UHGV virus genome: UHGV-0135550
Reading direction: 5' to 3' (one strand)
Length of the DNA stretch: 18,754 nucleotides
From: a virus
Under the pieces are notes generated by a model, which saw only the letters and a program-made list of their open reading frames with translations, ran no database searches and was not told the DNA's origin. This document shows positions 1 through 18,754 of this stretch, one piece after another. A program made the position numbers and the translations under genes. Within the stretch, counting starts at the first letter, position 1; each line of letters starts with the position of its first letter.

Positions 1-49
1 TTAGAGTGAAGGGCTGCTGTAATGCCTGTTACTCAGTAACTACCGCACC

Positions 50-358
50 TTACGGTAATTTCATGAAGGCAAATACCGGACAGCCCGGATGACGAGCATC
101 TTCTGTTGCTTCCAGCATTGACTCACCAAACCACTCCGTCGTGGCGCGACCGTCAGCTGCTTTGTAGTGGATCAAGTACTGGTTTTCGCCATCCGCATAC
201 TGCGCACGGGCTTTAACCTCACCCCATTCATCACTGATGCGCATCTCCACCAGTTGAGACAACTCAAACTTAAACGGAGCAGCATCAGCACCAATTACAA
301 TCGGTTTGTTTTCTGTTTTTCCATCATCGTCTCCTGATATCGAAGCCCGTCGCCGCAC
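50..358 (-). CDS. Hypothetical phage protein downstream of the lysis cassette; start uncertain (GTG at 358 or ATG at 244)
   Basis: 102-codon ORF in the track; no motif I recognise and no convincing RBS at either candidate start. Confidence 0.35.
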   Translation of the reverse strand: MRRRASISGDDDGKTENKPIVIGADAAPFKFELSQLVEMRISDEWGEVKARAQYADGENQYLIHYKAADGRATTEWFGESMLEATEDARHPGCPVFAFMKLP

Positions 359-498
359 CGGGCACTGATCAACATTTGAGTATTCGCGGCGACAGAAAGA
401 ATTTATTTTATTGAATAGCCACTAACACAGAATTTCATGCTTTCCGGACGCTGGCGCGCCCTTCATTTTTCAGCAAAATATTCCGCTATTACAGATGA

Positions 499-681
499 TC
501 AGTTCTGCAGACACTGCCGAACGCCATCGATAAGCTGGCAGACCTGAGAAGCCGTATCGAAAAGCTGGCGCGCCTTATCCAGGCTGACGCATCCCACCAA
601 TAAAAAAGGCACCAGTATCGCTACCAGTGCCCATTTCGCCGCCGTTCGCGGCATTCTGTGTGTCCAGTGTTTTCTGCTCAT
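499..681 (-). CDS. Small lipoprotein (about 60 aa), possible Rz1/o-spanin-like lysis accessory protein
   Basis: From the ATG at 679-681 (RBS-like AGGTG 5-6 nt upstream): basic N-region, hydrophobic stretch WALVAILVPFLL, lipobox LVGC; sits directly after the endolysin stop. Confidence 0.45.
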   Translation of the reverse strand: MSRKHWTHRMPRTAAKWALVAILVPFLLVGCVSLDKARQLFDTASQVCQLIDGVRQCLQN

Positions 682-695
682 AACACACCTGGTTA

Positions 696-1076
696 TCAGC
701 GTTTCAACTGAAAGTGAGGCCCGTCTTTCAGTGTTTTCCAGTCCCCACCCCATTCGATGGCAGTTCCCAGCTCTGCGGCAGCCTGCTTAAATGCCTGCGC
801 GATTTTCTCGTACAGAGGCCAGTCCCATGACACTTGGCTGCCAATGTAGGCCACAACATCCACCGCATCACCTGTAAGGTGGCGGCTGTTCATGGTCTGG
901 CTTTTCCCTGCCGCTACCAGCTGTTTCTGGCGATACTTACTGCGCAGACCTTCCGTGATACCAAAATCAACCTCCGTCAGCTCCAGCGCACGGCGAACGA
1001 CAGCAACCAGCTGTGGTTTGACGCCCTCCAGATTTTTTTCACTGCGACGGCTGAATCTGAATTTACCCGGCATCAT
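696..1076 (-). CDS. Endolysin, peptidase M15 family (VanY / L-alanyl-D-glutamate peptidase-like)
   Basis: Zinc-binding pattern SRHLTGDAVD and C-terminal WGGDWKTLKDGPHFQ typical of M15 peptidases; ATG at 1074-1076 with GAGGTG RBS; GTG at 1082 overlapping the upstream stop (GTGA) is an alternative start. Confidence 0.75.
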   Translation of the reverse strand: MMPGKFRFSRRSEKNLEGVKPQLVAVVRRALELTEVDFGITEGLRSKYRQKQLVAAGKSQTMNSRHLTGDAVDVVAYIGSQVSWDWPLYEKIAQAFKQAAAELGTAIEWGGDWKTLKDGPHFQLKR

Positions 1077-1078
1077 AT

Positions 1079-1354
1079 TCACCTCAACAATGGAAAGATT
1101 TTTGTGACGTTCCCGCGTGCGCGTATCACCAGCACGCAGAACAGCAGGTTAAAAAACACTTCCAGCCAGCCCGTTGCTAACGGGCGACCACACAGATAGC
1201 TGAGGGGCGCAAAGGCATACAGCAGCATCAGCAGCCAGGCCAGCCATGACATCAGCGGTTTGTGTCTGGAGTCACGACGACGATAAAAAAAGAGCGTCAG
1301 CACGATAACCGTGCATAACGCCACATTCAGCAATCCGGGAAGGTTACTTAACAT
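1079..1354 (-). CDS. Membrane protein of the lysis cassette (holin/antiholin-like, 2-3 predicted TM helices)
   Basis: Start at ATG 1352-1354 with strong GGAGGAGG RBS; hydrophobic segments LLNVALCTVIVLTLFF, WLAWLLMLLYAFAPL, VFFNLLFCVLVI; lies between holin and endolysin. Confidence 0.5.
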   Translation of the reverse strand: MLSNLPGLLNVALCTVIVLTLFFYRRRDSRHKPLMSWLAWLLMLLYAFAPLSYLCGRPLATGWLEVFFNLLFCVLVIRARGNVTKIFPLLR

Positions 1355-1736
1355 TGCCGCCTCCTCCACCCCGCAGGCGGGAGAACACACCGGACACCAG
1401 TGATGCAATATCCTGCTGGTGGATGAACGACAGAATCTTCACCGACACCACCGATACCAGCACCGCACACAGCGCATCTGCCGATGTACCGTCATACCCT
1501 GTTTTTGATGCAATCCAGGCTGACAGCACGCGCGCCCCCAGCACGCCGACGATAAACGACACCAAAAAATGCGCCACCACGCGCCAGACTGAAATCTTCT
1601 GCGGCATCGTTGCCACAAATAACGCCCCGGCGAACGCACCAAACACAATCCCGAAATCCGTTCCGGTAAACAGCCCGAATACCGTCGCCCCGCCGAGCGC
1701 CGCAGCCGTGCCGGAACCGGATAAGGGTTCAGACAT
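1344..1736 (-). CDS. Putative holin (about 130 aa, three hydrophobic helices)
   Basis: Start MSEPLSG at 1734-1736 with AGGAGA RBS; Gly/Ala-rich TM segments; position immediately upstream of the endolysin module. Confidence 0.55.
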   Translation of the reverse strand: MSEPLSGSGTAAALGGATVFGLFTGTDFGIVFGAFAGALFVATMPQKISVWRVVAHFLVSFIVGVLGARVLSAWIASKTGYDGTSADALCAVLVSVVSVKILSFIHQQDIASLVSGVFSRLRGGGGGNVK

Positions 1737-1824
1737 ACTTTTTTCTCCTGTAAATAAAAAAGGGCCACCAGCGGCCCGTAAAAACACCCCGTCAAAGGCA
1801 CCCGCAGATGCCTTTTGTGTGGTG

Positions 1825-1977
1825 TTATTCAGATTTACGCAGTAAAGGCCGGAGCACGACCAGCGCCATCGCCACCAGCACACCATCTGCCAGCACCGAC
1901 ATCAGCCGTCCGGTGAAATCCACCGCCACTACCAGAAACAGCAGGATGGCAGCCAGCACAAGGCGCGCACTTTTCAC
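1825..1977 (-). CDS. Small hydrophobic protein (50 aa, GTG start), translationally coupled to the upstream TerB-like gene
   Basis: GTG at 1975-1977 overlaps the TerB-like stop TGA (1974-1976); product VKSARLVLAAILLFLVVAVDFTGRLMSVLADGVLVAMALVVLRPLLRKSE has two hydrophobic stretches; below the 60-aa cutoff of the ORF track. Confidence 0.3.
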   Translation of the reverse strand: MKSARLVLAAILLFLVVAVDFTGRLMSVLADGVLVAMALVVLRPLLRKSE

Positions 1978-2399
1978 AGGTACTGCTCCAGCGGTAGCTG
2001 AAGCGCCTGCGCAATTTTCTTGAGCTGTGTTTCTTCATCCGGACCAATGCCATCCTGGTCAGCGATATCCAGACACAGGCACAGCACATTAACTGCGTCA
2101 TCAGTACCTGCCACGTCAGCCAGCTGACGAAGGGCTTCAGCATTGGCAGAGCGCGGCGACGCTTCATAACGGGCGCGGATATTTGCACTCATTTGTGCAA
2201 TCTCACCGGAGAACGGCGCAAAGGCAGGAAGTGCTGCAATGGTTTTCTCCAGTACCGCGACTTCTTTCGCGTCACAGGTGTCGTCAGCATATGCAATGGA
2301 ATACGCGCCCCAGACGGTCGCCTCCACTGCGTCGCGGTTCTCCATCTTCTTCACTTCGGTAATGGCCTTGCGGGTTTTCTTTTTGAAAATACCAAACAT
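1974..2399 (-). CDS. TerB-like (tellurite-resistance TerB domain) protein
   Basis: 141 aa; C-terminal pattern DIADQDGIGPDEETQLKKIAQALQLP resembles the TerB signature (DGxxDxxExxxLxxIAxxLxL); AGGA RBS 9 nt upstream of the ATG at 2397-2399. Confidence 0.55.
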   Translation of the reverse strand: MFGIFKKKTRKAITEVKKMENRDAVEATVWGAYSIAYADDTCDAKEVAVLEKTIAALPAFAPFSGEIAQMSANIRARYEASPRSANAEALRQLADVAGTDDAVNVLCLCLDIADQDGIGPDEETQLKKIAQALQLPLEQYL

Positions 2400-2569
2400 C
2401 GTGACTTTTCCTTTTAGTGGGTGAGCCTGCGCCCGGGGGTGACCAGCCCACAGAGAAAGTCACACTGACCATCCCGTAAGCTCACCCCTGAAAGGCTCTG
2501 TGGTTTTTGATGTGCGCCGGGCGTGGCGCGGATATAAAAAAGGCCCGCCGTAGCGAGTCATGAAAAAAT

Positions 2570-2600
2570 GAATAAAAAAAACCGCCCGGTAGAGGCGGTT
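2570..2600 (-). terminator. Rho-independent terminator (minus strand) between the tRNA cluster and the TerB-like gene
   Basis: Perfect 7-bp stem AACCGCC / GGCGGTT (2580-2586 / 2594-2600), 7-nt loop; minus-strand reading is followed by a run of 9 T then ATTCATTTTTT. Confidence 0.6.
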
Positions 2601-2867
2601 AAGGATGTATTTCCAGGTTTTGCTTAATATATGATTAATCTCAATGTCATGGTGTTATTTACAACACCAGAATGATGCATCACCGACCCTCCCAGGAAAT
2701 ATAAAATCTCCACCGAAAATGCACCATTCTGCTGCCGTAAAAAAATCAGCACTGCGGCTACACCCGACCTCAAATCATAGCCAGAGAACAGAATGTTTTT
2801 TAACAATCTACCCCCACGTAATAAAAAAATACGTCAGTGCCGTTACTATAAGGCGTATTTCAAATGT

Positions 2868-2942
<75 letters not shown>

Positions 2943-2945
2943 ATA

Positions 2946-3021
<76 letters not shown>

Positions 3022-3023
3022 AA

Positions 3024-3100
3024 TGGACCGTCACCGGAGACTCGAACCCCGCGCCATCAACTTCGAAGGCTGATGCTCTATCCGGATGAGCTAGTGACGG
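3024..3100 (-). tRNA. tRNA-Arg (anticodon UCG)
   Basis: Minus strand CCGTCACTAGCTCATCCGGATAGAGCATCAGCCTTCGAAGTTGATGGCGCGGGGTTCGAGTCTCCGGTGACGGTCCA: 7-bp acceptor stem (C1-G72), D-loop with GG, anticodon loop CTTCGAA, T-loop TTCGAGT, encoded CCA. Confidence 0.7.
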
Positions 3101-3224
3101 TTTTATTGCCACATCCGTAACGACAGCCAGCGGGAATAATATGCATTCAGAATCAGCCGCCTTAGCTAATTGTGCAACCATCTGCTCTTTGCAAGTGCAC
3201 TTAACGTCCTGCGCCACTTTTCAG

Positions 3225-3253
3225 GCATAAAAAACCCGCTCATCGGCGGGTTT
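3225..3253 (-). terminator. Rho-independent terminator (minus strand) at the left boundary of the AT-rich island
   Basis: Stem AAACCCGC / GCGGGTTT (3232-3239 / 3246-3253), loop TCATCG; on the minus strand the stem is followed by TTTTATGCC extending the U-tract. Confidence 0.5.
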
Positions 3254-3298
3254 AAGCTGTGTGGCGTAGTAACCACTCTTAACACGATACAATACTTT

Positions 3299-3327
3299 TT
3301 GCGTACGCGTTAAGATTTTTTTATAAT
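3299..3327 (+). promoter_or_regulatory. Sigma70-like promoter for the large island ORF
   Basis: -35 TTGCGT (3299-3304), 17-bp spacer, perfect -10 TATAAT (3322-3327), about 70 nt upstream of the ATG at 3397. Confidence 0.4.
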
Positions 3328-3396
3328 TACTTACCTTTCTCACACCAAATGTAAAAGCAATATTTTTTGATAATCCTGTTGTTTAAAGGGAATAGC

Positions 3397-6300
3397 ATGA
3401 AATCAATTGTACACTTATCCGACTTACACTTATCAGACTCAAAAAAATATGGTTTTCACTGGAAGAAAGCCAAAGAACTGGTCACAGTATTAGTTAATGA
3501 TATACATTCATTAAGTAAAGAAAACAACCTCCAGATAGATGCCATTTTTTTTACTGGGGATTTAACGTTTTCTGGAACCAAAGAGCAATTTCAACTATTT
3601 GATGAACATTTCCTCTCTCCACTTATTCAAAAGCTGAACATCAGTAAAAAAAACATTTTTATAACCCCAGGCAATCATGATGTGGACAGAAGTAAAGTTC
3701 ATCCACTTGAAAAACAACTGCGAACTGGTTCGGACGAAAATTTCATATCATCATACTTTGATATGATAAATAATGGAAAGTATTCATGGGAACGTCTCTA
3801 CGAGTACTGTGAATATAATAAAACAATATTAGATCATCATTCTGATGTTGAACAATCTGGACGCATGATTACATGCTTTAAAGTAACAAACAAATTATAC
3901 GTCGTTAGCGTAAATAGCGCATGGTTAGCTATGGATGATAATGATATTGGTAACTTACGAATTACCCAAAAGCAAATTGATTTTATCAATCGTGCCAAAA
4001 TACCTTCTGATGCAAAAATAATATTATTATGCCATCATCCTTTAGATTGGTTGAATAAGAATGATCGTGACATTTTTTCAACATTTATTGAAAAAAAAGT
4101 TTCAATGTTCTTTTTTGGTCATATGCATGATTTTAAACAAAAACTAGAATCTAGTTTTTGTGAAAACATCACCCTCTTTTTGCAAGCAGGAACTTTGGAT
4201 ACTAGTGAAAATGTATCAGGCTATTCATTAATAAATTTTAATAGTTCAAATGTCATATCAGACGGAAGAATTTTTTATAGAAAATATAATAAAGAAAAAA
4301 CATGCTATGAACCATGGGAAGAAAGAGGAAATGGTGGTGTTTTTGATTTCACCACTGAGAAAACTCTAACTTTTGACTCTGAAAAATTTGCAACATTATC
4401 TAATGAGATTCTAGAGAAAACTGATAAGGATTTATTAATTAACATTGGAATCTCTGATGAAAAGAAAAAAAGTCTAAGAACTCTATTTACTGAACCAAAT
4501 TTCCTTGAATTTGCTCTTGGAGCCATGCCTTCTATGGAGATTAAGTCCACACAAGAATTACTAGAAGGACGAAACAACCTTGTGATTGTAGGAAACCATA
4601 GCTCAGGTAAAACATCTCTTTTAAAATACCTATTCATTAAGAGTCTAGAAAAACAAGCCAGCAAAGACTTCAGTAACTTTGCATTTTTCTTAGATTTAAA
4701 TGCAATTGAATTAAATAGCTTAAATACAATTGTAAGCGCATTATGTACACAATATTTCAATGCAGATTCGACCACATCTTTTGAAGAAAAAATTAAAAAA
4801 ATGTTACATGAGGGAAGATGTGTTATATATATTGATAATCTGGACAATATAAATACAAAAGAACAATGTGTAATTTCTGATTTTTTTATAAAATTCAAAG
4901 AATGTAGATTTATCGTAACTGCTGGCTATAATAATTCAGATCTGGTAGTTAAAATATTATCAGATGAAAGTAAAGCTAAATTTCATGCAATTGCTATAGG
5001 TTCATTACGCAGATCTAATGTTCGCGATATTGTATCAAGATGGCACGACACAACATCACAAAATATAATATATAAAGAAATCACGCGAACAATCAACAAT
5101 TCGCAACTTCCTCATAATTATTTTACATACTCAATGCTTTTAGCTATTTATGAAGTTGATCATGACGTTAAAGGAATATTAAGTGAGTCTGATATTATAG
5201 AAAACTTCATAGAAATTTTGCTTCGTAAACATTTTATGGATACTCCGCCTAATAAGCCACAATTTAAAGAACTTCGACATTTTCTTGGATATTTAGGATT
5301 TACATTATTCAAAAACAAATGTAATTTTATTTCAAATAATGAACTTCTGCAGACTGCAATAATTTTCAATAGAGATACCATGCATGATTATCAAGTAGAA
5401 GACTATATAAAACCATTAAAAGAATGTGGAATATTGAAAGAAGAGCTATGTAATGTGATTTTCTCGCAGCCTTGCTTTTTATACTATTCCATCGCTTATT
5501 TCATGAAGCATAACGAAGAGCTAAAGAAAGAAATTTTATCCGATAATAATTACCTACATCTACATAAAGTTATTGAATACTATTCATCGCAGAACTCATC
5601 TAGTCTTGATTTATTATACTTACTTAAAAAGAAGACTAATGCAATCAAATCTTCTTTATCTGAACGAATGCTCGAAGATAAGGGAATAAATATTGAAGAT
5701 ATAAAGATTGAAGACTCTAATACTTTCTCTATTTTAGATATGGTATCAACCCAAGATGATTTCGAAAAAAAGATAGAATCACTCCGTGCAGATAGAGAAA
5801 AAGATGACGCGCGACTAGATGAATTATCACCTTTATCTGATAAAGATAAAAAAGCTAATATATCAAATGTTAGAGCTGAAGGTAATAATAATCTGTTACA
5901 TGATCTTATTAACACTTTATCTCTTTATGCAAGGGTATTCCGTAGTACTGAATTATCTATGGAAAGAGAAAATATATTAAATATATTTAATGACCTTGTA
6001 AAGGGTTATGTTTTTTACATGAAAGCGTCACTAGTACTAATGGATGATTCATTTGTTCTTCCAGTAATACTCCCTGCATTAGAAAAGAAAATGCAAGAGG
6101 ATAAATTAACCGATAACGAAAGGCAACGAGTTTTTGAAATGTTTAAACTAGTATTGTCTTTAGTTCGCTCAATGATCCCAAATAACATACAGTTTATTAT
6201 GAGCAATGACTTAAGCTCGAAAAAACCACGTATTGCAAACATTATTACTGAATCAAAAGACTCAAATAGCAATCCTGTAGAAAAGGCTATTTTAACTTTC

Positions 6301-6549
6301 ACCTTAATGGATATTAAAGATGAAATGGTTATACAATTAGCTAACGATTTAGCAAAGATACAAAACAAAGTTGTTCAAGAATCTCTTTTCTTCAAGATTA
6401 ATCAAATTATAACAAGTAACTATGATTTAAAAAGAACTGAAGAAGAAGCATTGAAAGAGTTAGCAAAAAACATTGGCATTAAAAGAAAATTAATTCTCAC
6501 ACCCAAGATTAGTGATGCCTTTAATACGTTAAACCGCATAGGACATTAA
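3397..6549 (+). CDS. Large multidomain protein: N-terminal calcineurin-like metallophosphoesterase, central NACHT/STAND-like P-loop NTPase, C-terminal helical domain; candidate antiphage defense protein
   Basis: Metallophosphoesterase motifs DxH (D9-L-H11), GD (54-55), GNHD (92-95), HH (213-214), GHMH (241-244); Walker A GNHSSGKT (399-406); Walker B-like VIYIDNLD (about 476-483) followed by FIVTAG; ATG at 3397 with AAAGGGA RBS (TTG at 3367 is the ORF-track start). Confidence 0.8.
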   Translation: MKSIVHLSDLHLSDSKKYGFHWKKAKELVTVLVNDIHSLSKENNLQIDAIFFTGDLTFSGTKEQFQLFDEHFLSPLIQKLNISKKNIFITPGNHDVDRSKVHPLEKQLRTGSDENFISSYFDMINNGKYSWERLYEYCEYNKTILDHHSDVEQSGRMITCFKVTNKLYVVSVNSAWLAMDDNDIGNLRITQKQIDFINRAKIPSDAKIILLCHHPLDWLNKNDRDIFSTFIEKKVSMFFFGHMHDFKQKLESSFCENITLFLQAGTLDTSENVSGYSLINFNSSNVISDGRIFYRKYNKEKTCYEPWEERGNGGVFDFTTEKTLTFDSEKFATLSNEILEKTDKDLLINIGISDEKKKSLRTLFTEPNFLEFALGAMPSMEIKSTQELLEGRNNLVIVGNHSSGKTSLLKYLFIKSLEKQASKDFSNFAFFLDLNAIELNSLNTIVSALCTQYFNADSTTSFEEKIKKMLHEGRCVIYIDNLDNINTKEQCVISDFFIKFKECRFIVTAGYNNSDLVVKILSDESKAKFHAIAIGSLRRSNVRDIVSRWHDTTSQNIIYKEITRTINNSQLPHNYFTYSMLLAIYEVDHDVKGILSESDIIENFIEILLRKHFMDTPPNKPQFKELRHFLGYLGFTLFKNKCNFISNNELLQTAIIFNRDTMHDYQVEDYIKPLKECGILKEELCNVIFSQPCFLYYSIAYFMKHNEELKKEILSDNNYLHLHKVIEYYSSQNSSSLDLLYLLKKKTNAIKSSLSERMLEDKGINIEDIKIEDSNTFSILDMVSTQDDFEKKIESLRADREKDDARLDELSPLSDKDKKANISNVRAEGNNNLLHDLINTLSLYARVFRSTELSMERENILNIFNDLVKGYVFYMKASLVLMDDSFVLPVILPALEKKMQEDKLTDNERQRVFEMFKLVLSLVRSMIPNNIQFIMSNDLSSKKPRIANIITESKDSNSNPVEKAILTFTLMDIKDEMVIQLANDLAKIQNKVVQESLFFKINQIITSNYDLKRTEEEALKELAKNIGIKRKLILTPKISDAFNTLNRIGH

Positions 6550-6575
6550 AATGCCACTTTTTTGATATAATTAAA

Positions 6576-6603
6576 AACCACCCGTAACAGGGTGGTTCTC
6601 TAC
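6576..6603. terminator. Hairpin terminator between the convergent large ORF and small ORF (strong on minus strand, possible on plus)
   Basis: Perfect 8-bp stem AACCACCC / GGGTGGTT (6576-6583 / 6590-6597), loop GTAACA; minus-strand reading is followed by TTTTTAATTAT; sits 27 nt after the large ORF stop. Confidence 0.6.
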
Positions 6604-6652
6604 CTCTGCTGCAATATATCTCAAATAATTAAAACGAGCAGGAATTTACCTA

Positions 6653-6832
6653 TCAAAAAACTTGACTACCGGAATTCGAATTTAAAACCCCATTAGTATT
6701 TTTAGGTTTTGTCATTTTCAAATTAGCTTTCATACTACATGCCATAAAATATTGGGTAAGAAAAATGGTATTTAAATGATTCCAAGAAGTAGTTTTATCA
6801 TAAAAATAATTAATTCTTTGTTTCTTATTCAT
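6653..6832 (-). CDS. Small AT-rich ORF (59 aa) of unknown function, convergent with the large island gene
   Basis: ATG at 6830-6832 preceded by a strong RBS (AAGGAG, 6-nt spacing); no motif I recognise; followed by the 6576-6597 terminator. Confidence 0.35.
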   Translation of the reverse strand: MNKKQRINYFYDKTTSWNHLNTIFLTQYFMACSMKANLKMTKPKNTNGVLNSNSGSQVF

Positions 6833-6907
6833 GCACACTCCTTAGTAAAATATAGAAATAAAAGACAAATCACTTATAAATGTCATGTTAAAAAAATTCT
6901 CATCATG

Positions 6908-6936
6908 ATTATTGATGAGTGATTTTATATTATCAA
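6908..6936 (-). promoter_or_regulatory. Candidate sigma70 promoter downstream of Q (possible late promoter PR'-like, or promoter of the small ORF)
   Basis: On the minus strand: -35 TTGATA (6931-6936), 17-bp spacer, -10 AATAAT (6908-6913); AT-rich context so chance matches are likely. Confidence 0.3.
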
Positions 6937-7063
6937 AAAATTATATTATTAACAACTCTTGTTTATTACTCAACCAATACCAAAATCATTAGCCACGCAT
7001 ATATATTTTCAAACATATAAAAACAACACACAATATAAAATCCAGCCACAAAAACTCGCACTT

Positions 7064-7408
7064 CTATTTTATGAAATAAAAACACCCTTCAATAAAACCT
7101 AAAGCAGTTTGCAATTCCTTTCTAATCGTACCGTCCGAACATTTTCGCCTCTTCGCAATAGTTCTAAGCGAAATACCAATAACAAAATGAGCTATAATTA
7201 GCTCATATTCCTCTGGTTTATACTTACACAGGCGGGCAACACAGCCGTCTATCATGATGCCTTCATCATCATCACACTGAAGGCGTATTTTTTTACCATG
7301 AGGTAAAAGCCCCTTAAAGCCTGCTGCTATCGGCTGCCAGTCCACACCACTGTTATCTGCTGCAGCCCATGCTCCCCAGCGGTCCAAAACTTCATACATA
7401 TCACGCAT
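7064..7408 (-). CDS. Late-gene antitermination protein Q (small Q family, non-lambda type)
   Basis: N-terminal LDRWGAWAA motif and Cys-rich core (QCDDDEGIMIDGC ... KCSDG) as I recall for phage antiterminator Q family; ATG at 7406-7408 with GGAGAAA RBS (TTG at 7423 is the ORF-track start). Confidence 0.75.
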   Translation of the reverse strand: MRDMYEVLDRWGAWAAADNSGVDWQPIAAGFKGLLPHGKKIRLQCDDDEGIMIDGCVARLCKYKPEEYELIIAHFVIGISLRTIAKRRKCSDGTIRKELQTALGFIEGCFYFIK

Positions 7409-7425
7409 CAACTTTCTCCACAAAA

Positions 7426-8421
7426 TCAGGCCAGCACACCAATTGCCAGTGCACGATCGATAAAACGAAATATCAGCTCCAGCTGGGAGCCATACTTCTC
7501 TTCAAATGCCACGGTATCCGCATGCAGCTCGTCGTGATGCTTTCTGCACAAAGGCAACACAAAGAGGTCATGCGCTTTTGTACCCATTCCCCCCTGACCG
7601 TGGCCTATCAGGTGGTGGGGATCATCAGCAAGCTTTCCACAACATGCACACGGCTGTGTCTTAACCCAGCGCGTGTACTTTTCATTAACCCAACGGCGAC
7701 GTTTGGGGCGTAACATAAAAGACTCCGGCGACTCCGGATCCACTTCCAGCGACAGCACCTTTTTCGCTTTATCCTGGATGATGCTGGTGGCAGGAACCGA
7801 AGGAACAAGGTCACTTTCCCGGGTGACAGACGGCACAATAGGCTTCGGTAATCTCAGTGCCTTACGGGCTGCACTTTCCGGTAAGGCATCCGCCAGGTCA
7901 TTACGAACCAGCCACCAGCACAGTTCCGGCATTGTCACAACGTGACTATCATCAAAACCGAGATCACGGCGCACAACAGACAACACCCAGCGGGCACAGT
8001 TATCCGTTGCCATTGATTCCAGCCGTTCCGTGAACTGATCGCGCAGCTGGTTATCACAGTGCCAGCACAGACGGATTGCGCCCGGAGCGTGTCGCATTGT
8101 GGTCATGTTCTCGCTGTGCCAGTCGGAATGAGGCCACTGACAGCCCTTTTCACGAAGTAACCAGCTTTCAAGACATTCCACGCCACCAGCACGACGGATC
8201 ACTGCCTCATTGCGGAACACGGCCCGAACGGCAGGATCATCCGCCAGCGGTTGTGATGCCGCGGGAACGGCACCACTGGCGAAAGATGAATAACGTTCCG
8301 GCTCAGGCTCCAGCAGTACACGCCCCTGCATAAACAGGGGCATCAGCTCTGAACCTGGTCTGAACAATACGATCCCCATACGCGGGGCAATTTCAGGGGT
8401 CAGTAGTGCTCTCACGGTCAC
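7426..8421 (-). CDS. DUF968-like phage protein with C-terminal Cys/His-rich (HNH-like) motif; start uncertain
   Basis: C-terminal CACCGKLADDPHHLIGHGQGG ... LCRKHHDELH; nin-region position; GTG start overlapping the KilA-N stop, no clean RBS. Confidence 0.55.
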   Translation of the reverse strand: MTVRALLTPEIAPRMGIVLFRPGSELMPLFMQGRVLLEPEPERYSSFASGAVPAASQPLADDPAVRAVFRNEAVIRRAGGVECLESWLLREKGCQWPHSDWHSENMTTMRHAPGAIRLCWHCDNQLRDQFTERLESMATDNCARWVLSVVRRDLGFDDSHVVTMPELCWWLVRNDLADALPESAARKALRLPKPIVPSVTRESDLVPSVPATSIIQDKAKKVLSLEVDPESPESFMLRPKRRRWVNEKYTRWVKTQPCACCGKLADDPHHLIGHGQGGMGTKAHDLFVLPLCRKHHDELHADTVAFEEKYGSQLELIFRFIDRALAIGVLA

Positions 8422-8422
8422 C

Positions 8423-9232
8423 TCAATGAACGGTATCGAGCAGCTTTAACAGCTCAGGGAATCGGGATTCGAAGAAATGCGGCTGCGTCTCGCGCGGATT
8501 TGCGGGACTGGTGATGTTCTTGCCGAACATGCAGCCTTTCGCTGTCAGCGACCAGAATTTTTTGATGTTGTTAATCGCGGTACGGCTGTATCGTTCGCGT
8601 TGTTCAACGATCCCCAGCTTCACCATCTGGTGATATGCCTGATTAGCCGTCAGGCGGATACCATACTGCTTCAGCAGTGCACTCAGTGACAGCGTAGGAC
8701 GGCTTGAGCCATCGAGTGCATCAGCAGGAGCATCAATGGCATAGCGCGGTGCCAGATTCGGTAAGCCAACAGCCTCCTGAAGTTTCTGACAGGCTCCAAG
8801 CACTGATGAGTTAGACAGGTTTAATTCCCGGCGCATAAAGTCCAGCAGAATCACACCAGCCTGCATCTTGTCAGCAGCCTGCCCGGATAATTTTTCCGGT
8901 GCGCTGGTTACCATATCGAAAGTACGGATCACCTTCAGATGGAATGACGGGCTGATCCACATTGCATAGGCATACACCAGTTCCTTGCAGACATACGTTC
9001 CCCGTTCATTTCCCCCATGAATCACACTCACCGGGTCAACACCCAAATTCTGGGTGTTGGTCAATTCATGAACAAGTTCAACAGTTTGTTGGCTGGAAAG
9101 AAACTTTCCCGGCTCCTTGGTTCTGGCATTTGCACCAGATGCTACTGCTGCGCGATGCAGATCGTTCAGGCTGTAACGCCCATAAGCATCACGACGAACT
9201 TCAATACCATCAATGACCATCAGATTATTCAT
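8423..9232 (-). CDS. KilA-N domain protein
   Basis: N-terminal MVIDGIEVRRDAYGRYSLNDLHRAA resembles the KilA-N DNA-binding domain; ATG at 9230-9232 with AGGAGA RBS. Confidence 0.65.
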   Translation of the reverse strand: MNNLMVIDGIEVRRDAYGRYSLNDLHRAAVASGANARTKEPGKFLSSQQTVELVHELTNTQNLGVDPVSVIHGGNERGTYVCKELVYAYAMWISPSFHLKVIRTFDMVTSAPEKLSGQAADKMQAGVILLDFMRRELNLSNSSVLGACQKLQEAVGLPNLAPRYAIDAPADALDGSSRPTLSLSALLKQYGIRLTANQAYHQMVKLGIVEQRERYSRTAINNIKKFWSLTAKGCMFGKNITSPANPRETQPHFFESRFPELLKLLDTVH

Positions 9233-9251
9233 ACTTCGTTTCTCCTCTTAA

Positions 9252-9641
9252 TCAGGCGGCTGCACCCGCCGGTTTCTCATACTTACTGATAGTGATCTCG
9301 ACCTTCCCTTTCGGGATAACCGGTCCCCACTCCACCAGCATTCTTTTCACCTGTCTGTCGTCTTCCCACACACCCGCGTGGGTCAGGGCGTCAAACAGAG
9401 CCTTGTTATAGTTGTCCAGATCGCGGATCCGGTTATCCGGAGGAAACAACACGATCTCCACTGAAGCAGGTGCCGACGTTGGTTTCGGCAGACGACGTAA
9501 CTGCTCAACTATTGCTGCGCACGCCGCGCTCTGAAATTTTCGCCCCGCCTCGCTTATCAGGCTCTTACCAGCAAATGCCCCTTTGTTGGGGTGTCGCCAG
9601 TACGTGTTCACGCTGGGCGGAAAAGGCAGGATCAGCTTCAT
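9252..9641 (-). CDS. rusA: Holliday-junction resolvase RusA
   Basis: 129 aa with PPSVNTYW, RDLDNYNKALFDALTHAGVWEDDRQV matching the RusA family pattern; ATGA overlap with the upstream stop. Confidence 0.85.
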   Translation of the reverse strand: MKLILPFPPSVNTYWRHPNKGAFAGKSLISEAGRKFQSAACAAIVEQLRRLPKPTSAPASVEIVLFPPDNRIRDLDNYNKALFDALTHAGVWEDDRQVKRMLVEWGPVIPKGKVEITISKYEKPAGAAA

Positions 9642-9964
9642 ACTTTCAGGCCCCTCTCATGTAACCAGTGGGCTGCACGCAGCCTGGCGTTTTCCTCACC
9701 GGCAAGCAGTGAGCGGATAATCCCGACCGCCTCGCTGTCGTCGTCCTTCACCACGGTATGAAGCGTGATCCCCCGGGCCACACCACGCTTTATCGTGATG
9801 ACGCCTTTTTTCTCCAGTGCGCGAAGATGCTCCACCGCTGCATTCACTGAACGGTATCCCAGCATGGTTGCCACCTCCTGATTGGTTGGCGGGAAGCCAC
9901 GTTCTTTCTGATAAGAAATCAGCATATCCAGCACCTGCTGCTGGCATTGAGTTAACGTCATCAT
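9638..9964 (-). CDS. LexA-like N-terminal DNA-binding domain protein lacking the S24 peptidase domain
   Basis: 108 aa; QQQVLDMLISYQKERGFPPTNQEVATMLGYRSVNAAVEHLRALEKKGVI parallels the LexA winged-helix domain; no Ser/Lys peptidase region follows. Confidence 0.6.
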   Translation of the reverse strand: MMTLTQCQQQVLDMLISYQKERGFPPTNQEVATMLGYRSVNAAVEHLRALEKKGVITIKRGVARGITLHTVVKDDDSEAVGIIRSLLAGEENARLRAAHWLHERGLKV

Positions 9965-10614
9965 GCCGCCATCTCCCTGACCAGTTTTTCCGCCTGCTGG
10001 CGAACCTGCACCAGAAAGGCTTCACCACATGCCTCAAGTTCATCGCGCCCGATGTAGCTGATTGCCGGTCCCTTCCAGGTCTTGTCGAAAACAGCAATAG
10101 CACCAGCGAAGAAAGCGCCTGTCGGCACCTGCTTCTCATCCTTCGGGATAAACCAGGCAGGCAGTTCAAAACCAATACGCCCGCGAATAAAAGCAATATG
10201 GTCCGCATCTTCCGGCCACCACACTTCGCTGGTGGCAGCTTTGATCAGGAAAACATAGCGCCCACCCTTATCACGCATGGCACTGGCATGTTTCATGATG
10301 TAACGCATGCCGGTGATGTATTGCCCCTCATGCTGACTGGCGCGGCTGTATGGGGGATTGCCAAAGGCAGCACCTTTAAGCTCCGCAAGACGTTCTGACC
10401 AGTCATGCGCCAGCGCGTTGTCTTCCGCCGTGTAATACGCGGCACATTTGGCGTTATCACCGTCAGTGAACAGATCCAGAACAAACGGACCAAACAAGGT
10501 GTTAATTCCCCAGAAAATGTTGTCCGGCGTGCGCCACTGATCGCCCACTTCCTTCAGTTCATGGGCTGGTTTGTTCCGCAGTTCTACCAGCGCCTGGCAA
10601 TATTTATTACTCAT
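9961..10614 (-). CDS. Phage Dam-like DNA N6-adenine methyltransferase
   Basis: NPPY catalytic motif (FGNPPYSRAS); ATG at 10612-10614 (ORF-track start at 10659 is an upstream extension). Confidence 0.75.
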   Translation of the reverse strand: MSNKYCQALVELRNKPAHELKEVGDQWRTPDNIFWGINTLFGPFVLDLFTDGDNAKCAAYYTAEDNALAHDWSERLAELKGAAFGNPPYSRASQHEGQYITGMRYIMKHASAMRDKGGRYVFLIKAATSEVWWPEDADHIAFIRGRIGFELPAWFIPKDEKQVPTGAFFAGAIAVFDKTWKGPAISYIGRDELEACGEAFLVQVRQQAEKLVREMAA

Positions 10615-10706
10615 TAAGCCCCCACGTAAAAAGCATCCGCAATGTCTCCGGAAGTACACCCCGGATGGGCTTCAATGAATTTCTGAACTTCATTCAAAAG
10701 ACTCAT
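10614..10706 (-). CDS. Possible 30-aa micro-ORF translationally coupled to the methyltransferase
   Basis: ATG at 10704-10706, two nt after the upstream gene stop, GGGGGTGA just 5' of it; stop TAA overlaps the methyltransferase ATG (TAATG). Product MSLLNEVQKFIEAHPGCTSGDIADAFYVGA. Confidence 0.25.
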   Translation of the reverse strand: MSLLNEVQKFIEAHPGCTSGDIADAFYVGA

Positions 10707-10708
10707 GA

Positions 10709-11515
10709 TCACCCCCTGAATCCTTCCGGGATCTGGCTGTAGTCCACGTTGTCGTAACTGGCTTTGAAGTACGGGTCCTCGCGTCTGACTGCAGATACCG
10801 CAGGAACTTCCCAGGATTCTTCGAAATGACGATCCGGGCCAAAGAACGTGACAGCCTGTTTCACAAATTGTGTGCCGCTGTTACCCATCGCAGATACCCA
10901 GCCCGCGTAGCGTTTCACACCTTCCAGCATGGTTTCGGGGTTTACCCCCTCATTCAAACGGGCTTTCCAGGCTTTGAAGGCTGCAGATTTTGAATTGCCA
11001 CCAGCACGTTTGGGATAGGCCAGCCATGCCTGCTCAAACTCCGGAGAGTATTCCGGTCGGTTTGAACGAACTCGCACAGACTCATCAGCAGATGCACCAA
11101 CAGCTATTGGTTCATTGACTGGTTCAAAAGAGTGACTGGTTCTGGGTGAATCTCCTGCACTACCCCCTGGTGCAACTCCTGCACTACCTGGTGAATTTGC
11201 TGCACCAGATAGTGAATTATTTGCACTACCCCCTAGTGAATCTCCTGCACCATCCAGATGAAGGAGATAGATATTACTTGAGTTACCTTTTTCACCTTTC
11301 CGGGTGACTTTTTTTACCAGCCCGGACTCACAAAGGGCCGCAATATGATTCATCACAGAACGTTTGCTAATCTCGCACTGGTCAGCAATATGCTGGTAGC
11401 TGGGCCAGCACTCACCCTGATCGCTGGCATTATCAGCCAGCTTGATCAGAACCAGTTTTCGCAATGGATTACCCACTCGAATTTTCATCGCTTTAACCAT
11501 CAGCTCCATACTCAT
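10709..11515 (-). CDS. Replication initiator (O-like): N-terminal HTH domain, low-complexity linker encoded by the iterons, DnaT-like C-terminal domain
   Basis: N-terminal KLVLIKLADNASDQGECWPSYQHIADQCEISKRSVMNHIAALCESGLV (HTH); C-terminal EFEQAWLAYPKR ... SQIPEGFRG resembles the E. coli DnaT C-terminus as I recall it; GGAGGTG RBS; ATGA overlap with upstream gene. Confidence 0.7.
   Translation of the reverse strand: MSMELMVKAMKIRVGNPLRKLVLIKLADNASDQGECWPSYQHIADQCEISKRSVMNHIAALCESGLVKKVTRKGEKGNSSNIYLLHLDGAGDSLGGSANNSLSGAANSPGSAGVAPGGSAGDSPRTSHSFEPVNEPIAVGASADESVRVRSNRPEYSPEFEQAWLAYPKRAGGNSKSAAFKAWKARLNEGVNPETMLEGVKRYAGWVSAMGNSGTQFVKQAVTFFGPDRHFEESWEVPAVSAVRREDPYFKASYDNVDYSQIPEGFRG
11145..11255. 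repeat. Five tandem imperfect 21-24 bp direct repeats inside the O-like gene (candidate origin iterons)
   Basis: GTGAATCTCCTGCACTACCCCCT / GGTGCAACTCCTGCACTACCT / GGTGAATTTGCTGCACCAGAT / AGTGAATTATTTGCACTACCCCCT / AGTGAATCTCCTGCACCATCC, in frame, encoding the Gly/Ser/Ala/Pro-rich linker. Confidence 0.6.
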
Positions 11516-11748
11516 GCTGCACCTCCGAGATGCTTCATGTTTTTTCCGGAGCGAAAGGCTATAAGCGGCATACTGACGCGGTAATTACGGCCCAGCGGTT
11601 CACAAACCACCTTCTGACATTCACGGTCAACCAGGCTGACACGTAGAACATGCCCTGCAGGCGTGGTGTACCACTGCCCAACTGTAGGAATTGATGTTTT
11701 TTTACGCTGAAGCAAACGGCAAATATTGAGGATCAACGGATTAAGCAT
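11512..11748 (-). CDS. Hypothetical small protein (78 aa) in the early-right operon
   Basis: ATG at 11746-11748 with GGAGGG RBS; ATGA overlap with the O-like start downstream; no recognisable motif. Confidence 0.45.
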   Translation of the reverse strand: MLNPLILNICRLLQRKKTSIPTVGQWYTTPAGHVLRVSLVDRECQKVVCEPLGRNYRVSMPLIAFRSGKNMKHLGGAA

Positions 11749-12577
11749 GACGATGCCCTCCGCTGATATTCAGGAGACGGTGAATATGAAAATTAGCCTT
11801 ATCCGCCAAACGGATACGTTCAGCCTGCAAGTTAAGAAGGGTTTCTACCAGAACCTGATGCGCCTGCGGATCCGAAAGAGTTACCTTGCGCAGAGCACGT
11901 AGTGCAGTTGTTACATAACTGAGTTTATGTAAGTCTTCATCATTCAGACGAGTGAGGGCTGGGACAGTAGCCATGATGGCAGCCTCCGTATGCAATGGAT
12001 AACTTCCACCACCGGAAACGCCAATTTCGCTGGTGGTGAACTGAGCAGGGTTGGCGTAACCGGCGCATACGGAAACCGGCGCACCTTTCGGTGCCCCCAC
12101 CCAGCCCACCATAATTTGGGTATAGCTGAGTTGTAGCAACAAAAAAGACGCTAACGCGCCAATTGTCGCCGTATGCAATTCCAGGACGCCAATCCCGGCA
12201 CCCGCTTTATAAGGTGCCTGAACAGTGTAACGTCCCGGAATGGCAGAATCAATGTGCTGGTGGTCCTTCACACTCAACAAAATCACGCCTGAATTTCCAC
12301 AAAGGACTAAAGCACTCATGCGGGTAGTCTTTGCGAAGATAGATAACGCGCTGTGTTTCTGGCTCCCAACGAATAACATGGACATAAAGCCCTCTTCCGT
12401 CACGAAACCAGCGGTTAAGTTCCTGCACAACTCGCCCCCCACAGTCAGGTAAAGTTCTCTGTGGTTACTTACAGCCAGGTGATTTGGTAATCTGCATTCA
12501 TGCCGTAACAACAGGTGTGCAGCGACACTGACCACCAGCTGTTGCGACAAACGGTTATTTGCCGTTAAACTGTTCAT
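11741..12577 (-). CDS. Hypothetical protein (278 aa) in the early-right operon
   Basis: ATG at 12575-12577 with GGAGAAA RBS; ATGA overlap with the upstream gene stop and 8-nt overlap with the downstream gene; no recognisable motif. Confidence 0.45.
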   Translation of the reverse strand: MNSLTANNRLSQQLVVSVAAHLLLRHECRLPNHLAVSNHRELYLTVGGELCRNLTAGFVTEEGFMSMLFVGSQKHSALSIFAKTTRMSALVLCGNSGVILLSVKDHQHIDSAIPGRYTVQAPYKAGAGIGVLELHTATIGALASFLLLQLSYTQIMVGWVGAPKGAPVSVCAGYANPAQFTTSEIGVSGGGSYPLHTEAAIMATVPALTRLNDEDLHKLSYVTTALRALRKVTLSDPQAHQVLVETLLNLQAERIRLADKANFHIHRLLNISGGHRHA

Positions 12578-13137
12578 GCGTTAGTTTCTCCACAGACACA
12601 AAACGCCACGACGCCCGGAGCTGCACACTCGCGGGCGTCACTCTTTTCTGGAGCGCAAAAGATTTTGTAGACCAGTGCTGCATGCTCCTGGAGCTTCGAA
12701 ATTGACAGATACAACTCATCATTAATTGCTGTCTGCTCGTGTGGCTCCACGACCCCATCTTCGATTGCCGAACGAATCTGCTTTGAGTAATTCCCGATCT
12801 GTTCGATGACTTCCAGCAGGCGCTGGTTTATATCGGCGTTCTCTACTTCCTCAATTTCAGGAAGCGATACAAACACCCCACCAGCAGACTGTGCGACAGC
12901 ATCCGCAATGTAGTGAGTGCCAGCCGCGCGCTGTAAAATCATTGCCCATCCCAGCGGGAAAATCTGATCGCCATCTGCACGAAGGCGGTTGAATAAAGCG
13001 TTTTCTGTTACATCGAGCCAGTCAGCCGCTTCAGCGTAACCACCCGGCAACGCCGCGATAGTTTTTCTGACAGCTTTCACGTACCACTCAGGCTGTTTTT
13101 CTACTTTCCAGTGATGCTTACCCACGGTTAGCCTCAT
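12574..13137 (-). CDS. Early regulatory-region protein in the cII position (possibly YdaT-like)
   Basis: 187-codon ORF immediately downstream of the Cro-like gene; assignment by position only; weak RBS. Confidence 0.4.
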   Translation of the reverse strand: MRLTVGKHHWKVEKQPEWYVKAVRKTIAALPGGYAEAADWLDVTENALFNRLRADGDQIFPLGWAMILQRAAGTHYIADAVAQSAGGVFVSLPEIEEVENADINQRLLEVIEQIGNYSKQIRSAIEDGVVEPHEQTAINDELYLSISKLQEHAALVYKIFCAPEKSDARECAAPGVVAFCVCGETNA

Positions 13138-13168
13138 CGTTCTGTGGTTAAAAATTGAAGGTGTTCTG

Positions 13169-13369
13169 TTAATCTTTCGGATAGATATCCGGTCTTAAGT
13201 CAGATTTCGTAATTGCACCTGACGTGCATTGCTCAAGTTTTTTAGCCAGCACAAAACTGGCTTTTTTATAACCATTGAAAACCAGCCGTAAGTAGCCTGG
13301 TGTTGAGCCAACTTTTCCGGCCAACTCGCCCTGCTGTTCTTTGGTTAAAGAGTCCCAATACGCTTTCAT
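13169..13369 (-). CDS. Cro-like HTH repressor (YdaS-like family), 66 aa
   Basis: ATG at 13367-13369 with GGAGG upstream; LAGKVGSTPGYLRLVFNGYKKASFVLAKKLEQCTSGAITKSDLRPDI resembles Cro/YdaS-type HTH proteins; divergent from the CI-like gene. Confidence 0.65.
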   Translation of the reverse strand: MKAYWDSLTKEQQGELAGKVGSTPGYLRLVFNGYKKASFVLAKKLEQCTSGAITKSDLRPDIYPKD

Positions 13370-13459
13370 ACAATATGTACCTCCGGTATACATATTACAT
13401 GATTTAGATGAACCTTCAAGGTACTTGTACCTTATCGGTACAAAGGTTTTAATTTCTTT
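13370..13459. promoter_or_regulatory. Divergent immunity control region (PR-like / PRM-like promoters and operators)
   Basis: Operator-like ATGTAC-N7-ATACAT at 13375-13393; palindrome AGGTAC-TT-GTACCT at 13418-13431; candidate PRM -35 TTGTAC (13425-13430) and -10 TTTAAT (13448-13453) implying a near-leaderless CI mRNA. Confidence 0.5.
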
Positions 13460-14134
13460 ATGAAAACAGTCCATGACATCCGGCGGTCTAACGCCAGAAA
13501 ACTGAGAGATGGTGTTGGCGGGAATTCTTCCTTTGCCACCATGATTGATCGCGAGCCAACCCAGACCAGCAGGTTTATGGGAGATGGTGCTACTAAAAAT
13601 ATCGGTGACAGCATGGCGCGGCACATCGAAAAATGTTTCGACCTGCCTGTCGGATGGCTTGATCAAGAACACCAGACCACGAACATCACAAAAAAACCTG
13701 ATGTTTCAATCACTAACAAACAAATAACGTTAGTCCCTGTCATATCATGGGTACAGGCCGGAGCATGGAAAGAAGTTGGCTATTCTGAGGTTGATTTGAG
13801 CACAGCAGAAACTTACCCCTGCCCTGTACCCTGTGGCGAAATGACTTATATCTTGCGGGTGATTGGTGATTCAATGATTGATGAGTACCGCCCGGGAGAC
13901 ATGATTTTTGTTGATCCTGAAGTCCCTGCCTGCCACGGTGACGACGTTATTGCATTGATGCACGATACAGGCGAAACCACCTTCAAGCGGTTGATAGAAG
14001 ATGGAACACAGCGTTACCTCAAAGCATTAAACCCAAACTGGCCTGAACCTTACATTAAGATCAACGGTAATTGCTCTATAATTGGTACAGTGATTTTCTC
14101 AGGAAAACCAAGAAGATACATAATAAAGGCCTAA
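13460..14134 (+). CDS. CI-like repressor (HTH plus LexA/S24 peptidase-like C-terminal domain)
   Basis: N-terminal HTH-like region; C-terminal GDSMIDEYRPGDMIFVD ... TTFKRL consistent with an S24 autopeptidase Ser/Lys dyad; divergent from Cro-like gene. Confidence 0.8.
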   Translation: MKTVHDIRRSNARKLRDGVGGNSSFATMIDREPTQTSRFMGDGATKNIGDSMARHIEKCFDLPVGWLDQEHQTTNITKKPDVSITNKQITLVPVISWVQAGAWKEVGYSEVDLSTAETYPCPVPCGEMTYILRVIGDSMIDEYRPGDMIFVDPEVPACHGDDVIALMHDTGETTFKRLIEDGTQRYLKALNPNWPEPYIKINGNCSIIGTVIFSGKPRRYIIKA

Positions 14135-14145
14135 TCAATATTTAT

Positions 14146-14168
14146 AACCTGCTTCGGCAGGTTTTTTT
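14146..14168 (+). terminator. Rho-independent terminator after the CI-like gene
   Basis: Stem AACCTGC / GCAGGTT with TTCG loop, followed by TTTTTTT (through 14168). Confidence 0.75.
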
Positions 14169-14172
14169 ATAC

Positions 14173-14206
14173 TTGACAATGTACCCATGAGATACATAAT
14201 GTATCT
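14173..14206 (+). promoter_or_regulatory. PL-like early-left promoter with overlapping operators
   Basis: Perfect -35 TTGACA (14173-14178), 16/17-bp spacer, -10 CATAAT/ATAATG (14195-14201); operator ATGTAC-N7-ATACAT (14179-14197) in the spacer; second palindrome AGATACAT-A-ATGTATCT (14190-14206) over the -10. Confidence 0.55.
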
Positions 14207-14617
14207 AAAAGAAACACAACACAGGCAAGATTAAACAAAATTTGGTTGTAACACGGCGTATGGCACATGCGTCGTTAGCGGTCTGGGGACGTTAAAGGGG
14301 ACAATCCACTCCTTGCTCGGGCAAACAAACCAGGTAGCCGGAATGTGCAAGTCAATGATGATGCTGATAAGACGCCTAACCAGCGTGGCGATTCGGTTTG
14401 ACGCCTGGGAAGAGACCAGGGTGCAACGATGAGGGCATTTATGGAGCCGTGACAAAGTGTGGTGCCGTAACTGGCTAAGTGCTCTCAGCGTTGTGGTAAT
14501 CCGCGAAATGGCGCGGCGGTAAGTATGGCGGGGTTACTCTTTCCCCGTTGAGGACACCGGATTGTCAGGTTGACCATACGCCTGAGTGACAACCCCACCA
14601 CAACAGCCACTGCTTTG

Positions 14618-14663
14618 GCGGTACCAGTTTGTCCCCTTGCTTCCGGCTGGTACCGCTCTTTTT
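14618..14663 (+). terminator. Strong intrinsic terminator inside the early-left leader (tL-like)
   Basis: Perfect 10-bp inverted repeat GCGGTACCAG / CTGGTACCGC (14618-14627 / 14647-14656), 19-nt loop, followed by TCTTTTTA. Confidence 0.6.
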
Positions 14664-14800
14664 ACAAAACAGAGAAGAGCATCACCGGACGACGGGCTCA
14701 TAACCCAATCCATCCGGGCGGCTGCCACCGCAGGTGTTCTTCTCTGTTTTGTGGAGAAACCAACCGACCTTGCAGGGTCGATATGATGAGGAGCAGCAAA

Positions 14801-15163
14801 ATGGCTAGCGAACGCAGTACTGATGTGCAGGCATTTATCGGGGAGCTGGACGGCGGCGTATTTGAAACCAAAATCGGCGCAGTTCTCAGTGAAGTCGCTT
14901 CCGGTGTGATGAACACGAAAACCAAAGGGAAGGTCTCACTCAACCTGGAAATCGAACCATTTGATGAGAACCGTGTGAAAATCAAACACAAACTCTCATA
15001 TGTTCGCCCGACTAACCGCGGGAAAATTTCCGAAGAAGACACCACCGAAACGCCGATGTATGTCAATCGCGGTGGTCGCCTGACTATTCTGCAGGAAGAC
15101 CAGGGACAATTACTGACTCTTGCCGGTGAACCTGACGGAAAACTCCGCGCAGCAGGTCATTAA
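14801..15163 (+). CDS. yfdP: YfdP-like prophage protein (120 aa)
   Basis: ATG at 14801 with GAGGAG RBS (7-nt spacing); length and neighbourhood match the yfdP-yfdQ-yfdR-yfdS module of E. coli CPS-53-type prophages as I recall it; the ORF-track start at 14570 is an upstream extension. Confidence 0.55.
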   Translation: MASERSTDVQAFIGELDGGVFETKIGAVLSEVASGVMNTKTKGKVSLNLEIEPFDENRVKIKHKLSYVRPTNRGKISEEDTTETPMYVNRGGRLTILQEDQGQLLTLAGEPDGKLRAAGH

Positions 15164-15228
15164 TATCGTTTTTAATAAACTGATTATTTCTCTCATCACT
15201 GAATATTTTTATATAGTGAGGACTTATT

Positions 15229-16053
15229 ATGTCTCAGAACTTAGACGCAACCGCAATTAATCAAATCCATGCCCTTATTTCTGCTCAGGGTGTTAATGAA
15301 ATTATCAGTAAGATTGGTGCCGATGCTGTGGCATTGCCTGAGAATTTCCGCATTCATGATCTGGAAAAATTTAATTTAAATCGTTTCCGTTTCCGTGGTG
15401 CGCTTTCCACTGCCAGCATCGATGACTTTACTCGTTATTCTAAAGATCTTGCAGATGAAGGCACCCGCTGCTTTATCGATGCCGATAATATGCGTGCCGT
15501 CAGTGTGCTTAACCTGGGTACTATTGATGAGCCAGGTCACGCAGATAACACTGCCACTCTCAAACTGAAAAAGACAGCACCGTTCTCTGCTCTGTTGTCT
15601 GTTAACGGCGAGCGTAACTCCCAGAAGTCACTGGCAGAATGGATCGAAGACTGGGCCGACTACCTTGTGGGCTTTGATGCTAATGGTGATGCCATTCAGG
15701 CAACAAAAGCGGCTGCGGCAGTCCGTAAAATCACGATTGAAGCAAACCAGACCGCTGATTTTGAAGACAATGACTTCAGCGGCAAACGCTCCCTGATGGA
15801 GTCTGTCGAAGCGAAGACCAAAGATATTATGCCTGTGGCATTTGAATTTAAATGCGTTCCGTTTGAAGGCCTGAAAGAACGTCCGTTTAAATTACGCCTC
15901 AGCATTATCACTGGCGATCGTCCTGTACTGGTTCTGCGCATTATTCAGCTGGAAGCAGTGCAGGAAGAAATGGCTAACGAATTTCGTGATCTGCTTGTTG
16001 AGAAATTCAAGGACAGCAAAGTAGAAACCTTTATTGGTACTTTCACCGCCTGA
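15229..16053 (+). CDS. yfdQ: YfdQ-like prophage protein (274 aa)
   Basis: Length 274 aa and position between the yfdP-like and HD-domain yfdR-like genes; GTGAGGA RBS. Confidence 0.65.
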
Positions 16054-16065
16054 TTTCATTACTGC

Positions 16066-16087
16066 AAATGCCCCTGCGGGGGCATTT
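16066..16087 (+). other. Perfect 9-bp hairpin between the yfdQ-like and yfdR-like genes (possible attenuator or RNA processing site)
   Basis: AAATGCCCC-TGCG-GGGGCATTT, 12 nt after the yfdQ-like stop; downstream run is only TTTAT, so not a canonical terminator. Confidence 0.4.
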
Positions 16088-16180
16088 ATGGAAACGTAAT
16101 TGACTCAATAATCGCCGGATGGTGAGGGCTTCCTTTTACCAGAATTCAGCGCGGTGCAGCGCATATACGTGGAGAACAAA

Positions 16181-16717
16181 ATGTCATTTATTAAAACTTT
16201 TTCCGGGAAGCATTTTTATTATGACAGGATAAATAAAGACGACATCGTTATTAACGATATCGCGGTTTCTCTTTCAAATATCTGTCGCTTTGCAGGACAT
16301 CTTTCACATTTCTACAGCGTCGCCCAACATGCGGTGCTTTGCAGCCAACTGGTACCGCAGGAATTTGCTTTTGAAGCGTTAATGCATGATGCAACAGAAG
16401 CGTATTGCCAGGACATCCCGGCGCCACTGAAACGCCTTCTTCCTGACTATAAACGGATGGAAGAAAAAATAGACGCCGTAATCCGTGAGAAATACGGGTT
16501 ACCCCCGGTTATGAGTACCCCCGTGAAATATGCCGATCTCATCATGCTGGCAACCGAACGCCGCGATCTCGGGCTTGATGATGGCTCTTTCTGGCCTGTG
16601 CTGGAAGGTATCCCGGCAACAGAGATGTTCAACGTGATTCCACTGGCTCCAGGCCATGCCTACGGGATGTTTATGGAACGCTTTAACGAATTATCGGAGT
16701 TACGCAAATGCGCATGA
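16181..16717 (+). CDS. yfdR: HD-domain phosphohydrolase, YfdR-like (5'-deoxynucleotidase family)
   Basis: HD motif in EALMHDATEAY with upstream His residues; 178 aa from ATG 16181 (GGAG RBS); ORF-track start at 16154 is an extension. Confidence 0.75.
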   Translation: MSFIKTFSGKHFYYDRINKDDIVINDIAVSLSNICRFAGHLSHFYSVAQHAVLCSQLVPQEFAFEALMHDATEAYCQDIPAPLKRLLPDYKRMEEKIDAVIREKYGLPPVMSTPVKYADLIMLATERRDLGLDDGSFWPVLEGIPATEMFNVIPLAPGHAYGMFMERFNELSELRKCA

Positions 16718-17040
16718 ATGTTTTCGAAATGGAAGGGGGTCTTCGCGGGAAATGTGTACCGCGAGATCTGAAAGTGAATGAAACAAATGCTGAGTATCTG
16801 GTACGTAAATTCGATGCGCTTGAAGCTAAATGTGCGGCTCTGGAAAACAAAGTAATACCAGTGTCAGCTGAACTGCCGCCAGCAAATGAAAGTGTTCTGT
16901 TATTTGATGCTAATGGAGAAGGCTGGCTGATTGGCTGGCGTTCTCTCTGGTACACATGGGGCAAAAAGAAACCGGAGAATGGCAGTGGACATTTCAGGTC
17001 GGGGACCTTGAAAACGTCAATATCACTCACTGGGCAGTAA
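16708..17040 (+). CDS. yfdS: YfdS-like protein; reading frame apparently disrupted near 16959-16970 (possible pseudogene or sequencing error)
   Basis: Open frame from ATG 16708 stops at 17038-17040, but the frame offset by 2 stays open from 16914 to a TGA at 17067-17069 that overlaps the next gene's ATG (ATGA); joining at the GGGGCAAAAAGAAA run gives a 120-aa product. Confidence 0.5.
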   Translation: MRMNVFEMEGGLRGKCVPRDLKVNETNAEYLVRKFDALEAKCAALENKVIPVSAELPPANESVLLFDANGEGWLIGWRSLWYTWGKKKPENGSGHFRSGTLKTSISLTGQ

Positions 17041-17065
17041 TGCCGAAAGCACCAGAGACTAAGAA

Positions 17066-17281
17066 ATGAGCGTGATAAAAACTCATACAGGAATTGTTAT
17101 CACCCGAGACGGTGAAAAGCGGATGAAATTACATTCCACTGAAACGTCCTGGGTTGCCGGACGTTGTGAATCCTACGACAAAAAGACTGGTTACCGTTGG
17201 GGTGCGCCAAACATGCGTCGCCGTCTGCTCCTGGACAGCATCAGGCCAATAAAACAGGTAGCAACCAGAGAACAAAATTAA
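17066..17281 (+). CDS. Hypothetical small protein (71 aa)
   Basis: ORF with ATG at 17066 overlapping the alternative-frame stop of the yfdS-like gene; no recognisable motif. Confidence 0.4.
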   Translation: MSVIKTHTGIVITRDGEKRMKLHSTETSWVAGRCESYDKKTGYRWGAPNMRRRLLLDSIRPIKQVATREQN

Positions 17282-17340
17282 TTATCAGGACTGGAATTTG
17301 ATATTACTGCCCGTGTGCAGCGGGCTAAGTGGAGAAACAT

Positions 17341-17547
17341 ATGCTGAACCTCGATTGCGTTCCTATCTCAACTTATTGCAAAGAAACTGGCGAAACTCCT
17401 GAAGCAATAAACAAACGTGTACAGCGCGGTGTTTGGCGTGAAGGTGTTCAGGTTTTAAAGGTTGAAGGCGTTAAGGAGAGGTGGATTGATCTTAGTGAGG
17501 TTGCAAAATGGGCCAGACAAAACTGCTCAAACTACCGCGCGGCGTAA
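17341..17547 (+). CDS. Excisionase-like small DNA-binding protein (Xis)
   Basis: 68 aa from ATG 17341 (GGAG RBS); basic, Trp-containing; immediately upstream of and overlapping the integrase start by 40 nt. Confidence 0.5.
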   Translation: MLNLDCVPISTYCKETGETPEAINKRVQRGVWREGVQVLKVEGVKERWIDLSEVAKWARQNCSNYRAA

Positions 17548-18704
17548 CAATCAGAAAACACCGTCAGGGAGAAACGATCAATATAACTTTCACCTACAAA
17601 GGAGTTAAATGTCGTGAGCCACTTTCCAATCTGGAAGTAACACCAAAGAACATTAAATACGCCGAGCGCACACTCGGCGAAATTCATAATAAGATCGAAA
17701 GGGGAACATTCATTTATGCGGAATATTTTCCCCGTTCTGCTCGTTTGAAAATTTTTGGTAATGCTGCTGCAGGCAAAACGGTAAAAATGTACCTGGACGA
17801 ATACCTTGAAATCTGCGAAACGAGAAAACTTTCACCATCTACGATTGGTGGTTATAAAAAATGCCGTAGTGCGTTAGCCTCACTCCACATTTGCCCTGCA
17901 AGTGAATTAACACCAGCAATCCTGAAAGCGTGGATTCAAAGCCAGAAAACGACCTTAAAAACAATTCGCAACCAGTTATCTTTCCTGCGGTCAGCACTTG
18001 ATGAAGCCGTAACCGATGGGGTACTTCAAATTAACCCCGTATCGTTGGTAACTGCTTCGCGCTACCAAAGTGATAAGTCAGAAGTAGAAAGCAGCTACGT
18101 GGTTGATCCGCTATCACCAACAGAAGTTGATGCATTACTAGCAGCAGCTGGAAACAAACAATGGGAGAATCTGTTCCGGTTCGCTATACATACAGGCCTG
18201 CGTAGTTCTGAATTATGTGCCCTTCGATGGCGTGATATCGACTTTGTTGGAAAAACTGCCCATGTCCAGAGCGCAAGTGTTGTCGGTGTTATCAAAGGGA
18301 CAAAGACAAAAGCAGGTACTCGTAAAGTTGAACTGACAGAAGAGGCAATGTTGGCGCTGATAAATCAGAAGCCATTTACATTCATGAAGGATGCTACTGT
18401 CTTTGAAGACCCAAAGACCAATAAGCCTTGGGCAAGTGCTGATGCAATCAGGAAAAAAGCATGGGTGCCAACATTACGGAAAGCAGGTATTCGATACAGA
18501 AATCCATATCAAACTAGGCATACATTCGCCACCAGCCATATCAGCCGAGGAGCAAATCTGTTTTGGCTTGCAGCTCAAATGGGGCATAAAGGGCCGGAAA
18601 TGCTTTTCAGGCATTATGGTTCGTATCTCGTAGACTATGATGGCAAGACAGCTTGTAAGGACCAAGTATCAAAAAATCCGGAGAACATGAAAATTGAGAA
18701 GTAA
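17508..18704 (+). CDS. Tyrosine-type phage integrase
   Basis: 398 aa; C-terminal catalytic signature RHTFATSHISRGANLFWLAAQMGHKGPEMLFRHYGSY (HxxR and catalytic Tyr); GTGAGG RBS. Confidence 0.9.
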   Translation: MGQTKLLKLPRGVTIRKHRQGETINITFTYKGVKCREPLSNLEVTPKNIKYAERTLGEIHNKIERGTFIYAEYFPRSARLKIFGNAAAGKTVKMYLDEYLEICETRKLSPSTIGGYKKCRSALASLHICPASELTPAILKAWIQSQKTTLKTIRNQLSFLRSALDEAVTDGVLQINPVSLVTASRYQSDKSEVESSYVVDPLSPTEVDALLAAAGNKQWENLFRFAIHTGLRSSELCALRWRDIDFVGKTAHVQSASVVGVIKGTKTKAGTRKVELTEEAMLALINQKPFTFMKDATVFEDPKTNKPWASADAIRKKAWVPTLRKAGIRYRNPYQTRHTFATSHISRGANLFWLAAQMGHKGPEMLFRHYGSYLVDYDGKTACKDQVSKNPENMKIEK

Positions 18705-18754
18705 AACGCCCGATAGCACTAGCCCCCCTTCGCAAAACAGTAAAGCTTACAAGA

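Follow-up and report, generated by a model that had tools for sequence, protein, structure and literature searches.

The window analyzed here is the whole 18,754-nt stretch of the virus genome UHGV-0135550. Its minus strand carries two overlapping genes, tciA and tciB, between a block of tRNA genes and the genes for two holins and an endolysin (Table 1). At the junction the minus strand reads ...CAG TAC CTG TGA / GTG AAA AGT GCG..., with the GTG start codon of tciB overlapping the tciA stop codon as GTGA, and a Shine-Dalgarno sequence (GGAG) lies 8 nt upstream of this GTG.

Table 1. Genes and landmarks of the tciA-tciB locus, with positions in the window
Feature	Position	Strand	Remarks
tRNA-Arg, tRNA-Thr and tRNA-Gly genes	3100-2868		upstream of tciA
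Intrinsic terminator	2580..2600	minus	3' of tRNA-Gly; terminator scan
Intrinsic terminator, hairpin plus T run	2544..2557	minus	5' boundary of the cassette; terminator scan
Conserved 5' leader, including the tciA ribosome-binding site AAAAGGAAAAG	2400..2543	minus
tciA, 141-aa TerB-fold ORF	2399-1974	minus	cytoplasmic protein
tciB, 50-aa DUF3927 peptide	1977-1825	minus	GTG start; predicted inner-membrane peptide
Intrinsic terminator	1762..1777	minus	between tciB and the first holin gene; scan and sequence
Phage_holin_8 gene	ATG at 1737		3' of tciB; followed by Phage_holin_3_7 and M15 peptidase (endolysin)

The closest complete genome is that of Escherichia coli EC71, which is 100% identical to the window from 1700 to 2650; over the whole window it aligns to 82% of the length, at 99.5% identity. 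Its annotation was applied only to the part from Q to the lysis genes, where the coordinates agree. In RefSeq, the order in EC71 is antiterminator Q, a small hypothetical gene, a metallophosphoesterase gene on the opposite strand, three tRNA genes, 'tellurite resistance TerB family protein', 'DUF3927 family protein', two holins, an M15 peptidase and terminase. The low-GC, opposite-strand gene between Q and the tRNA genes is a PDC-S60/DS8-like candidate defense gene.

An earlier note on this DNA had placed the pair between terminators and holins, and this arrangement holds, with hairpins at 2600-2580 and 2557-2544 upstream and the holin genes downstream. The 2580-2600 terminator is common only to loci with the same tRNA-Gly flank and is part of the tRNA block, outside the tciAB cassette. 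A sub-threshold STnc100/CyaR-like Rfam match lies over it (STnc100 24.9 bits vs. a gathering score of 47). The 2557-2544 hairpin is conserved where the upstream flanks diverge, and in other genera compensatory changes maintain the pairing of its stem (pairs 6-23 to 12-17). Downstream of tciB, a second hairpin (AAAGGCAtctgcgggTGCCTTT) precedes the 1777-1762 terminator, which is also conserved in phage phiP27.

The 141-aa protein has a TerB fold

We compared the 141-aa protein with family profiles and solved structures. It matches the Pfam family TerB (PF05099) at 28.1 bits (gathering score 24.4, E 2.7e-6) and PHROG 632 'tellurite resistance' at E 2.7e-63. A PDB search with the single TciA sequence gave only spurious PNPase matches, whereas a profile of 49 family members matched the Klebsiella pneumoniae TerB structure 2JXU over its full length (E 3.8e-24). 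TciA thus has the helical bundle related to solved TerB structures. The proposal of the earlier note that the protein is TerB-like is therefore borne out, and profile searches assigned it to no standard lysis or structural family.

Pairwise, TciA is only 19% identical to the canonical TerB of the ter operon, and with this degree of sequence identity the function of the latter may not transfer to TciA. At the profile level, TerB of the ter cluster (terZABCDE(F)) has the same fold and length and is collinear with TciA over the full length. Both paired acidic 'ADG...E' motifs, one per half of the protein, are present in the family alignment. The near-invariant residues D39, E46, E66, G117 and E122 are all found in the protein studied here. 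The otherwise near-invariant G40 of the first 'ADG' motif is replaced by D, a variant found in 12 of 80 IMG/VR loci. TciA has a basic N-terminus (MFGIFKKKTRK, +6 in 22 residues) followed by an acidic body, with a net charge of -6, and an N-terminal MFGxFxKK motif is kept even in relatives with 30% identity.

The dN/dS ratio of tciA is 0.04-0.09, with synonymous sites near saturation, and that of tciB is about 0.07-0.6. Judged from these substitution rates, both genes are under purifying selection.

The 50-aa partner is a DUF3927 peptide

The 50-aa peptide matches Pfam DUF3927 (E 2.4e-14) and PHROG 1470 'TciB-like' (E 2.5e-24), a family that PHROGs places in the category 'moron' and not 'lysis'. 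These two are its only matches in Pfam and PHROGs, and a scan of both proteins against NCBIfam gave no matches. TciB alignments show no variation at D31 and none or almost none at D20 and S27; by their helical angles, these three residues lie on one helical face.

The earlier note had described the peptide as two-helix, and here the evidence is divided. The hydropathy profile shows two peaks separated by a dip at about residues 20-27, in agreement with two helices, and the basic residues at both ends would suit a hairpin whose two termini are cytoplasmic. AlphaFold2, on the other hand, models a single continuous helix from residue 2 to 46 (pLDDT 92.8). We also considered whether TciB could be a fragment or relative of TerC and rejected this (hhalign probability 0.5%). 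A natural 196-aa TciA-TciB 'fusion' (P0053) was set aside as well, as it looks like a frameshifted P1-type sequence.

The pair corresponds to tciA and tciB of phage P1

The two proteins are almost certainly the TciA and TciB of phage P1 type. TciA is 84% identical to P1 TciA over 141 of 141 residues, and TciB is 49% identical to its P1 counterpart. The pair, which the earlier note had not recognized as this family, is not new: it is named and annotated, and RefSeq has annotated entries for identical proteins. Existing records cover the genes and their names, the pairing in P1 and the frequent occurrence near lysis operons of prophages. We are therefore not dealing with a new kind of element, and the genes are common in E. 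coli prophages and in P1-like phage-plasmids.

In P1 (NC_005856) tRNA genes enclose the order tciA-tciB-tciC, with the Pban promoter, which is under C1 control, upstream of the three genes and ban downstream. P1 TciA also has 141 aa, P1 tciB has the same start/stop overlap, and both the P1 pair and the pair studied here adjoin phage tRNA genes. The two loci differ in their operons: the pair in the window lies in an apparently Q-dependent late operon upstream of holins, whereas the P1 genes belong to the C1-repressed ban operon. P1 also lacks the conserved leader of ~145 nt and the flanking terminators that are present here. The third gene, tciC, is absent from our locus, where the interval between tciB and the holin gene has no suitable ORF. 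When P1 TciC was searched by tblastn against 16 related loci, only one P1-like locus (L013) matched, and tciC appears to be specific to P1-like elements.

We found no experimental function for any TciA or TciB in the literature. A CRISPRi map of P1 classed tciA, tciB and tciC as non-essential (PMC10695390). In a survey of P1-like phage-plasmids, tciABC is among eight highly variable regions and was lost in about half of subgroup 1 (PMC9603915). A preprint on the P1 transcriptome groups the tci genes with cell-division genes, by name only, and TerB (PF05099) is one of the conserved neighbors that a 2026 preprint gives for Pas sRNAs.

Pairing of tciA and tciB is conserved across phages

To estimate how common the pair is, we searched 5426 complete E. 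coli genomes with the 575-bp sequence of both genes and obtained matches in 352, of which 165 hold a near-full-length copy of the chromosomal type. The same search returned 171 places on plasmids; the examples listed are ~78-105 kb in size and roughly 80% identical, as for P1. When the leader and the start of the holin gene were added to the query, 163 complete E. coli genomes held at least 80% of it. The two separate searches thus gave 163 and 165 genomes, which indicates that, in complete E. coli genomes, the chromosomal form lies almost always beside this holin cassette.

In IMG/VR there are at least 374 relatives, and the best 80 are all 94-100% identical. The gene order in these best 80 loci is Q, an optional methyltransferase gene, 0-5 variable tRNA genes, tciA and tciB, then an occasional DUF4145 insertion, followed by holin, holin and M15. 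An overlapping tciB partner was found by tblastn in 79 of these 80 (the best of at least 374) and by an ORF check in all 80. The GTGA overlap with a hydrophobic 50-aa peptide, which the earlier note had read in the sequence, is kept with an intact tciB ORF in 80 of 80.

Pairing also extends to other species. In other species, 13 loci reach beyond the end of tciA (from Citrobacter, Enterobacter, Pseudescherichia, Erwinia, Pantoea, Rosenbergiella, Buttiauxella, Scandinavium and others), and all 13 contain an overlapping DUF3927-like ORF of ~50 aa, joined to tciA by GTGA, TGATG or TAATG. An exhaustive search of 1.84 billion cluster representatives retrieved only 151 TciA relatives at E <= 0.001, most of them stand-alone proteins of 140-150 aa with 28-40% identity. 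Among the relatives with readable contigs, the partner is a called DUF3927 gene for those with 56% and 29% identity and an uncalled 51-aa DUF3927-like ORF for one with 37% identity (L020, 4453-4608). For a relative with 33% identity, the DUF3927 gene follows after one inserted gene. Some distant relatives have no DUF3927 partner, such as PMBT3 and a relative with 28% identity (L033). The adjacency and overlap of the two genes are nearly invariant down to about 30-37% TciA identity.

In total, 91 phage records encode a TciA-like protein. For instance, in Vibrio phage BUCT194 the TciA-like gene comes directly after a phage terC gene (Pfam E 3.1e-41), and no DUF3927 gene is present.

The pair occurs in at least five genomic contexts

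The position of the pair varies, and we found it in at least five contexts; the conserved feature is the pairing itself. The first context is the late slot of E. coli-type prophages (Q, tRNA genes, tciAB, holins), to which our locus belongs. In the second, the pair is on the same strand as a cI-like repressor gene and 3' of it, among the early-left genes. In Enterobacter this early-left pair is followed by YdfE and then int, and in Yersinia by KilA-N and Lambda_Kil; other examples come from an unassigned lambdoid, Erwinia and Scandinavium. The third context is the ban operon of P1 and of P1-like loci in Escherichia and Pantoea. The fourth is found in FSL SP-076, a virulent N4-like Salmonella phage: its early region carries the pair, again coupled, between replication genes and a MoxR-like ATPase gene, and the partner of TciA matches DUF3927 at E 6.6e-12. 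In the fifth, Erwinia jumbo phages, tciA lies within a tRNA array. Its 59-aa partner there matches the TciB profile at 88% probability and is missing the two conserved Asp residues. TciA-TciB coupling probably extends to an Erwinia jumbo phage too.

The slot itself can hold other cargo. Phage phiP27 has the same holin-holin-M15 cassette, with stx2eA and stx2eB in place of tciAB, together with a remnant of about 100 nt from the 3' end of tciB that carries a 1-nt deletion. In both phages the slot is in the same position between Q and the lysis genes, with tRNA genes upstream and holin-holin-M15 downstream. The cargo of phiP27 is a toxin, whereas for tciAB no effect beyond the bacterial cell is known.

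These contexts bear on the possibility that the pair is an accessory of lysis timing, as the earlier note had suggested. TciB would then modulate the adjacent holins, in an antiholin-like or holin-stabilizing manner, and TciA would regulate TciB. The location fits this idea, as tciAB is directly 5' of two holin genes on the same late transcript and the chromosomal form is almost always holin-linked (163 vs. 165 E. coli genomes; the 80 IMG/VR loci). TciB is moreover a small hydrophobic membrane peptide. Against it, the pair has no neighboring lysis genes in P1, in the early-left operons, in FSL SP-076 or in the Erwinia jumbo phages, the holin cassette of phiP27 functions without tciAB, a terminator separates tciB from the holin gene, and no holin family of Pfam or PHROGs is matched by TciB. 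Because the pair does not travel with lysis genes, we conclude that it is probably not a component of the lysis machinery, and we consider a lysis-timing role very unlikely. Some lysis-related benefit within the E. coli lineage is possible. The broader suggestion of the earlier note, that these are accessory rather than core lysis genes, agrees both with the phiP27 cassette, which lacks the pair, and with the loci where the pair is found away from lysis genes.

Expression during lytic growth and the defense reading

Every context of tciAB is a lytic-growth transcription unit or a virulent phage. The gene order suggests that what the contexts share is expression in the early or late phase of lytic growth, together with dispensability under laboratory conditions. 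A scan for sigma-70 promoters between the terminators and tciA gave none at the threshold used; a promoter inside the conserved leader is a possible alternative to expression through Q only.

This bears on a second explanation, in which a lysogen would express TciAB against other phages or pore-forming colicins, in the manner of ter Phi/PacB, Bunzi and Shango. The ter cluster is tied to phage inhibition and colicin resistance, the validated systems Bunzi and Shango contain TerB domains, and the accessory slot adjoins the PDC-S60-like candidate defense gene. We nevertheless regard a defense function in the lysogen as improbable. No model of PADLOC-DB v2, which includes Bunzi and Shango, matched either protein at E <= 0.1. 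With a covariation-supported terminator directly upstream and no promoter found, expression at our locus appears to be Q-dependent. The other contexts are repressor-controlled lytic operons, and the pair is also carried by strictly virulent phages, for which there is no lysogen to protect. The variable position of the pair argues both against a lysis-specific role and against a defense gene expressed in the lysogen. The defense-associated reading that the earlier note had offered is not supported, given the lack of a PADLOC match and the lytic or virulent nature of every context.

Toxin and tellurite-resistance readings

The order of the genes, a soluble protein first and then a translationally coupled small hydrophobic peptide, also brings to mind a toxin and its neutralizer, with TciB damaging the membrane or killing the host and TciA restraining it, or an inhibitor of cell division like Kil or Icd. 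In Yersinia prophages the pair shares an operon with Lambda_Kil and KilA-N, the P1 name includes 'inhibition of cell division', and both the P1 annotation and the transcriptome preprint place the pair among cell-division genes, on the basis of its name only. The P1 name, however, rests on homology to ter genes only. Unlike generic membrane-toxic peptides, TciB has conserved polar residues (D31, D20 and S27) within the hydrophobic stretch. Conservation is also much stronger in the soluble partner than in the peptide, whereas typical toxin-antitoxin pairs show the opposite. A toxic or division-inhibiting role therefore seems highly doubtful to us.

The TerB family assignment and the product names in databases could be taken to indicate a genuine determinant of tellurite resistance. 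TciA is, however, a stand-alone TerB-like protein: its neighbors in the window are tRNA genes, tciB and holin genes, with no terZ, terA, terC, terD or terE nearby, and its identity to the operon TerB is low, as given above. The paper describing phage PMBT3 argues that a terB without other ter genes is unlikely to confer resistance (PMC8421299). We consider this explanation extremely improbable.

A possible role at the inner membrane

Taken together, the explanation that we find probable, if only just, is that tciA and tciB form a dispensable two-gene cassette that moves between phage genomes and acts at the inner membrane during lytic growth. We call the cassette dispensable because it is non-essential by CRISPRi in P1, has been lost in about half of the P1 subgroup-1 phage-plasmids and is replaced by stx2e in phiP27. 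That it is an accessory acting in lytic growth, rather than a component of lysis, seems quite likely.

From the gene order, tciAB in the window would be expressed late in lytic growth and be silent in lysogens, with transcription only by the Q-modified, terminator-resistant RNA polymerase. The start/stop overlap would couple translation, with both proteins made together. TciB would then insert into the inner membrane and tether TciA there, and the basic N-terminus of TciA may favor the membrane surface.

The tethering step is drawn from analogy with three systems. In the first, the ter operon, terB is directly followed by the membrane-protein gene terC, as tciA is here by tciB, and TerB has been reported as an interaction partner of TerC (PMC11003894); unlike the gene order, the membrane partners do not correspond, TerC being unrelated to the 50-aa TciB. 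DjlA consists of a transmembrane helix, a TerB-like domain and a J domain. Transmembrane helices are also present in the TerB protein of Bunzi, for which a function in 'membrane surveillance' has been suggested. DjlA and the TerB proteins of Bunzi and Shango thus have a TerB domain at the inner membrane, as we propose for TciA. In contrast to them, the membrane element of our pair is a separate gene product, and the pair has no J domain, helicase or ATPase partner. On these analogies, a membrane complex of TciA and TciB is fairly probable, and it may act on the membrane or the ion state of the infected cell.

What such a complex would do can be stated more tentatively. [quoted passage not shown] By analogy, the TciA-TciB complex might protect the energized inner membrane during the latent period against depolarizing insults such as colicins and superinfecting phages, and a membrane protected in this way might, as a guess, prevent premature firing of the holins. 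We regard such a guarding role specifically as rather unlikely. A more detailed version, in which the pair is a minimal 'membrane guard' of temperate and virulent enterobacterial phages, with Asp20, Ser27 and Asp31 of TciB forming a cation or proton site and TciA sensing or gating it, is more speculative, and we think it improbable. If a guarding role were true, the infected cell would stay energized in the face of colicins, superinfecting phages and stress, the holin clock would not run early, and the TerB domain would have its first defined activity.

The TerB domain recurs in stress and defense systems, and the cassette is a strongly conserved module (TciA dN/dS < 0.1) common to lambdoid, P1-like, N4-like and jumbo phages. 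With 141 and 50 aa, the pair is about the simplest system for working out how TerB acts at a membrane. Its presence in the same late-operon slot as Shiga toxin genes also bears on the exchange of cargo among relatives of Stx phages.

A conserved leader precedes the cassette

The leader of ~145 nt upstream of tciA is 84-100% identical across genera, whereas the synonymous sites of tciA differ at 67-69%. The identity of the leader, set against the divergence of these sites, implies that something constrains the leader sequence. We looked for a conserved RNA structure as one source of such constraint and could not establish it: the single-sequence fold has a z of -1.95, the RNAalifold consensus differs between alignments of 6 and 14 leader sequences, and the covariation term is near 0. 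The leader matched no Rfam family, and the yybP-ykoY riboswitch, which controls TerC-family genes, is among the families that did not match. The leader could be an unrecognized cis-regulatory RNA. It also contains a CCUUU stretch that could pair with the AAAGG of the ribosome-binding site.

Genomic setting of tciAB

The gene pair tciAB encodes a TerB-fold protein (TciA) and a DUF3927 membrane peptide (TciB). Three kinds of phage that are not related to one another have it beside tRNA genes of their own: the window prophage, P1 and the Erwinia jumbo phage Caitlin (loci including L001 and L116). The arrangements differ. In the window prophage the tRNAs are Arg, Thr and Gly, whereas P1 has tRNA Asn and Thr upstream of tciAB and Ile downstream, and in Caitlin tciAB is located within a tRNA array. 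The 80 best IMG/VR relatives (out of at least 374), all of them prophages, differ in their upstream tRNA set, which comprises between 0 and 5 genes, but tciAB and the holins are constant.

Features of the window discussed in this section
Feature	Position (nt)	Strand	Remark
tRNA genes Arg, Thr, Gly	2868-3100	-	adjoin tciAB
tciA leader	2400-2543	-	cross-genus conservation
Sub-threshold sRNA matches	2530-2644	-	Rfam; spans both terminators after tRNA-Gly
Metallophosphoesterase gene, 1060 aa	3367-6549	+	PADLOC PDC-S60 match
C4 antisense RNA and isrK Hfq-binding RNA, adjacent	12029-12217	-	Rfam

Comparison between genera shows 84-100% conservation of the tciA leader, in contrast to the synonymous sites of tciA itself, which are near saturation. 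Judged by these sequence comparisons, it qualifies as a constrained non-coding element. An Rfam search of the leader returned no family match and consensus folding gave no stable fold; a CCUUU stretch within it could pair with the Shine-Dalgarno AAAGG. Two Rfam hits in the terminator cluster fall short of the threshold: STnc100, a prophage sRNA, at 24.9 bits (E 0.007) against a gathering score of 47, and CyaR at 29.4 bits. An sRNA gene may have its 3' end within this cluster.

Cargo replacement and insertion

In phiP27, stx2eA and stx2eB occupy the exact site that tciA holds in the window prophage. What survives of tciB there is a stretch of roughly 100 nt from its 3' end, carrying a 1-nt deletion (L003, about 4080-4225) and overlapped by the opposite-strand gene L27, annotated as a hypothetical protein. 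This remnant is the footprint of cargo replacement at the slot. The tciB-holin junction is an insertion point too, because some prophages have acquired two genes there, an opposite-strand DUF4145 gene and a small hypothetical one (E. coli TUM9757, L005 5135-6215; also L035 and L037).

The virulent N4-like vibriophage BUCT194 carries a phage-borne mini ter cluster (L118 1-2926), whose genes encode, in order, a TerD-domain protein, an annotated TerB family member, a TerC (Pfam E 3.1e-41) and a TciA-like TerB. A Pfam scan of the annotated TerB family gene gave no TerB match. The region lacks a DUF3927 gene, and TerC may substitute for TciB.

Other elements of the prophage

The block at about 3200-7200 is a foreign insert, because its GC content is 27-35% versus 47-58% in the flanks. 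Its metallophosphoesterase gene, with Q on one side and the tRNAs on the other, is antisense to the presumed late transcript. In PADLOC the protein hits PDC-S60, a candidate defence family, at E 2.1e-97; its NCBIfam match to DS8_antiphage, at 170 bits, falls far under the 790-bit cut-off.

The C4 antisense RNA (80.7 bits) beside isrK (61.2 bits) constitutes a P1/P7-style antisense immunity element within a lambdoid prophage. In E. coli EC71, the closest complete genome, the corresponding region contains a Rha-family regulator gene.

At codon 40 of tciA (2280-2282), Asp replaces a nearly invariant Gly, turning the first TerB ADG motif into ADD. The variant recurs in 12 of the 80 IMG/VR loci and is thus an allele in circulation rather than an error.

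Follow-up and report, generated by a model that had tools for sequence, protein, structure and literature searches.

The AT-rich stretch that separates the late genes of this E. coli lambda-like prophage from its antiterminator gene Q is likely to be a horizontally acquired defence cassette, carrying a STAND/NLR-like gene and inserted after the Q stop codon and ahead of the late promoter pR', with late transcription predicted to run away from the island. In the 18,754-nt window analysed here, the island is laterally acquired foreign cargo. Its GC content, calculated over 3328-7079, is 29.5% (0.295), vs. 0.522 in 1-3200 and 0.49 in 7080-18754. This agrees with an earlier note, made from the sequence alone, which had described 3250-7063 as lower in GC than both flanks. 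The value is 0.300 within the large ORF and 0.27 in 6550-7063, and the GC3 of this ORF is 0.23 vs. 0.53-0.55 for the adjacent DUF968 and KilA-N genes. A two-change-point likelihood fit places the edges in composition at 3279 and 7226. The insertion borders, which the same note had proposed to seek in related prophages, were obtained from relatives having the same Q but other cargo. They lie at about 3325-3327 and at 7080-7086, the right one within the last 5-7 codons of Q. Indeed, Q proteins from loci with different cargo diverge after ...GFI(E/D/N)G, these last 5-7 codons belonging to the swapped segment. The AT-rich, laterally acquired cargo island proposed between Q and the late genes stands. 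Of 5426 complete E. coli genomes, 16 have the whole island, which no record in the phage collection contains in full.

Table 1. Positions, strands and supporting evidence of the features in and around the island.
Feature	Position	Strand	Evidence or remark
tRNA-Gly(TCC), tRNA-Thr(TGT), tRNA-Arg(TCG), first genes of the predicted late transcript	2868..3100	-	ARAGORN, Rfam, RefSeq
Putative intrinsic terminator, hairpin + U6, first downstream of pR'	3226..3253 (hairpin 3232-3253)	-	Folding, 933W homology
pR' and candidate Q-binding element	3275..3313	-	Homology to 933W pR'/qut, conservation
pR' -35, TTAACG	3313-3308	-	
pR' palindrome, GCGTACGC	3301-3308	-	
pR' -10, TATCGT	3289-3284	-	
Predicted late start	near 3277-3280	-	
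AAGAGT	3280-3275	-	Resembles the lambda sigma-dependent pause element AACGAT
Probable cargo promoter, TTGCGT-17-TATAAT	3299..3327	+	Divergent from pR' and overlapping it; sequence, conservation
Cargo island, low-GC insert in the Q-pR' gap	3328..7079	.	GC and homology breaks
1050-aa metallophosphoesterase-NACHT/STAND NTPase gene, helical C-terminal region	3397..6549 (alternative start 3367)	+	Pfam, PADLOC, AF2
Hairpin common to two convergent transcripts	6576..6597	.	Good terminator on - (U5), weak on + (UUCUCU)
Small ORF, 59 aa, WP_039268256.1, reality uncertain	6653..6832	-	RefSeq; Q strand, within the island
Second terminator-like hairpin, separating the small ORF from Q	6899..6919	.	Terminator scan, both strands
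Antiterminator Q, 114 aa	7064..7408	-	Pfam Phage_antitermQ, E 1.6e-44

Phages with this type of Q share DNA between Q and the late genes solely in a block of about 125 bp (3201-3327). We found that this block can be aligned, column by column, to the pR', qut and terminator annotated in 933W. In a cargo-free relative, it starts at the Q stop codon. In 933W, the distance from PR' to tR' is 258 nt, as determined by dRNA-seq and Term-seq (PMC7547250), and the start implied by this distance coincides with the homologous A. The TAAGAGT motif and positions T1, A2 and T6 of the -10 element (TAnnnT) are conserved across 43 unique relatives. The palindrome given in Table 1 reads ACGATCGT in 933W and GCGGTCCGC in the type represented by locus L007, a covariation with Q type that was read by eye for three Q types in one alignment. 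A 17-mer of pR' occurs once in the window, and all of the Enterobacterales loci carrying it (45/45) have this type of Q within 8 kb, at 58-93% identity. The -35 element of pR' is poor here, with an 18-nt spacer, and a generic promoter scan called neither pR' nor the cargo promoter described below. From its sequence, the block 3226-3313 can be classed as a lambdoid Q/pR'/qut late switch.

Since the conserved block is the homologue of 933W pR', late transcription is expected to start near 3277 and to head away from the island. Q acts only on RNA polymerase started at pR', and because pR' points away, Q-modified late transcription should never cross the large ORF. The late transcript would run leftwards, passing first the U6 hairpin and then the three tRNAs and the lysis genes. 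The earlier note had rightly placed the large ORF on the plus strand and Q and the lysis genes on the minus strand, which carries the holin, the endolysin and the three tRNAs. It had deduced that Q-modified late transcription reads antisense through the ORF and silences the cargo gene during lytic growth. Neither claim holds, with pR' placed by homology and conservation at about 3277-3313, on the tRNA/lysis side and pointing away, and with a late transcript that would not cross the ORF.

Such antisense silencing by Q-modified polymerase, with hairpins bracketing the island, would be expected from a pR' situated just downstream of Q, and we consider this arrangement highly improbable. There is a precedent for a promoter at the extreme end of Q, since the annotated pR' of 933W overlaps the 3' end of Q, and several minus-strand promoter-like hexamer pairs are present in the AT-rich region 6900-7020. 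However, promoter-like sites are no commoner there than in shuffled sequence (19 found vs. 23.5 expected in the AT-rich stretch, which is not above chance). Moreover, Q needs a specific binding element, a promoter and a pause site, yet nothing is conserved downstream of 7080 among phages with near-identical Q. At one locus, a convergent cargo gene even overlaps the Q stop codon. Finally, in every examined locus the block resembling 933W pR' lies beyond the cargo, on its far side.

With pR' placed at the left border, the cargo gene is probably read rightwards in the lysogen from a promoter with a weak -35 and a perfect -10 element (3299-3327). Its -35, TTGCGT, lies within the conserved pR' spacer and fits the consensus at 3/6 positions, which explains why the generic scan missed it. 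The two promoters stand back to back, each -35 in the spacer of the other, with starts about 56 bp apart, and their activities may be coupled. A TAnnnT-type hexamer matching at no fewer than 4/6 positions (rough chance expectation, about 26%) is found 16-18 nt downstream of TTGCGT, before unrelated cargo, in 32 of the 43 unique relatives; a spacing of 17 nt is seen in 32/43. By eye, this promoter is absent from L007 and 933W, the two cargo-free relatives considered. Because the -35 sits in the pR' spacer and the position of the -10 is kept before unrelated cargos, the promoter appears to be part of the conserved border of the slot, where it would serve all these cargos. Hence, TTGCGT-17-TATAAT is present as the earlier note had described it and autonomous expression in the lysogen, probably from this site, is retained, but the promoter belongs to the border and was not brought by the island.

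The island has a single large ORF, annotated in RefSeq as WP_114443772.1, with a Shine-Dalgarno-like AAGGGA 7 nt upstream of its ATG. The Pfam Metallophos domain spans residues 3-245 (E 1e-11). NACHT is matched at residues 395-551 with 28.5 bits, just over the 26.7-bit cut-off, and nSTAND_NTPase4 at residues 644-697, under the cut-off of that family. The PADLOC profile PDC-S60 covers the protein over its full length (E 2e-97, 325 bits, residues 4-1029 vs. profile positions 3-1001 of 1027). In AF2 models (pLDDT 86.8 and 91.3), the fold of the NTPase matches NLRP3, NOD2 and NLRC4 (each at E ~1e-9) as well as NAIP5 and Avs4 in Foldseek, and that of the N-terminal domain matches SMPDL3B, acid sphingomyelinase, Lmo2642 and Rv0805. 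The metallophosphoesterase motifs that bind metal are all kept: D9, H11, D55, N93, H94, H213, H214, H242 and H244 show no substitution across 65 homologues. The product is predicted to be a single-protein anti-phage immune sensor of the PDC-S60 family, similar to DS-8.

DS-8 (MNAC, WP_032203427.1) is a metallophosphatase-NACHT single-protein system of E. coli that blocks phage experimentally and loses defence in the D52A, N84A and K375A mutants (DefensePredictor, Science 2026, PMC13092281). Both DS-8 and the island gene are AT-rich E. coli accessory genes, and each is a single gene with a three-part architecture, the two being collinear in their metallophosphoesterase motifs and Walker A. BLASTP against the first 399 aa of DS-8 (Table S8 of PMC13092281) gave E 5e-15 with 23% identity across 431 collinear columns. 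Residues matching the three mutated positions are present: D55 aligns with D52 of DS-8, N93 with N84, and the lysine of the Walker A sequence GNHSSGKTSLLK with K375 in GDEFCGKSTILK of DS-8. The N-terminal domains have alike neighbours, SMPDL3 and acid sphingomyelinase (HHpred 5KAR for DS-8, Table S8). In contrast, the lengths differ (1014 aa for DS-8 vs. 1050 aa here) and so do most residues of the compared segment. Intact metallophosphoesterase residues, a NACHT domain with its Walker A lysine and detectable homology place the protein, by sequence, in the DS-8-like class, but with 23% identity over the N-terminal 40% the activity of DS-8 cannot simply be transferred to it.

By analogy with DS-8 and with Avs/NLR proteins, among other evidence, we infer a defence activity for the 1050-aa protein. 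The effector would be the metallophosphoesterase, of the acid-sphingomyelinase / SMPDL3 / cyclic-nucleotide-phosphodiesterase fold, and the switch the NACHT-type P-loop NTPase, while the helical C-terminal region probably detects the invading phage. Binding of a phage cue may cause NTP-dependent oligomerisation, which in turn would switch on the phosphodiesterase, so that infection is aborted or blocked. With this predicted host-protecting function, the gene can be called a lysogenic-conversion gene in the broad sense, as had been proposed. The same logic of N-terminal effector, STAND NTPase and C-terminal sensor is found in Avs/AVAST and bNACHT systems, and the NTPase resembles Avs4 (8dgf) and animal NLRs at the level of the fold. 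Membership of Avs was rejected, since this fold similarity to Avs4 is not accompanied by any profile match: for types 1-5, no Avs model is among the PADLOC matches at E <= 0.01. A metallophosphoesterase is not known among the effectors of the classical Avs1-4.

Alternatively, the ORF may encode an accessory enzyme of the phage or the host, such as a phosphodiesterase for nucleotides or lipids that has a regulatory ATPase, or be an inactive hitch-hiking remnant. PDC-S60 is a computational "phage defence candidate" of PADLOC and not a validated system, and no published experiment on it was found in the literature. The low identity to DS-8 (23%) would also fit this alternative, and even the metallophosphoesterase class of DS-8 has no assigned substrate (PMC13092281). 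An N-terminally shortened form of 784 aa is common in databases, and in one genome the gene is truncated. Nevertheless, the frame is intact in 16 genomes at an identity of at least 99.2%, and the catalytic and P-loop residues are all invariant in a family that spans several phyla. The combination of effector, STAND NTPase and sensor is the architecture of known immune receptors, and validated defence systems occupy the same slot in other phages. A non-immune role is accordingly judged very unlikely.

The slot itself argues for the immune role of the gene. Of 44 loci with this type of Q, which come for the most part from different species of Enterobacterales, 42 carry low-GC cargo in the space between Q and pR'. 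This cargo is 0.6-3.7 kb long and lies opposite to the Q strand. The cargo falls into 30 protein clusters, including BstA (E 5e-116), PD-Lambda-5 A+B, NsnA/PD-T4-2_A + HEPN (a DUF262+HEPN pair), PDC-M53, PDC-M66 and an AriA-like ATPase, and pairs of NA37/YejK with a TM protein have the same architecture as the validated DS-1. Of the module types, about half match known or candidate defence families. A Citrobacter homologue of the island protein, 58% identical, sits in this slot in each of three different prophages, and more distant homologues are lone genes on chromosomes. Shared flanks with varied, mostly defence-related cargo mark the gap, on this comparative evidence, as a prophage defence hotspot. 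A recombination-prone slot between the Q stop codon and pR' would take up defence cassettes by horizontal transfer.

In the hotspots of P2 and P4 (Rousset et al., 2022, PMC9122126; Vassallo et al., 2022, PMC9519451), unrelated low-GC defence cassettes likewise interchange at a fixed position, flanked on either side by a conserved feature of the phage. Unlike these, the slot described here belongs to lambdoid phages with one type of Q and reaches from the Q stop to pR', and its cargo always lies opposite to the Q strand, with a border promoter overlapping pR'. The cargo protein is of a known kind; for the hotspot between the Q stop and pR', we did not find an earlier description in the searchable literature. 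The stx morons are also accessory genes in the Q-to-lysis region of lambdoid prophages. In Stx phages, stx lies on the late strand, downstream of pR' and tR', and is activated by Q (PMC7547250). In contrast, the island is situated upstream of pR', opposite to the late strand and outside the predicted Q-dependent transcript. A Q-dependent moron of the stx kind was rejected on the strand of the gene and its position upstream of the block resembling 933W pR'.

The hairpins proposed to bracket the island are present and beat shuffled sequences, but the bracketing has to be given up. The one at 3232-3253 (-13.1 kcal/mol, z = -3.0) is followed by U6 on the minus strand only. The one at 6576-6597 reaches -17.0 kcal/mol on the minus and -14.4 on the plus strand, with none of 200 shuffles as stable (z = -4.6 to -5.1). 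As their U-tracts are on the minus strand, both would be leftward terminators and not brackets of a plus-strand gene. Termination at all the hairpins is suggested by sequence, homology and conservation. Hairpin 3226-3253 is homologous to the annotated terminator that follows pR' in 933W, where this first hairpin lets most transcripts through and the mapped 3' end is at +258. At a locus with a lambda-type Q, the homologous hairpin follows Q and a promoter-like site (TTGCAT-17-TAAGAT, then AACGAT). The minus-strand tail of hairpin 6899-6919 is AATTTTTTTA. The 59-aa small ORF had no match in a Pfam search; the Citrobacter homologue has a 58-aa ORF of dissimilar sequence at the equivalent relative position.

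Q itself is distantly related to Q21 (PDB 6P18). The early Q transcript would converge on the cargo gene and meet the minus-strand hairpins 6919-6899 and 6597-6576 first, which would stop it as it leaves Q. An antiterminated early pR transcript could still pass both hairpins and run antisense through the defence gene after induction, which is compatible with a defence cassette in the Q-pR' gap but remains unlikely. Delayed-early transcripts of lambdoid phages are commonly antiterminated (lambda N), only 515 nt separate Q from the cargo gene that converges on it, and this convergent layout recurs in 42/44 loci. Yet two minus-strand terminator hairpins between Q and the gene suggest insulation over read-through, and at several loci, one of them in the sequenced phage SfII, the cargo extends up to the Q stop codon. 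If such transcription did occur, less of a potentially suicidal immune protein would be made upon induction.

A lambdoid prophage in the E. coli EC71 chromosome (NZ_CP085622.1) contains a segment that is 100% identical to the window. When the minus strand is read towards lower coordinates, replication/nin-type genes are followed by KilA-N, DUF968, the late antiterminator gene Q, three tRNA genes, then by TerB-family and DUF3927 genes, holin genes, and the gene for an M15 endolysin. Packaging genes are located further left, outside the window. Between Q and the tRNAs, a segment has a GC content of 0.295, vs. 0.52 in the left flank and 0.49 in the right flank, and the GC3 of its large ORF is 0.23, vs. 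0.53-0.55 for DUF968 and KilA-N. Because this GC contrast, the plus-strand orientation of the ORF (RefSeq start and stop), the TTGCGT-17-TATAAT hexamers, and two hairpins are all found at the places named by an earlier note, its observation of a low-GC island with these features is confirmed.

In other E. coli prophages, a near-identical Q is followed by a different segment. Homology with prophages carrying other cargo ends at 7080-7086 and restarts at 3325-3327, so that the insert covers about 3328-7079. The last 5-7 codons of Q (7064-7085) vary with the type of cargo (FIEGCFYFIK, FINGVMYMLK, FIDGCLSFFIY..., FIDGVLRMI), and a recombination junction is therefore placed inside the Q reading frame. 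The complete island is present in 16 of 5426 complete E. coli genomes, with at least 99.2% identity, and no record of the phage collection matched it by megablast. We hold with high confidence that the island is cargo with a STAND-type defence gene.

Features of the window and of the cargo gene product
Feature	Position	Strand	Remark
TerB-family gene (141 aa) and small RefSeq DUF3927 gene	1974-2472	-	between tRNAs and holins
Three tRNAs	2868-3100	-	
Conserved block	3201-3327		about 125 bp
Hairpin followed by U6	3253-3232	-	-13 kcal/mol
Late promoter pR'	3277-3313	-	very probable
Cargo promoter	3299-3327	+	predicted, plausible
Cargo gene	3397-6549	+	1050 aa
Hairpin	6576-6597	-	-17 kcal/mol; good U-tract on this strand only
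Small ORF	6653-6832		
Second terminator-like hairpin	6899-6919		
Late antiterminator gene Q	7064-7408	-	
RefSeq CDS "Rha family phage regulatory protein"	about 11733-12626		
C4 antisense RNA beside isrK Hfq-binding RNA	12029-12217	-	Rfam, 80.7 and 61.2 bits
Calcineurin-like metallophosphoesterase domain	residues 3-245		
NACHT-type P-loop NTPase	residues 395-551		
nSTAND_NTPase4 helical module	residues 644-697		match below threshold
Helical region	C-terminal third of the protein		

Q modifies only the polymerase that initiates at its cognate pR' promoter. According to the earlier note, Q-modified transcription would start beside Q and cross the island antisense. Five lines of evidence instead put pR' on the far side of the island. 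Among loci having the same Q and different cargo, the conserved block is the sole DNA common to all between Q and the late genes. In a cargo-free Stx2a phage, whose Q is 57% identical, the block starts at the Q stop codon. It aligns with the region of the Stx phage 933W annotated in GenBank as pR' (TTTACG-16-TATCAT), qut, and terminator. Using dRNA-seq for PR' and Term-seq for the 3' end at tR', Sy et al. (PMC7547250) found the two to be 258 nt apart, with PR' upstream, and this distance places the 933W start on an A homologous to window position 3277.

The 17-mer TTTTTGCGTACGCGTTA was scanned against one genome per species and gave 67 hits, vs. about 70 that we calculate to arise by chance; of these, we retained only the 45 that are adjoined by block homology and a Q gene. 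All 45, from Enterobacterales, also have the remainder of the block, together with a Q of the same type (58-93% identity) in the same 8-kb stretch. The minus-strand consensus of the 43 unique sequences is TAACGCGTACGCAAAAA.tat.gTAnnnTG.TAAGAGTgGTtaC, where T1, A2, and T6 of the pR' -10 are conserved. In a sigma-70 -10 element, these positions carry the most information. At the transcript start, AAGAGT resembles the lambda pause element AACGAT. No convincing conserved strong -35 was seen for pR' when sought by eye. In lambda, the Q-binding element is located between the -35 and the -10. Here, the spacer contains a palindrome that depends on the type of Q, GCGTACGC in the window, ACGATCGT in 933W, and GCGGTCCGC in a third type, as would be expected of a putative Q-binding element. 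Rfam has no family for the pR' leader, its matches in the window being the tRNAs, C4, and isrK elsewhere. The conserved block was also considered as the StxS small RNA. This reading was rejected because published StxS-S is the 3' 74 nt of the 258-nt transcript and ends at a second terminator, which is absent from the window; the block covers pR' and the first ~50 nt only.

The five lines of evidence and the single occurrence of the pR' element in the window therefore lead to a late transcript that starts near 3277-3280 on the minus strand and bypasses the island. We regard this position of pR', and the fact that late transcription misses the island, as very probable. The transcript would proceed leftwards through the adjacent hairpin into the tRNAs and the lysis genes. 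The regulatory story of the earlier note is thus appealing but appears wrong, and it is replaced by a testable layout, where the defence gene is outside the late operon, adjoining the late promoter and divergent from it.

A promoter serving the cargo gene is plausibly predicted at the same border. Its -35, TTGCGT, is within the conserved pR' spacer. In 32 of 43 unique relatives, having unrelated cargo, a TAnnnT hexamer scoring at least 4/6 is found 16-18 nt downstream of TTGCGT, with an estimated chance level of about 26%; the spacing is 17 nt in 32 of the 43. The hexamer was not found by eye in the two cargo-free relatives examined. Hence, the promoter belongs to the border of the slot (from the Q stop codon to the pR' block) instead of being brought by the island, which is what the earlier note proposed. 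In a generic scan for promoters and terminators, promoters were not enriched, and neither of the hairpins named in the earlier note was detected. The two promoters are back to back with start sites about 56 bp apart, and for this reason, judging from RNA polymerase footprints, they would never be occupied at once. We predict, with moderate confidence, an active plus-strand promoter in competition with pR'. On the other side of the cargo gene, the hairpins at 6576-6597 and 6899-6919 would halt the early transcript coming from Q before it reaches the gene, unless it is antiterminated.

The slot is filled with diverse cargo. It holds 0.6-3.7 kb in 42 of the 44 measurable loci with the same type of Q, the other two being nearly empty. 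Its GC content is 0.28-0.45, vs. 0.39-0.57 in neighbouring DNA, and it contains one to three ORFs running opposite to Q. The encoded proteins form 30 clusters. Using Pfam and PADLOC, we identified BstA (E 5e-116), both PD-Lambda-5 components (A and B), and an NsnA/PD-T4-2_A-type DUF262 (GmrSD_N) protein that is paired with a HEPN protein. PDC-M66A/B and PDC-M53A/B were also assigned, the latter in Shigella phage SfII among others. Further cargo consists of an AriA/NsnB-like ATPase and its partner, a three-gene module that includes an MBL-fold, LmuA-like protein, and, in ten species, NA37/YejK proteins accompanied by a membrane protein. The NA37/YejK pairs have the same architecture as the validated system DS-1, with distant similarity (E 1e-10). 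Roughly half of the cassette types have matches among known or candidate anti-phage systems; the others are unannotated. The same layout is found in the sequenced phages mEp460, SfII, and Stx1a-converting phages (Q 94% identical to that of the window).

Several loci carry unannotated pairs made up of a soluble protein of 270-350 aa, then a protein of 145-195 aa with several predicted membrane helices (clusters 3/4 in L010, L018, L026, L034, L052, and L071; 7/8 in L041, L057, and L075; 11/12 in L005 and L077; 18/19 in L044). Neither protein has a Pfam match above the family cut-off or a PADLOC match. The pairs resemble PDC-M53A/B in layout and are candidates for new defence modules. In the Stx1a-converting phage Stx1_499 (L008, LC567825.1, 1115-3360), three opposite-strand hypothetical genes occupy 2.1 kb between Q and the pR' block preceding stx1. 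In such phages, the toxin promoter is therefore split from Q by unannotated cargo. In Serratia grimesii NBRC 13537 (L032, 4112-4451), one of the two loci with a nearly empty gap, three tandem pR'/Q-binding-element blocks are contained in 340 nt.

The arrangement is of the same kind as that of the P2 and P4 defence hotspots. It differs from stx-type morons, which are downstream of pR' and switched on by Q. No description of a Q-to-pR' slot with a border promoter overlapping pR' was found in the searchable literature, whose coverage is incomplete. The palindrome proposed to be bound by Q includes the -35 of the cargo promoter. That the gap is a dedicated dock for immune genes, with expression wired to the lysis decision, seems unlikely. 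If true, RNA polymerase, and later palindrome-bound Q, could not occupy both overlapping promoters together, and any cassette in the slot would be expressed in the lysogen and automatically lowered once Q fires the late genes. The phage would then be shielded from its own abortive-infection cargo, and the unannotated soluble and small multi-TM pairs, with which the slot is filled in many species, would represent new defence systems. A Q of the same type and TAACGCGTACGCAAAAA...TAnnnT..TAAGAGTGG form a compact, easily recognised landmark that brackets cassettes of 1-4 kb throughout Enterobacterales, Shiga-toxin-1 phages and Shigella phage SfII included. The landmark is a practical site to mine for new immune genes, and a natural system to study how prophages stop abortive-infection genes from harming their own lytic cycle.

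The cargo protein matches the PADLOC candidate family PDC-S60 over its full length (E 2e-97); a literature search for "PDC-S60" returned no papers. A database search gave 461 homologues, about 1030-1060 aa long; most share this architecture, and some come from outside Proteobacteria. In an alignment of 65 homologues, all the metal-binding and catalytic residues of the metallophosphoesterase are invariant (D9, H11, D55, N93, H94, H213, H214, H242, H244). AlphaFold2 models of the full-length protein (pLDDT 86.8) and of residues 1-345 (pLDDT 91.3) are confident. Structural matches to the NTPase region are NLRP3, NOD2, NLRC4, NAIP5, and Avs4, a phage sensor. A sequence search against PDB chains gave no match.

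DS-8, a single-protein E. coli system with a metallophosphatase and a NACHT domain, protects against phage (PMC13092281, 2026). Mutations D52A, N84A, and K375A abolish protection, and the metallophosphatase was likened to SMPDL3A/B (PMC13092281). The first 399 residues of DS-8 (PMC13092281, Table S8) align collinearly with the window protein (23% identity, E 5e-15), the three mutated positions corresponding to D55, N93, and the Walker A lysine. The window protein is a new, distant member of the recently validated metallophosphatase-NACHT class. It is best read as a predicted, distant member of the DS-8/PDC-S60 class of STAND immune proteins.

In Citrobacter, a homologue with 58% identity is found in three different prophages, each time at this location between holin and Q, whereas the more distant homologues of Pectobacterium and Burkholderia stand alone on the chromosome. 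The cargo gene is thus a self-contained, mobile, single-gene unit. The small ORF beyond it has no similarity to the Citrobacter ORF at the same position and is for this reason not claimed as part of the system. A 784-aa N-terminally shortened form, 100% identical and devoid of the metallophosphoesterase domain, represents 376 database sequences, and the complete genome of E. coli CB209 retains window positions 3231-4625 alone. Truncated copies seem common.

Other modules are found in the window and beside it. The C4 and isrK RNAs are both within the Rha-family CDS. The region resembles a C4/ant immunity module of the P1/P7 type, and the CDS may have an over-called N-terminus. The TerB-family and DUF3927 genes, inside the late transcript, are possible late-operon morons. 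Finally, at locus L001 (26240-27901), genes for an AAA-family ATPase and a RloB-family protein adjoin the prophage integrase on its outer side. Apart from a small part of the first gene, they are just past the right edge of the window. They look like another defence-type pair by the attachment site.

Follow-up and report, generated by a model that had tools for sequence, protein, structure and literature searches.

The metallophosphatase-NACHT family of antiphage proteins has one validated member, DS-8 (WP_032203427.1, E. coli ECOR), which DefensePredictor validated as a system consisting of a single protein (Science 2026, PMC13092281). DS-8 protects alone in E. coli MG1655, acting against many phages with 5.6 logs of protection for Bas1, 4.1 for Bas19, and 3.7 for Candy (Table S7, PMC13092281), and its defense is abolished by D52A, N84A, or K375A (PMC13092281). 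The family is also catalogued as PDC-S60, a computational candidate with no published mechanism that was listed as a single-gene candidate in the PADLOC-DB v2 release (2023); no mention of the name "PDC-S60" was found in the literature text searched.

Related phosphoesterase domains act in other defense systems. In Metis, MisA is an NAD+ diphosphatase (bioRxiv 10.1101/2025.11.05.686725), and the calcineurin domain converts dNDP to dNMP in addition to cleaving NAD+ (bioRxiv 10.64898/2026.01.15.699771). Metis combines an N-terminal PUA-like m6dAMP sensor with, usually, a HAD partner, and forms hexamers and filaments (bioRxiv 10.1101/2025.11.05.686725; 10.64898/2026.01.15.699771). Kibby et al. 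(2022; Cell 2023) include calcineurin-like phosphoesterases in their list of effectors at the N terminus of bacterial NACHT proteins, and none of the tested bNACHTs mentioned in the text consulted has such an effector.

The window analyzed here, an 18,754-nucleotide stretch of viral DNA (UHGV-0135550), contains an intact ORF of 1,050 codons on the plus strand (3397 to 6549), encoding a protein of 1,050 aa. Its ATG at 3397 is preceded by a ribosome-binding site (AAAGGGAA) and its stop codon ends at 6549, while 500 mononucleotide-shuffled versions of these bases had longest stop-free runs averaging 70 codons, with a maximum of 162. The coding DNA is 100% identical to LJN53_RS05680 of E. coli EC71 (WP_114443772.1), where it is annotated as "metallophosphoesterase." The gene lies in an E. 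coli lambdoid prophage, as cargo between Q and the tRNA and lysis genes.

Domain structure of the encoded protein

A three-part protein, with a metallophosphoesterase, a NACHT-like NTPase, and a helical C-terminal region, had been proposed in a sequence-only reading of this DNA, and Pfam domains, an AlphaFold2 model (pLDDT 84.9), and fold and profile matches to NLRs agree on that architecture. The division was read from the model, which has a metallophosphoesterase with a beta-rich extension (aa 1-320), an NTPase with helical and winged-helix domains (aa 385-705), and an all-alpha part (aa 706-1050).

3397-4146, plus strand: calcineurin-like metallophosphoesterase catalytic domain, predicted effector (aa 1-250)
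4168-4356, plus strand: beta-rich extension past the catalytic domain (aa 258-320; model strands 260-263, 274-283, 286-298, 303-306, and 315-319)
4549-5001, plus strand: NACHT nucleotide-binding domain (aa 385-535; Walker A 399-406, Walker B 476-483)
5002-5511, plus strand: helical and winged-helix domains of the NACHT module (aa 536-705; model secondary structure)
5512-6546, plus strand: C-terminal all-alpha domain, presumed sensor (aa 706-1050, 345 residues)

The N-terminal domain has the alpha/beta sandwich fold of phosphoesterases and matches Pfam Metallophos (PF00149) over aa 3-245 (E 1.3e-11, 45.8 bits versus a cutoff of 21.5). The phosphoesterase motif set, read earlier as complete, proved to be so: all five PF00149 metal-ligand motifs (DxH, GD, GNH[DE], H, and GHxH) are present, as SDLH at aa 8-11 (D9, H11), TGDL at aa 53-56 (G54, D55), GNHD at aa 92-95, CHHP at aa 212-215 (H213, H214), and GHMH at aa 241-244. 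In an alignment of 41 homologs with identity down to 19%, D9, H11, G54, D55, G92, N93, H94, H213, H214, G241, H242, and H244 are invariant, as are G404 and D480 of the NTPase, and conservation of the catalytic and Walker residues extends to family members from other phyla.

The Walker A motif GNHSSGKT (aa 399-406, with K405) and the Walker B-like VIYIDNLD (aa 476-483) are likewise where they had been described, and contain the invariant G404 and D480. The Pfam NACHT match (aa 395-551) reaches 28.5 bits, above the gathering cutoff of 26.7, and an nSTAND_NTPase4 match (aa 644-697) reaches 25.8 bits, below its cutoff of 27. FIVTAG (aa 505-510), previously read as a sensor-1 motif, does lie on the predicted fourth NTPase strand; the block shows no conservation across the family alignment, so the sensor-1 label is positional only. 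Both fold and profile of the NACHT module match NLRC4, NOD2, and NLRP3, with the order of nucleotide-binding, helical, and winged-helix domains found in NLRs, and the family-profile match to NLRC4 extends through profile position 665. These NLR matches came with the family profile, a PDB sequence search with the single sequence having yielded nothing useful.

All 345 residues of the C-terminal region are all-alpha in the model, in keeping with its earlier description as helical. Searches with this domain returned only generic helical-bundle matches, with no recognizable ligand-binding fold and no LRR, TPR, WD40, or HEAT repeats. Accelerated divergence has been reported for the C-terminal domain of bNACHT01; none was seen within the clade of the 1,050-aa protein, where the C-terminal domain is 42 to 44% identical versus 46.5% for the catalytic domain. 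Some relatives of the NACHT and C-terminal parts have a weak Mrr-like N terminus and others have no effector domain, as expected if the effector position is exchangeable.

Relationship to DS-8 and to other defense systems

Profile matches place the 1,050-aa protein as a divergent relative of the antiphage family catalogued as PDC-S60 and validated as DS-8. A PADLOC-DB v2.0.0 scan at E values up to 1 returned four models, with no Avs or bNACHT model among them. The PDC-S60 model PDLC05051 matched aa 4-1029 of 1,050 (E 2e-97, 325.5 bits), covering positions 3-1001 of its 1,027 (97% of the model), and it also matched every homolog tested from Enterobacterales, Burkholderia, Lysinibacillus, and Bacteroidota. 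A profile search that might have assigned the ORF to a nondefense family thus assigned it to a known defense family instead. Scores of 245 to 325 bits for the clade found in the window, far under the approximately 1,130 to 1,195 bits of core members (P0069 and P0112), mark this clade as a peripheral PDC-S60 branch.

Similarity to DS-8 itself extends over nearly the whole protein. The NCBIfam DS-8 model NF053861 (DS8_antiphage) aligned in one stretch from aa 6 to 992 (model positions 1-962 of 994; E 4.4e-50), at 170.4 bits versus a curated equivalog cutoff of 790. For direct comparisons, DS-8 was represented by a Citrobacter amalonaticus ortholog whose frameshifted coding sequence was rebuilt across an A-run; it scores 935.6 bits on NF053861 and passes the cutoff. 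Alignment of the family profile to this ortholog with hhalign gave a probability of 100% (E 2.9e-39, 942 aligned columns), while identity between the 1,050-aa protein and DS-8 is 18 to 23% and BLASTP detects only aa 5-462. The best PDC-S60 model for the DS-8 ortholog is PDLC05050, compared with PDLC05051 for the 1,050-aa protein. Members of the first homolog list, including P0069, were rejected as DS-8 equivalogs at 120 to 220 bits on NF053861, and a search with the first 399 residues of DS-8 (Table S8, PMC13092281) retrieved nothing beyond fragments and proteins no longer than 688 aa. By these scores, the 1,050-aa protein is not a DS-8 equivalog and belongs to a separate clade across Enterobacterales.

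Like DS-8, it is a colinear single protein of about 1,000 aa with metallophosphatase, NACHT, and C-terminal helical domains in that order. Residues D52, N84, and K375 of DS-8 align to D55, N93, and K405, of which D55 and N93 are invariant in the 41 homologs, as is G404 adjoining K405. Mutants at D9/H11, N93/H94, and K405 had been suggested from the sequence, a sound choice given that N93 and K405 align with the positions of N84A and K375A. Their genomic settings differ: Q-to-lysis slots of prophages for the 1,050-aa protein, and the vicinity of resolvase and integrase genes for the Citrobacter DS-8 ortholog. The defense interpretation is backed by this full-length homology to a validated system. 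In contrast, the arrangement cannot be called undescribed, as it had been in the sequence-only reading: the PDC-S60 and NF053861 models, DS-8, and the listing by Kibby et al. (2022) all count against that claim, and what the comparisons identify is a very divergent second branch, at about 20% identity, of a known kind of system. Testing this branch would show whether defense is general to the family, and "DS-8-like / PDC-S60 family antiphage NACHT protein" would be a better RefSeq label than "metallophosphoesterase."

Comparisons with other systems separated shared domains from shared membership. At the domain level only, the protein resembles MisA of Metis, DS-9A, and PUA-Cal-HAD, in which a homologous phosphoesterase domain is likewise the effector, under the control of a fused sensor or switch module. 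Unlike in Metis, regulation here would come from a NACHT NTPase and the helical domain at the C terminus; no PUA domain was found with Pfam and no HAD partner among neighboring genes, so Metis membership was rejected. The order of effector, NACHT, and C-terminal sensor is that of bNACHT proteins and animal NLRs, with NBD, HD1, and WHD resembling those of NLRC4, NOD2, and NLRP3, but the C-terminal domain is not of the LRR, TPR, WD40, or HEAT type. Avs (AVAST) proteins also combine effector, STAND NTPase, and sensor, from N to C terminus, in one polypeptide, and can likewise be encoded by mobile elements. Unlike theirs, the NTPase here is of the NACHT/nSTAND4 type and the sensor is not TPR-like, and Avs membership was rejected because no Avs model appeared at E values up to 1 and the C-terminal domain matched only a generic helical bundle. 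A CBASS effector model (PDLC00736) matched only through its phosphoesterase part (model positions 6-320 of 561; aa 5-333, a stretch that includes the beta-rich extension) and was rejected; no cyclase gene was found in the neighborhood.

Predicted activity

We consider it likely, from homology and architecture, that the gene product is a prophage-carried, single-protein, NLR-like antiphage sensor-effector of the PDC-S60/DS-8 family. In a lysogen, the gene would have a promoter of its own and be transcribed in the direction opposite to that of the phage late operon. By analogy with NLR, Avs, and bNACHT proteins, infection by another phage would provide a phage- or infection-derived cue sensed by the C-terminal all-alpha domain. 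The NACHT module would then bind ATP and oligomerize, K405 presumably being required as the Walker A lysine was shown to be by DS-8 K375A, and oligomerization would activate the N-terminal di-metal phosphoesterase, for which D55 and N93 would be needed as their counterparts are in DS-8 (D52A and N84A). The activated effector would hydrolyze a small nucleotide rather than DNA, most probably by pyrophosphate or phosphodiester cleavage of NAD+ or (d)NDP/(d)NTP. Draining an essential nucleotide pool would halt the replication of the phage but also arrest growth of the infected cell, and the resulting superinfection immunity would benefit both lysogen and prophage.

The nucleotide substrate is suggested by similarity to the Calcineurin-CE domain of MisA (DS-9A), by the nearest structural neighbors, and by the broad phage range of DS-8. 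The Calcineurin-CE effector family was reportedly defined by Nicastro et al. (NAR 2023), and membership was gauged here by proxy, using the DS9_1 (MisA-type) NCBIfam model and BLASTP to DS-9A. The DS9_1 model matched aa 2-216 (model positions 194-399) with 72.5 bits (E 3.1e-20), versus 19 bits for CpdA and 16 for SbcD, and BLASTP to DS-9A gave 29% identity over 140 aa (E 7e-8). The closest resemblance of the effector is to nucleotide phosphodiesterases and pyrophosphatases, among them the NAD+- and dNDP-cleaving Metis domain, rather than to Mre11/SbcD nucleases. An NLR-like protein of the same design in which an Mre11/SbcD-type nuclease degraded phage or host DNA once activated is unlikely; membership among these nucleases, judged by closest relationship and a Rad50/SbcC partner, was rejected.

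Equally improbable is a signaling nucleotide, cyclic (oligo)nucleotides included, as the substrate degraded by the effector. The DS-8 authors favor cyclic-nucleotide degradation by analogy with SMPDL3A, which their protein resembles (PMC13092281). However, DS-8 protects alone, neither the DS-8 construct nor the present locus includes a cyclase or signal-producing gene, and removing a signal is not by itself harmful to a phage. Within the related domain family, moreover, the only defense enzymes with characterized biochemistry act by cleaving NAD+ and dNDPs. Testing the present branch would also tell Metis-like NAD+ or dNDP chemistry from the degradation proposed for DS-8, and if cleavage of nucleotide pyrophosphates proved correct, the NLR paradigm would be linked to Metis chemistry.

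The prophage slot and its candidate transcription signals

Location in the Q-to-lysis cargo slot and strong AT-richness relative to the prophage had both been noted from the sequence, and both were borne out. The Q, holin, and endolysin genes were located, the position recurs in other prophages, and the gene has a GC content of 30.0% (GC3 23%) versus 52.4% in the left flank and 48.9% in the right. The gene is on the plus strand, opposite Q and the tRNA, holin, and endolysin genes.

696-1073, minus strand: M15 endolysin
1079-1354, minus strand: holin
1344-1736, minus strand: holin
2868-3100, minus strand: cluster of three tRNA genes, tRNA-Gly(tcc), tRNA-Thr(tgt), and tRNA-Arg(tcg), separating the lysis genes from the cargo gene (ARAGORN)
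3232-3253, minus strand: GC-rich hairpin followed by a U-run, at the left edge of the co-traveling segment (RNA fold -13.5 kcal/mol, z -2.75)
3299-3327, plus strand: candidate sigma-70 promoter of the gene (TTGCGT, 17-nt spacer, TATAAT; read by eye)
3397-6549, plus strand: coding sequence of the metallophosphoesterase-NACHT protein, 1,050 aa plus stop (ORF call with Pfam, PADLOC, and NCBIfam profile matches)
6576-6597, minus strand: terminator-like hairpin just 3' of the gene, with a U-run after the stem (RNA fold -17.2 kcal/mol, z -3.8)
6653-6832, minus strand: AT-rich 59-codon ORF (WP_039268256.1, annotated in three different prophage contexts)
6908-6936, minus strand: promoter-like site downstream of Q, candidate pR' (TTGATA, 17-nt spacer, AATAAT; 10 of 12 consensus positions)
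7064-7408, minus strand: antiterminator Q gene (Pfam Phage_antitermQ, E 1.3e-44)

The gene is present in 18 of 5,426 complete E. coli genomes, and prophages with at least three different backbones contain the module of Q, small ORF, and gene. It was absent from 50,697 deposited phage genomes searched with megablast and tblastn, and in IMG/VR only three prophage-type contigs carry it, each encoding a 100% identical protein. Homologs in other genera are 42 to 64% identical to the 1,050-aa protein. The Rahnella homolog occupies the same Q-to-holin slot and the Cronobacter homolog a P-to-Q slot, each opposite the strand of the phage genes, and members of the clade across Enterobacterales are often encoded in prophage cargo slots, in opposite orientation to the phage operons. 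The Q-to-lysis slot is known for stx genes; the present locus would be a clear example with an immune gene as cargo, and experiments could identify the phages that it allows a lambdoid prophage to exclude.

A nondefense role, either as an accessory enzyme for the prophage's own cycle or as an inactive remnant, would fit the absence of a known phenotype in this clade, the possibility that a very AT-rich gene antisense to the late operon is poorly expressed (for example, through H-NS silencing), the common database form called from an internal TTG (L267) without the phosphoesterase domain, and the frameshift in the Citrobacter amalonaticus DS-8 ortholog. This is nonetheless very unlikely, given that the ORF is intact, that 16 of the 18 carrier genomes match at least 80% of the gene and all do so at 99% identity or more, that catalytic and Walker residues are all conserved in a family reaching other phyla, that related prophages sharing its Q gene have other cargo in this slot instead, making the gene dispensable for the phage cycle, and that defense by the full-length homolog DS-8 has been confirmed experimentally.

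The position of the gene may itself be functional. The left hairpin has the stem AAACCCGC/GCGGGUUU followed by UUUAUG, and matches to other gene-carrying E. coli prophages start at 3206-3231. The right hairpin is strong, none of 200 shuffles having folded as well; judging from lambda pR'/tR', it is a candidate for a tR'-type terminator serving the late promoter. The putative pR' site was the best of a consensus scan in which the total number of sites was not above shuffle expectation, making it a weak candidate. The consensus promoter and terminator scan did not return the gene promoter or either flanking hairpin; the hairpins were confirmed by folding, and the promoter has a perfect -10 hexamer and was missed because its -35 matches at only 3 of 6 positions. 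The gene thus lies antisense to the late operon, between candidate pR'/tR' and the lysis genes, bracketed by two predicted late-strand terminators. Upon prophage induction, Q-dependent readthrough might run 3.3 kb antisense across the gene and silence it, which may spare the prophage's own lytic cycle while leaving the lysogen armed against other phages. An output in which a Calcineurin-CE-type domain cleaves NAD+ to NMN and AMP or depletes (d)NDP/(d)NTP could make this Enterobacterales clade the first NLR-type (NACHT) immune sensor with a nucleotide-pyrophosphate-cleaving output. We put forward this output and the antisense shutoff together, tentatively, as a proposal that we regard as rather doubtful.

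Two further ORFs were considered. An antisense ORF at 4305-4898 (197 aa) lies in a 206-codon stop-free run that exceeds every shuffle run; it was rejected as a by-product of codon usage, since a single frame holds all the longest antisense stop-free runs and the Rahnella homolog has not kept this one. The 59-codon ORF at 6653-6832 had no match in a Pfam search and is always coinherited with Q and the metallophosphoesterase-NACHT gene in E. coli, and it may be a noncoding leader of the late transcript.

A single-gene defense candidate and its family

The gene at 3397-6549 (plus strand) is, on protein comparison, best described as a divergent, prophage-borne member of the known DS-8/PDC-S60 family, whose predicted product is NLR-like and has a metallophosphatase as its effector. 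PDC-S60 is a candidate family in PADLOC, and DS-8 (WP_032203427.1, 1,014 amino acids [aa]) is a single antiphage protein with metallophosphatase and NACHT domains that was discovered with DefensePredictor (PMC13092281). The PDC-S60 match spans the full length of the protein (PDLC05051 in PADLOC-DB v2, E 2e-97, aa 4-1029), as nearly does the match to the NCBIfam model NF053861, "DS8_antiphage" (E 4.4e-50, with aa 6-992 covering positions 1-962 of the 994-position model), where the score of 170 bits is far under the equivalog cutoff of 790.

Direct comparison with DS-8 used its N-terminal 399 residues, taken from the supplement of PMC13092281, which are 23% identical to the window protein (E 5e-15). 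As a full-length stand-in, the Citrobacter ortholog was reconstructed across a frameshift; it scored 935.6 bits on NF053861, and its best PDC-S60 model was the second one, PDLC05050. Alignment of our family profile to this ortholog with hhalign covered all three regions (probability 100%, E 2.9e-39, 942 columns, 18% identity). The source of the stand-in, C. amalonaticus CP011132 (L002 6001-9053), carries an A-run frameshift near codon 620, matches DS-8 at 81% identity across its first 399 aa, and has resolvase and integrase genes nearby. Core PDC-S60 proteins such as P0069 and P0112 score about 1,150 bits on the PDC-S60 models, versus 245 to 325 bits for the window clade, the branch formed by the window protein and its Enterobacterales relatives, which is only about 20% identical to DS-8. 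This spread, together with the DS-8 comparisons, indicates that DS-8, the PDC-S60 core, and the window clade are three branches of one family.

A sequence-only reading had proposed a phosphoesterase fused to a NACHT-like NTPase, acting in antiphage defense through an undescribed arrangement. Each motif it claimed was found at its position, and its domain assignment agrees with Pfam and with a four-region structure modeled by AlphaFold2 on an alignment (pLDDT 84.9, pTM 0.63).

Features of the window protein
aa 1-250, phosphoesterase sandwich (AlphaFold2 model)
aa 3-245, Metallophos (Pfam, E 1.3e-11)
D9-x-H11, G54-D55, G92-N93-H94-D95, H213-H214, and G241-H242-M-H244, metal-ligand motifs
aa 258-320, beta-rich extension (AlphaFold2 model)
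aa 385-705, P-loop domain, then helical and winged-helix domains (AlphaFold2 model)
aa 395-551, NACHT (Pfam, 28.5 bits; gathering threshold, 26.7)
aa 399-406, Walker A, GNHSSGKT
aa 476-483, Walker B-like, VIYIDNLD
aa 644-697, nSTAND_NTPase4 (Pfam, slightly under threshold)
aa 706-1050, all-alpha region (AlphaFold2 model)

The metal-ligand residues, as well as G404 and D480, were invariant in a 41-sequence alignment reaching down to 19% identity. The defense hypothesis gained support from colinear homology to the validated DS-8, while the claim of novelty fell to the full-length PDC-S60 and DS-8 homology and to an architecture already anticipated in the literature, since Kibby et al. name calcineurin-like phosphoesterases as effectors in bacterial NACHT proteins and Kaur et al. 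2021 list them for related STAND systems.

The coding sequence is a single unbroken ORF of 1,050 codons with a ribosome-binding site (AAAGGGAA) directly 5' of the ATG at 3397; the longest stop-free run in 500 shuffles of the same bases was at most 162 codons. Its GC content is 30%; the left flank has 52% and the right flank 49%. An antisense ORF at 4305-4898 (minus strand, 197 aa) was rejected: its stop-free run of 206 codons exceeds every run in the 500 shuffles, but the run is not conserved in the Rahnella homolog, and the longest antisense runs share one frame. Codon usage probably accounts for it.

Effector chemistry and modularity

Many phages plate less on cells carrying DS-8, with Bas1 reduced by up to 5.6 logs, and protection depends on metal ligands of the phosphoesterase as well as on the Walker A lysine, being abolished by each of D52A, N84A, and K375A (PMC13092281). 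These residues align with D55, N93, and K405 of the window protein, in which the full architecture is conserved as well. In a scheme modeled on NLR, Avs, and bNACHT proteins, sensing of infection would fall to the C-terminal domain, the NACHT module would then oligomerize with ATP, and the N-terminal enzyme would thereby be switched on.

By analogy to SMPDL3A, the authors of DS-8 suggested that a cyclic nucleotide is degraded (PMC13092281). We favor nucleotide pyrophosphate cleavage as the likelier chemistry, because of similarity to the model for DS-9A (MisA type), the characterization of the Calcineurin-CE domain family in the Metis system, and the nearest structures. On NCBIfam models, the phosphoesterase domain scored 72.5 bits for DS-9A (MisA type), 19 for CpdA, and 16 for SbcD, and BLASTP to DS-9A gave 29% identity (E 7e-8); the DS-8 ortholog reached only 38.9 bits on the same DS-9A model. 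The Calcineurin-CE family has since been characterized in Metis, and the PUA-Cal-HAD study reports two activities for this domain there, conversion of dNDP to dNMP and cleavage of NAD+ (bioRxiv 10.64898/2026.01.15.699771). Structures nearest to the domain are phosphodiesterases and pyrophosphatases, not nucleases. The structures compared, with their figures, are Lmo2642 (19.8), acid sphingomyelinase (19.7), SMPDL3B (19.5), a zebrafish dimetal phosphatase (2nxf, 19.1), Rv0805 (18.7), GpdQ (18.7), purple acid phosphatase (18.2), SbcD (16.0), and Mre11 (about 13 to 14).

With the whole model as query, the top Foldseek match was YydB, a Bacillus subtilis metallophosphoesterase (PDB 9a6c_B, E 2e-13, 380 columns), taken from a model of the YydD-YydB complex. 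YydB and YydD may form a related two-gene system sharing this type of effector.

A search with the NACHT and C-terminal part (aa 336-1050) returned 423 cluster representatives among 1.84 billion at an E value of ≤1e-3 and 31 at ≤1e-30. Most are 1,030 to 1,080 aa long, with the match beginning near residue 330 to 410, which fits the presence of the same N-terminal phosphoesterase domain. In P0269, the N terminus instead gives a weak Mrr-like nuclease match, and several relatives of about 700 aa begin at the NTPase. Variable N termini of this kind are what one expects of STAND immune proteins, in which the effector is exchangeable. Within the window clade, the C-terminal region is no more divergent than the catalytic domain, and its fold offers no clue to a ligand. 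The window clade brings nothing surprising in kind and is a useful second branch for finding the substrate and trigger of the metallophosphatase-NACHT family.

The database representative of the Escherichia coli protein, P0001 (784 aa, 376-sequence cluster), is named "NACHT domain-containing NTPase." ORF calls of this type, a frequent database form, start at an internal TTG corresponding to L267 and are without the effector, so some assemblies may hold copies with the phosphoesterase part disrupted or split off.

Mobility and placement in the late operon

As a whole, the window is a lambdoid prophage of E. coli, closest among complete genomes to EC71 (82% coverage, 99.5% identity), where the cargo gene is 100% identical.

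Elements around the cargo gene
Lowest coordinates of these late genes, minus, two holin genes and M15 endolysin gene
1825-1977, minus, DUF3927 gene, located in the late operon and just upstream of the pair of holin genes
1974-2399, minus, TerB-family gene, likewise just upstream of the holin genes
2868-3100, minus, tRNA-Gly(tcc), tRNA-Thr(tgt), and tRNA-Arg(tcg), between cargo gene and lysis cassette
3232-3253, minus, terminator-like hairpin with U-run (RNA fold), bracketing the cargo gene on this side
3299-3327, plus, candidate cargo-gene promoter, TTGCGT-17-TATAAT, read by eye
6576-6597, minus, terminator-like hairpin with U-run (-17.2 kcal/mol, z -3.8)
6653-6832, minus, 59-codon AT-rich ORF without family match (WP_039268256.1)
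6908-6936, minus, candidate pR'-like promoter, weak evidence
7064-7408, minus, Q (Phage_antitermQ, E 1.3e-44)

Among 5,426 complete E. coli genomes, 18 carry the cargo gene, with at least 99% identity throughout. At least three E. coli prophage backbones share the block of left hairpin, cargo gene, small ORF, and Q: EC71, with tRNAs and M15 endolysin; strain 90-9281, whose prophage is inserted next to tRNA-Thr and proA, has a lambda-type holin plus a GH24 lysozyme, and lacks the window's tRNAs; and a degraded prophage of Res13 pig isolates, with a DNA methyltransferase and essD/rrrD. Prophages matching the remainder of the window hold different genes in the slot. SA186 (L004 3773-7977) has a Q family gene aligning from window position 7079 on, behind which come two hypothetical genes on the plus strand, interrupted by ISApl1, as well as a DNA methyltransferase. 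NCCP 15734 (L003 3908-6991) has a different Q, and its slot contains a DNA methyltransferase along with small hypothetical genes. The Q-to-lysis slot is a general cargo hotspot, and the gene is mobile cargo. The Rahnella aquatilis homolog (64% identity) likewise occupies the space from Q to the holins, and that of Cronobacter turicensis (46%) the space from replication gene P to the RusA/Q region, each on the strand opposite to its neighbors; the Pectobacterium homolog (42%) is chromosomal and adjoins a PhD/PIN toxin-antitoxin pair. The cargo gene was not found in deposited phage genomes and is present on three IMG/VR contigs.

The cargo gene is flanked by the small ORF and the tRNAs and is oriented opposite to both. 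Because the hairpins bracket it, a late transcript from the pR'-like site would need to read through the first hairpin; Q-dependent late transcription would pass both, antisense to the entire cargo gene, and only then arrive at the tRNAs and the lysis genes. This terminator-bracketed, antisense placement inside a late operon is a testable side question. The small ORF, with the candidate late promoter on one side and the first late-strand hairpin on the other, may be a leader region instead of a gene. In Stx phages, tRNA genes lie upstream of stx, an arrangement that the window's tRNA cluster resembles.

RefSeq annotation of near-identical prophages places two nucleotide-related accessory genes in the window, an N6-adenine methyltransferase (9961-10659, minus) and a YfdR-type 5'-deoxynucleotidase (16154-16717, plus); no link between them and the cargo gene was found. 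Past the integrase of EC71, just beyond the extent of the window (L001 28043-29994), are an AAA-family ATPase gene and a RloB-family gene, a pair beside the prophage attachment side that may be a further defense-type module.

Follow-up and report, generated by a model that had tools for sequence, protein, structure and literature searches.

The small minus-strand unit at 6936-6576 probably makes up the half nearer Q of a low-GC, two-gene cargo module that lies between the stop codon of the antiterminator gene Q and the -35 element of the late promoter PR'. We read it as a real small-protein gene with its own terminator, encoding a partner of the large gene of the island. Our comparisons also indicate that the true late promoter is probably a separate conserved element at 3313-3229 on the minus strand, which forms the distal boundary of the island. 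All coordinates refer to the window, that is, the whole stretch of 18,754 nt that was analysed.

The island begins behind Q (7064-7408, minus strand), which encodes a 114-aa protein of the Q21/933W family (PF06530, Pfam E 1.3e-44) that distantly matches the solved Q21 structure. GC content falls to 27-35% across about 7200-3200, compared with 47-58% in the flanks, and the low-GC island exactly fills the gap from the Q stop codon to the PR' -35 element. Its large gene (3397-6549, plus strand) starts 84 nt from that -35 element, runs convergently to the small ORF and encodes a 1050-aa metallophosphoesterase-STAND (NACHT-like) NTPase, as assigned with Pfam and PADLOC. Pfam recognizes a Metallophos domain (E 1.3e-11) and a NACHT domain (E 1.6e-6, 28.5 bits against a cut-off of 26.7), and the Walker A motif reads GNHSSGKTS. 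The protein matches the PADLOC model PDC-S60 almost from end to end (E 2e-97), with residues 4-1029 aligned to positions 3-1001 of the 1027 in the profile, and its metallophosphoesterase domain additionally matches a PADLOC effector endonuclease model (E 4.6e-23). The PDC-S60 match makes the large gene a candidate anti-phage gene. A literature search returned no mention of PDC-S60 and no named metallophosphoesterase-STAND system. Homologues of the large gene with 50-64% identity occupy the same Q-to-lysis slot in other genera. In sister phages the Q slot holds other cargo, and the island with the small unit is absent there.

The small ORF (6832-6653, minus strand) encodes 59 aa plus a stop, with its ATG at 6832 and the stop codon ending at 6653 (MNKKQRINYFYDKTTSWNHLNTIFLTQYFMACSMKANLKMTKPKNTNGVLNSNSGSQVF). 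It starts 231 nt past the Q stop codon on the same strand as Q, and a Shine-Dalgarno sequence, AAGGAG (6843-6838), precedes the ATG with a 5-nt spacer. PGAP annotates it as hypothetical protein WP_039268256.1. The initial annotation had proposed exactly this ORF and ribosome-binding site, and both are borne out; when the 514-nt spacer was shuffled 2000 times with dinucleotides preserved, only 11 shuffles (0.55%) had an ORF with an ATG start, a length of 49 aa or more and a Shine-Dalgarno sequence on the same strand. The hairpin that it placed behind the ORF was confirmed as well. This intrinsic-terminator hairpin, AACCACCC-TGTTAC-GGGTGGTT with a U-tract (6597-6576, minus strand), is followed by T-rich sequence and lies 27 nt past the stop codon of the convergent large gene. 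Its stem reaches 6600-6573 through pairing with the U-tract, and its folding energy of -17 kcal/mol compares with an average of -9.05 for shuffles (z -3.2).

The promoter-like site proposed for the unit is there in sequence. The elements TTGATA (6936-6931) and AATAAT (6913-6908), separated by 17 nt on the minus strand, are present and match at 10 of 12 positions; the site begins 128 nt past the Q stop codon, on the same strand, and about 330 nt separate it from the terminator. The number of such matches, however, is at chance level, with 4 in the spacer against 3.6 +/- 1.9 in shuffles and 27 in the whole window against 32.1 expected; the promoter is putative. Two further matches at 9 of 12 positions lie just upstream (7012-6985 and 6973-6945). 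A 28-nt (ATCACTC)x4 expansion lies between the proposed -35 and -10 hexamers in one E. coli genome (L031), the site is not conserved in the alignment to the Rahnella island, and a promoter scan across the islands found none conserved at the threshold used. Overlapping the proposed -10 hexamer is a perfect 7-bp inverted repeat, CTCATCA-N7-TGATGAG (6899-6919), with T7 after it on the minus strand. It is terminator-like on both strands, against 0.1 such cases expected (-7.6 kcal/mol, z -2.5), and may act either to terminate transcription weakly after Q or as an operator-like site.

The small ORF is probably a real gene that evolves rapidly and encodes a small basic protein. The predicted product has a pI of 10.0 and a net charge of +7, and is modeled as a single long helix over residues 3-40 plus a disordered tail (AF2 mean pLDDT 64); across the small proteins the structure models reach only moderate confidence (pLDDT 64-68). 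All ten small proteins, that of the window included, have a pI of 9.4-10.3; AT-rich DNA by default encodes basic peptides rich in lysine and asparagine. Scans of the 59-aa protein against Pfam, PHROGs and PADLOC gave no matches, and a word-indexed search of 5.8 billion proteins recovered only its own cluster. Exhaustive phmmer against 1.84 billion representatives added one multi-stretch match to a 462-aa protein (E 3.3e-05), which is probably compositional. In these protein searches, relatives were found only inside the islands described here. An Rfam search of 3100-7200, at the gathering cut-off and at E<=1, returned nothing beyond a chance snoRNA-like match.

Comparisons between islands revealed selection on the protein. 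The Rahnella island carries a homologue of the window ORF (E 4e-9, 45% identity over 38 aa). Between these two, pN/pS is 0.44/0.82 in the annotated frame, compared with 1.0 and 1.5 in the two alternative frames; between the Enterobacter ORF and that of a viral contig (L046) it is 0.28/0.74 in frame and 1.0-1.5 in the remaining two. The window and Rahnella ORFs have the motif YF[MV]ACSMK in common, which contains synonymous changes at third positions. At the level of substitution patterns, these two independent pairs demonstrate purifying selection on the small protein in the annotated frame only. The ORF has few polymorphisms within E. coli, and these lean towards non-synonymous changes (Y9C, H19Y and N45M/K, against two synonymous); its SNP density equals that of the flanks.

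The region was found in 16 of 5426 complete E. coli genomes, always in the order Q, ORF, large gene, and the 3' half of the Q gene and the 6936-6576 region are near-identical in the same 16 genomes. The exact 59-aa protein is indexed in 910 assembly-collection blocks; every place listed has the same arrangement, with varying downstream contexts. The unit, like the whole of 6400-7100 around it, was seen only together with the island.

We then compared nine other islands, from Rahnella, Citrobacter, Enterobacter, Pantoea and metagenomes, whose large proteins are 50-64% identical to that of the window. The initial annotation had named absence of the ORF from homologous islands as evidence against it. 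Instead, a convergent ORF of 49-58 aa led by a Shine-Dalgarno sequence fills the slot in all nine, one of them (Rahnella) a clear homologue, and each has a strong Shine-Dalgarno sequence (GGAG, GGAGG, GGGAGG or GGGGGG) at comparable spacing. The ORFs of Rahnella (L033, 55 aa, AAGGAG), Citrobacter (L035, 58 aa) and Enterobacter (L036, 57 aa) were omitted from the source gene calls, those of L051 (57 aa) and L052 (52 aa) were called, and the viral contig L046 carries one of 58 aa. Two of the nine islands have no Q, namely those of Pantoea (L034, 49 aa) and L050 (51 aa). Homology is detectable between Enterobacter and L046 (E 4e-17), L051 and Citrobacter (E 6e-7), and Pantoea and L050 (E 6e-6). 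The small ORFs fall into three sequence groups with no mutual homology detected (hhalign E 0.41; hmmsearch at noise level). We therefore claim only a conserved slot, and not a single conserved small-protein family.

Other features of the slot recur to different degrees. In eight of the nine related islands the gap likewise holds a GC-rich hairpin, and the hairpin is conserved more consistently than any other feature; the hairpin sequences are non-homologous, and two are bidirectional. In four group-B islands, -10-like hexamers (TATAGT, GATAGT, TAAAGT) lie 17-24 nt upstream of the ATG. Beside more distant large-gene homologues (at most 48% identity; Proteus, Cronobacter, Pectobacterium and metagenome-assembled genomes) no convergent ORF led by a Shine-Dalgarno sequence was present. 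A scan of genome contigs for large-gene relatives yielded three loci, none informative on the small ORF. Taken together, slot conservation, the Rahnella homologue and frame-specific substitutions support, as comparative evidence, the suggestion in the initial annotation that the ORF encodes a small partner of the large island gene.

How might the module work? The terminator would stop transcription arriving from Q or from a local promoter, and therefore no antisense transcript would run into the defence gene; the small protein would act on the large one. By analogy with known prophage systems, the mechanism that we favour, tentatively, is that the 59-aa protein is a self-immunity (anti-STAND) or restraining factor. 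On prophage induction, expression from the early-lytic strand would yield the small protein along with Q, and this protein would turn off the metallophosphoesterase-STAND sensor of the prophage itself, so that phage late proteins or the lytic programme would trigger no abortive infection. The strand layout fits this logic, with the ORF behind Q on the same strand and the large gene convergent. The two islands without Q weaken a strictly Q-timed form of the model.

Two characterized systems offer parallels. In Listeria TERi, experiments established that the defence gene is transcribed from its own promoter on the opposite strand, and that the early lytic operon contains small anti-defence genes, which are expressed on induction (bioRxiv 10.1101/2025.02.27.640495). 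The window has the same strand logic and no sequence relationship to that system. Moreover, the TERi defence protein is a small terminase inhibitor, whereas that of the window is a 1050-aa STAND NTPase, and self-immunity is a proposed role of the 59-aa protein. BstA is a prophage-borne abortive-infection protein, and the co-located aba spares the resident prophage (PMC8585504). The likeness lies in a prophage defence with a co-located sparing element; there is no homology to the window genes. The aba of the BstA study is reportedly a DNA element within the bstA locus and not a protein.

A positive cofactor role is nearly as likely as self-immunity. The defence protein would then need the small protein as a subunit, adaptor or chaperone, and the small protein would be expressed constitutively from its own promoter in the lysogen. 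This reading, which we consider rather unlikely in absolute terms, would account for the retention of the ORF beside the large gene in the two Q-less islands, and the promoter-like site in the window and the -10-like hexamers of the group-B islands are in its favour. Against it, PDC-S60 is catalogued as a single-gene candidate, going by PADLOC naming, and the ORF is missing beside the more distant large-gene homologues. Additionally, the small protein evolves much faster than its large neighbour, a pattern seen more typically in inhibitors or arms-race partners, and a convergent, non-operonic placement is unusual for an obligate subunit. Avs/NLR-like antiviral STAND proteins and PDC-S60 are described as single-protein systems. 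The large gene shares with them an N-terminal effector-type domain and a STAND NTPase core, but its subclade differs in the conserved small convergent ORF beside the candidate defence gene.

The unit could also be an independent moron. Lambdoid morons, described by Hendrix and colleagues, are promoter-gene-terminator cassettes of foreign composition between conserved phage genes. The small protein would then serve lysogenic conversion or exclusion and have no functional tie to the large gene. The cassette anatomy, with a terminator at its end, a GC content far below the flanks (27-30% against 50-57%), the position between Q and PR' and the absence from related phages all agree with such an origin. 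However, the island is a two-gene convergent module in which the small gene was never seen without the large one, whether in E. coli or among the nine related islands, and the slot persists across genera while its sequence turns over. The autonomous promoter is putative; 10/12 matches of this kind are not enriched. We regard an independent moron as improbable.

Somewhat more doubtful still is a spacer-and-insulator reading, in which only the terminator is functional, shielding the defence gene from Q read-through, and the ORF is a by-product of AT-rich sequence. The prominence of the hairpin among the conserved features, the lack of ORF relatives outside the islands and the non-synonymous leaning of the E. 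coli polymorphisms speak for it. Yet an ORF with a Shine-Dalgarno sequence is rare in shuffles across the islands (0.2-0.9% per spacer) and is nevertheless present in the window and in 9/9 related islands, in every case with a strong, correctly spaced Shine-Dalgarno sequence, and purifying selection is frame-specific in two independent pairs.

The initial annotation had also suggested that the unit is an analogue of PR' and its short terminated RNA. It would then be a late-promoter cassette like that of lambda (PR'-6S RNA-tR') or of Stx phages (PR'-StxS-tR'), Q would load there and read through the hairpin, and the ORF would be incidental. In phages of this kind PR' is constitutive and the short RNA is made in lysogens (PMC7547250). 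The small unit likewise lies downstream of Q on the same strand, its promoter-like site precedes a terminator by about 330 nt, and it is near-identical, together with the 3' half of Q, in the same 16 genomes. This suggestion was not supported: the homologue of the 933W pR'-qut-terminator segment, assigned from the 933W annotation and an alignment, sits at 3313-3229 (minus strand), 3.3 kb from the small unit and downstream of the island, and the small unit occurs only with the island.

That element comprises a -35 hexamer TTAACG (3313-3308), an 18-nt spacer, a -10 hexamer TATCGT (3289-3284), the motif AAGAGTGGTTAC (3280-3269) and a hairpin, AAACCCGC...GCGGGTTT (3253-3232), with a T-run after it, all on the minus strand. 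We found it in 366 phage records and 163 E. coli genomes. It adjoins the Q stop codon in cargo-free phages and comes after the cargo in the window; it is kept behind different cargos, and it follows the large gene in Rahnella and Citrobacter too. The Q protein shares 86-92% identity with its counterparts in related phages that carry cargo, and its helix-turn-helix region is conserved. Because Q is so similar and its DNA-binding region is conserved, the related phages should use the same Q site. By contrast, the small unit is not common to phages with the same Q, and 6936-6576 holds no qut motif resembling AAGAGTGGTTAC. The tRNA and lysis genes come after the 3313-3229 element, whereas the small unit is followed by the convergent 3.15-kb gene and not by late genes, so that read-through from it would yield 3.15 kb antisense across the large gene. 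With a promoter match at chance level and coding selection on the ORF besides, a late-promoter function for the small unit is very improbable. A published comparison of Stx pR' gives no promoter sequence for this Q type. The conserved element was also considered as a homologue of the processed 74-nt StxS RNA, with which it shares GUAUU; this was rejected, as the 933W alignment identifies it as the segment from pR' through qut to the first hairpin.

These results would correct the position of the late promoter for a widespread family of E. coli, Shigella and Stx prophages. In this family, Q and PR' can lie up to 3.8 kb apart (3.75 kb in the window), separated by antisense cargo that is inserted precisely where the Q stop codon meets the PR' -35 element. 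They also suggest, on comparative grounds, that the single-gene defence candidate PDC-S60 has an unrecognized partner, a fast-evolving small neighbour in a conserved slot that gene callers and homology searches mostly miss. If this small protein restrains or assists the STAND protein, it would become a candidate for a natural factor that regulates or inhibits a bacterial NLR-like protein, and it would offer a way into the question of how prophages keep from setting off their own pattern-recognition defences. If self-immunity is its role, PDC-S60 would be a pair of defence and self-immunity genes, and the 59-aa protein would be a natural small-protein inhibitor of a bacterial NLR-like receptor.

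The window is a lambdoid E. coli prophage similar to CPS-53 and e14, with its genes on the minus strand, and strain EC71 is the closest complete genome. Its gene order runs from the integrase through the early genes, DUF968 and Q to a low-GC island, tRNA-Arg/Thr/Gly and the lysis genes. Q (7408-7064, minus strand; PF06530, E 1.3e-44) belongs to the Q21/933W family (Yin et al., bioRxiv 10.1101/651190 and 10.1101/2022.03.25.485794), Q21 itself being merely a distant match. GC content in the island (about 7200-3200) is 27-35%, versus 47-58% in its flanks. The early region contains a C4 antisense RNA (80.7 bits) with an adjoining isrK Hfq-binding RNA (61.2 bits) at 12029-12217 on the minus strand (Rfam), a pair known from P1/P7-type immunity and antirepressor control.

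Comparison of related islands showed that the island holds a conserved convergent pair between Q and PR', in which a small ORF led by a Shine-Dalgarno motif and followed by a terminator faces a metallophosphoesterase-STAND gene. The 1050-aa product of this large gene (3397-6549, plus strand) combines a calcineurin-like metallophosphoesterase domain at its N terminus (E 1.3e-11) with a NACHT/STAND NTPase core. A match to the PADLOC candidate PDC-S60 spans the protein end to end (E 2e-97), and residues 5-333 also match a PADLOC effector endonuclease model; no mention of PDC-S60 was found in the literature searched. The equivalent position, flanked by a PF06530 Q and the lysis genes and read antisense, is filled by homologues of 50-64% identity in Rahnella aquatilis HX2, Citrobacter freundii, Enterobacter ludwigii, two viral contigs and two metagenomic contigs. 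Two islands without Q, that of Pantoea ananatis (integrase neighbour; tblastn) and L050, also carry a homologue, at 59% identity in each case, and more distant homologues (48% identity or less) are located elsewhere. In part of the population the defence gene seems to be degenerating. In strain KY177 (L002 6551-9702) it is split, giving a 955-aa product plus an 88-aa metallophosphoesterase fragment, with the small ORF intact, and protein cluster P0002, with 376 member sequences, is represented by a 784-aa N-terminally truncated form.

The small ORF (59 codons, 6832 to 6653, minus strand; a hypothetical protein in the PGAP annotation), the AAGGAG at 6843-6838, 5 nt before its ATG, and the hairpin AACCACCC-TGTTAC-GGGTGGTT at 6597-6576, followed by T-rich sequence, are all present as the initial annotation described them, and each goes beyond chance expectation. 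When the spacer was put through 2000 dinucleotide shuffles, just 11 produced an ATG ORF of 49 aa or more with a Shine-Dalgarno motif, and the hairpin has a folding energy of -17 kcal/mol (z -3.2). The promoter fared differently: TTGATA-17-AATAAT is present at 6936-6908 (minus strand), but such matches are no commoner than chance in the spacer (4 versus 3.6 +/- 1.9 expected) or across the whole window (27 versus 32.1 expected), leaving the promoter unproven. A perfect 7-bp inverted repeat (CTCATCA-N7-TGATGAG, 6919-6899), which overlaps the proposed -10 hexamer and is followed by T7, scores as terminator-like on both strands versus 0.1 expected; it could be a weak post-Q terminator or a protein-binding site. 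One E. coli genome, L031, has a 28-nt insertion of four extra ATCACTC heptamers at about 4880-4910, between the putative -35 and -10 hexamers; the corresponding site is window 6924, where the reference reads ATCACTCATCA. This could reflect slipped-strand variation or a dispensable promoter.

Sequence searches with the 59-aa protein recovered its own cluster alone; the exact protein is indexed in 910 assembly-collection blocks, and all the places listed have the order Q, ORF, large gene, with varying downstream contexts. We read the equivalent spacers of the nine related islands by hand, and the slot was filled in all nine by an ATG ORF of 49-58 aa, convergent to the large gene and preceded by a strong Shine-Dalgarno motif. 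A lack of conservation in homologous islands, the outcome that would have refuted the initial annotation, was thus not seen. Several of these ORFs are absent from the source annotation, and they end 10-40 nt from the large-gene stop versus 103 nt in the window. The small proteins fall into groups: A, window and Rahnella (E 4e-9, 45% over 38 aa; common motif LTxYF[MV]ACSMK); B, Enterobacter with the viral contig L046 (E 4e-17) and L051 with Citrobacter (E 6e-7); and C, Pantoea with L050 (E 6e-6). No homology was detectable among the three groups, and the sole common motif is an N-terminal [ND]-x-F at about residues 8-10 in nine of the ten proteins. All ten are basic and hydrophilic (pI 9.4-10.3), and AlphaFold2 models of moderate confidence show a long helix and then a disordered tail. 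Window and Rahnella ORFs gave an in-frame pN of 0.44 and pS of 0.82 (ratios 1.0 and 1.5 in the other frames), and Enterobacter and L046 gave 0.28 and 0.74 (about 1.0 in the others); these substitution patterns support coding in the annotated frame. E. coli polymorphisms in the ORF (Y9C, H19Y and N45M/K versus two synonymous) are too few for judgement.

A GC-rich hairpin with a T-rich tract on the small-ORF strand is found in the window and in eight of the nine related islands, where it sits in the gap separating the two convergent stop codons or overlaps them. Folding energies run from -13 to -21 kcal/mol (z -2.9 to -5.8), and the spacers are enriched for terminator-like sites (1-2 versus 0.2-0.3 expected). 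The hairpin sequences are unrelated among islands; in Citrobacter and L046 the hairpin is bidirectional. No promoter conserved across the islands was found. The ORF starts just 33-34 nt past the Q stop in Citrobacter and L051, so co-transcription with Q is plausible there; the window has a 231-nt gap with several chance-level promoter matches.

Conserved slot, in-group homology and frame-specific substitutions thus support the proposal that the ORF may encode a partner of the large protein. The terminator would block Q-side transcription from entering the defence gene antisense, and the small protein would act on the large protein. By analogy with known prophage systems, we tentatively regard it as a possible self-immunity or restraining factor. 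A positive cofactor is a somewhat less likely role, and it is improbable that the unit is an unrelated moron, and equally so that the ORF is non-functional. That the small unit is a PR' cassette or short-terminated-RNA analogue is very improbable and was wrongly suggested, because the 933W pR'-qut-terminator homologue sits at 3313-3229 on the minus strand.

Of 5426 complete E. coli genomes, only 16 contain the 6400-7100 region, which has no match among the phage records searched; related Q genes share at most 83.5% DNA identity, and homology ends at the Q stop codon. In sister prophages, other cargo genes lie antisense, with 3' ends that overlap the Q stop or come within about 20 nt of it, and therefore the late promoter cannot directly follow Q there. 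All sister prophages aligned have in common, on the far side of the cargo, an ~85-nt element (TAACGCGTACGCAAAAAGTATTGTATCGTGTTAAGAGTGGTTACTxCGCCACACAGCTTAAACCCGCCGnnGAGCGGGTTTTTT; window 3313-3229, minus strand), which is also present in 163 E. coli genomes and in 366 phage records. Most of these records are Stx-converting phages; SfII, mEp460 and cdtI are also among them. In UPEC-245U and Stx2a phage Stx2_EH2201 it begins at, or 15 nt past, the Q stop codon. The 933W homologue, which starts directly after the Q stop, is annotated with pR' (TTTACG-16-TATCAT), qut (GTTACATT) and a rho-independent terminator, and dRNA-seq of Sakai placed the PR' start "closely associated with Q" (PMC7547250). 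Rahnella and Citrobacter islands carry the same TTAACGCGTACGC...GAGTGGTCAC element ~90-100 nt beyond the large-gene start. Across the cargo-bearing phages the Q proteins show 86-92% identity and have a conserved helix-turn-helix region, and one common binding site is therefore expected. The annotated cassette has partial experimental support, and from homology to it we conclude that 3313-3229 is probably the true PR'-qut-terminator and that the island probably went in precisely where the Q stop meets the PR' -35 element. This element marks the distal edge of the island, 3.75 kb from Q. The same junction is a precise cargo hotspot, where the sister phages L003, L005-L008 and L012 carry other antisense genes.

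On the plus strand the large gene starts only 84 nt (3314-3396) from the minus-strand PR' -35 element, and therefore the defence-gene and late promoters must be back to back and divergent. In 933W a strong hairpin with T7 follows pR' at about +26 to +48 (L049 1227-1249) and is conserved in the window; by published Term-seq, the StxS 3' end lies 258 nt downstream, at the second terminator (compare L049 1430-1458) and not at the first hairpin. Immediately downstream of the PR' homologue are tRNA-Arg(tcg), tRNA-Thr(tgt) and tRNA-Gly(tcc) (2868-3100, minus strand). Stx phages carry an ileZ-argN-argO cluster downstream of PR', which this cluster parallels.

In the experimentally characterised Listeria TERi, the defence gene lies on the opposite strand under its own promoter and self-immunity genes lie in the early lytic operon (bioRxiv 10.1101/2025.02.27.640495); the strand logic of the window island is alike. 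BstA/aba is another case of prophage self-immunity (PMC8585504). Taken together, the arrangement is a variant of prophage-borne STAND defence cargo, in which the large gene is a candidate for the defence role, and it is directly testable.

Follow-up and report, generated by a model that had tools for sequence, protein, structure and literature searches.

LexN, a phage-encoded LexA-type DNA-binding domain without the S24 peptidase in the early operon of an SfV-like prophage

Described systems

The SOS response governs mutagenesis, persistence, prophage induction, and the release of Shiga toxin. In phage lambda, the early lytic operon yields Cro, a small DNA-binding protein that is insensitive to proteolysis and occupies the operators vacated by the cleaved repressor.

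In the literature, a single experimentally characterized phage protein that consists of a LexA-type DNA-binding domain alone was found: gp6 of the Bacillus thuringiensis tectivirus GIL01, a 66-aa "truncated homologue of LexA" (PMC6182141). Its target is a palindrome of its own, GaCACAnnTGTGaC, which overlaps the -35 element of the late promoter P3, and it activates transcription there (PMC6182141). The isolated amino-terminal domain of LexA (residues 1-84) is the other point of reference. This fragment is reported still to bind SOS boxes and repress to some extent, and ClpXP must clear it (PMC10584840).

A LexA-type domain in an SfV-like prophage

The stretch of DNA analyzed here (the window) comprises 18,754 nucleotides of UHGV virus genome UHGV-0135550. 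By gene content it is an SfV-like lambdoid E. coli prophage: integrase; a cI repressor that bears an S24 peptidase domain; a gene resembling CII; genes for replication; a nin region; the antiterminator Q; and lysis genes. On the minus strand, an open reading frame at 9638-9964 (ATG at 9964, stop at 9638) encodes a 108-aa protein of the SfV orf42/PHROG 362 family, given the working name LexN. It corresponds to a RefSeq coding sequence with matching coordinates, WP_000210181.1 ("LexA family transcriptional regulator"), in an E. coli locus that is 99.7% identical.

LexN residues 1-65 cover the entire PF01726 model (LexA_DNA_bind; E 6.4e-19, 67.9 bits against a cut-off of 23.7), and a phmmer search of PDB sequences retrieved the LexA DNA-binding domain 1lea (E 7e-16). 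Residues 1-69, aligned with E. coli LexA, are identical at 35 of 69 positions (51%). Two AlphaFold runs (pLDDT 82 and 84) predict helices at residues 6-22, 28-35, and 40-52, and wing strands at 56-58 and 66-68. Foldseek superimposes this model on chain 3jso_B, from a LexA-DNA crystal structure, with an rmsd of 1.0 Å over 67 residues at 51% identity. The winged helix-turn-helix thus delimited occupies codons 1-69 (9758-9964, minus strand).

The remainder of LexA is missing. No Pfam match to Peptidase_S24 (PF00717) was found in LexN, which ends at residue 108, and the model for full-length LexA, TIGR00498, aligns over its positions 1-91 of 203 only, scoring 70 bits against a cut-off of 111. Judged by the PF01726, 1lea, and 3jso matches together with the TIGR00498 shortfall, the similarity to LexA greatly exceeds what chance would produce, and the S24 part is genuinely missing. 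LexN consequently has neither the peptidase and dimerization domain of LexA nor its Ser119/Lys156 dyad, and therefore would not undergo RecA*-triggered self-cleavage.

A previous sequence-only reading had likened the 108-aa product to the LexA amino-terminal winged helix, remarked on the missing S24 portion, and placed the gene in a prophage. All three observations hold, and the alignment to LexA that it proposed finds the similarity significant. It overlooked both a conserved carboxyl-terminal hairpin and the fact that the family had already been catalogued. (A weak winged-helix match of LexN to a CARF model in PADLOC, E 4e-4, was dismissed as generic fold similarity.)

The recognition helix

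In LexA, DNA contacts have been reported for Ser39, Asn41, Ala42, Glu44, and Glu45 (PMC3091678). LexN retains four of these five, with S39, N41, A42, V44, and E45. Residue S39 and the recognition helix, SVNAAVEHLRALEK (codons 39-52; 9809-9850, minus strand), begin SVNAAVEHL, versus SPNAAEEHL in LexA. The wing residues R64, G65, and I66 also are common to the two proteins. Overall, the identical residues cluster in helix 3 (8/13) and the wing (10/17), with few in helix 1 (4/17). The differences include E44, which is V in LexN, and R28, which is N.

Relatives at 36-50% identity show the same pattern: S39, R64, G65, and I66 do not vary, and N41 hardly does. Position 44, however, is never Glu in the distant tail-bearing relatives examined (12 of 12; F, A, L, V, T, or Y instead), whereas it is Glu in 11 of 16 LexA-sized matches. 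Several other LexN clades carry SPNAAAEHL, a single change from LexA that keeps eight of nine helix residues. The most diverged helix, NAVLLHL, is that of a large Klebsiella-type clade. Positions 43-46 differ among LexN clades whose hosts have one common SOS box. Because the contact residues are mostly kept but E44 and R28 are changed, a CTGT-like half-site is a reasonable expectation from sequence for the clade to which LexN belongs, whereas identity with the SOS box is not assured.

GIL01 gp6 shares with LexN the phage-encoded LexA-type domain without S24 and expression early in the lytic cycle. It differs in its size, 66 aa without a tail, and in its recognition helix, SHKTAHRYL, which is unlike that of LexN. 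BLASTP returned no alignment between the two at E values up to 100, and direct homology was accordingly set aside; the 33% identity in a MAFFT alignment reflects only the shared fold. Because BLASTP similarity is absent and the recognition helices differ, LexN and gp6 look like independent captures, one by enterobacterial lambdoid phages and the other by a Gram-positive tectivirus.

The carboxyl-terminal hairpin

Behind a low-confidence linker (residues 71-75), AlphaFold predicts two further helices, residues 74-88 and 93-103, in a model with pTM 0.56. This helical hairpin (codons 74-103; 9656-9745, minus strand) is absent from LexA, and a Pfam search found no family matching the hairpin itself. 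It is kept in relatives down to 36-50% identity, with A97 and L101 invariant. Among 47 distinct alleles, pN/pS is 0.12 for the hairpin versus 0.02 for the winged helix. Presumably, this element of about 30 residues stands in place of S24 as a dimerization or partner-binding device.

In alignment, the first helix of the hairpin, VGIIRSLLAGEE, falls opposite the hinge and cleavage-site motif of LexA, LPLVGRVAAGEP. Within it, RSLLAG (codons 84-89; 9697-9714, minus strand), which E90-E91 extend to LLAGEE, aligns with VAA|GEP, such that A88-G89 of LexN lies opposite A84-G85 of LexA. LLAGEE looks like a vestige of the LexA hinge, and this alignment suggests descent from a lexA gene severed shortly past the cleavage site. 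The best explanation for the protein as a whole is that it descended from a gammaproteobacterial LexA winged-helix domain, in which S24 was replaced by the hairpin.

Cleavage in trans at A88-G89 was considered and rejected: the stretch is predicted to be helical, and the Ala-Gly pair is not kept in distant relatives. LexN has no catalytic domain in cis. The LexA 1-84 fragment, likewise a DNA-binding domain alone, is quickly cleared by ClpXP, which acts on a signal that cleavage exposes, whereas LexN has the added helical module. LexN ends in GLKV, versus the VAA end that LexA cleavage exposes, and this terminus is presumably not a ClpXP-type signal.

Family, distribution, and selection

LexN matches the PHROG 362 profile ("transcriptional repressor") from end to end (E 3.2e-59; residues 1-108 on profile positions 1-106 of 106), and its homologue in phage SfV is orf42. 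Genes 95-99% identical to LexN are present in SfV, SfII, SfIV, cdtI, mEp460, and many Stx2a and Stx2c phages, and the family appears as Pham 237 (pfam01726) in 15 Stx phages (PMC8136144). With a copy defined by at least 90% nucleotide identity, 2233 of 5426 complete E. coli genomes (41%) contain the gene, up to four copies per genome. The sequence family is thus already named and catalogued in databases, and very common. The literature yielded no functional study of the SfV orf42/PHROG 362 family. Functionally, its members are a kind with one characterized precedent, gp6.

Could this common gene nevertheless be a decaying, functionless remnant of a captured lexA? The resemblance to a truncated LexA, and the alignment of LLAGEE with the cleavage-site motif VAAGEP, are what such a relic might display. 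Overall pN/pS, however, is 0.05 across the 47 alleles, and LexN is under strong purifying selection. Moreover, even relatives as distant as 36% identity preserve both the length and the tail. The gene also persists in 41% of complete E. coli genomes, its frames intact and its start and stop codons coupled. The selection analysis effectively refutes decay, which we consider scarcely conceivable.

A separate architecture was noted among the related sequences. Five proteins of 140-350 aa (P0131, P0143, P0159, P0161, and P0148) contain two tandem LexA_DNA_bind domains without S24, an arrangement that would solve dimerization by duplication.

Genomic setting

LexN lies within a tightly packed set of minus-strand genes. 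Upstream is a Dam-type N6-adenine methyltransferase gene (9961-10614; PF05869, E 1e-45; RefSeq CDS), whose TGA stop overlaps the LexN ATG in the sequence ATGA at 9961-9964. Downstream is the gene for a RusA Holliday-junction resolvase (9252-9641; PF05866, E 1e-14), whose ATG overlaps the LexN stop in a second ATGA, at 9638-9641. The remainder of the packed operon (7064-9232), identified from Pfam matches and synteny, encodes a KilA-N protein (8423-9232), a DUF968/HNH-like protein (7426-8415), and the antiterminator Q (7064-7408). Because of the ATGA overlaps on both sides, and because no strong promoter-like site immediately precedes the gene, LexN belongs to the rightward (delayed-)early nin operon.

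The cI repressor gene is located elsewhere, on the plus strand (13460-14134), with a Peptidase_S24 match (PF00717, E 1.5e-26) and a placement equivalent to that of cI in SfV. Since the prophage has its own S24-bearing cI, LexN is not the immunity repressor. We infer that LexN is expressed after cI is inactivated. In contrast to host LexA, it is a phage-encoded protein from a lytic operon.

This arrangement is conserved. From the upstream gene through LexN to Q, gaps are at most 25 nt in the window and in seven of the seven relatives checked, and the gene upstream of LexN is a methyltransferase gene where one is present. In 36 of 37 diverse relatives, the three genes after LexN include DUF968 followed by a Q-type antiterminator. 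The Q type varies, and the LexN cassette combines with various Q types and immunity regions. LexN also sits between the replication genes and Q, within the nin region, in mEp390, a Klebsiella phage, Edwardsiella phage EPP-1, and 37 diverse viral contigs.

A neighborhood made up so constantly of DNA-metabolism genes admits a different role, mainly protein-protein or low-specificity DNA interaction: LexN might be an accessory to Dam, RusA, or the DUF968/HNH protein, or a modulator of LexA, RecA, or another repressor. The flexibly tethered hairpin (pTM 0.56, linker 71-75) could serve as a partner-binding module, and there is weak winged-helix similarity to replication-initiator and DnaD-like families. 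Those matches, however, all have E values above 0.005. The DNA-reading surface, moreover, is the best conserved part of the protein (S39, R64, G65, and I66 invariant, N41 nearly so), and pN/pS is lowest in the winged helix, at 0.02. We therefore rate a role of this sort as quite improbable. LexN is very probably a functional protein that binds DNA sequence-specifically, is insensitive to RecA, and is produced in the course of lytic development.

Operator searches in the window

If LexN is a sequence-specific DNA binder, where does it bind? The consensus CTGT-N8-ACAG, with at most one mismatch, has 10 matches in the window, where 5.8 ± 2.4 are expected, and none of these is an SOS box. A 20-bp SOS-box position weight matrix gave a best score of 8.7 in the window, whereas known boxes score 13-26 and the best sites of shuffled windows average 10.3; these scores are approximate, the matrix having been assembled from 16 SOS boxes. 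CTGT/ACAG dyads at spacings of 0-14 also occur in the window at chance level.

The sole perfect CTGT-N8-ACAG in the window (12459-12474) is inside the coding region of an Ash-family gene. It was rejected as a LexN site because it is allele-specific, occurring in 21 of 82 related loci; nearly all of the 61 loci without it carry LexN. The intergenic palindromes of the window include cI/Cro-type operators (13372-13443) and terminators, none attributable to LexN. The same is true of a hairpin in the pR' region (6899-6919) and of a palindrome at a pL-like promoter (14190-14206). No candidate for a gp6-like operator was found near pR' or elsewhere in the window.

These searches bear directly on a gp6-like alternative, in which LexN has come to recognize a palindrome specific to the phage and serves as repressor or activator of a phage promoter (around Q and pR', for example, or at a gene outside the window), leaving host SOS boxes unaffected. 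The precedent is concrete, since gp6 binds GaCACAnnTGTGaC and activates a late promoter (PMC6182141). Position 44 is always changed in the tail-bearing relatives examined, and positions 43-46 vary although the hosts' SOS box is one; the PHROG 362 label is merely the generic "transcriptional repressor"; and synteny with DUF968 and Q is conserved. However, the window supplies no candidate operator: its intergenic palindromes have other assignments or belong to the pR'-region hairpin, its CTGT/ACAG dyads are at chance level, and the perfect dyad at 12459 is allele-specific and absent from 61 of the 82 loci. The recognition helix of LexN, moreover, is far nearer to that of host LexA than is the gp6 helix. 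Finally, the cassette is without intergenic space and is paired with several Q types. Because it is packed in this way while Q and immunity region vary, there would be no place for a private operator to accompany the gene; the SOS boxes of the host, by contrast, do not change. A private operator is a real possibility, but a doubtful one.

Tentatively, and at something short of an even chance, LexN would instead bind LexA-box-like operators, as in the suggestion of the sequence-only reading that an uncleavable protein might occupy SOS boxes. Because the window is without an SOS box, such targets would lie outside it.

SOS boxes in related loci

In several lineages, the strong operator nearest to LexN is a canonical SOS box. 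Klebsiella-type viral contigs (L086-L112, L119, and L133-L212) contain a very strong canonical box 440-690 bp upstream of LexN, for example TACTGTTTATTTATACAGTA (L095, 4320-4339). The order of elements is: SOS box; DinI-family gene (PF06183); small gene (82-124 aa); LexN; 67-aa gene; DUF968; and Q. Among the 80 contigs fetched with that DinI, LexN is about 490 nt downstream of the dinI start in 79, and an SOS box is within 200 nt upstream of dinI in 71.

Gifsy phages have a LexA box beside dinI and a small antirepressor gene downstream (PMC3121763), and the small gene of the Klebsiella-type module occupies the position of the Gifsy antirepressor. Because this layout is the Gifsy layout, LexN in the Klebsiella-type clade is itself probably SOS-induced, under control of host LexA.

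Two other arrangements were found. In Edwardsiella phage EPP-1, the order is SOS box, a Rha/ANT antirepressor-like gene, and then a tail-less, 71-aa LexN, with the box at -761. In 11 of 80 close E. coli relatives among the matches listed, LexN and RusA are followed by an SOS box, at +764, and then by a KilA-N variant. Specifically, these loci (L003, 974-993, and 10 others) contain RusA, a hairpin, the SOS box TACTGTATTTATGAACAGTG, and a KilA-N protein different from that of the window. The variant is thus a LexA-controlled gene, 764 nt from the LexN start, whereas the KilA-N allele of the window (8423-9232) has no such box.

SfV itself contains a strong SOS box, CACTGTTTATTTTTACAGTA (L001, 2601-2620), at the 5' end of orf48, a gene that lies between Q and the lysis genes and encodes a DNA methyltransferase. 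Many relatives have similar boxes 3.9-5.3 kb downstream of LexN.

Recurrent adjacency to SOS boxes is suggestive, yet is not independent evidence that LexN binds them, for three reasons: LexA boxes are present in the same (nin) region of Gifsy prophages, where no LexN is described (PMC3121763); phage SPN3UB has the same dinI-C2 pair without LexN; and the clade with the best linkage has the most diverged recognition helix. Adjacency was therefore downgraded as evidence of binding. The Gifsy-type dinI/antirepressor layout accounts for the box in the Klebsiella-type contigs, whose helix reads NAVLLHL, and by this analogy regulation of a dinI-antirepressor-type module by host LexA is the better explanation for the linkage.

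A model for LexN function

The preferred model, binding to LexA-box-like operators, can be stated as a series of steps. LexN would be made only after the cleavable cI is destroyed, or after infection. It would dimerize through the hairpin and, given a recognition helix nearly the same as that of LexA (E44 alone is changed, to V), would recognize operators resembling LexA boxes, with CTGT-type half-sites. It might then serve as a damage-insensitive stand-in for LexA during lytic growth, re-repressing both host SOS genes and LexA-controlled genes of its own or co-resident prophages (such as antirepressors and dinI-type modules). Since the LexA amino-terminal domain alone is reported to bind SOS boxes and repress (PMC10584840), occupation of SOS boxes by such a protein is mechanistically credible.

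Five considerations weigh against SOS-box binding. First, the hairpin is unlike the S24 dimerization device, and half-site spacing may differ. Second, none of the 12 distant tail-bearing relatives examined retains E44, and R28 is replaced in LexN. Third, hosts of the NAVLLHL clade use the same SOS box, yet the helix there is strongly diverged. Fourth, GIL01 gp6 shows by analogy that a phage LexA DNA-binding domain can be retargeted and can activate (PMC6182141). Fifth, no SOS box is present in the window.

A stronger version of the preferred model draws on Cro, which resembles LexN in functional terms only, as a small, protease-insensitive DNA binder from an early-lytic operon; the two folds are unrelated. 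LexN, made once DNA damage had destroyed LexA, would then be to LexA what Cro is to cI, re-occupying SOS boxes genome-wide, shutting down the SOS response (recA, sulA, umuDC, and LexA-controlled toxins), and silencing the LexA-controlled antirepressors of rival prophages within one cell. We consider this stronger version unlikely.

The sequence family already is named in databases, and the value of LexN lies in its function. Prophages in about two-fifths of sequenced E. coli carry the gene, and the phages concerned include Stx2 phages and serotype-converting Shigella phages. A damage-insensitive LexA look-alike could alter the duration and strength of SOS gene expression, and could affect both which prophage wins in a polylysogen and how the cell responds to quinolones. 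If the Cro-like reading is true, the SOS dynamics of many natural strains would be shaped by a second, phage-encoded "LexA", because the gene is in 41% of complete E. coli genomes. If LexN has a private operator, it would be one more small phage regulator, of local interest.

Other features of the prophage

Between the methyltransferase gene upstream of LexN and the replication gene is a 32-aa open reading frame (10614-10712, minus strand). It looks like what is left of the amino-terminal part of a small winged-helix gene; some relatives have this gene intact (69 aa in locus L038). RefSeq annotates a pseudogene at this spot in strain EC71, and an SfV-type orf40 is missing from the window.

Just past the cI terminator, a near-consensus promoter (TTGACA, 16 nt, CATAAT; 14173-14206, plus strand) is overlapped by a perfect palindrome, AGATACATAATGTATCT. 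This is probably the leftward early promoter with its operator.

A cluster of three tRNA genes (2868-3100, minus strand), for Gly(tcc), Thr(tgt), and Arg(tcg), lies downstream of the late promoter region. On the opposite strand (3367-6549, plus), located between Q and the lysis genes, is a gene for a 1060-aa protein with calcineurin-like metallophosphoesterase and NACHT/STAND NTPase domains, which matches the PADLOC candidate defense model PDC-S60 (E 2e-97). From its domain content, it looks like an Avs-like anti-phage defense gene carried as prophage cargo.

What the first reader, a model, noticed from the sequence alone, without database searches (positions are those of the whole stretch)
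14207..14800. About 600-nt untranslated early-left leader ending in a strong intrinsic terminator: possible ncRNA or antitermination control region
Between the PL-like promoter and the yfdP-like start there is no plausible ORF; plus-strand ATGs give peptides of 29 aa or less and the track ORFs lack RBS. The region ends in a perfect 10-bp-stem terminator at 14618-14663. Transcription from PL would therefore stop about 460 nt downstream unless antiterminated, yet no N-like gene is present. The region may encode a cis-acting RNA antiterminator (HK022 put-like), a small regulatory RNA, or a processed leader.
Basis: partly seen in the sequence, partly recalled or inferred. Interest (0 to 1): 0.55.

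Follow-up and report, generated by a model that had tools for sequence, protein, structure and literature searches.

The report
Prophage leader of stacked structured RNAs

Summary
A repressor-controlled sigma-70 promoter (14173-14200) is followed by about 600 nt with no conserved ORF. A 10-11-bp hairpin plus U-run lies at 14617-14663, and yfdP starts at 14801.

The leader is a mosaic of four plus-strand RNA modules, each supported by compensatory base changes:
- Module A (14248-14493) is pseudoknotted. It occurs in 34% of complete E. coli genomes, in P1 and in phiV10-like phages, often abutting tRNA genes.
- Module B (14488-14608) occurs in 80% of E. coli genomes. In K-12 it is the 120 nt directly upstream of dicF.
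- A DicF-type terminator hairpin (14609-14664) has a divergent loop.
- Module C (14664-14752) has an 18-bp basal stem. It sits where the stem I infer to be the RNase III site lies in the dicBF operon.

None of A, B or C matches Rfam 15. A covariance model of HK022/HK639 put RNAs finds nothing in the leader, and no N gene or conserved boxA is present.

Best reading: a dicBF-type non-coding leader. Partial termination and processing release a DicF-like small RNA, and read-through RNA is probably cut at C ahead of yfdPQR. What A and B do is unknown; a put-independent antiterminator role remains possible.

The parts
14146..14170 (+). Intrinsic terminator of the cI-like (ymfK) gene
   Evidence: 7-bp stem, 4-nt loop and a T-run. 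Fold energy -9.9 kcal/mol. Annotated as a terminator in phages Ayreon and SfV.
14173..14200 (+). PL-like sigma-70 promoter (TTGACA-16-CATAAT) overlapping an operator half-site pair ATGTAC-N8-ATACAT (14179-14198)
   Evidence: Matches 11 of 12 consensus positions. The operator-like repeat is shared with 13375-13394 between cI and cro. Annotated as a promoter in phage Ayreon.
14248..14429 (+). Module A core, a pseudoknotted structured RNA. H1 is 14254-14274. H2 pairs 14283-14286 with 14330-14333. The invariant single strand GGUAGCCGGAAUGUGCAAG is 14333-14351. H4 is 14372-14386; its loop AACC pairs with GGUU at 14395-14398 (pseudoknot). H5 is 14404-14420.
   Evidence: Model R1 scores 148.6 bits, with a single copy in the window. 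Across 29 diverse sequences 96.8% of cells are paired and 11 of 25 pairs show changes on both sides; slid controls give 28-49%. Invariant U-G and frequent G-U pairs fix the plus strand. No Rfam match.
14423..14493 (+). Module A 3' hairpin H6 (GCAACGAUGAGGGCAUU ... AAGUGCUCUCAGCGUUG) with a variable tip
   Evidence: A long hairpin is predicted in most variants, with stem variants GAGAGCAUU/AGUGCUCUC, AAGAGCAUUG/CAGUGCUCUU and GAGCGCACUUC/GGAGUGCGCUC (pairs read by eye, not counted formally). It is absent from the P1 copy. It ends at the junction where either tRNA-Arg or module B begins.
14488..14608 (+). Module B, a structured RNA. The closing stem is GUUGUGG/CCACAAC (14490-96 with 14598-604). 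The P2 hairpin is 14501-14516. P3 is CGGU/ACCG. A variable hairpin lies at 14529-14547. The P6 strands lie within 14562-14592. The pseudoknot pairs GUAUGG with CCAUAC (14574-79).
   Evidence: Model R2 scores 140.2 bits here, 146.3 bits for K-12 Qin directly upstream of dicF, and 87.6 bits for P1 after Pban. Across 57 distinct sequences 96.2% of cells are paired, with 8 pairs and 32 cells changed on both sides. The pseudoknot and P3 each covary at one pair. There is no Rfam match, even for the K-12 copy.
14609..14664 (+). DicF-type small-RNA scaffold and intrinsic terminator: UUUGGCGGUACCAG, loop UUUGUCCCCUUGCUUCCGG, CUGGUACCGCU, then CUUUUU
   Evidence: It holds the same position after module B as DicF in K-12. 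The base UUUGGCGG...CCGCC-CUUUUU is conserved and the loop is hypervariable across about 127 loci. Fold energy -21.2 kcal/mol. The Rfam DicF model gives no hit at E<=10, against 76.7 bits for K-12 DicF.
14664..14752 (+). Module C: an 18-bp basal stem (14664-14681 with 14735-14752) enclosing three hairpins (14685-14717 with an inner GGG/CCC hairpin; 14718-14731)
   Evidence: Across 12 sequences from six genera 93.2% of cells are paired, with 9 pairs and 28 cells changed on both sides. It is the positional and architectural counterpart of the 21-bp stem that follows the DicF terminator in K-12, where an RNase III cut is reported.
14765..14803 (+). Small hairpin CGACC-UUGCAG-GGUCG (14765-14780), Shine-Dalgarno GAGGAG (14788-14793) and the yfdP start codon ATG (14801)
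   Evidence: RefSeq places the yfdP start at the equivalent position. The hairpin never varies in the few homologues that cover it.

Best explanation
The leader is a non-coding, multi-RNA transcription unit built like the untranslated dicF region of the dicBF operon of prophage Qin.

Proposed sequence of events:
1. When the cI-like repressor is lost, RNA polymerase starts near 14207 and transcribes module A, module B and then the DicF-type hairpin.
2. The hairpin acts as a partial intrinsic terminator. Terminated transcripts are trimmed at the 5' side, by analogy with RNase E processing of DicF. This yields a roughly 50-nt, probably Hfq-binding, small RNA.
3. The long C/U-rich loop of that RNA is its base-pairing surface. 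The loop differs from DicF, so its targets are probably not ftsZ.
4. Polymerases that read through continue into module C. Its 18-bp basal stem is the likely RNase III site. Cutting there would separate the upstream RNAs from the yfdP-yfdQ-yfdR message and set the 5' end and translatability of that message.
5. Modules A and B are autonomous folded RNAs released from the same transcript. A ends exactly where a tRNA-Arg gene or module B begins in different phages, which suggests 3'-end formation by tRNA-type processing. Their molecular function is unknown.

Shown here: absence of coding, the promoter/operator, the structures and their covariation, homology and synteny with the dicF locus, and the terminator hairpin.
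Inferred: partial termination, RNase E and RNase III processing, Hfq dependence, trans action of the small RNA, and the independence of A and B.
For: - Non-coding: (the conservation test was informative only for ORFs lying inside modules A and B).
- Promoter and operator.
- Module B is 89% identical to the 123 nt immediately upstream of K-12 dicF, and model R2 scores both copies above 140 bits.
- In about 127 loci B is followed by a hairpin with the conserved base UUUGGCGG...CCGCC-CUUUUU. Of these, 61 are canonical DicF and 24 the window type.
- DicF biogenesis is documented: early Rho-independent termination, RNase E processing at the 5' end, and an RNase III cut in read-through RNA that gives a 72-nt species (PMC5069750; PMC9438474).
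- In K-12 a 21-bp stem begins 8 nt after the DicF U-run, so the cut 19 nt downstream falls in its 5' strand. The window has the same layout.
- Structures: A, B, C. G-U and U-G pairs place all three on the plus strand.
- Protein-coding genes follow the terminator in all three operon contexts: dicB in Qin, the tRNAs and ban in P1, and yfdPQR here. Read-through must therefore occur.
- Loop positions are hypervariable among otherwise ~99% identical leaders, as expected for a pairing surface.
Against: - The Rfam DicF model does not recognise the window hairpin.
- The hairpin lacks DicF's 5' single-stranded arm.
- Its complementarity to the ftsZ translation start is no better than shuffled sequences (-14.2 kcal/mol, p~0.49, against -20.2, p~0.02, for DicF).
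- No expression, processing or Hfq data were available for this locus.
- The spacer between B and the hairpin is short (about 9 nt) and not AU-rich, so RNase E processing as in K-12 is not assured.
- The model gives no function to A or B, which make up two thirds of the leader.
- Long invariant single-stranded stretches in A and B suggest a specific partner that the model does not name.
Confidence: 0.6

Rival explanations
1. Module A and/or module B is a cis-acting processive antiterminator RNA. It would be functionally like HK022 put but unrelated in sequence. It would modify RNA polymerase as it emerges, so that the DicF-type terminator and later terminators are read through. This would be the N-independent early antitermination device of the yfdPQR group of lambdoid phages.
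For: - The phage lacks N. For a related N-less phage the early antitermination mechanism is stated to be unknown (PMC12315714).
- Module A lies 20-80 nt downstream of repressor-controlled promoters in many unrelated immunity regions, the same position as putL.
- Module B always lies immediately upstream of an intrinsic terminator, with genes beyond it.
- Both modules carry long invariant single-stranded stretches, which fits contact with a conserved host machine.
Against: - There is no similarity to put in either direction.
- In P1 module A lies 2.3 kb from the promoter, after tRNA genes. In phiV10-like phages it heads a very short operon of tRNA-Arg plus one gene, where processive antitermination has little to do.
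- In K-12, termination at the DicF hairpin directly after module B is documented.
- A and B occur independently of each other.
Confidence: 0.2
2. Module B is a ligand- or RNA-sensing aptamer and the hairpin is its expression platform. The pair would form a riboswitch or attenuator that sets read-through into the downstream genes. The small RNA would then be a by-product.
For: A conserved, pseudoknotted domain of about 115 nt lies directly 5' of an intrinsic terminator in every locus examined. This is the classical riboswitch layout.
Against: - I saw no conserved alternative (antiterminator) pairing between B and the hairpin. The base of the P1 hairpin is unrelated to the others.
- The hairpins have long (12-20 nt) C/U-rich hypervariable loops rather than the short loops typical of terminators. 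Canonical DicF is a proven trans-acting small RNA.
- B is flanked by a closing stem, like an autonomous domain.
Confidence: 0.1
3. The conserved blocks act at the DNA level. They could be recombination linker sequences at mosaic junctions, protein-binding sites or an origin, rather than RNAs.
For: The modules have sharp mosaic boundaries and recur in very different phage backgrounds.
Against: - Compensatory changes preserve helices. Invariant U-G and frequent G-U pairs would be A-C mismatches on the other strand, which argues for a plus-strand RNA.
- The orientation relative to the upstream promoter is constant.
Confidence: 0.05
4. One or more short ORFs in the leader are translated, for example those annotated in phage Ayreon or the TTG/GTG ORFs.
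For: Phage records annotate 'hypothetical proteins' here. ORFs of 26-78 aa exist.
Against: - None starts with ATG.
- The ORFs lying inside modules A and B are broken by frameshifts or stops in most homologues.
- Variation follows RNA pairing rather than codons.
- RefSeq annotates none.
Confidence: 0.03

Closest known systems
Untranslated dicF region of the dicBF (ydfABC-dicF-dicB) operon of cryptic prophage Qin, E. coli K-12
   Same: - Both are repressor-controlled prophage operons.
- The homologous 120-nt module B lies directly upstream (89% identity; 146 versus 140 bits).
- A GGCGG-based hairpin with a CUUUUU tail follows.
- A long, near-perfect stem enclosing a branched insert comes next, and then the protein-coding genes.
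   Different: - In Qin three small ORFs precede the region and module A is absent.
- The window hairpin has a longer stem and a different loop, lacks the 5' arm, fails the Rfam DicF model and shows no ftsZ complementarity.
- The downstream genes are yfdPQR rather than dicB.
HK022 / HK639 put antiterminator RNAs
   Same: Both are non-coding RNAs just downstream of PL in lambdoid phages that lack N. There is a short shared string (ACGGCG...CAUGCGUCG) in the first hairpin.
   Different: - put is a two-stem RNA of about 70 nt with its own strongly conserved sequence.
- The put model finds nothing in the leader, and models A and B find nothing in HK022 or HK639.
- Modules A and B are larger, pseudoknotted, and also occur away from promoters.
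Phage lambda PL leader (nutL plus the RNase III-sensitive hairpin ahead of N) - from my own knowledge
   Same: A structured untranslated early-left leader, with a large hairpin just upstream of the ribosome-binding site of the first gene. That hairpin is a plausible RNase III site controlling expression of the gene.
   Different: The window has no N gene and no conserved boxA or boxB. The leader is three times longer and contains an internal terminator/small RNA.
Phage P1 'dicF-like region' downstream of the C1-controlled Pban promoter (annotation of NC_005856)
   Same: It contains module B (87.6 bits) followed by an intrinsic terminator, with genes beyond it. P1 also carries module A between trnI and ban.
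   Different: In P1 the two modules are 2.3 kb apart, with tRNA genes and tciABC between them. The P1 hairpin has a different base and a short loop.
Stable RNAs of unknown function co-transcribed with phage tRNA genes (T4 species 1 and 2 RNAs), and large phage- and tRNA-associated RNAs such as ROOL and GOLLD - from my own knowledge
   Same: Module A abuts tRNA genes in P1-like and phiV10-like phages, and it ends at the nucleotide where the tRNA begins. It is a complex fold with no known function.
   Different: No sequence or Rfam relationship was found. Module A is about 190-245 nt and restricted to Enterobacterales.

Membership tests
DicF small RNA (Rfam RF00039) | Scores at or above the family's gathering threshold (48 bits) with the Rfam covariance model | tested here: not met
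   No DicF hit at E<=10 on 14596-14672 or on 14100-14850. K-12 DicF scores 76.7 bits in the same kind of search.
DicF small RNA (Rfam RF00039) | Lies in the untranslated part of a repressor-controlled prophage operon, directly after the conserved ~120-nt upstream element and before a long stem | tested here: met
   Module B homology and position. Downstream stem architecture.
DicF small RNA (Rfam RF00039) | 3' end formed by a Rho-independent terminator hairpin with a GGCGG/CCGCC base and a U tail | tested here: met
   UUUGGCGGUACCAG...CUGGUACCGCU-CUUUUU, -21.2 kcal/mol. Actual termination was not measured.
DicF small RNA (Rfam RF00039) | Antisense complementarity to the ftsZ translation-initiation region | tested here: not met
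   Window loop -14.2 kcal/mol, z = 0.0. DicF -20.2 (p = 0.018). Variant L157 -20.7 (p = 0.010), with an exact 11-nt match.
DicF small RNA (Rfam RF00039) | Hfq binding and RNase E-dependent 5' processing | not testable with these tools
   Known for K-12 DicF from PMC5069750 and PMC9438474. There are no data for this variant.
HK022-type put antiterminator RNA | Conserved two-stem RNA of about 70 nt (GUCGAACGGCGCGAC..AAACCAUGCGUCGG..GGCGGG..GGCAAU..) | tested here: not met
   Model R3, built from 18 put sequences, scores 96, 91 and 50 bits for the known puts. With filters off it finds nothing in 14207-14800 at E<=10.
HK022-type put antiterminator RNA | Located just downstream of an early promoter in a lambdoid phage without N | tested here: met
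   The promoter is at 14173-14200 and module A starts at 14248. No N-like Pfam domain was found. This concerns position only.
HK022-type put antiterminator RNA | Suppresses downstream terminators in cis through the beta' zinc-binding domain of RNA polymerase | not testable with these tools
   This needs transcription assays and rpoC mutants.
Lambda N/nut antitermination | An N-family protein encoded as the first gene of the left operon | tested here: not met
   Pfam scan of YfdP, YfdQ, YfdR and three small downstream ORFs found no N-like domain. The only antiterminator found is Q, at 7064-7423(-).
Lambda N/nut antitermination | A conserved boxA (and boxB) in the leader | tested here: not met
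   CGCUCUUUUUACAA (14654-14667) resembles boxA but is the terminator 3' strand plus U-run. In relatives it reads GCCCUUU or GACCUUU. A consensus boxA occurs in 1 of 125 related leaders and nowhere in the window.
Riboswitch / transcription attenuator | A conserved aptamer-like domain immediately 5' of an intrinsic terminator | tested here: met
   Module B followed by a hairpin and U-run in the loci examined.
Riboswitch / transcription attenuator | A conserved, mutually exclusive antiterminator pairing linking the aptamer and the terminator | tested here: inconclusive
   I inspected the variants by eye only and saw none. The base of the P1 hairpin is unrelated to the others. No formal search was run.
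tRNA / tRNA-like element | Recognised by tRNA detection models | tested here: not met
   ARAGORN finds tRNAs only at 2868-3100. There is no Rfam tRNA or tmRNA hit at E<=10 in the leader. Module B replaces a tRNA-Arg at the same junction in other phages.
Any Rfam 15 family (4227 models) | A match to modules A, B or C | tested here: not met
   The gathering-threshold search and the E<=10 search of 14100-14850 gave only chance-level hits. The K-12 copy of module B has none either.

The most novel reading that the evidence does not exclude
Modules A and B are two previously undescribed families of pseudoknotted phage RNAs, and at least one of them is a new, put-unrelated, cis-acting antiterminator. 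It would let RNA polymerase pass the DicF-type terminator and later terminators. If so, it would explain how the large N-less yfdPQR group of lambdoid phages (SfV, ST64B, cdtI, many Stx2 phages, LLS) and the P1 ban operon express their early genes.
Probability: 0.2. Interest if true: 0.85.

Novelty: new variant of a known kind. Interest (0 to 1): 0.68.

Why it matters
1. A region that E. coli genome annotation leaves blank contains conserved, structured RNAs on a large scale. Module B is in 4346 of 5426 complete genomes, with up to 8 copies, and lies next to the classical dicF gene of K-12. Module A is in 1833 of 5426 genomes and in P1-type plasmids. Neither is in Rfam, and I found neither in the literature I could search.

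2. DicF appears to be one member of a cassette family with a fixed scaffold and a hypervariable pairing loop. This suggests that prophages diversify small-RNA specificity. One variant is a perfect antisense to the ftsZ ribosome-binding site.

3. How N-less lambdoid phages with the yfdPQR left operon get through their early terminators is an open question (PMC12315714). This leader gives defined RNA elements and precise coordinates with which to test it.

4. Module A and tRNA genes are linked, and a tRNA-Arg and module B are interchangeable at one junction. This points to RNase P-type processing as a way of releasing phage non-coding RNAs.

Tried and rejected
- put homology. A short string shared with HK022 putL (ACGGCG..CAUGCGUCG) looked promising. 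The put model finds nothing in the leader, and models A and B find nothing in HK022 or HK639.
- boxA. CGCUCUUUUUACAA at 14654-14667 resembles boxA but is not conserved in relatives. Consensus boxA is almost absent from related leaders.
- Known RNA families. Rfam at gathering threshold and at E<=10, and ARAGORN, found nothing in the leader.
- tRNA-like or SRP-like nature of modules A and B. I considered this from sequence resemblances, but no model supports it.
- Internal pairing between the hairpin loop and module A. There is a perfect 10-nt complement and an 8+5-nt complement, but no covariation in relatives, and the duplex z-score is only -1.8.
- ftsZ as the target of the window variant. Complementarity is no better than shuffled sequences. 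The first whole-molecule duplex calculation was uninformative.
- Pas small RNAs of pathogenic E. coli. These lie in the late region near Q and the lysis genes, not here.
- Literature. Searches for the invariant strings returned nothing relevant. King 2011 (put-like RNAs), Faubladier & Bouche 1994 (dicF-related prophage sequences) and Lobocka 2004 (P1 genome) are not held. I therefore cannot exclude that conserved sequence upstream of dicF was noted there.
- Window annotation. I tried to annotate the left part of the window from strain NADC1036, but that genome is not collinear there.
Full report
**Context.** The window is a lambdoid prophage of the cdtI/Ayreon/SfV type. The 681 bases around the finding are 98-99% identical to phages cdtI, Ayreon, 2H10 and fifteen Stx2c phages. 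They are up to 99.9% identical to E. coli chromosomes. There RefSeq annotates a LexA-family repressor (ymfK), then nothing, then yfdP, yfdQ and yfdR. The rightward operon on the minus strand carries a Cro-like HTH protein, a CII-like protein and a Q antiterminator. No N-like domain is found in the left operon.

- TTGACA-16-CATAAT at 14173-14200 matches 11 of 12 consensus positions.
- It overlaps ATGTAC-N8-ATACAT, which recurs between the repressor and cro genes. It is therefore a credible repressor-controlled early-left promoter.
- From 14201 to 14805 there is no ATG-initiated ORF of 25 aa or more.
- The TTG/GTG ORFs that lie inside modules A and B are intact in only 2-9 of 25-28 homologues. 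The two plus-strand ORFs that run into yfdP could not be tested, because the alignments cover only their first 23-39 nt.
- The hairpin GGCGGUACCAG / CUGGUACCGCU (14617-14627 with 14647-14657) has a 19-nt loop, is followed by CUUUUU, and folds at -21.2 kcal/mol.
- The plus strand folds better than shuffled sequences: z = -4.85 overall and z = -7.25 for 14609-14803.

**The leader is a mosaic.** A sensitive search of phage genomes matched separate pieces of the leader in unrelated phages. Local alignment then defined four modules.
- Window 14240-14496 is 79-83% identical to phage P1 between trnI and ban, and to phiV10-like phages just upstream of a tRNA-Arg gene.
- Window 14490-14612 is 89% identical to the 123 nt immediately upstream of dicF in K-12 prophage Qin. 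It is 75% identical to the annotated 'dicF-like region' that follows the C1-controlled Pban promoter of P1.
- Window 14616-14810 recurs in SfV, ST64B, phiNP and others.

**Module A (14248-14493).**
- Two IMG/VR scans and one scan of species-representative genomes supplied diverse copies.
- In an alignment of 29 sequences from about 38 clusters below 90% identity, five helices including a pseudoknot are 96.8% paired. Eleven of 25 pairs change on both sides (64 cells). When the 3' partners are slid by 1-3 columns only 28-49% remain paired.
- An invariant U-G pair and a frequent G-U pair would be mismatches on the other strand. The RNA is therefore plus-strand.
- Between the helices lie stretches that never vary across P1-like, phiV10-like and lambdoid lineages, such as GGUAGCCGGAAUGUGCAAG. 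That string was the pattern used to collect most copies, so its invariance is partly by construction. However, the 23 genome copies found with an independent H1-based pattern all score 125-167 bits end to end.
- A covariance model finds one copy in the window (148.6 bits) and one in P1 (140.5 bits). It finds none in HK022, HK639 or the K-12 loci.
- All 23 true hits among 185,579 species genomes are Enterobacterales, apart from one short contig binned as Bacillota that is probably contamination.
- Module A is present in 1833 of 5426 complete E. coli genomes, with 554 places on plasmids. A feature was listed under the match in only 1 of the 25 sampled rows, a 'hypothetical protein'.
- In 125 contexts it is followed at a fixed distance by tRNA-Arg in about 30, by module B in about 25, or is preceded by a tRNA in the P1 type in about 20.
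- In several unrelated immunity regions it starts 20-80 nt after a promoter that follows a cI-like gene.
- A 3' hairpin (H6, 14423-14493) with a variable tip is present in most copies but not in P1.

**Module B (14488-14608).**
- A model built from 26 sequences scores the window 140 bits, K-12 Qin 146 bits and P1 88 bits.
- On 57 distinct sequences aligned to the model, 96.2% of cells are paired and eight pairs (32 cells) change on both sides. Slid controls give 35-63%.
- A pseudoknot (GYAUGG with CCAURC) and helix P3 each show one compensatory change. The support is therefore real but thinner than for A.
- Module B occurs in 4346 of 5426 complete E. coli genomes, up to eight times per genome. 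No feature was listed under the match in any of the 12 sampled rows. It has no Rfam match even in K-12.

**The 'terminator' is a DicF-type cassette.**
- In about 127 loci module B is followed by a hairpin with a conserved base and tail (UUUGGCGG ... CCGCC-CUUUUU) and a variable upper stem and loop. Of these, 61 are canonical DicF, 24 the window type and 13 a P1 type, with several singletons.
- The loops are long and C/U-rich.
- Among leaders otherwise about 99% identical, three or four loop positions vary: GUCCCC, GUACAC, GUACCC, GUGCAC.
- The Rfam DicF model scores K-12 DicF 76.7 bits but gives no hit on the window hairpin at E<=10.
- Canonical DicF and one variant (an exact 11-nt antisense to GGAGAGAAACU) are significantly complementary to the ftsZ start region. 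The window variant is not.
- I therefore file it as DicF-like by position and scaffold, not as a member of the Rfam family. It probably has other targets.

**Module C (14664-14752).**
- An 18-bp basal stem begins right after the U-run and encloses three hairpins. In 12 sequences from Escherichia, Citrobacter, Kosakonia, Phytobacter, Pseudescherichia and viral contigs, 93.2% of cells are paired and nine pairs (28 cells) change on both sides.
- In K-12 a 21-bp stem enclosing a branched insert begins 8 nt after the DicF U-run.
- The literature reports an RNase III cut in read-through dicBF RNA that gives a 72-nt DicF, 19 nt longer than the terminated form (PMC5069750, PMC9438474). That cut would fall in the 5' strand of this stem.
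- The window has the same layout, so C is the likely RNase III site. This is an inference.
- A small hairpin, a GAGGAG Shine-Dalgarno sequence and the yfdP ATG follow.

**Comparison with known systems.**
- A covariance model of 18 put RNAs recovers HK022 putL, HK022 putR and HK639 putL. With filters off it finds nothing in the leader. The put-like reading fails as membership.
- The boxA-like string at 14654-14667 is not conserved, and consensus boxA is nearly absent from related leaders.
- The closest known system is the dicBF untranslated region.
- The lambda PL leader (nutL plus an RNase III hairpin before N) and the stable RNAs co-transcribed with phage tRNAs are functional analogies drawn from my own knowledge.

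**Mechanism and confidence.**
- I judge it most likely (0.6) that this is a dicBF-type non-coding leader. Partial termination at 14663 plus 5' trimming would release a DicF-like small RNA with a new pairing loop. Read-through RNA would be cut in C ahead of yfdPQR. A and B would be autonomous folded RNAs released from the same transcript.
- The main rival (0.2) is that A and/or B is a put-independent cis antiterminator. In its favour are the promoter-proximal position, the fixed B-terminator pairing and the open question of early antitermination in N-less phages of this group. Against it are the contexts of A in P1 and phiV10 and the documented termination after B in K-12.
- A riboswitch reading of B (0.1), DNA-level roles (0.05) and translated small ORFs (0.03) are less likely.

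**Limits.**
- No expression data were available.
- Three key older papers could not be read.
- The covariation in B rests on few independent events.
- H6 was judged from predicted folds and by eye.
- The functions of A and B remain unknown.

Noticed in passing
window 12029-12217 (-): Rfam C4 antisense RNA (12029-12116, 80.7 bits) and IsrK Hfq-binding RNA (12141-12217, 61.2 bits) lie side by side in the rightward operon. This suggests P1 immI- or Gifsy-type RNA control of an antirepressor or antiterminator module.
   Followed up: no
window 2868-3100 (-): A cluster of three phage tRNA genes: Gly(tcc), Thr(tgt) and Arg(tcg). No copy of module A or B lies next to them in this window.
   Followed up: partly
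window 408-468 (-): A weak hit of the put covariance model (18 bits, rough E of about 0.008) that lacks most of the conserved put positions. It is probably chance.
   Followed up: partly
window 14628-14646, and the same position in loci L002, L041, L095 and L113: Three or four loop positions of the DicF-type hairpin are hypervariable (GUCCCC, GUACAC, GUACCC, GUGCAC) among leaders otherwise about 99% identical. This looks like diversifying change of a pairing surface.
   Followed up: partly
window 14294-14303 and 14336-14351 versus 14629-14648: In this window the hairpin loop is a perfect 10-nt complement of AAGGGGACAA in module A. Its 3' part complements the invariant AGCCGGAA-UGU-GCAAG. There is no covariation in relatives and the duplex z-score is only -1.8.
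   Followed up: yes
locus L157 (IMG/VR), DicF-type hairpin after module B: The loop AGUUUCUCUCC is an exact 11-nt antisense to the ftsZ Shine-Dalgarno region GGAGAGAAACU. This complementarity is better than that of canonical DicF.
   Followed up: partly
window 14489-14496; L007 1738-1745: The 3' strand of module A's H6 hairpin (CGUUG) overlaps the 5' strand of module B's closing stem (GUUGUGG). In phiV10-like phages a tRNA-Arg gene starts at the same junction (..CGUU|GUGGCAUUAGCUCA). tRNA and module B are therefore interchangeable cassettes here.
   Followed up: partly
loci L035, L036, L075, L098 downstream of module A; L008 2436-2470: Further recurrent non-coding cassettes occur in related leaders, which are 0.5-1.1 kb long. 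One is CCAUUCACGYUAAGCAUC...GGGACUGGAAGAGUUACCACUUGGAGACGGUCC. A GUGGUGAAUGCG block is shared with the Qin dicF-dicB spacer.
   Followed up: no
locus L089, about 130 nt after the module A motif: A perfect rrn-type boxA (UGCUCUUUAACAA) follows module A in one viral contig. It is the only case among 125 contexts.
   Followed up: partly
locus L286 (1.7-kb contig binned as a Bacillota MAG): It carries a full-length module A (161 bits). Every other genome hit is in Enterobacterales, so this is probably contamination or misbinning.
   Followed up: no
window 3367-6549 (+): A 1060-aa ORF on the plus strand. I did not examine it.
   Followed up: no
locus L233 (HK639) 37910-37969: The HK639 record annotates an 'M3-like RNA' after the CII-like gene, in addition to the putL-like RNA.
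   Followed up: no
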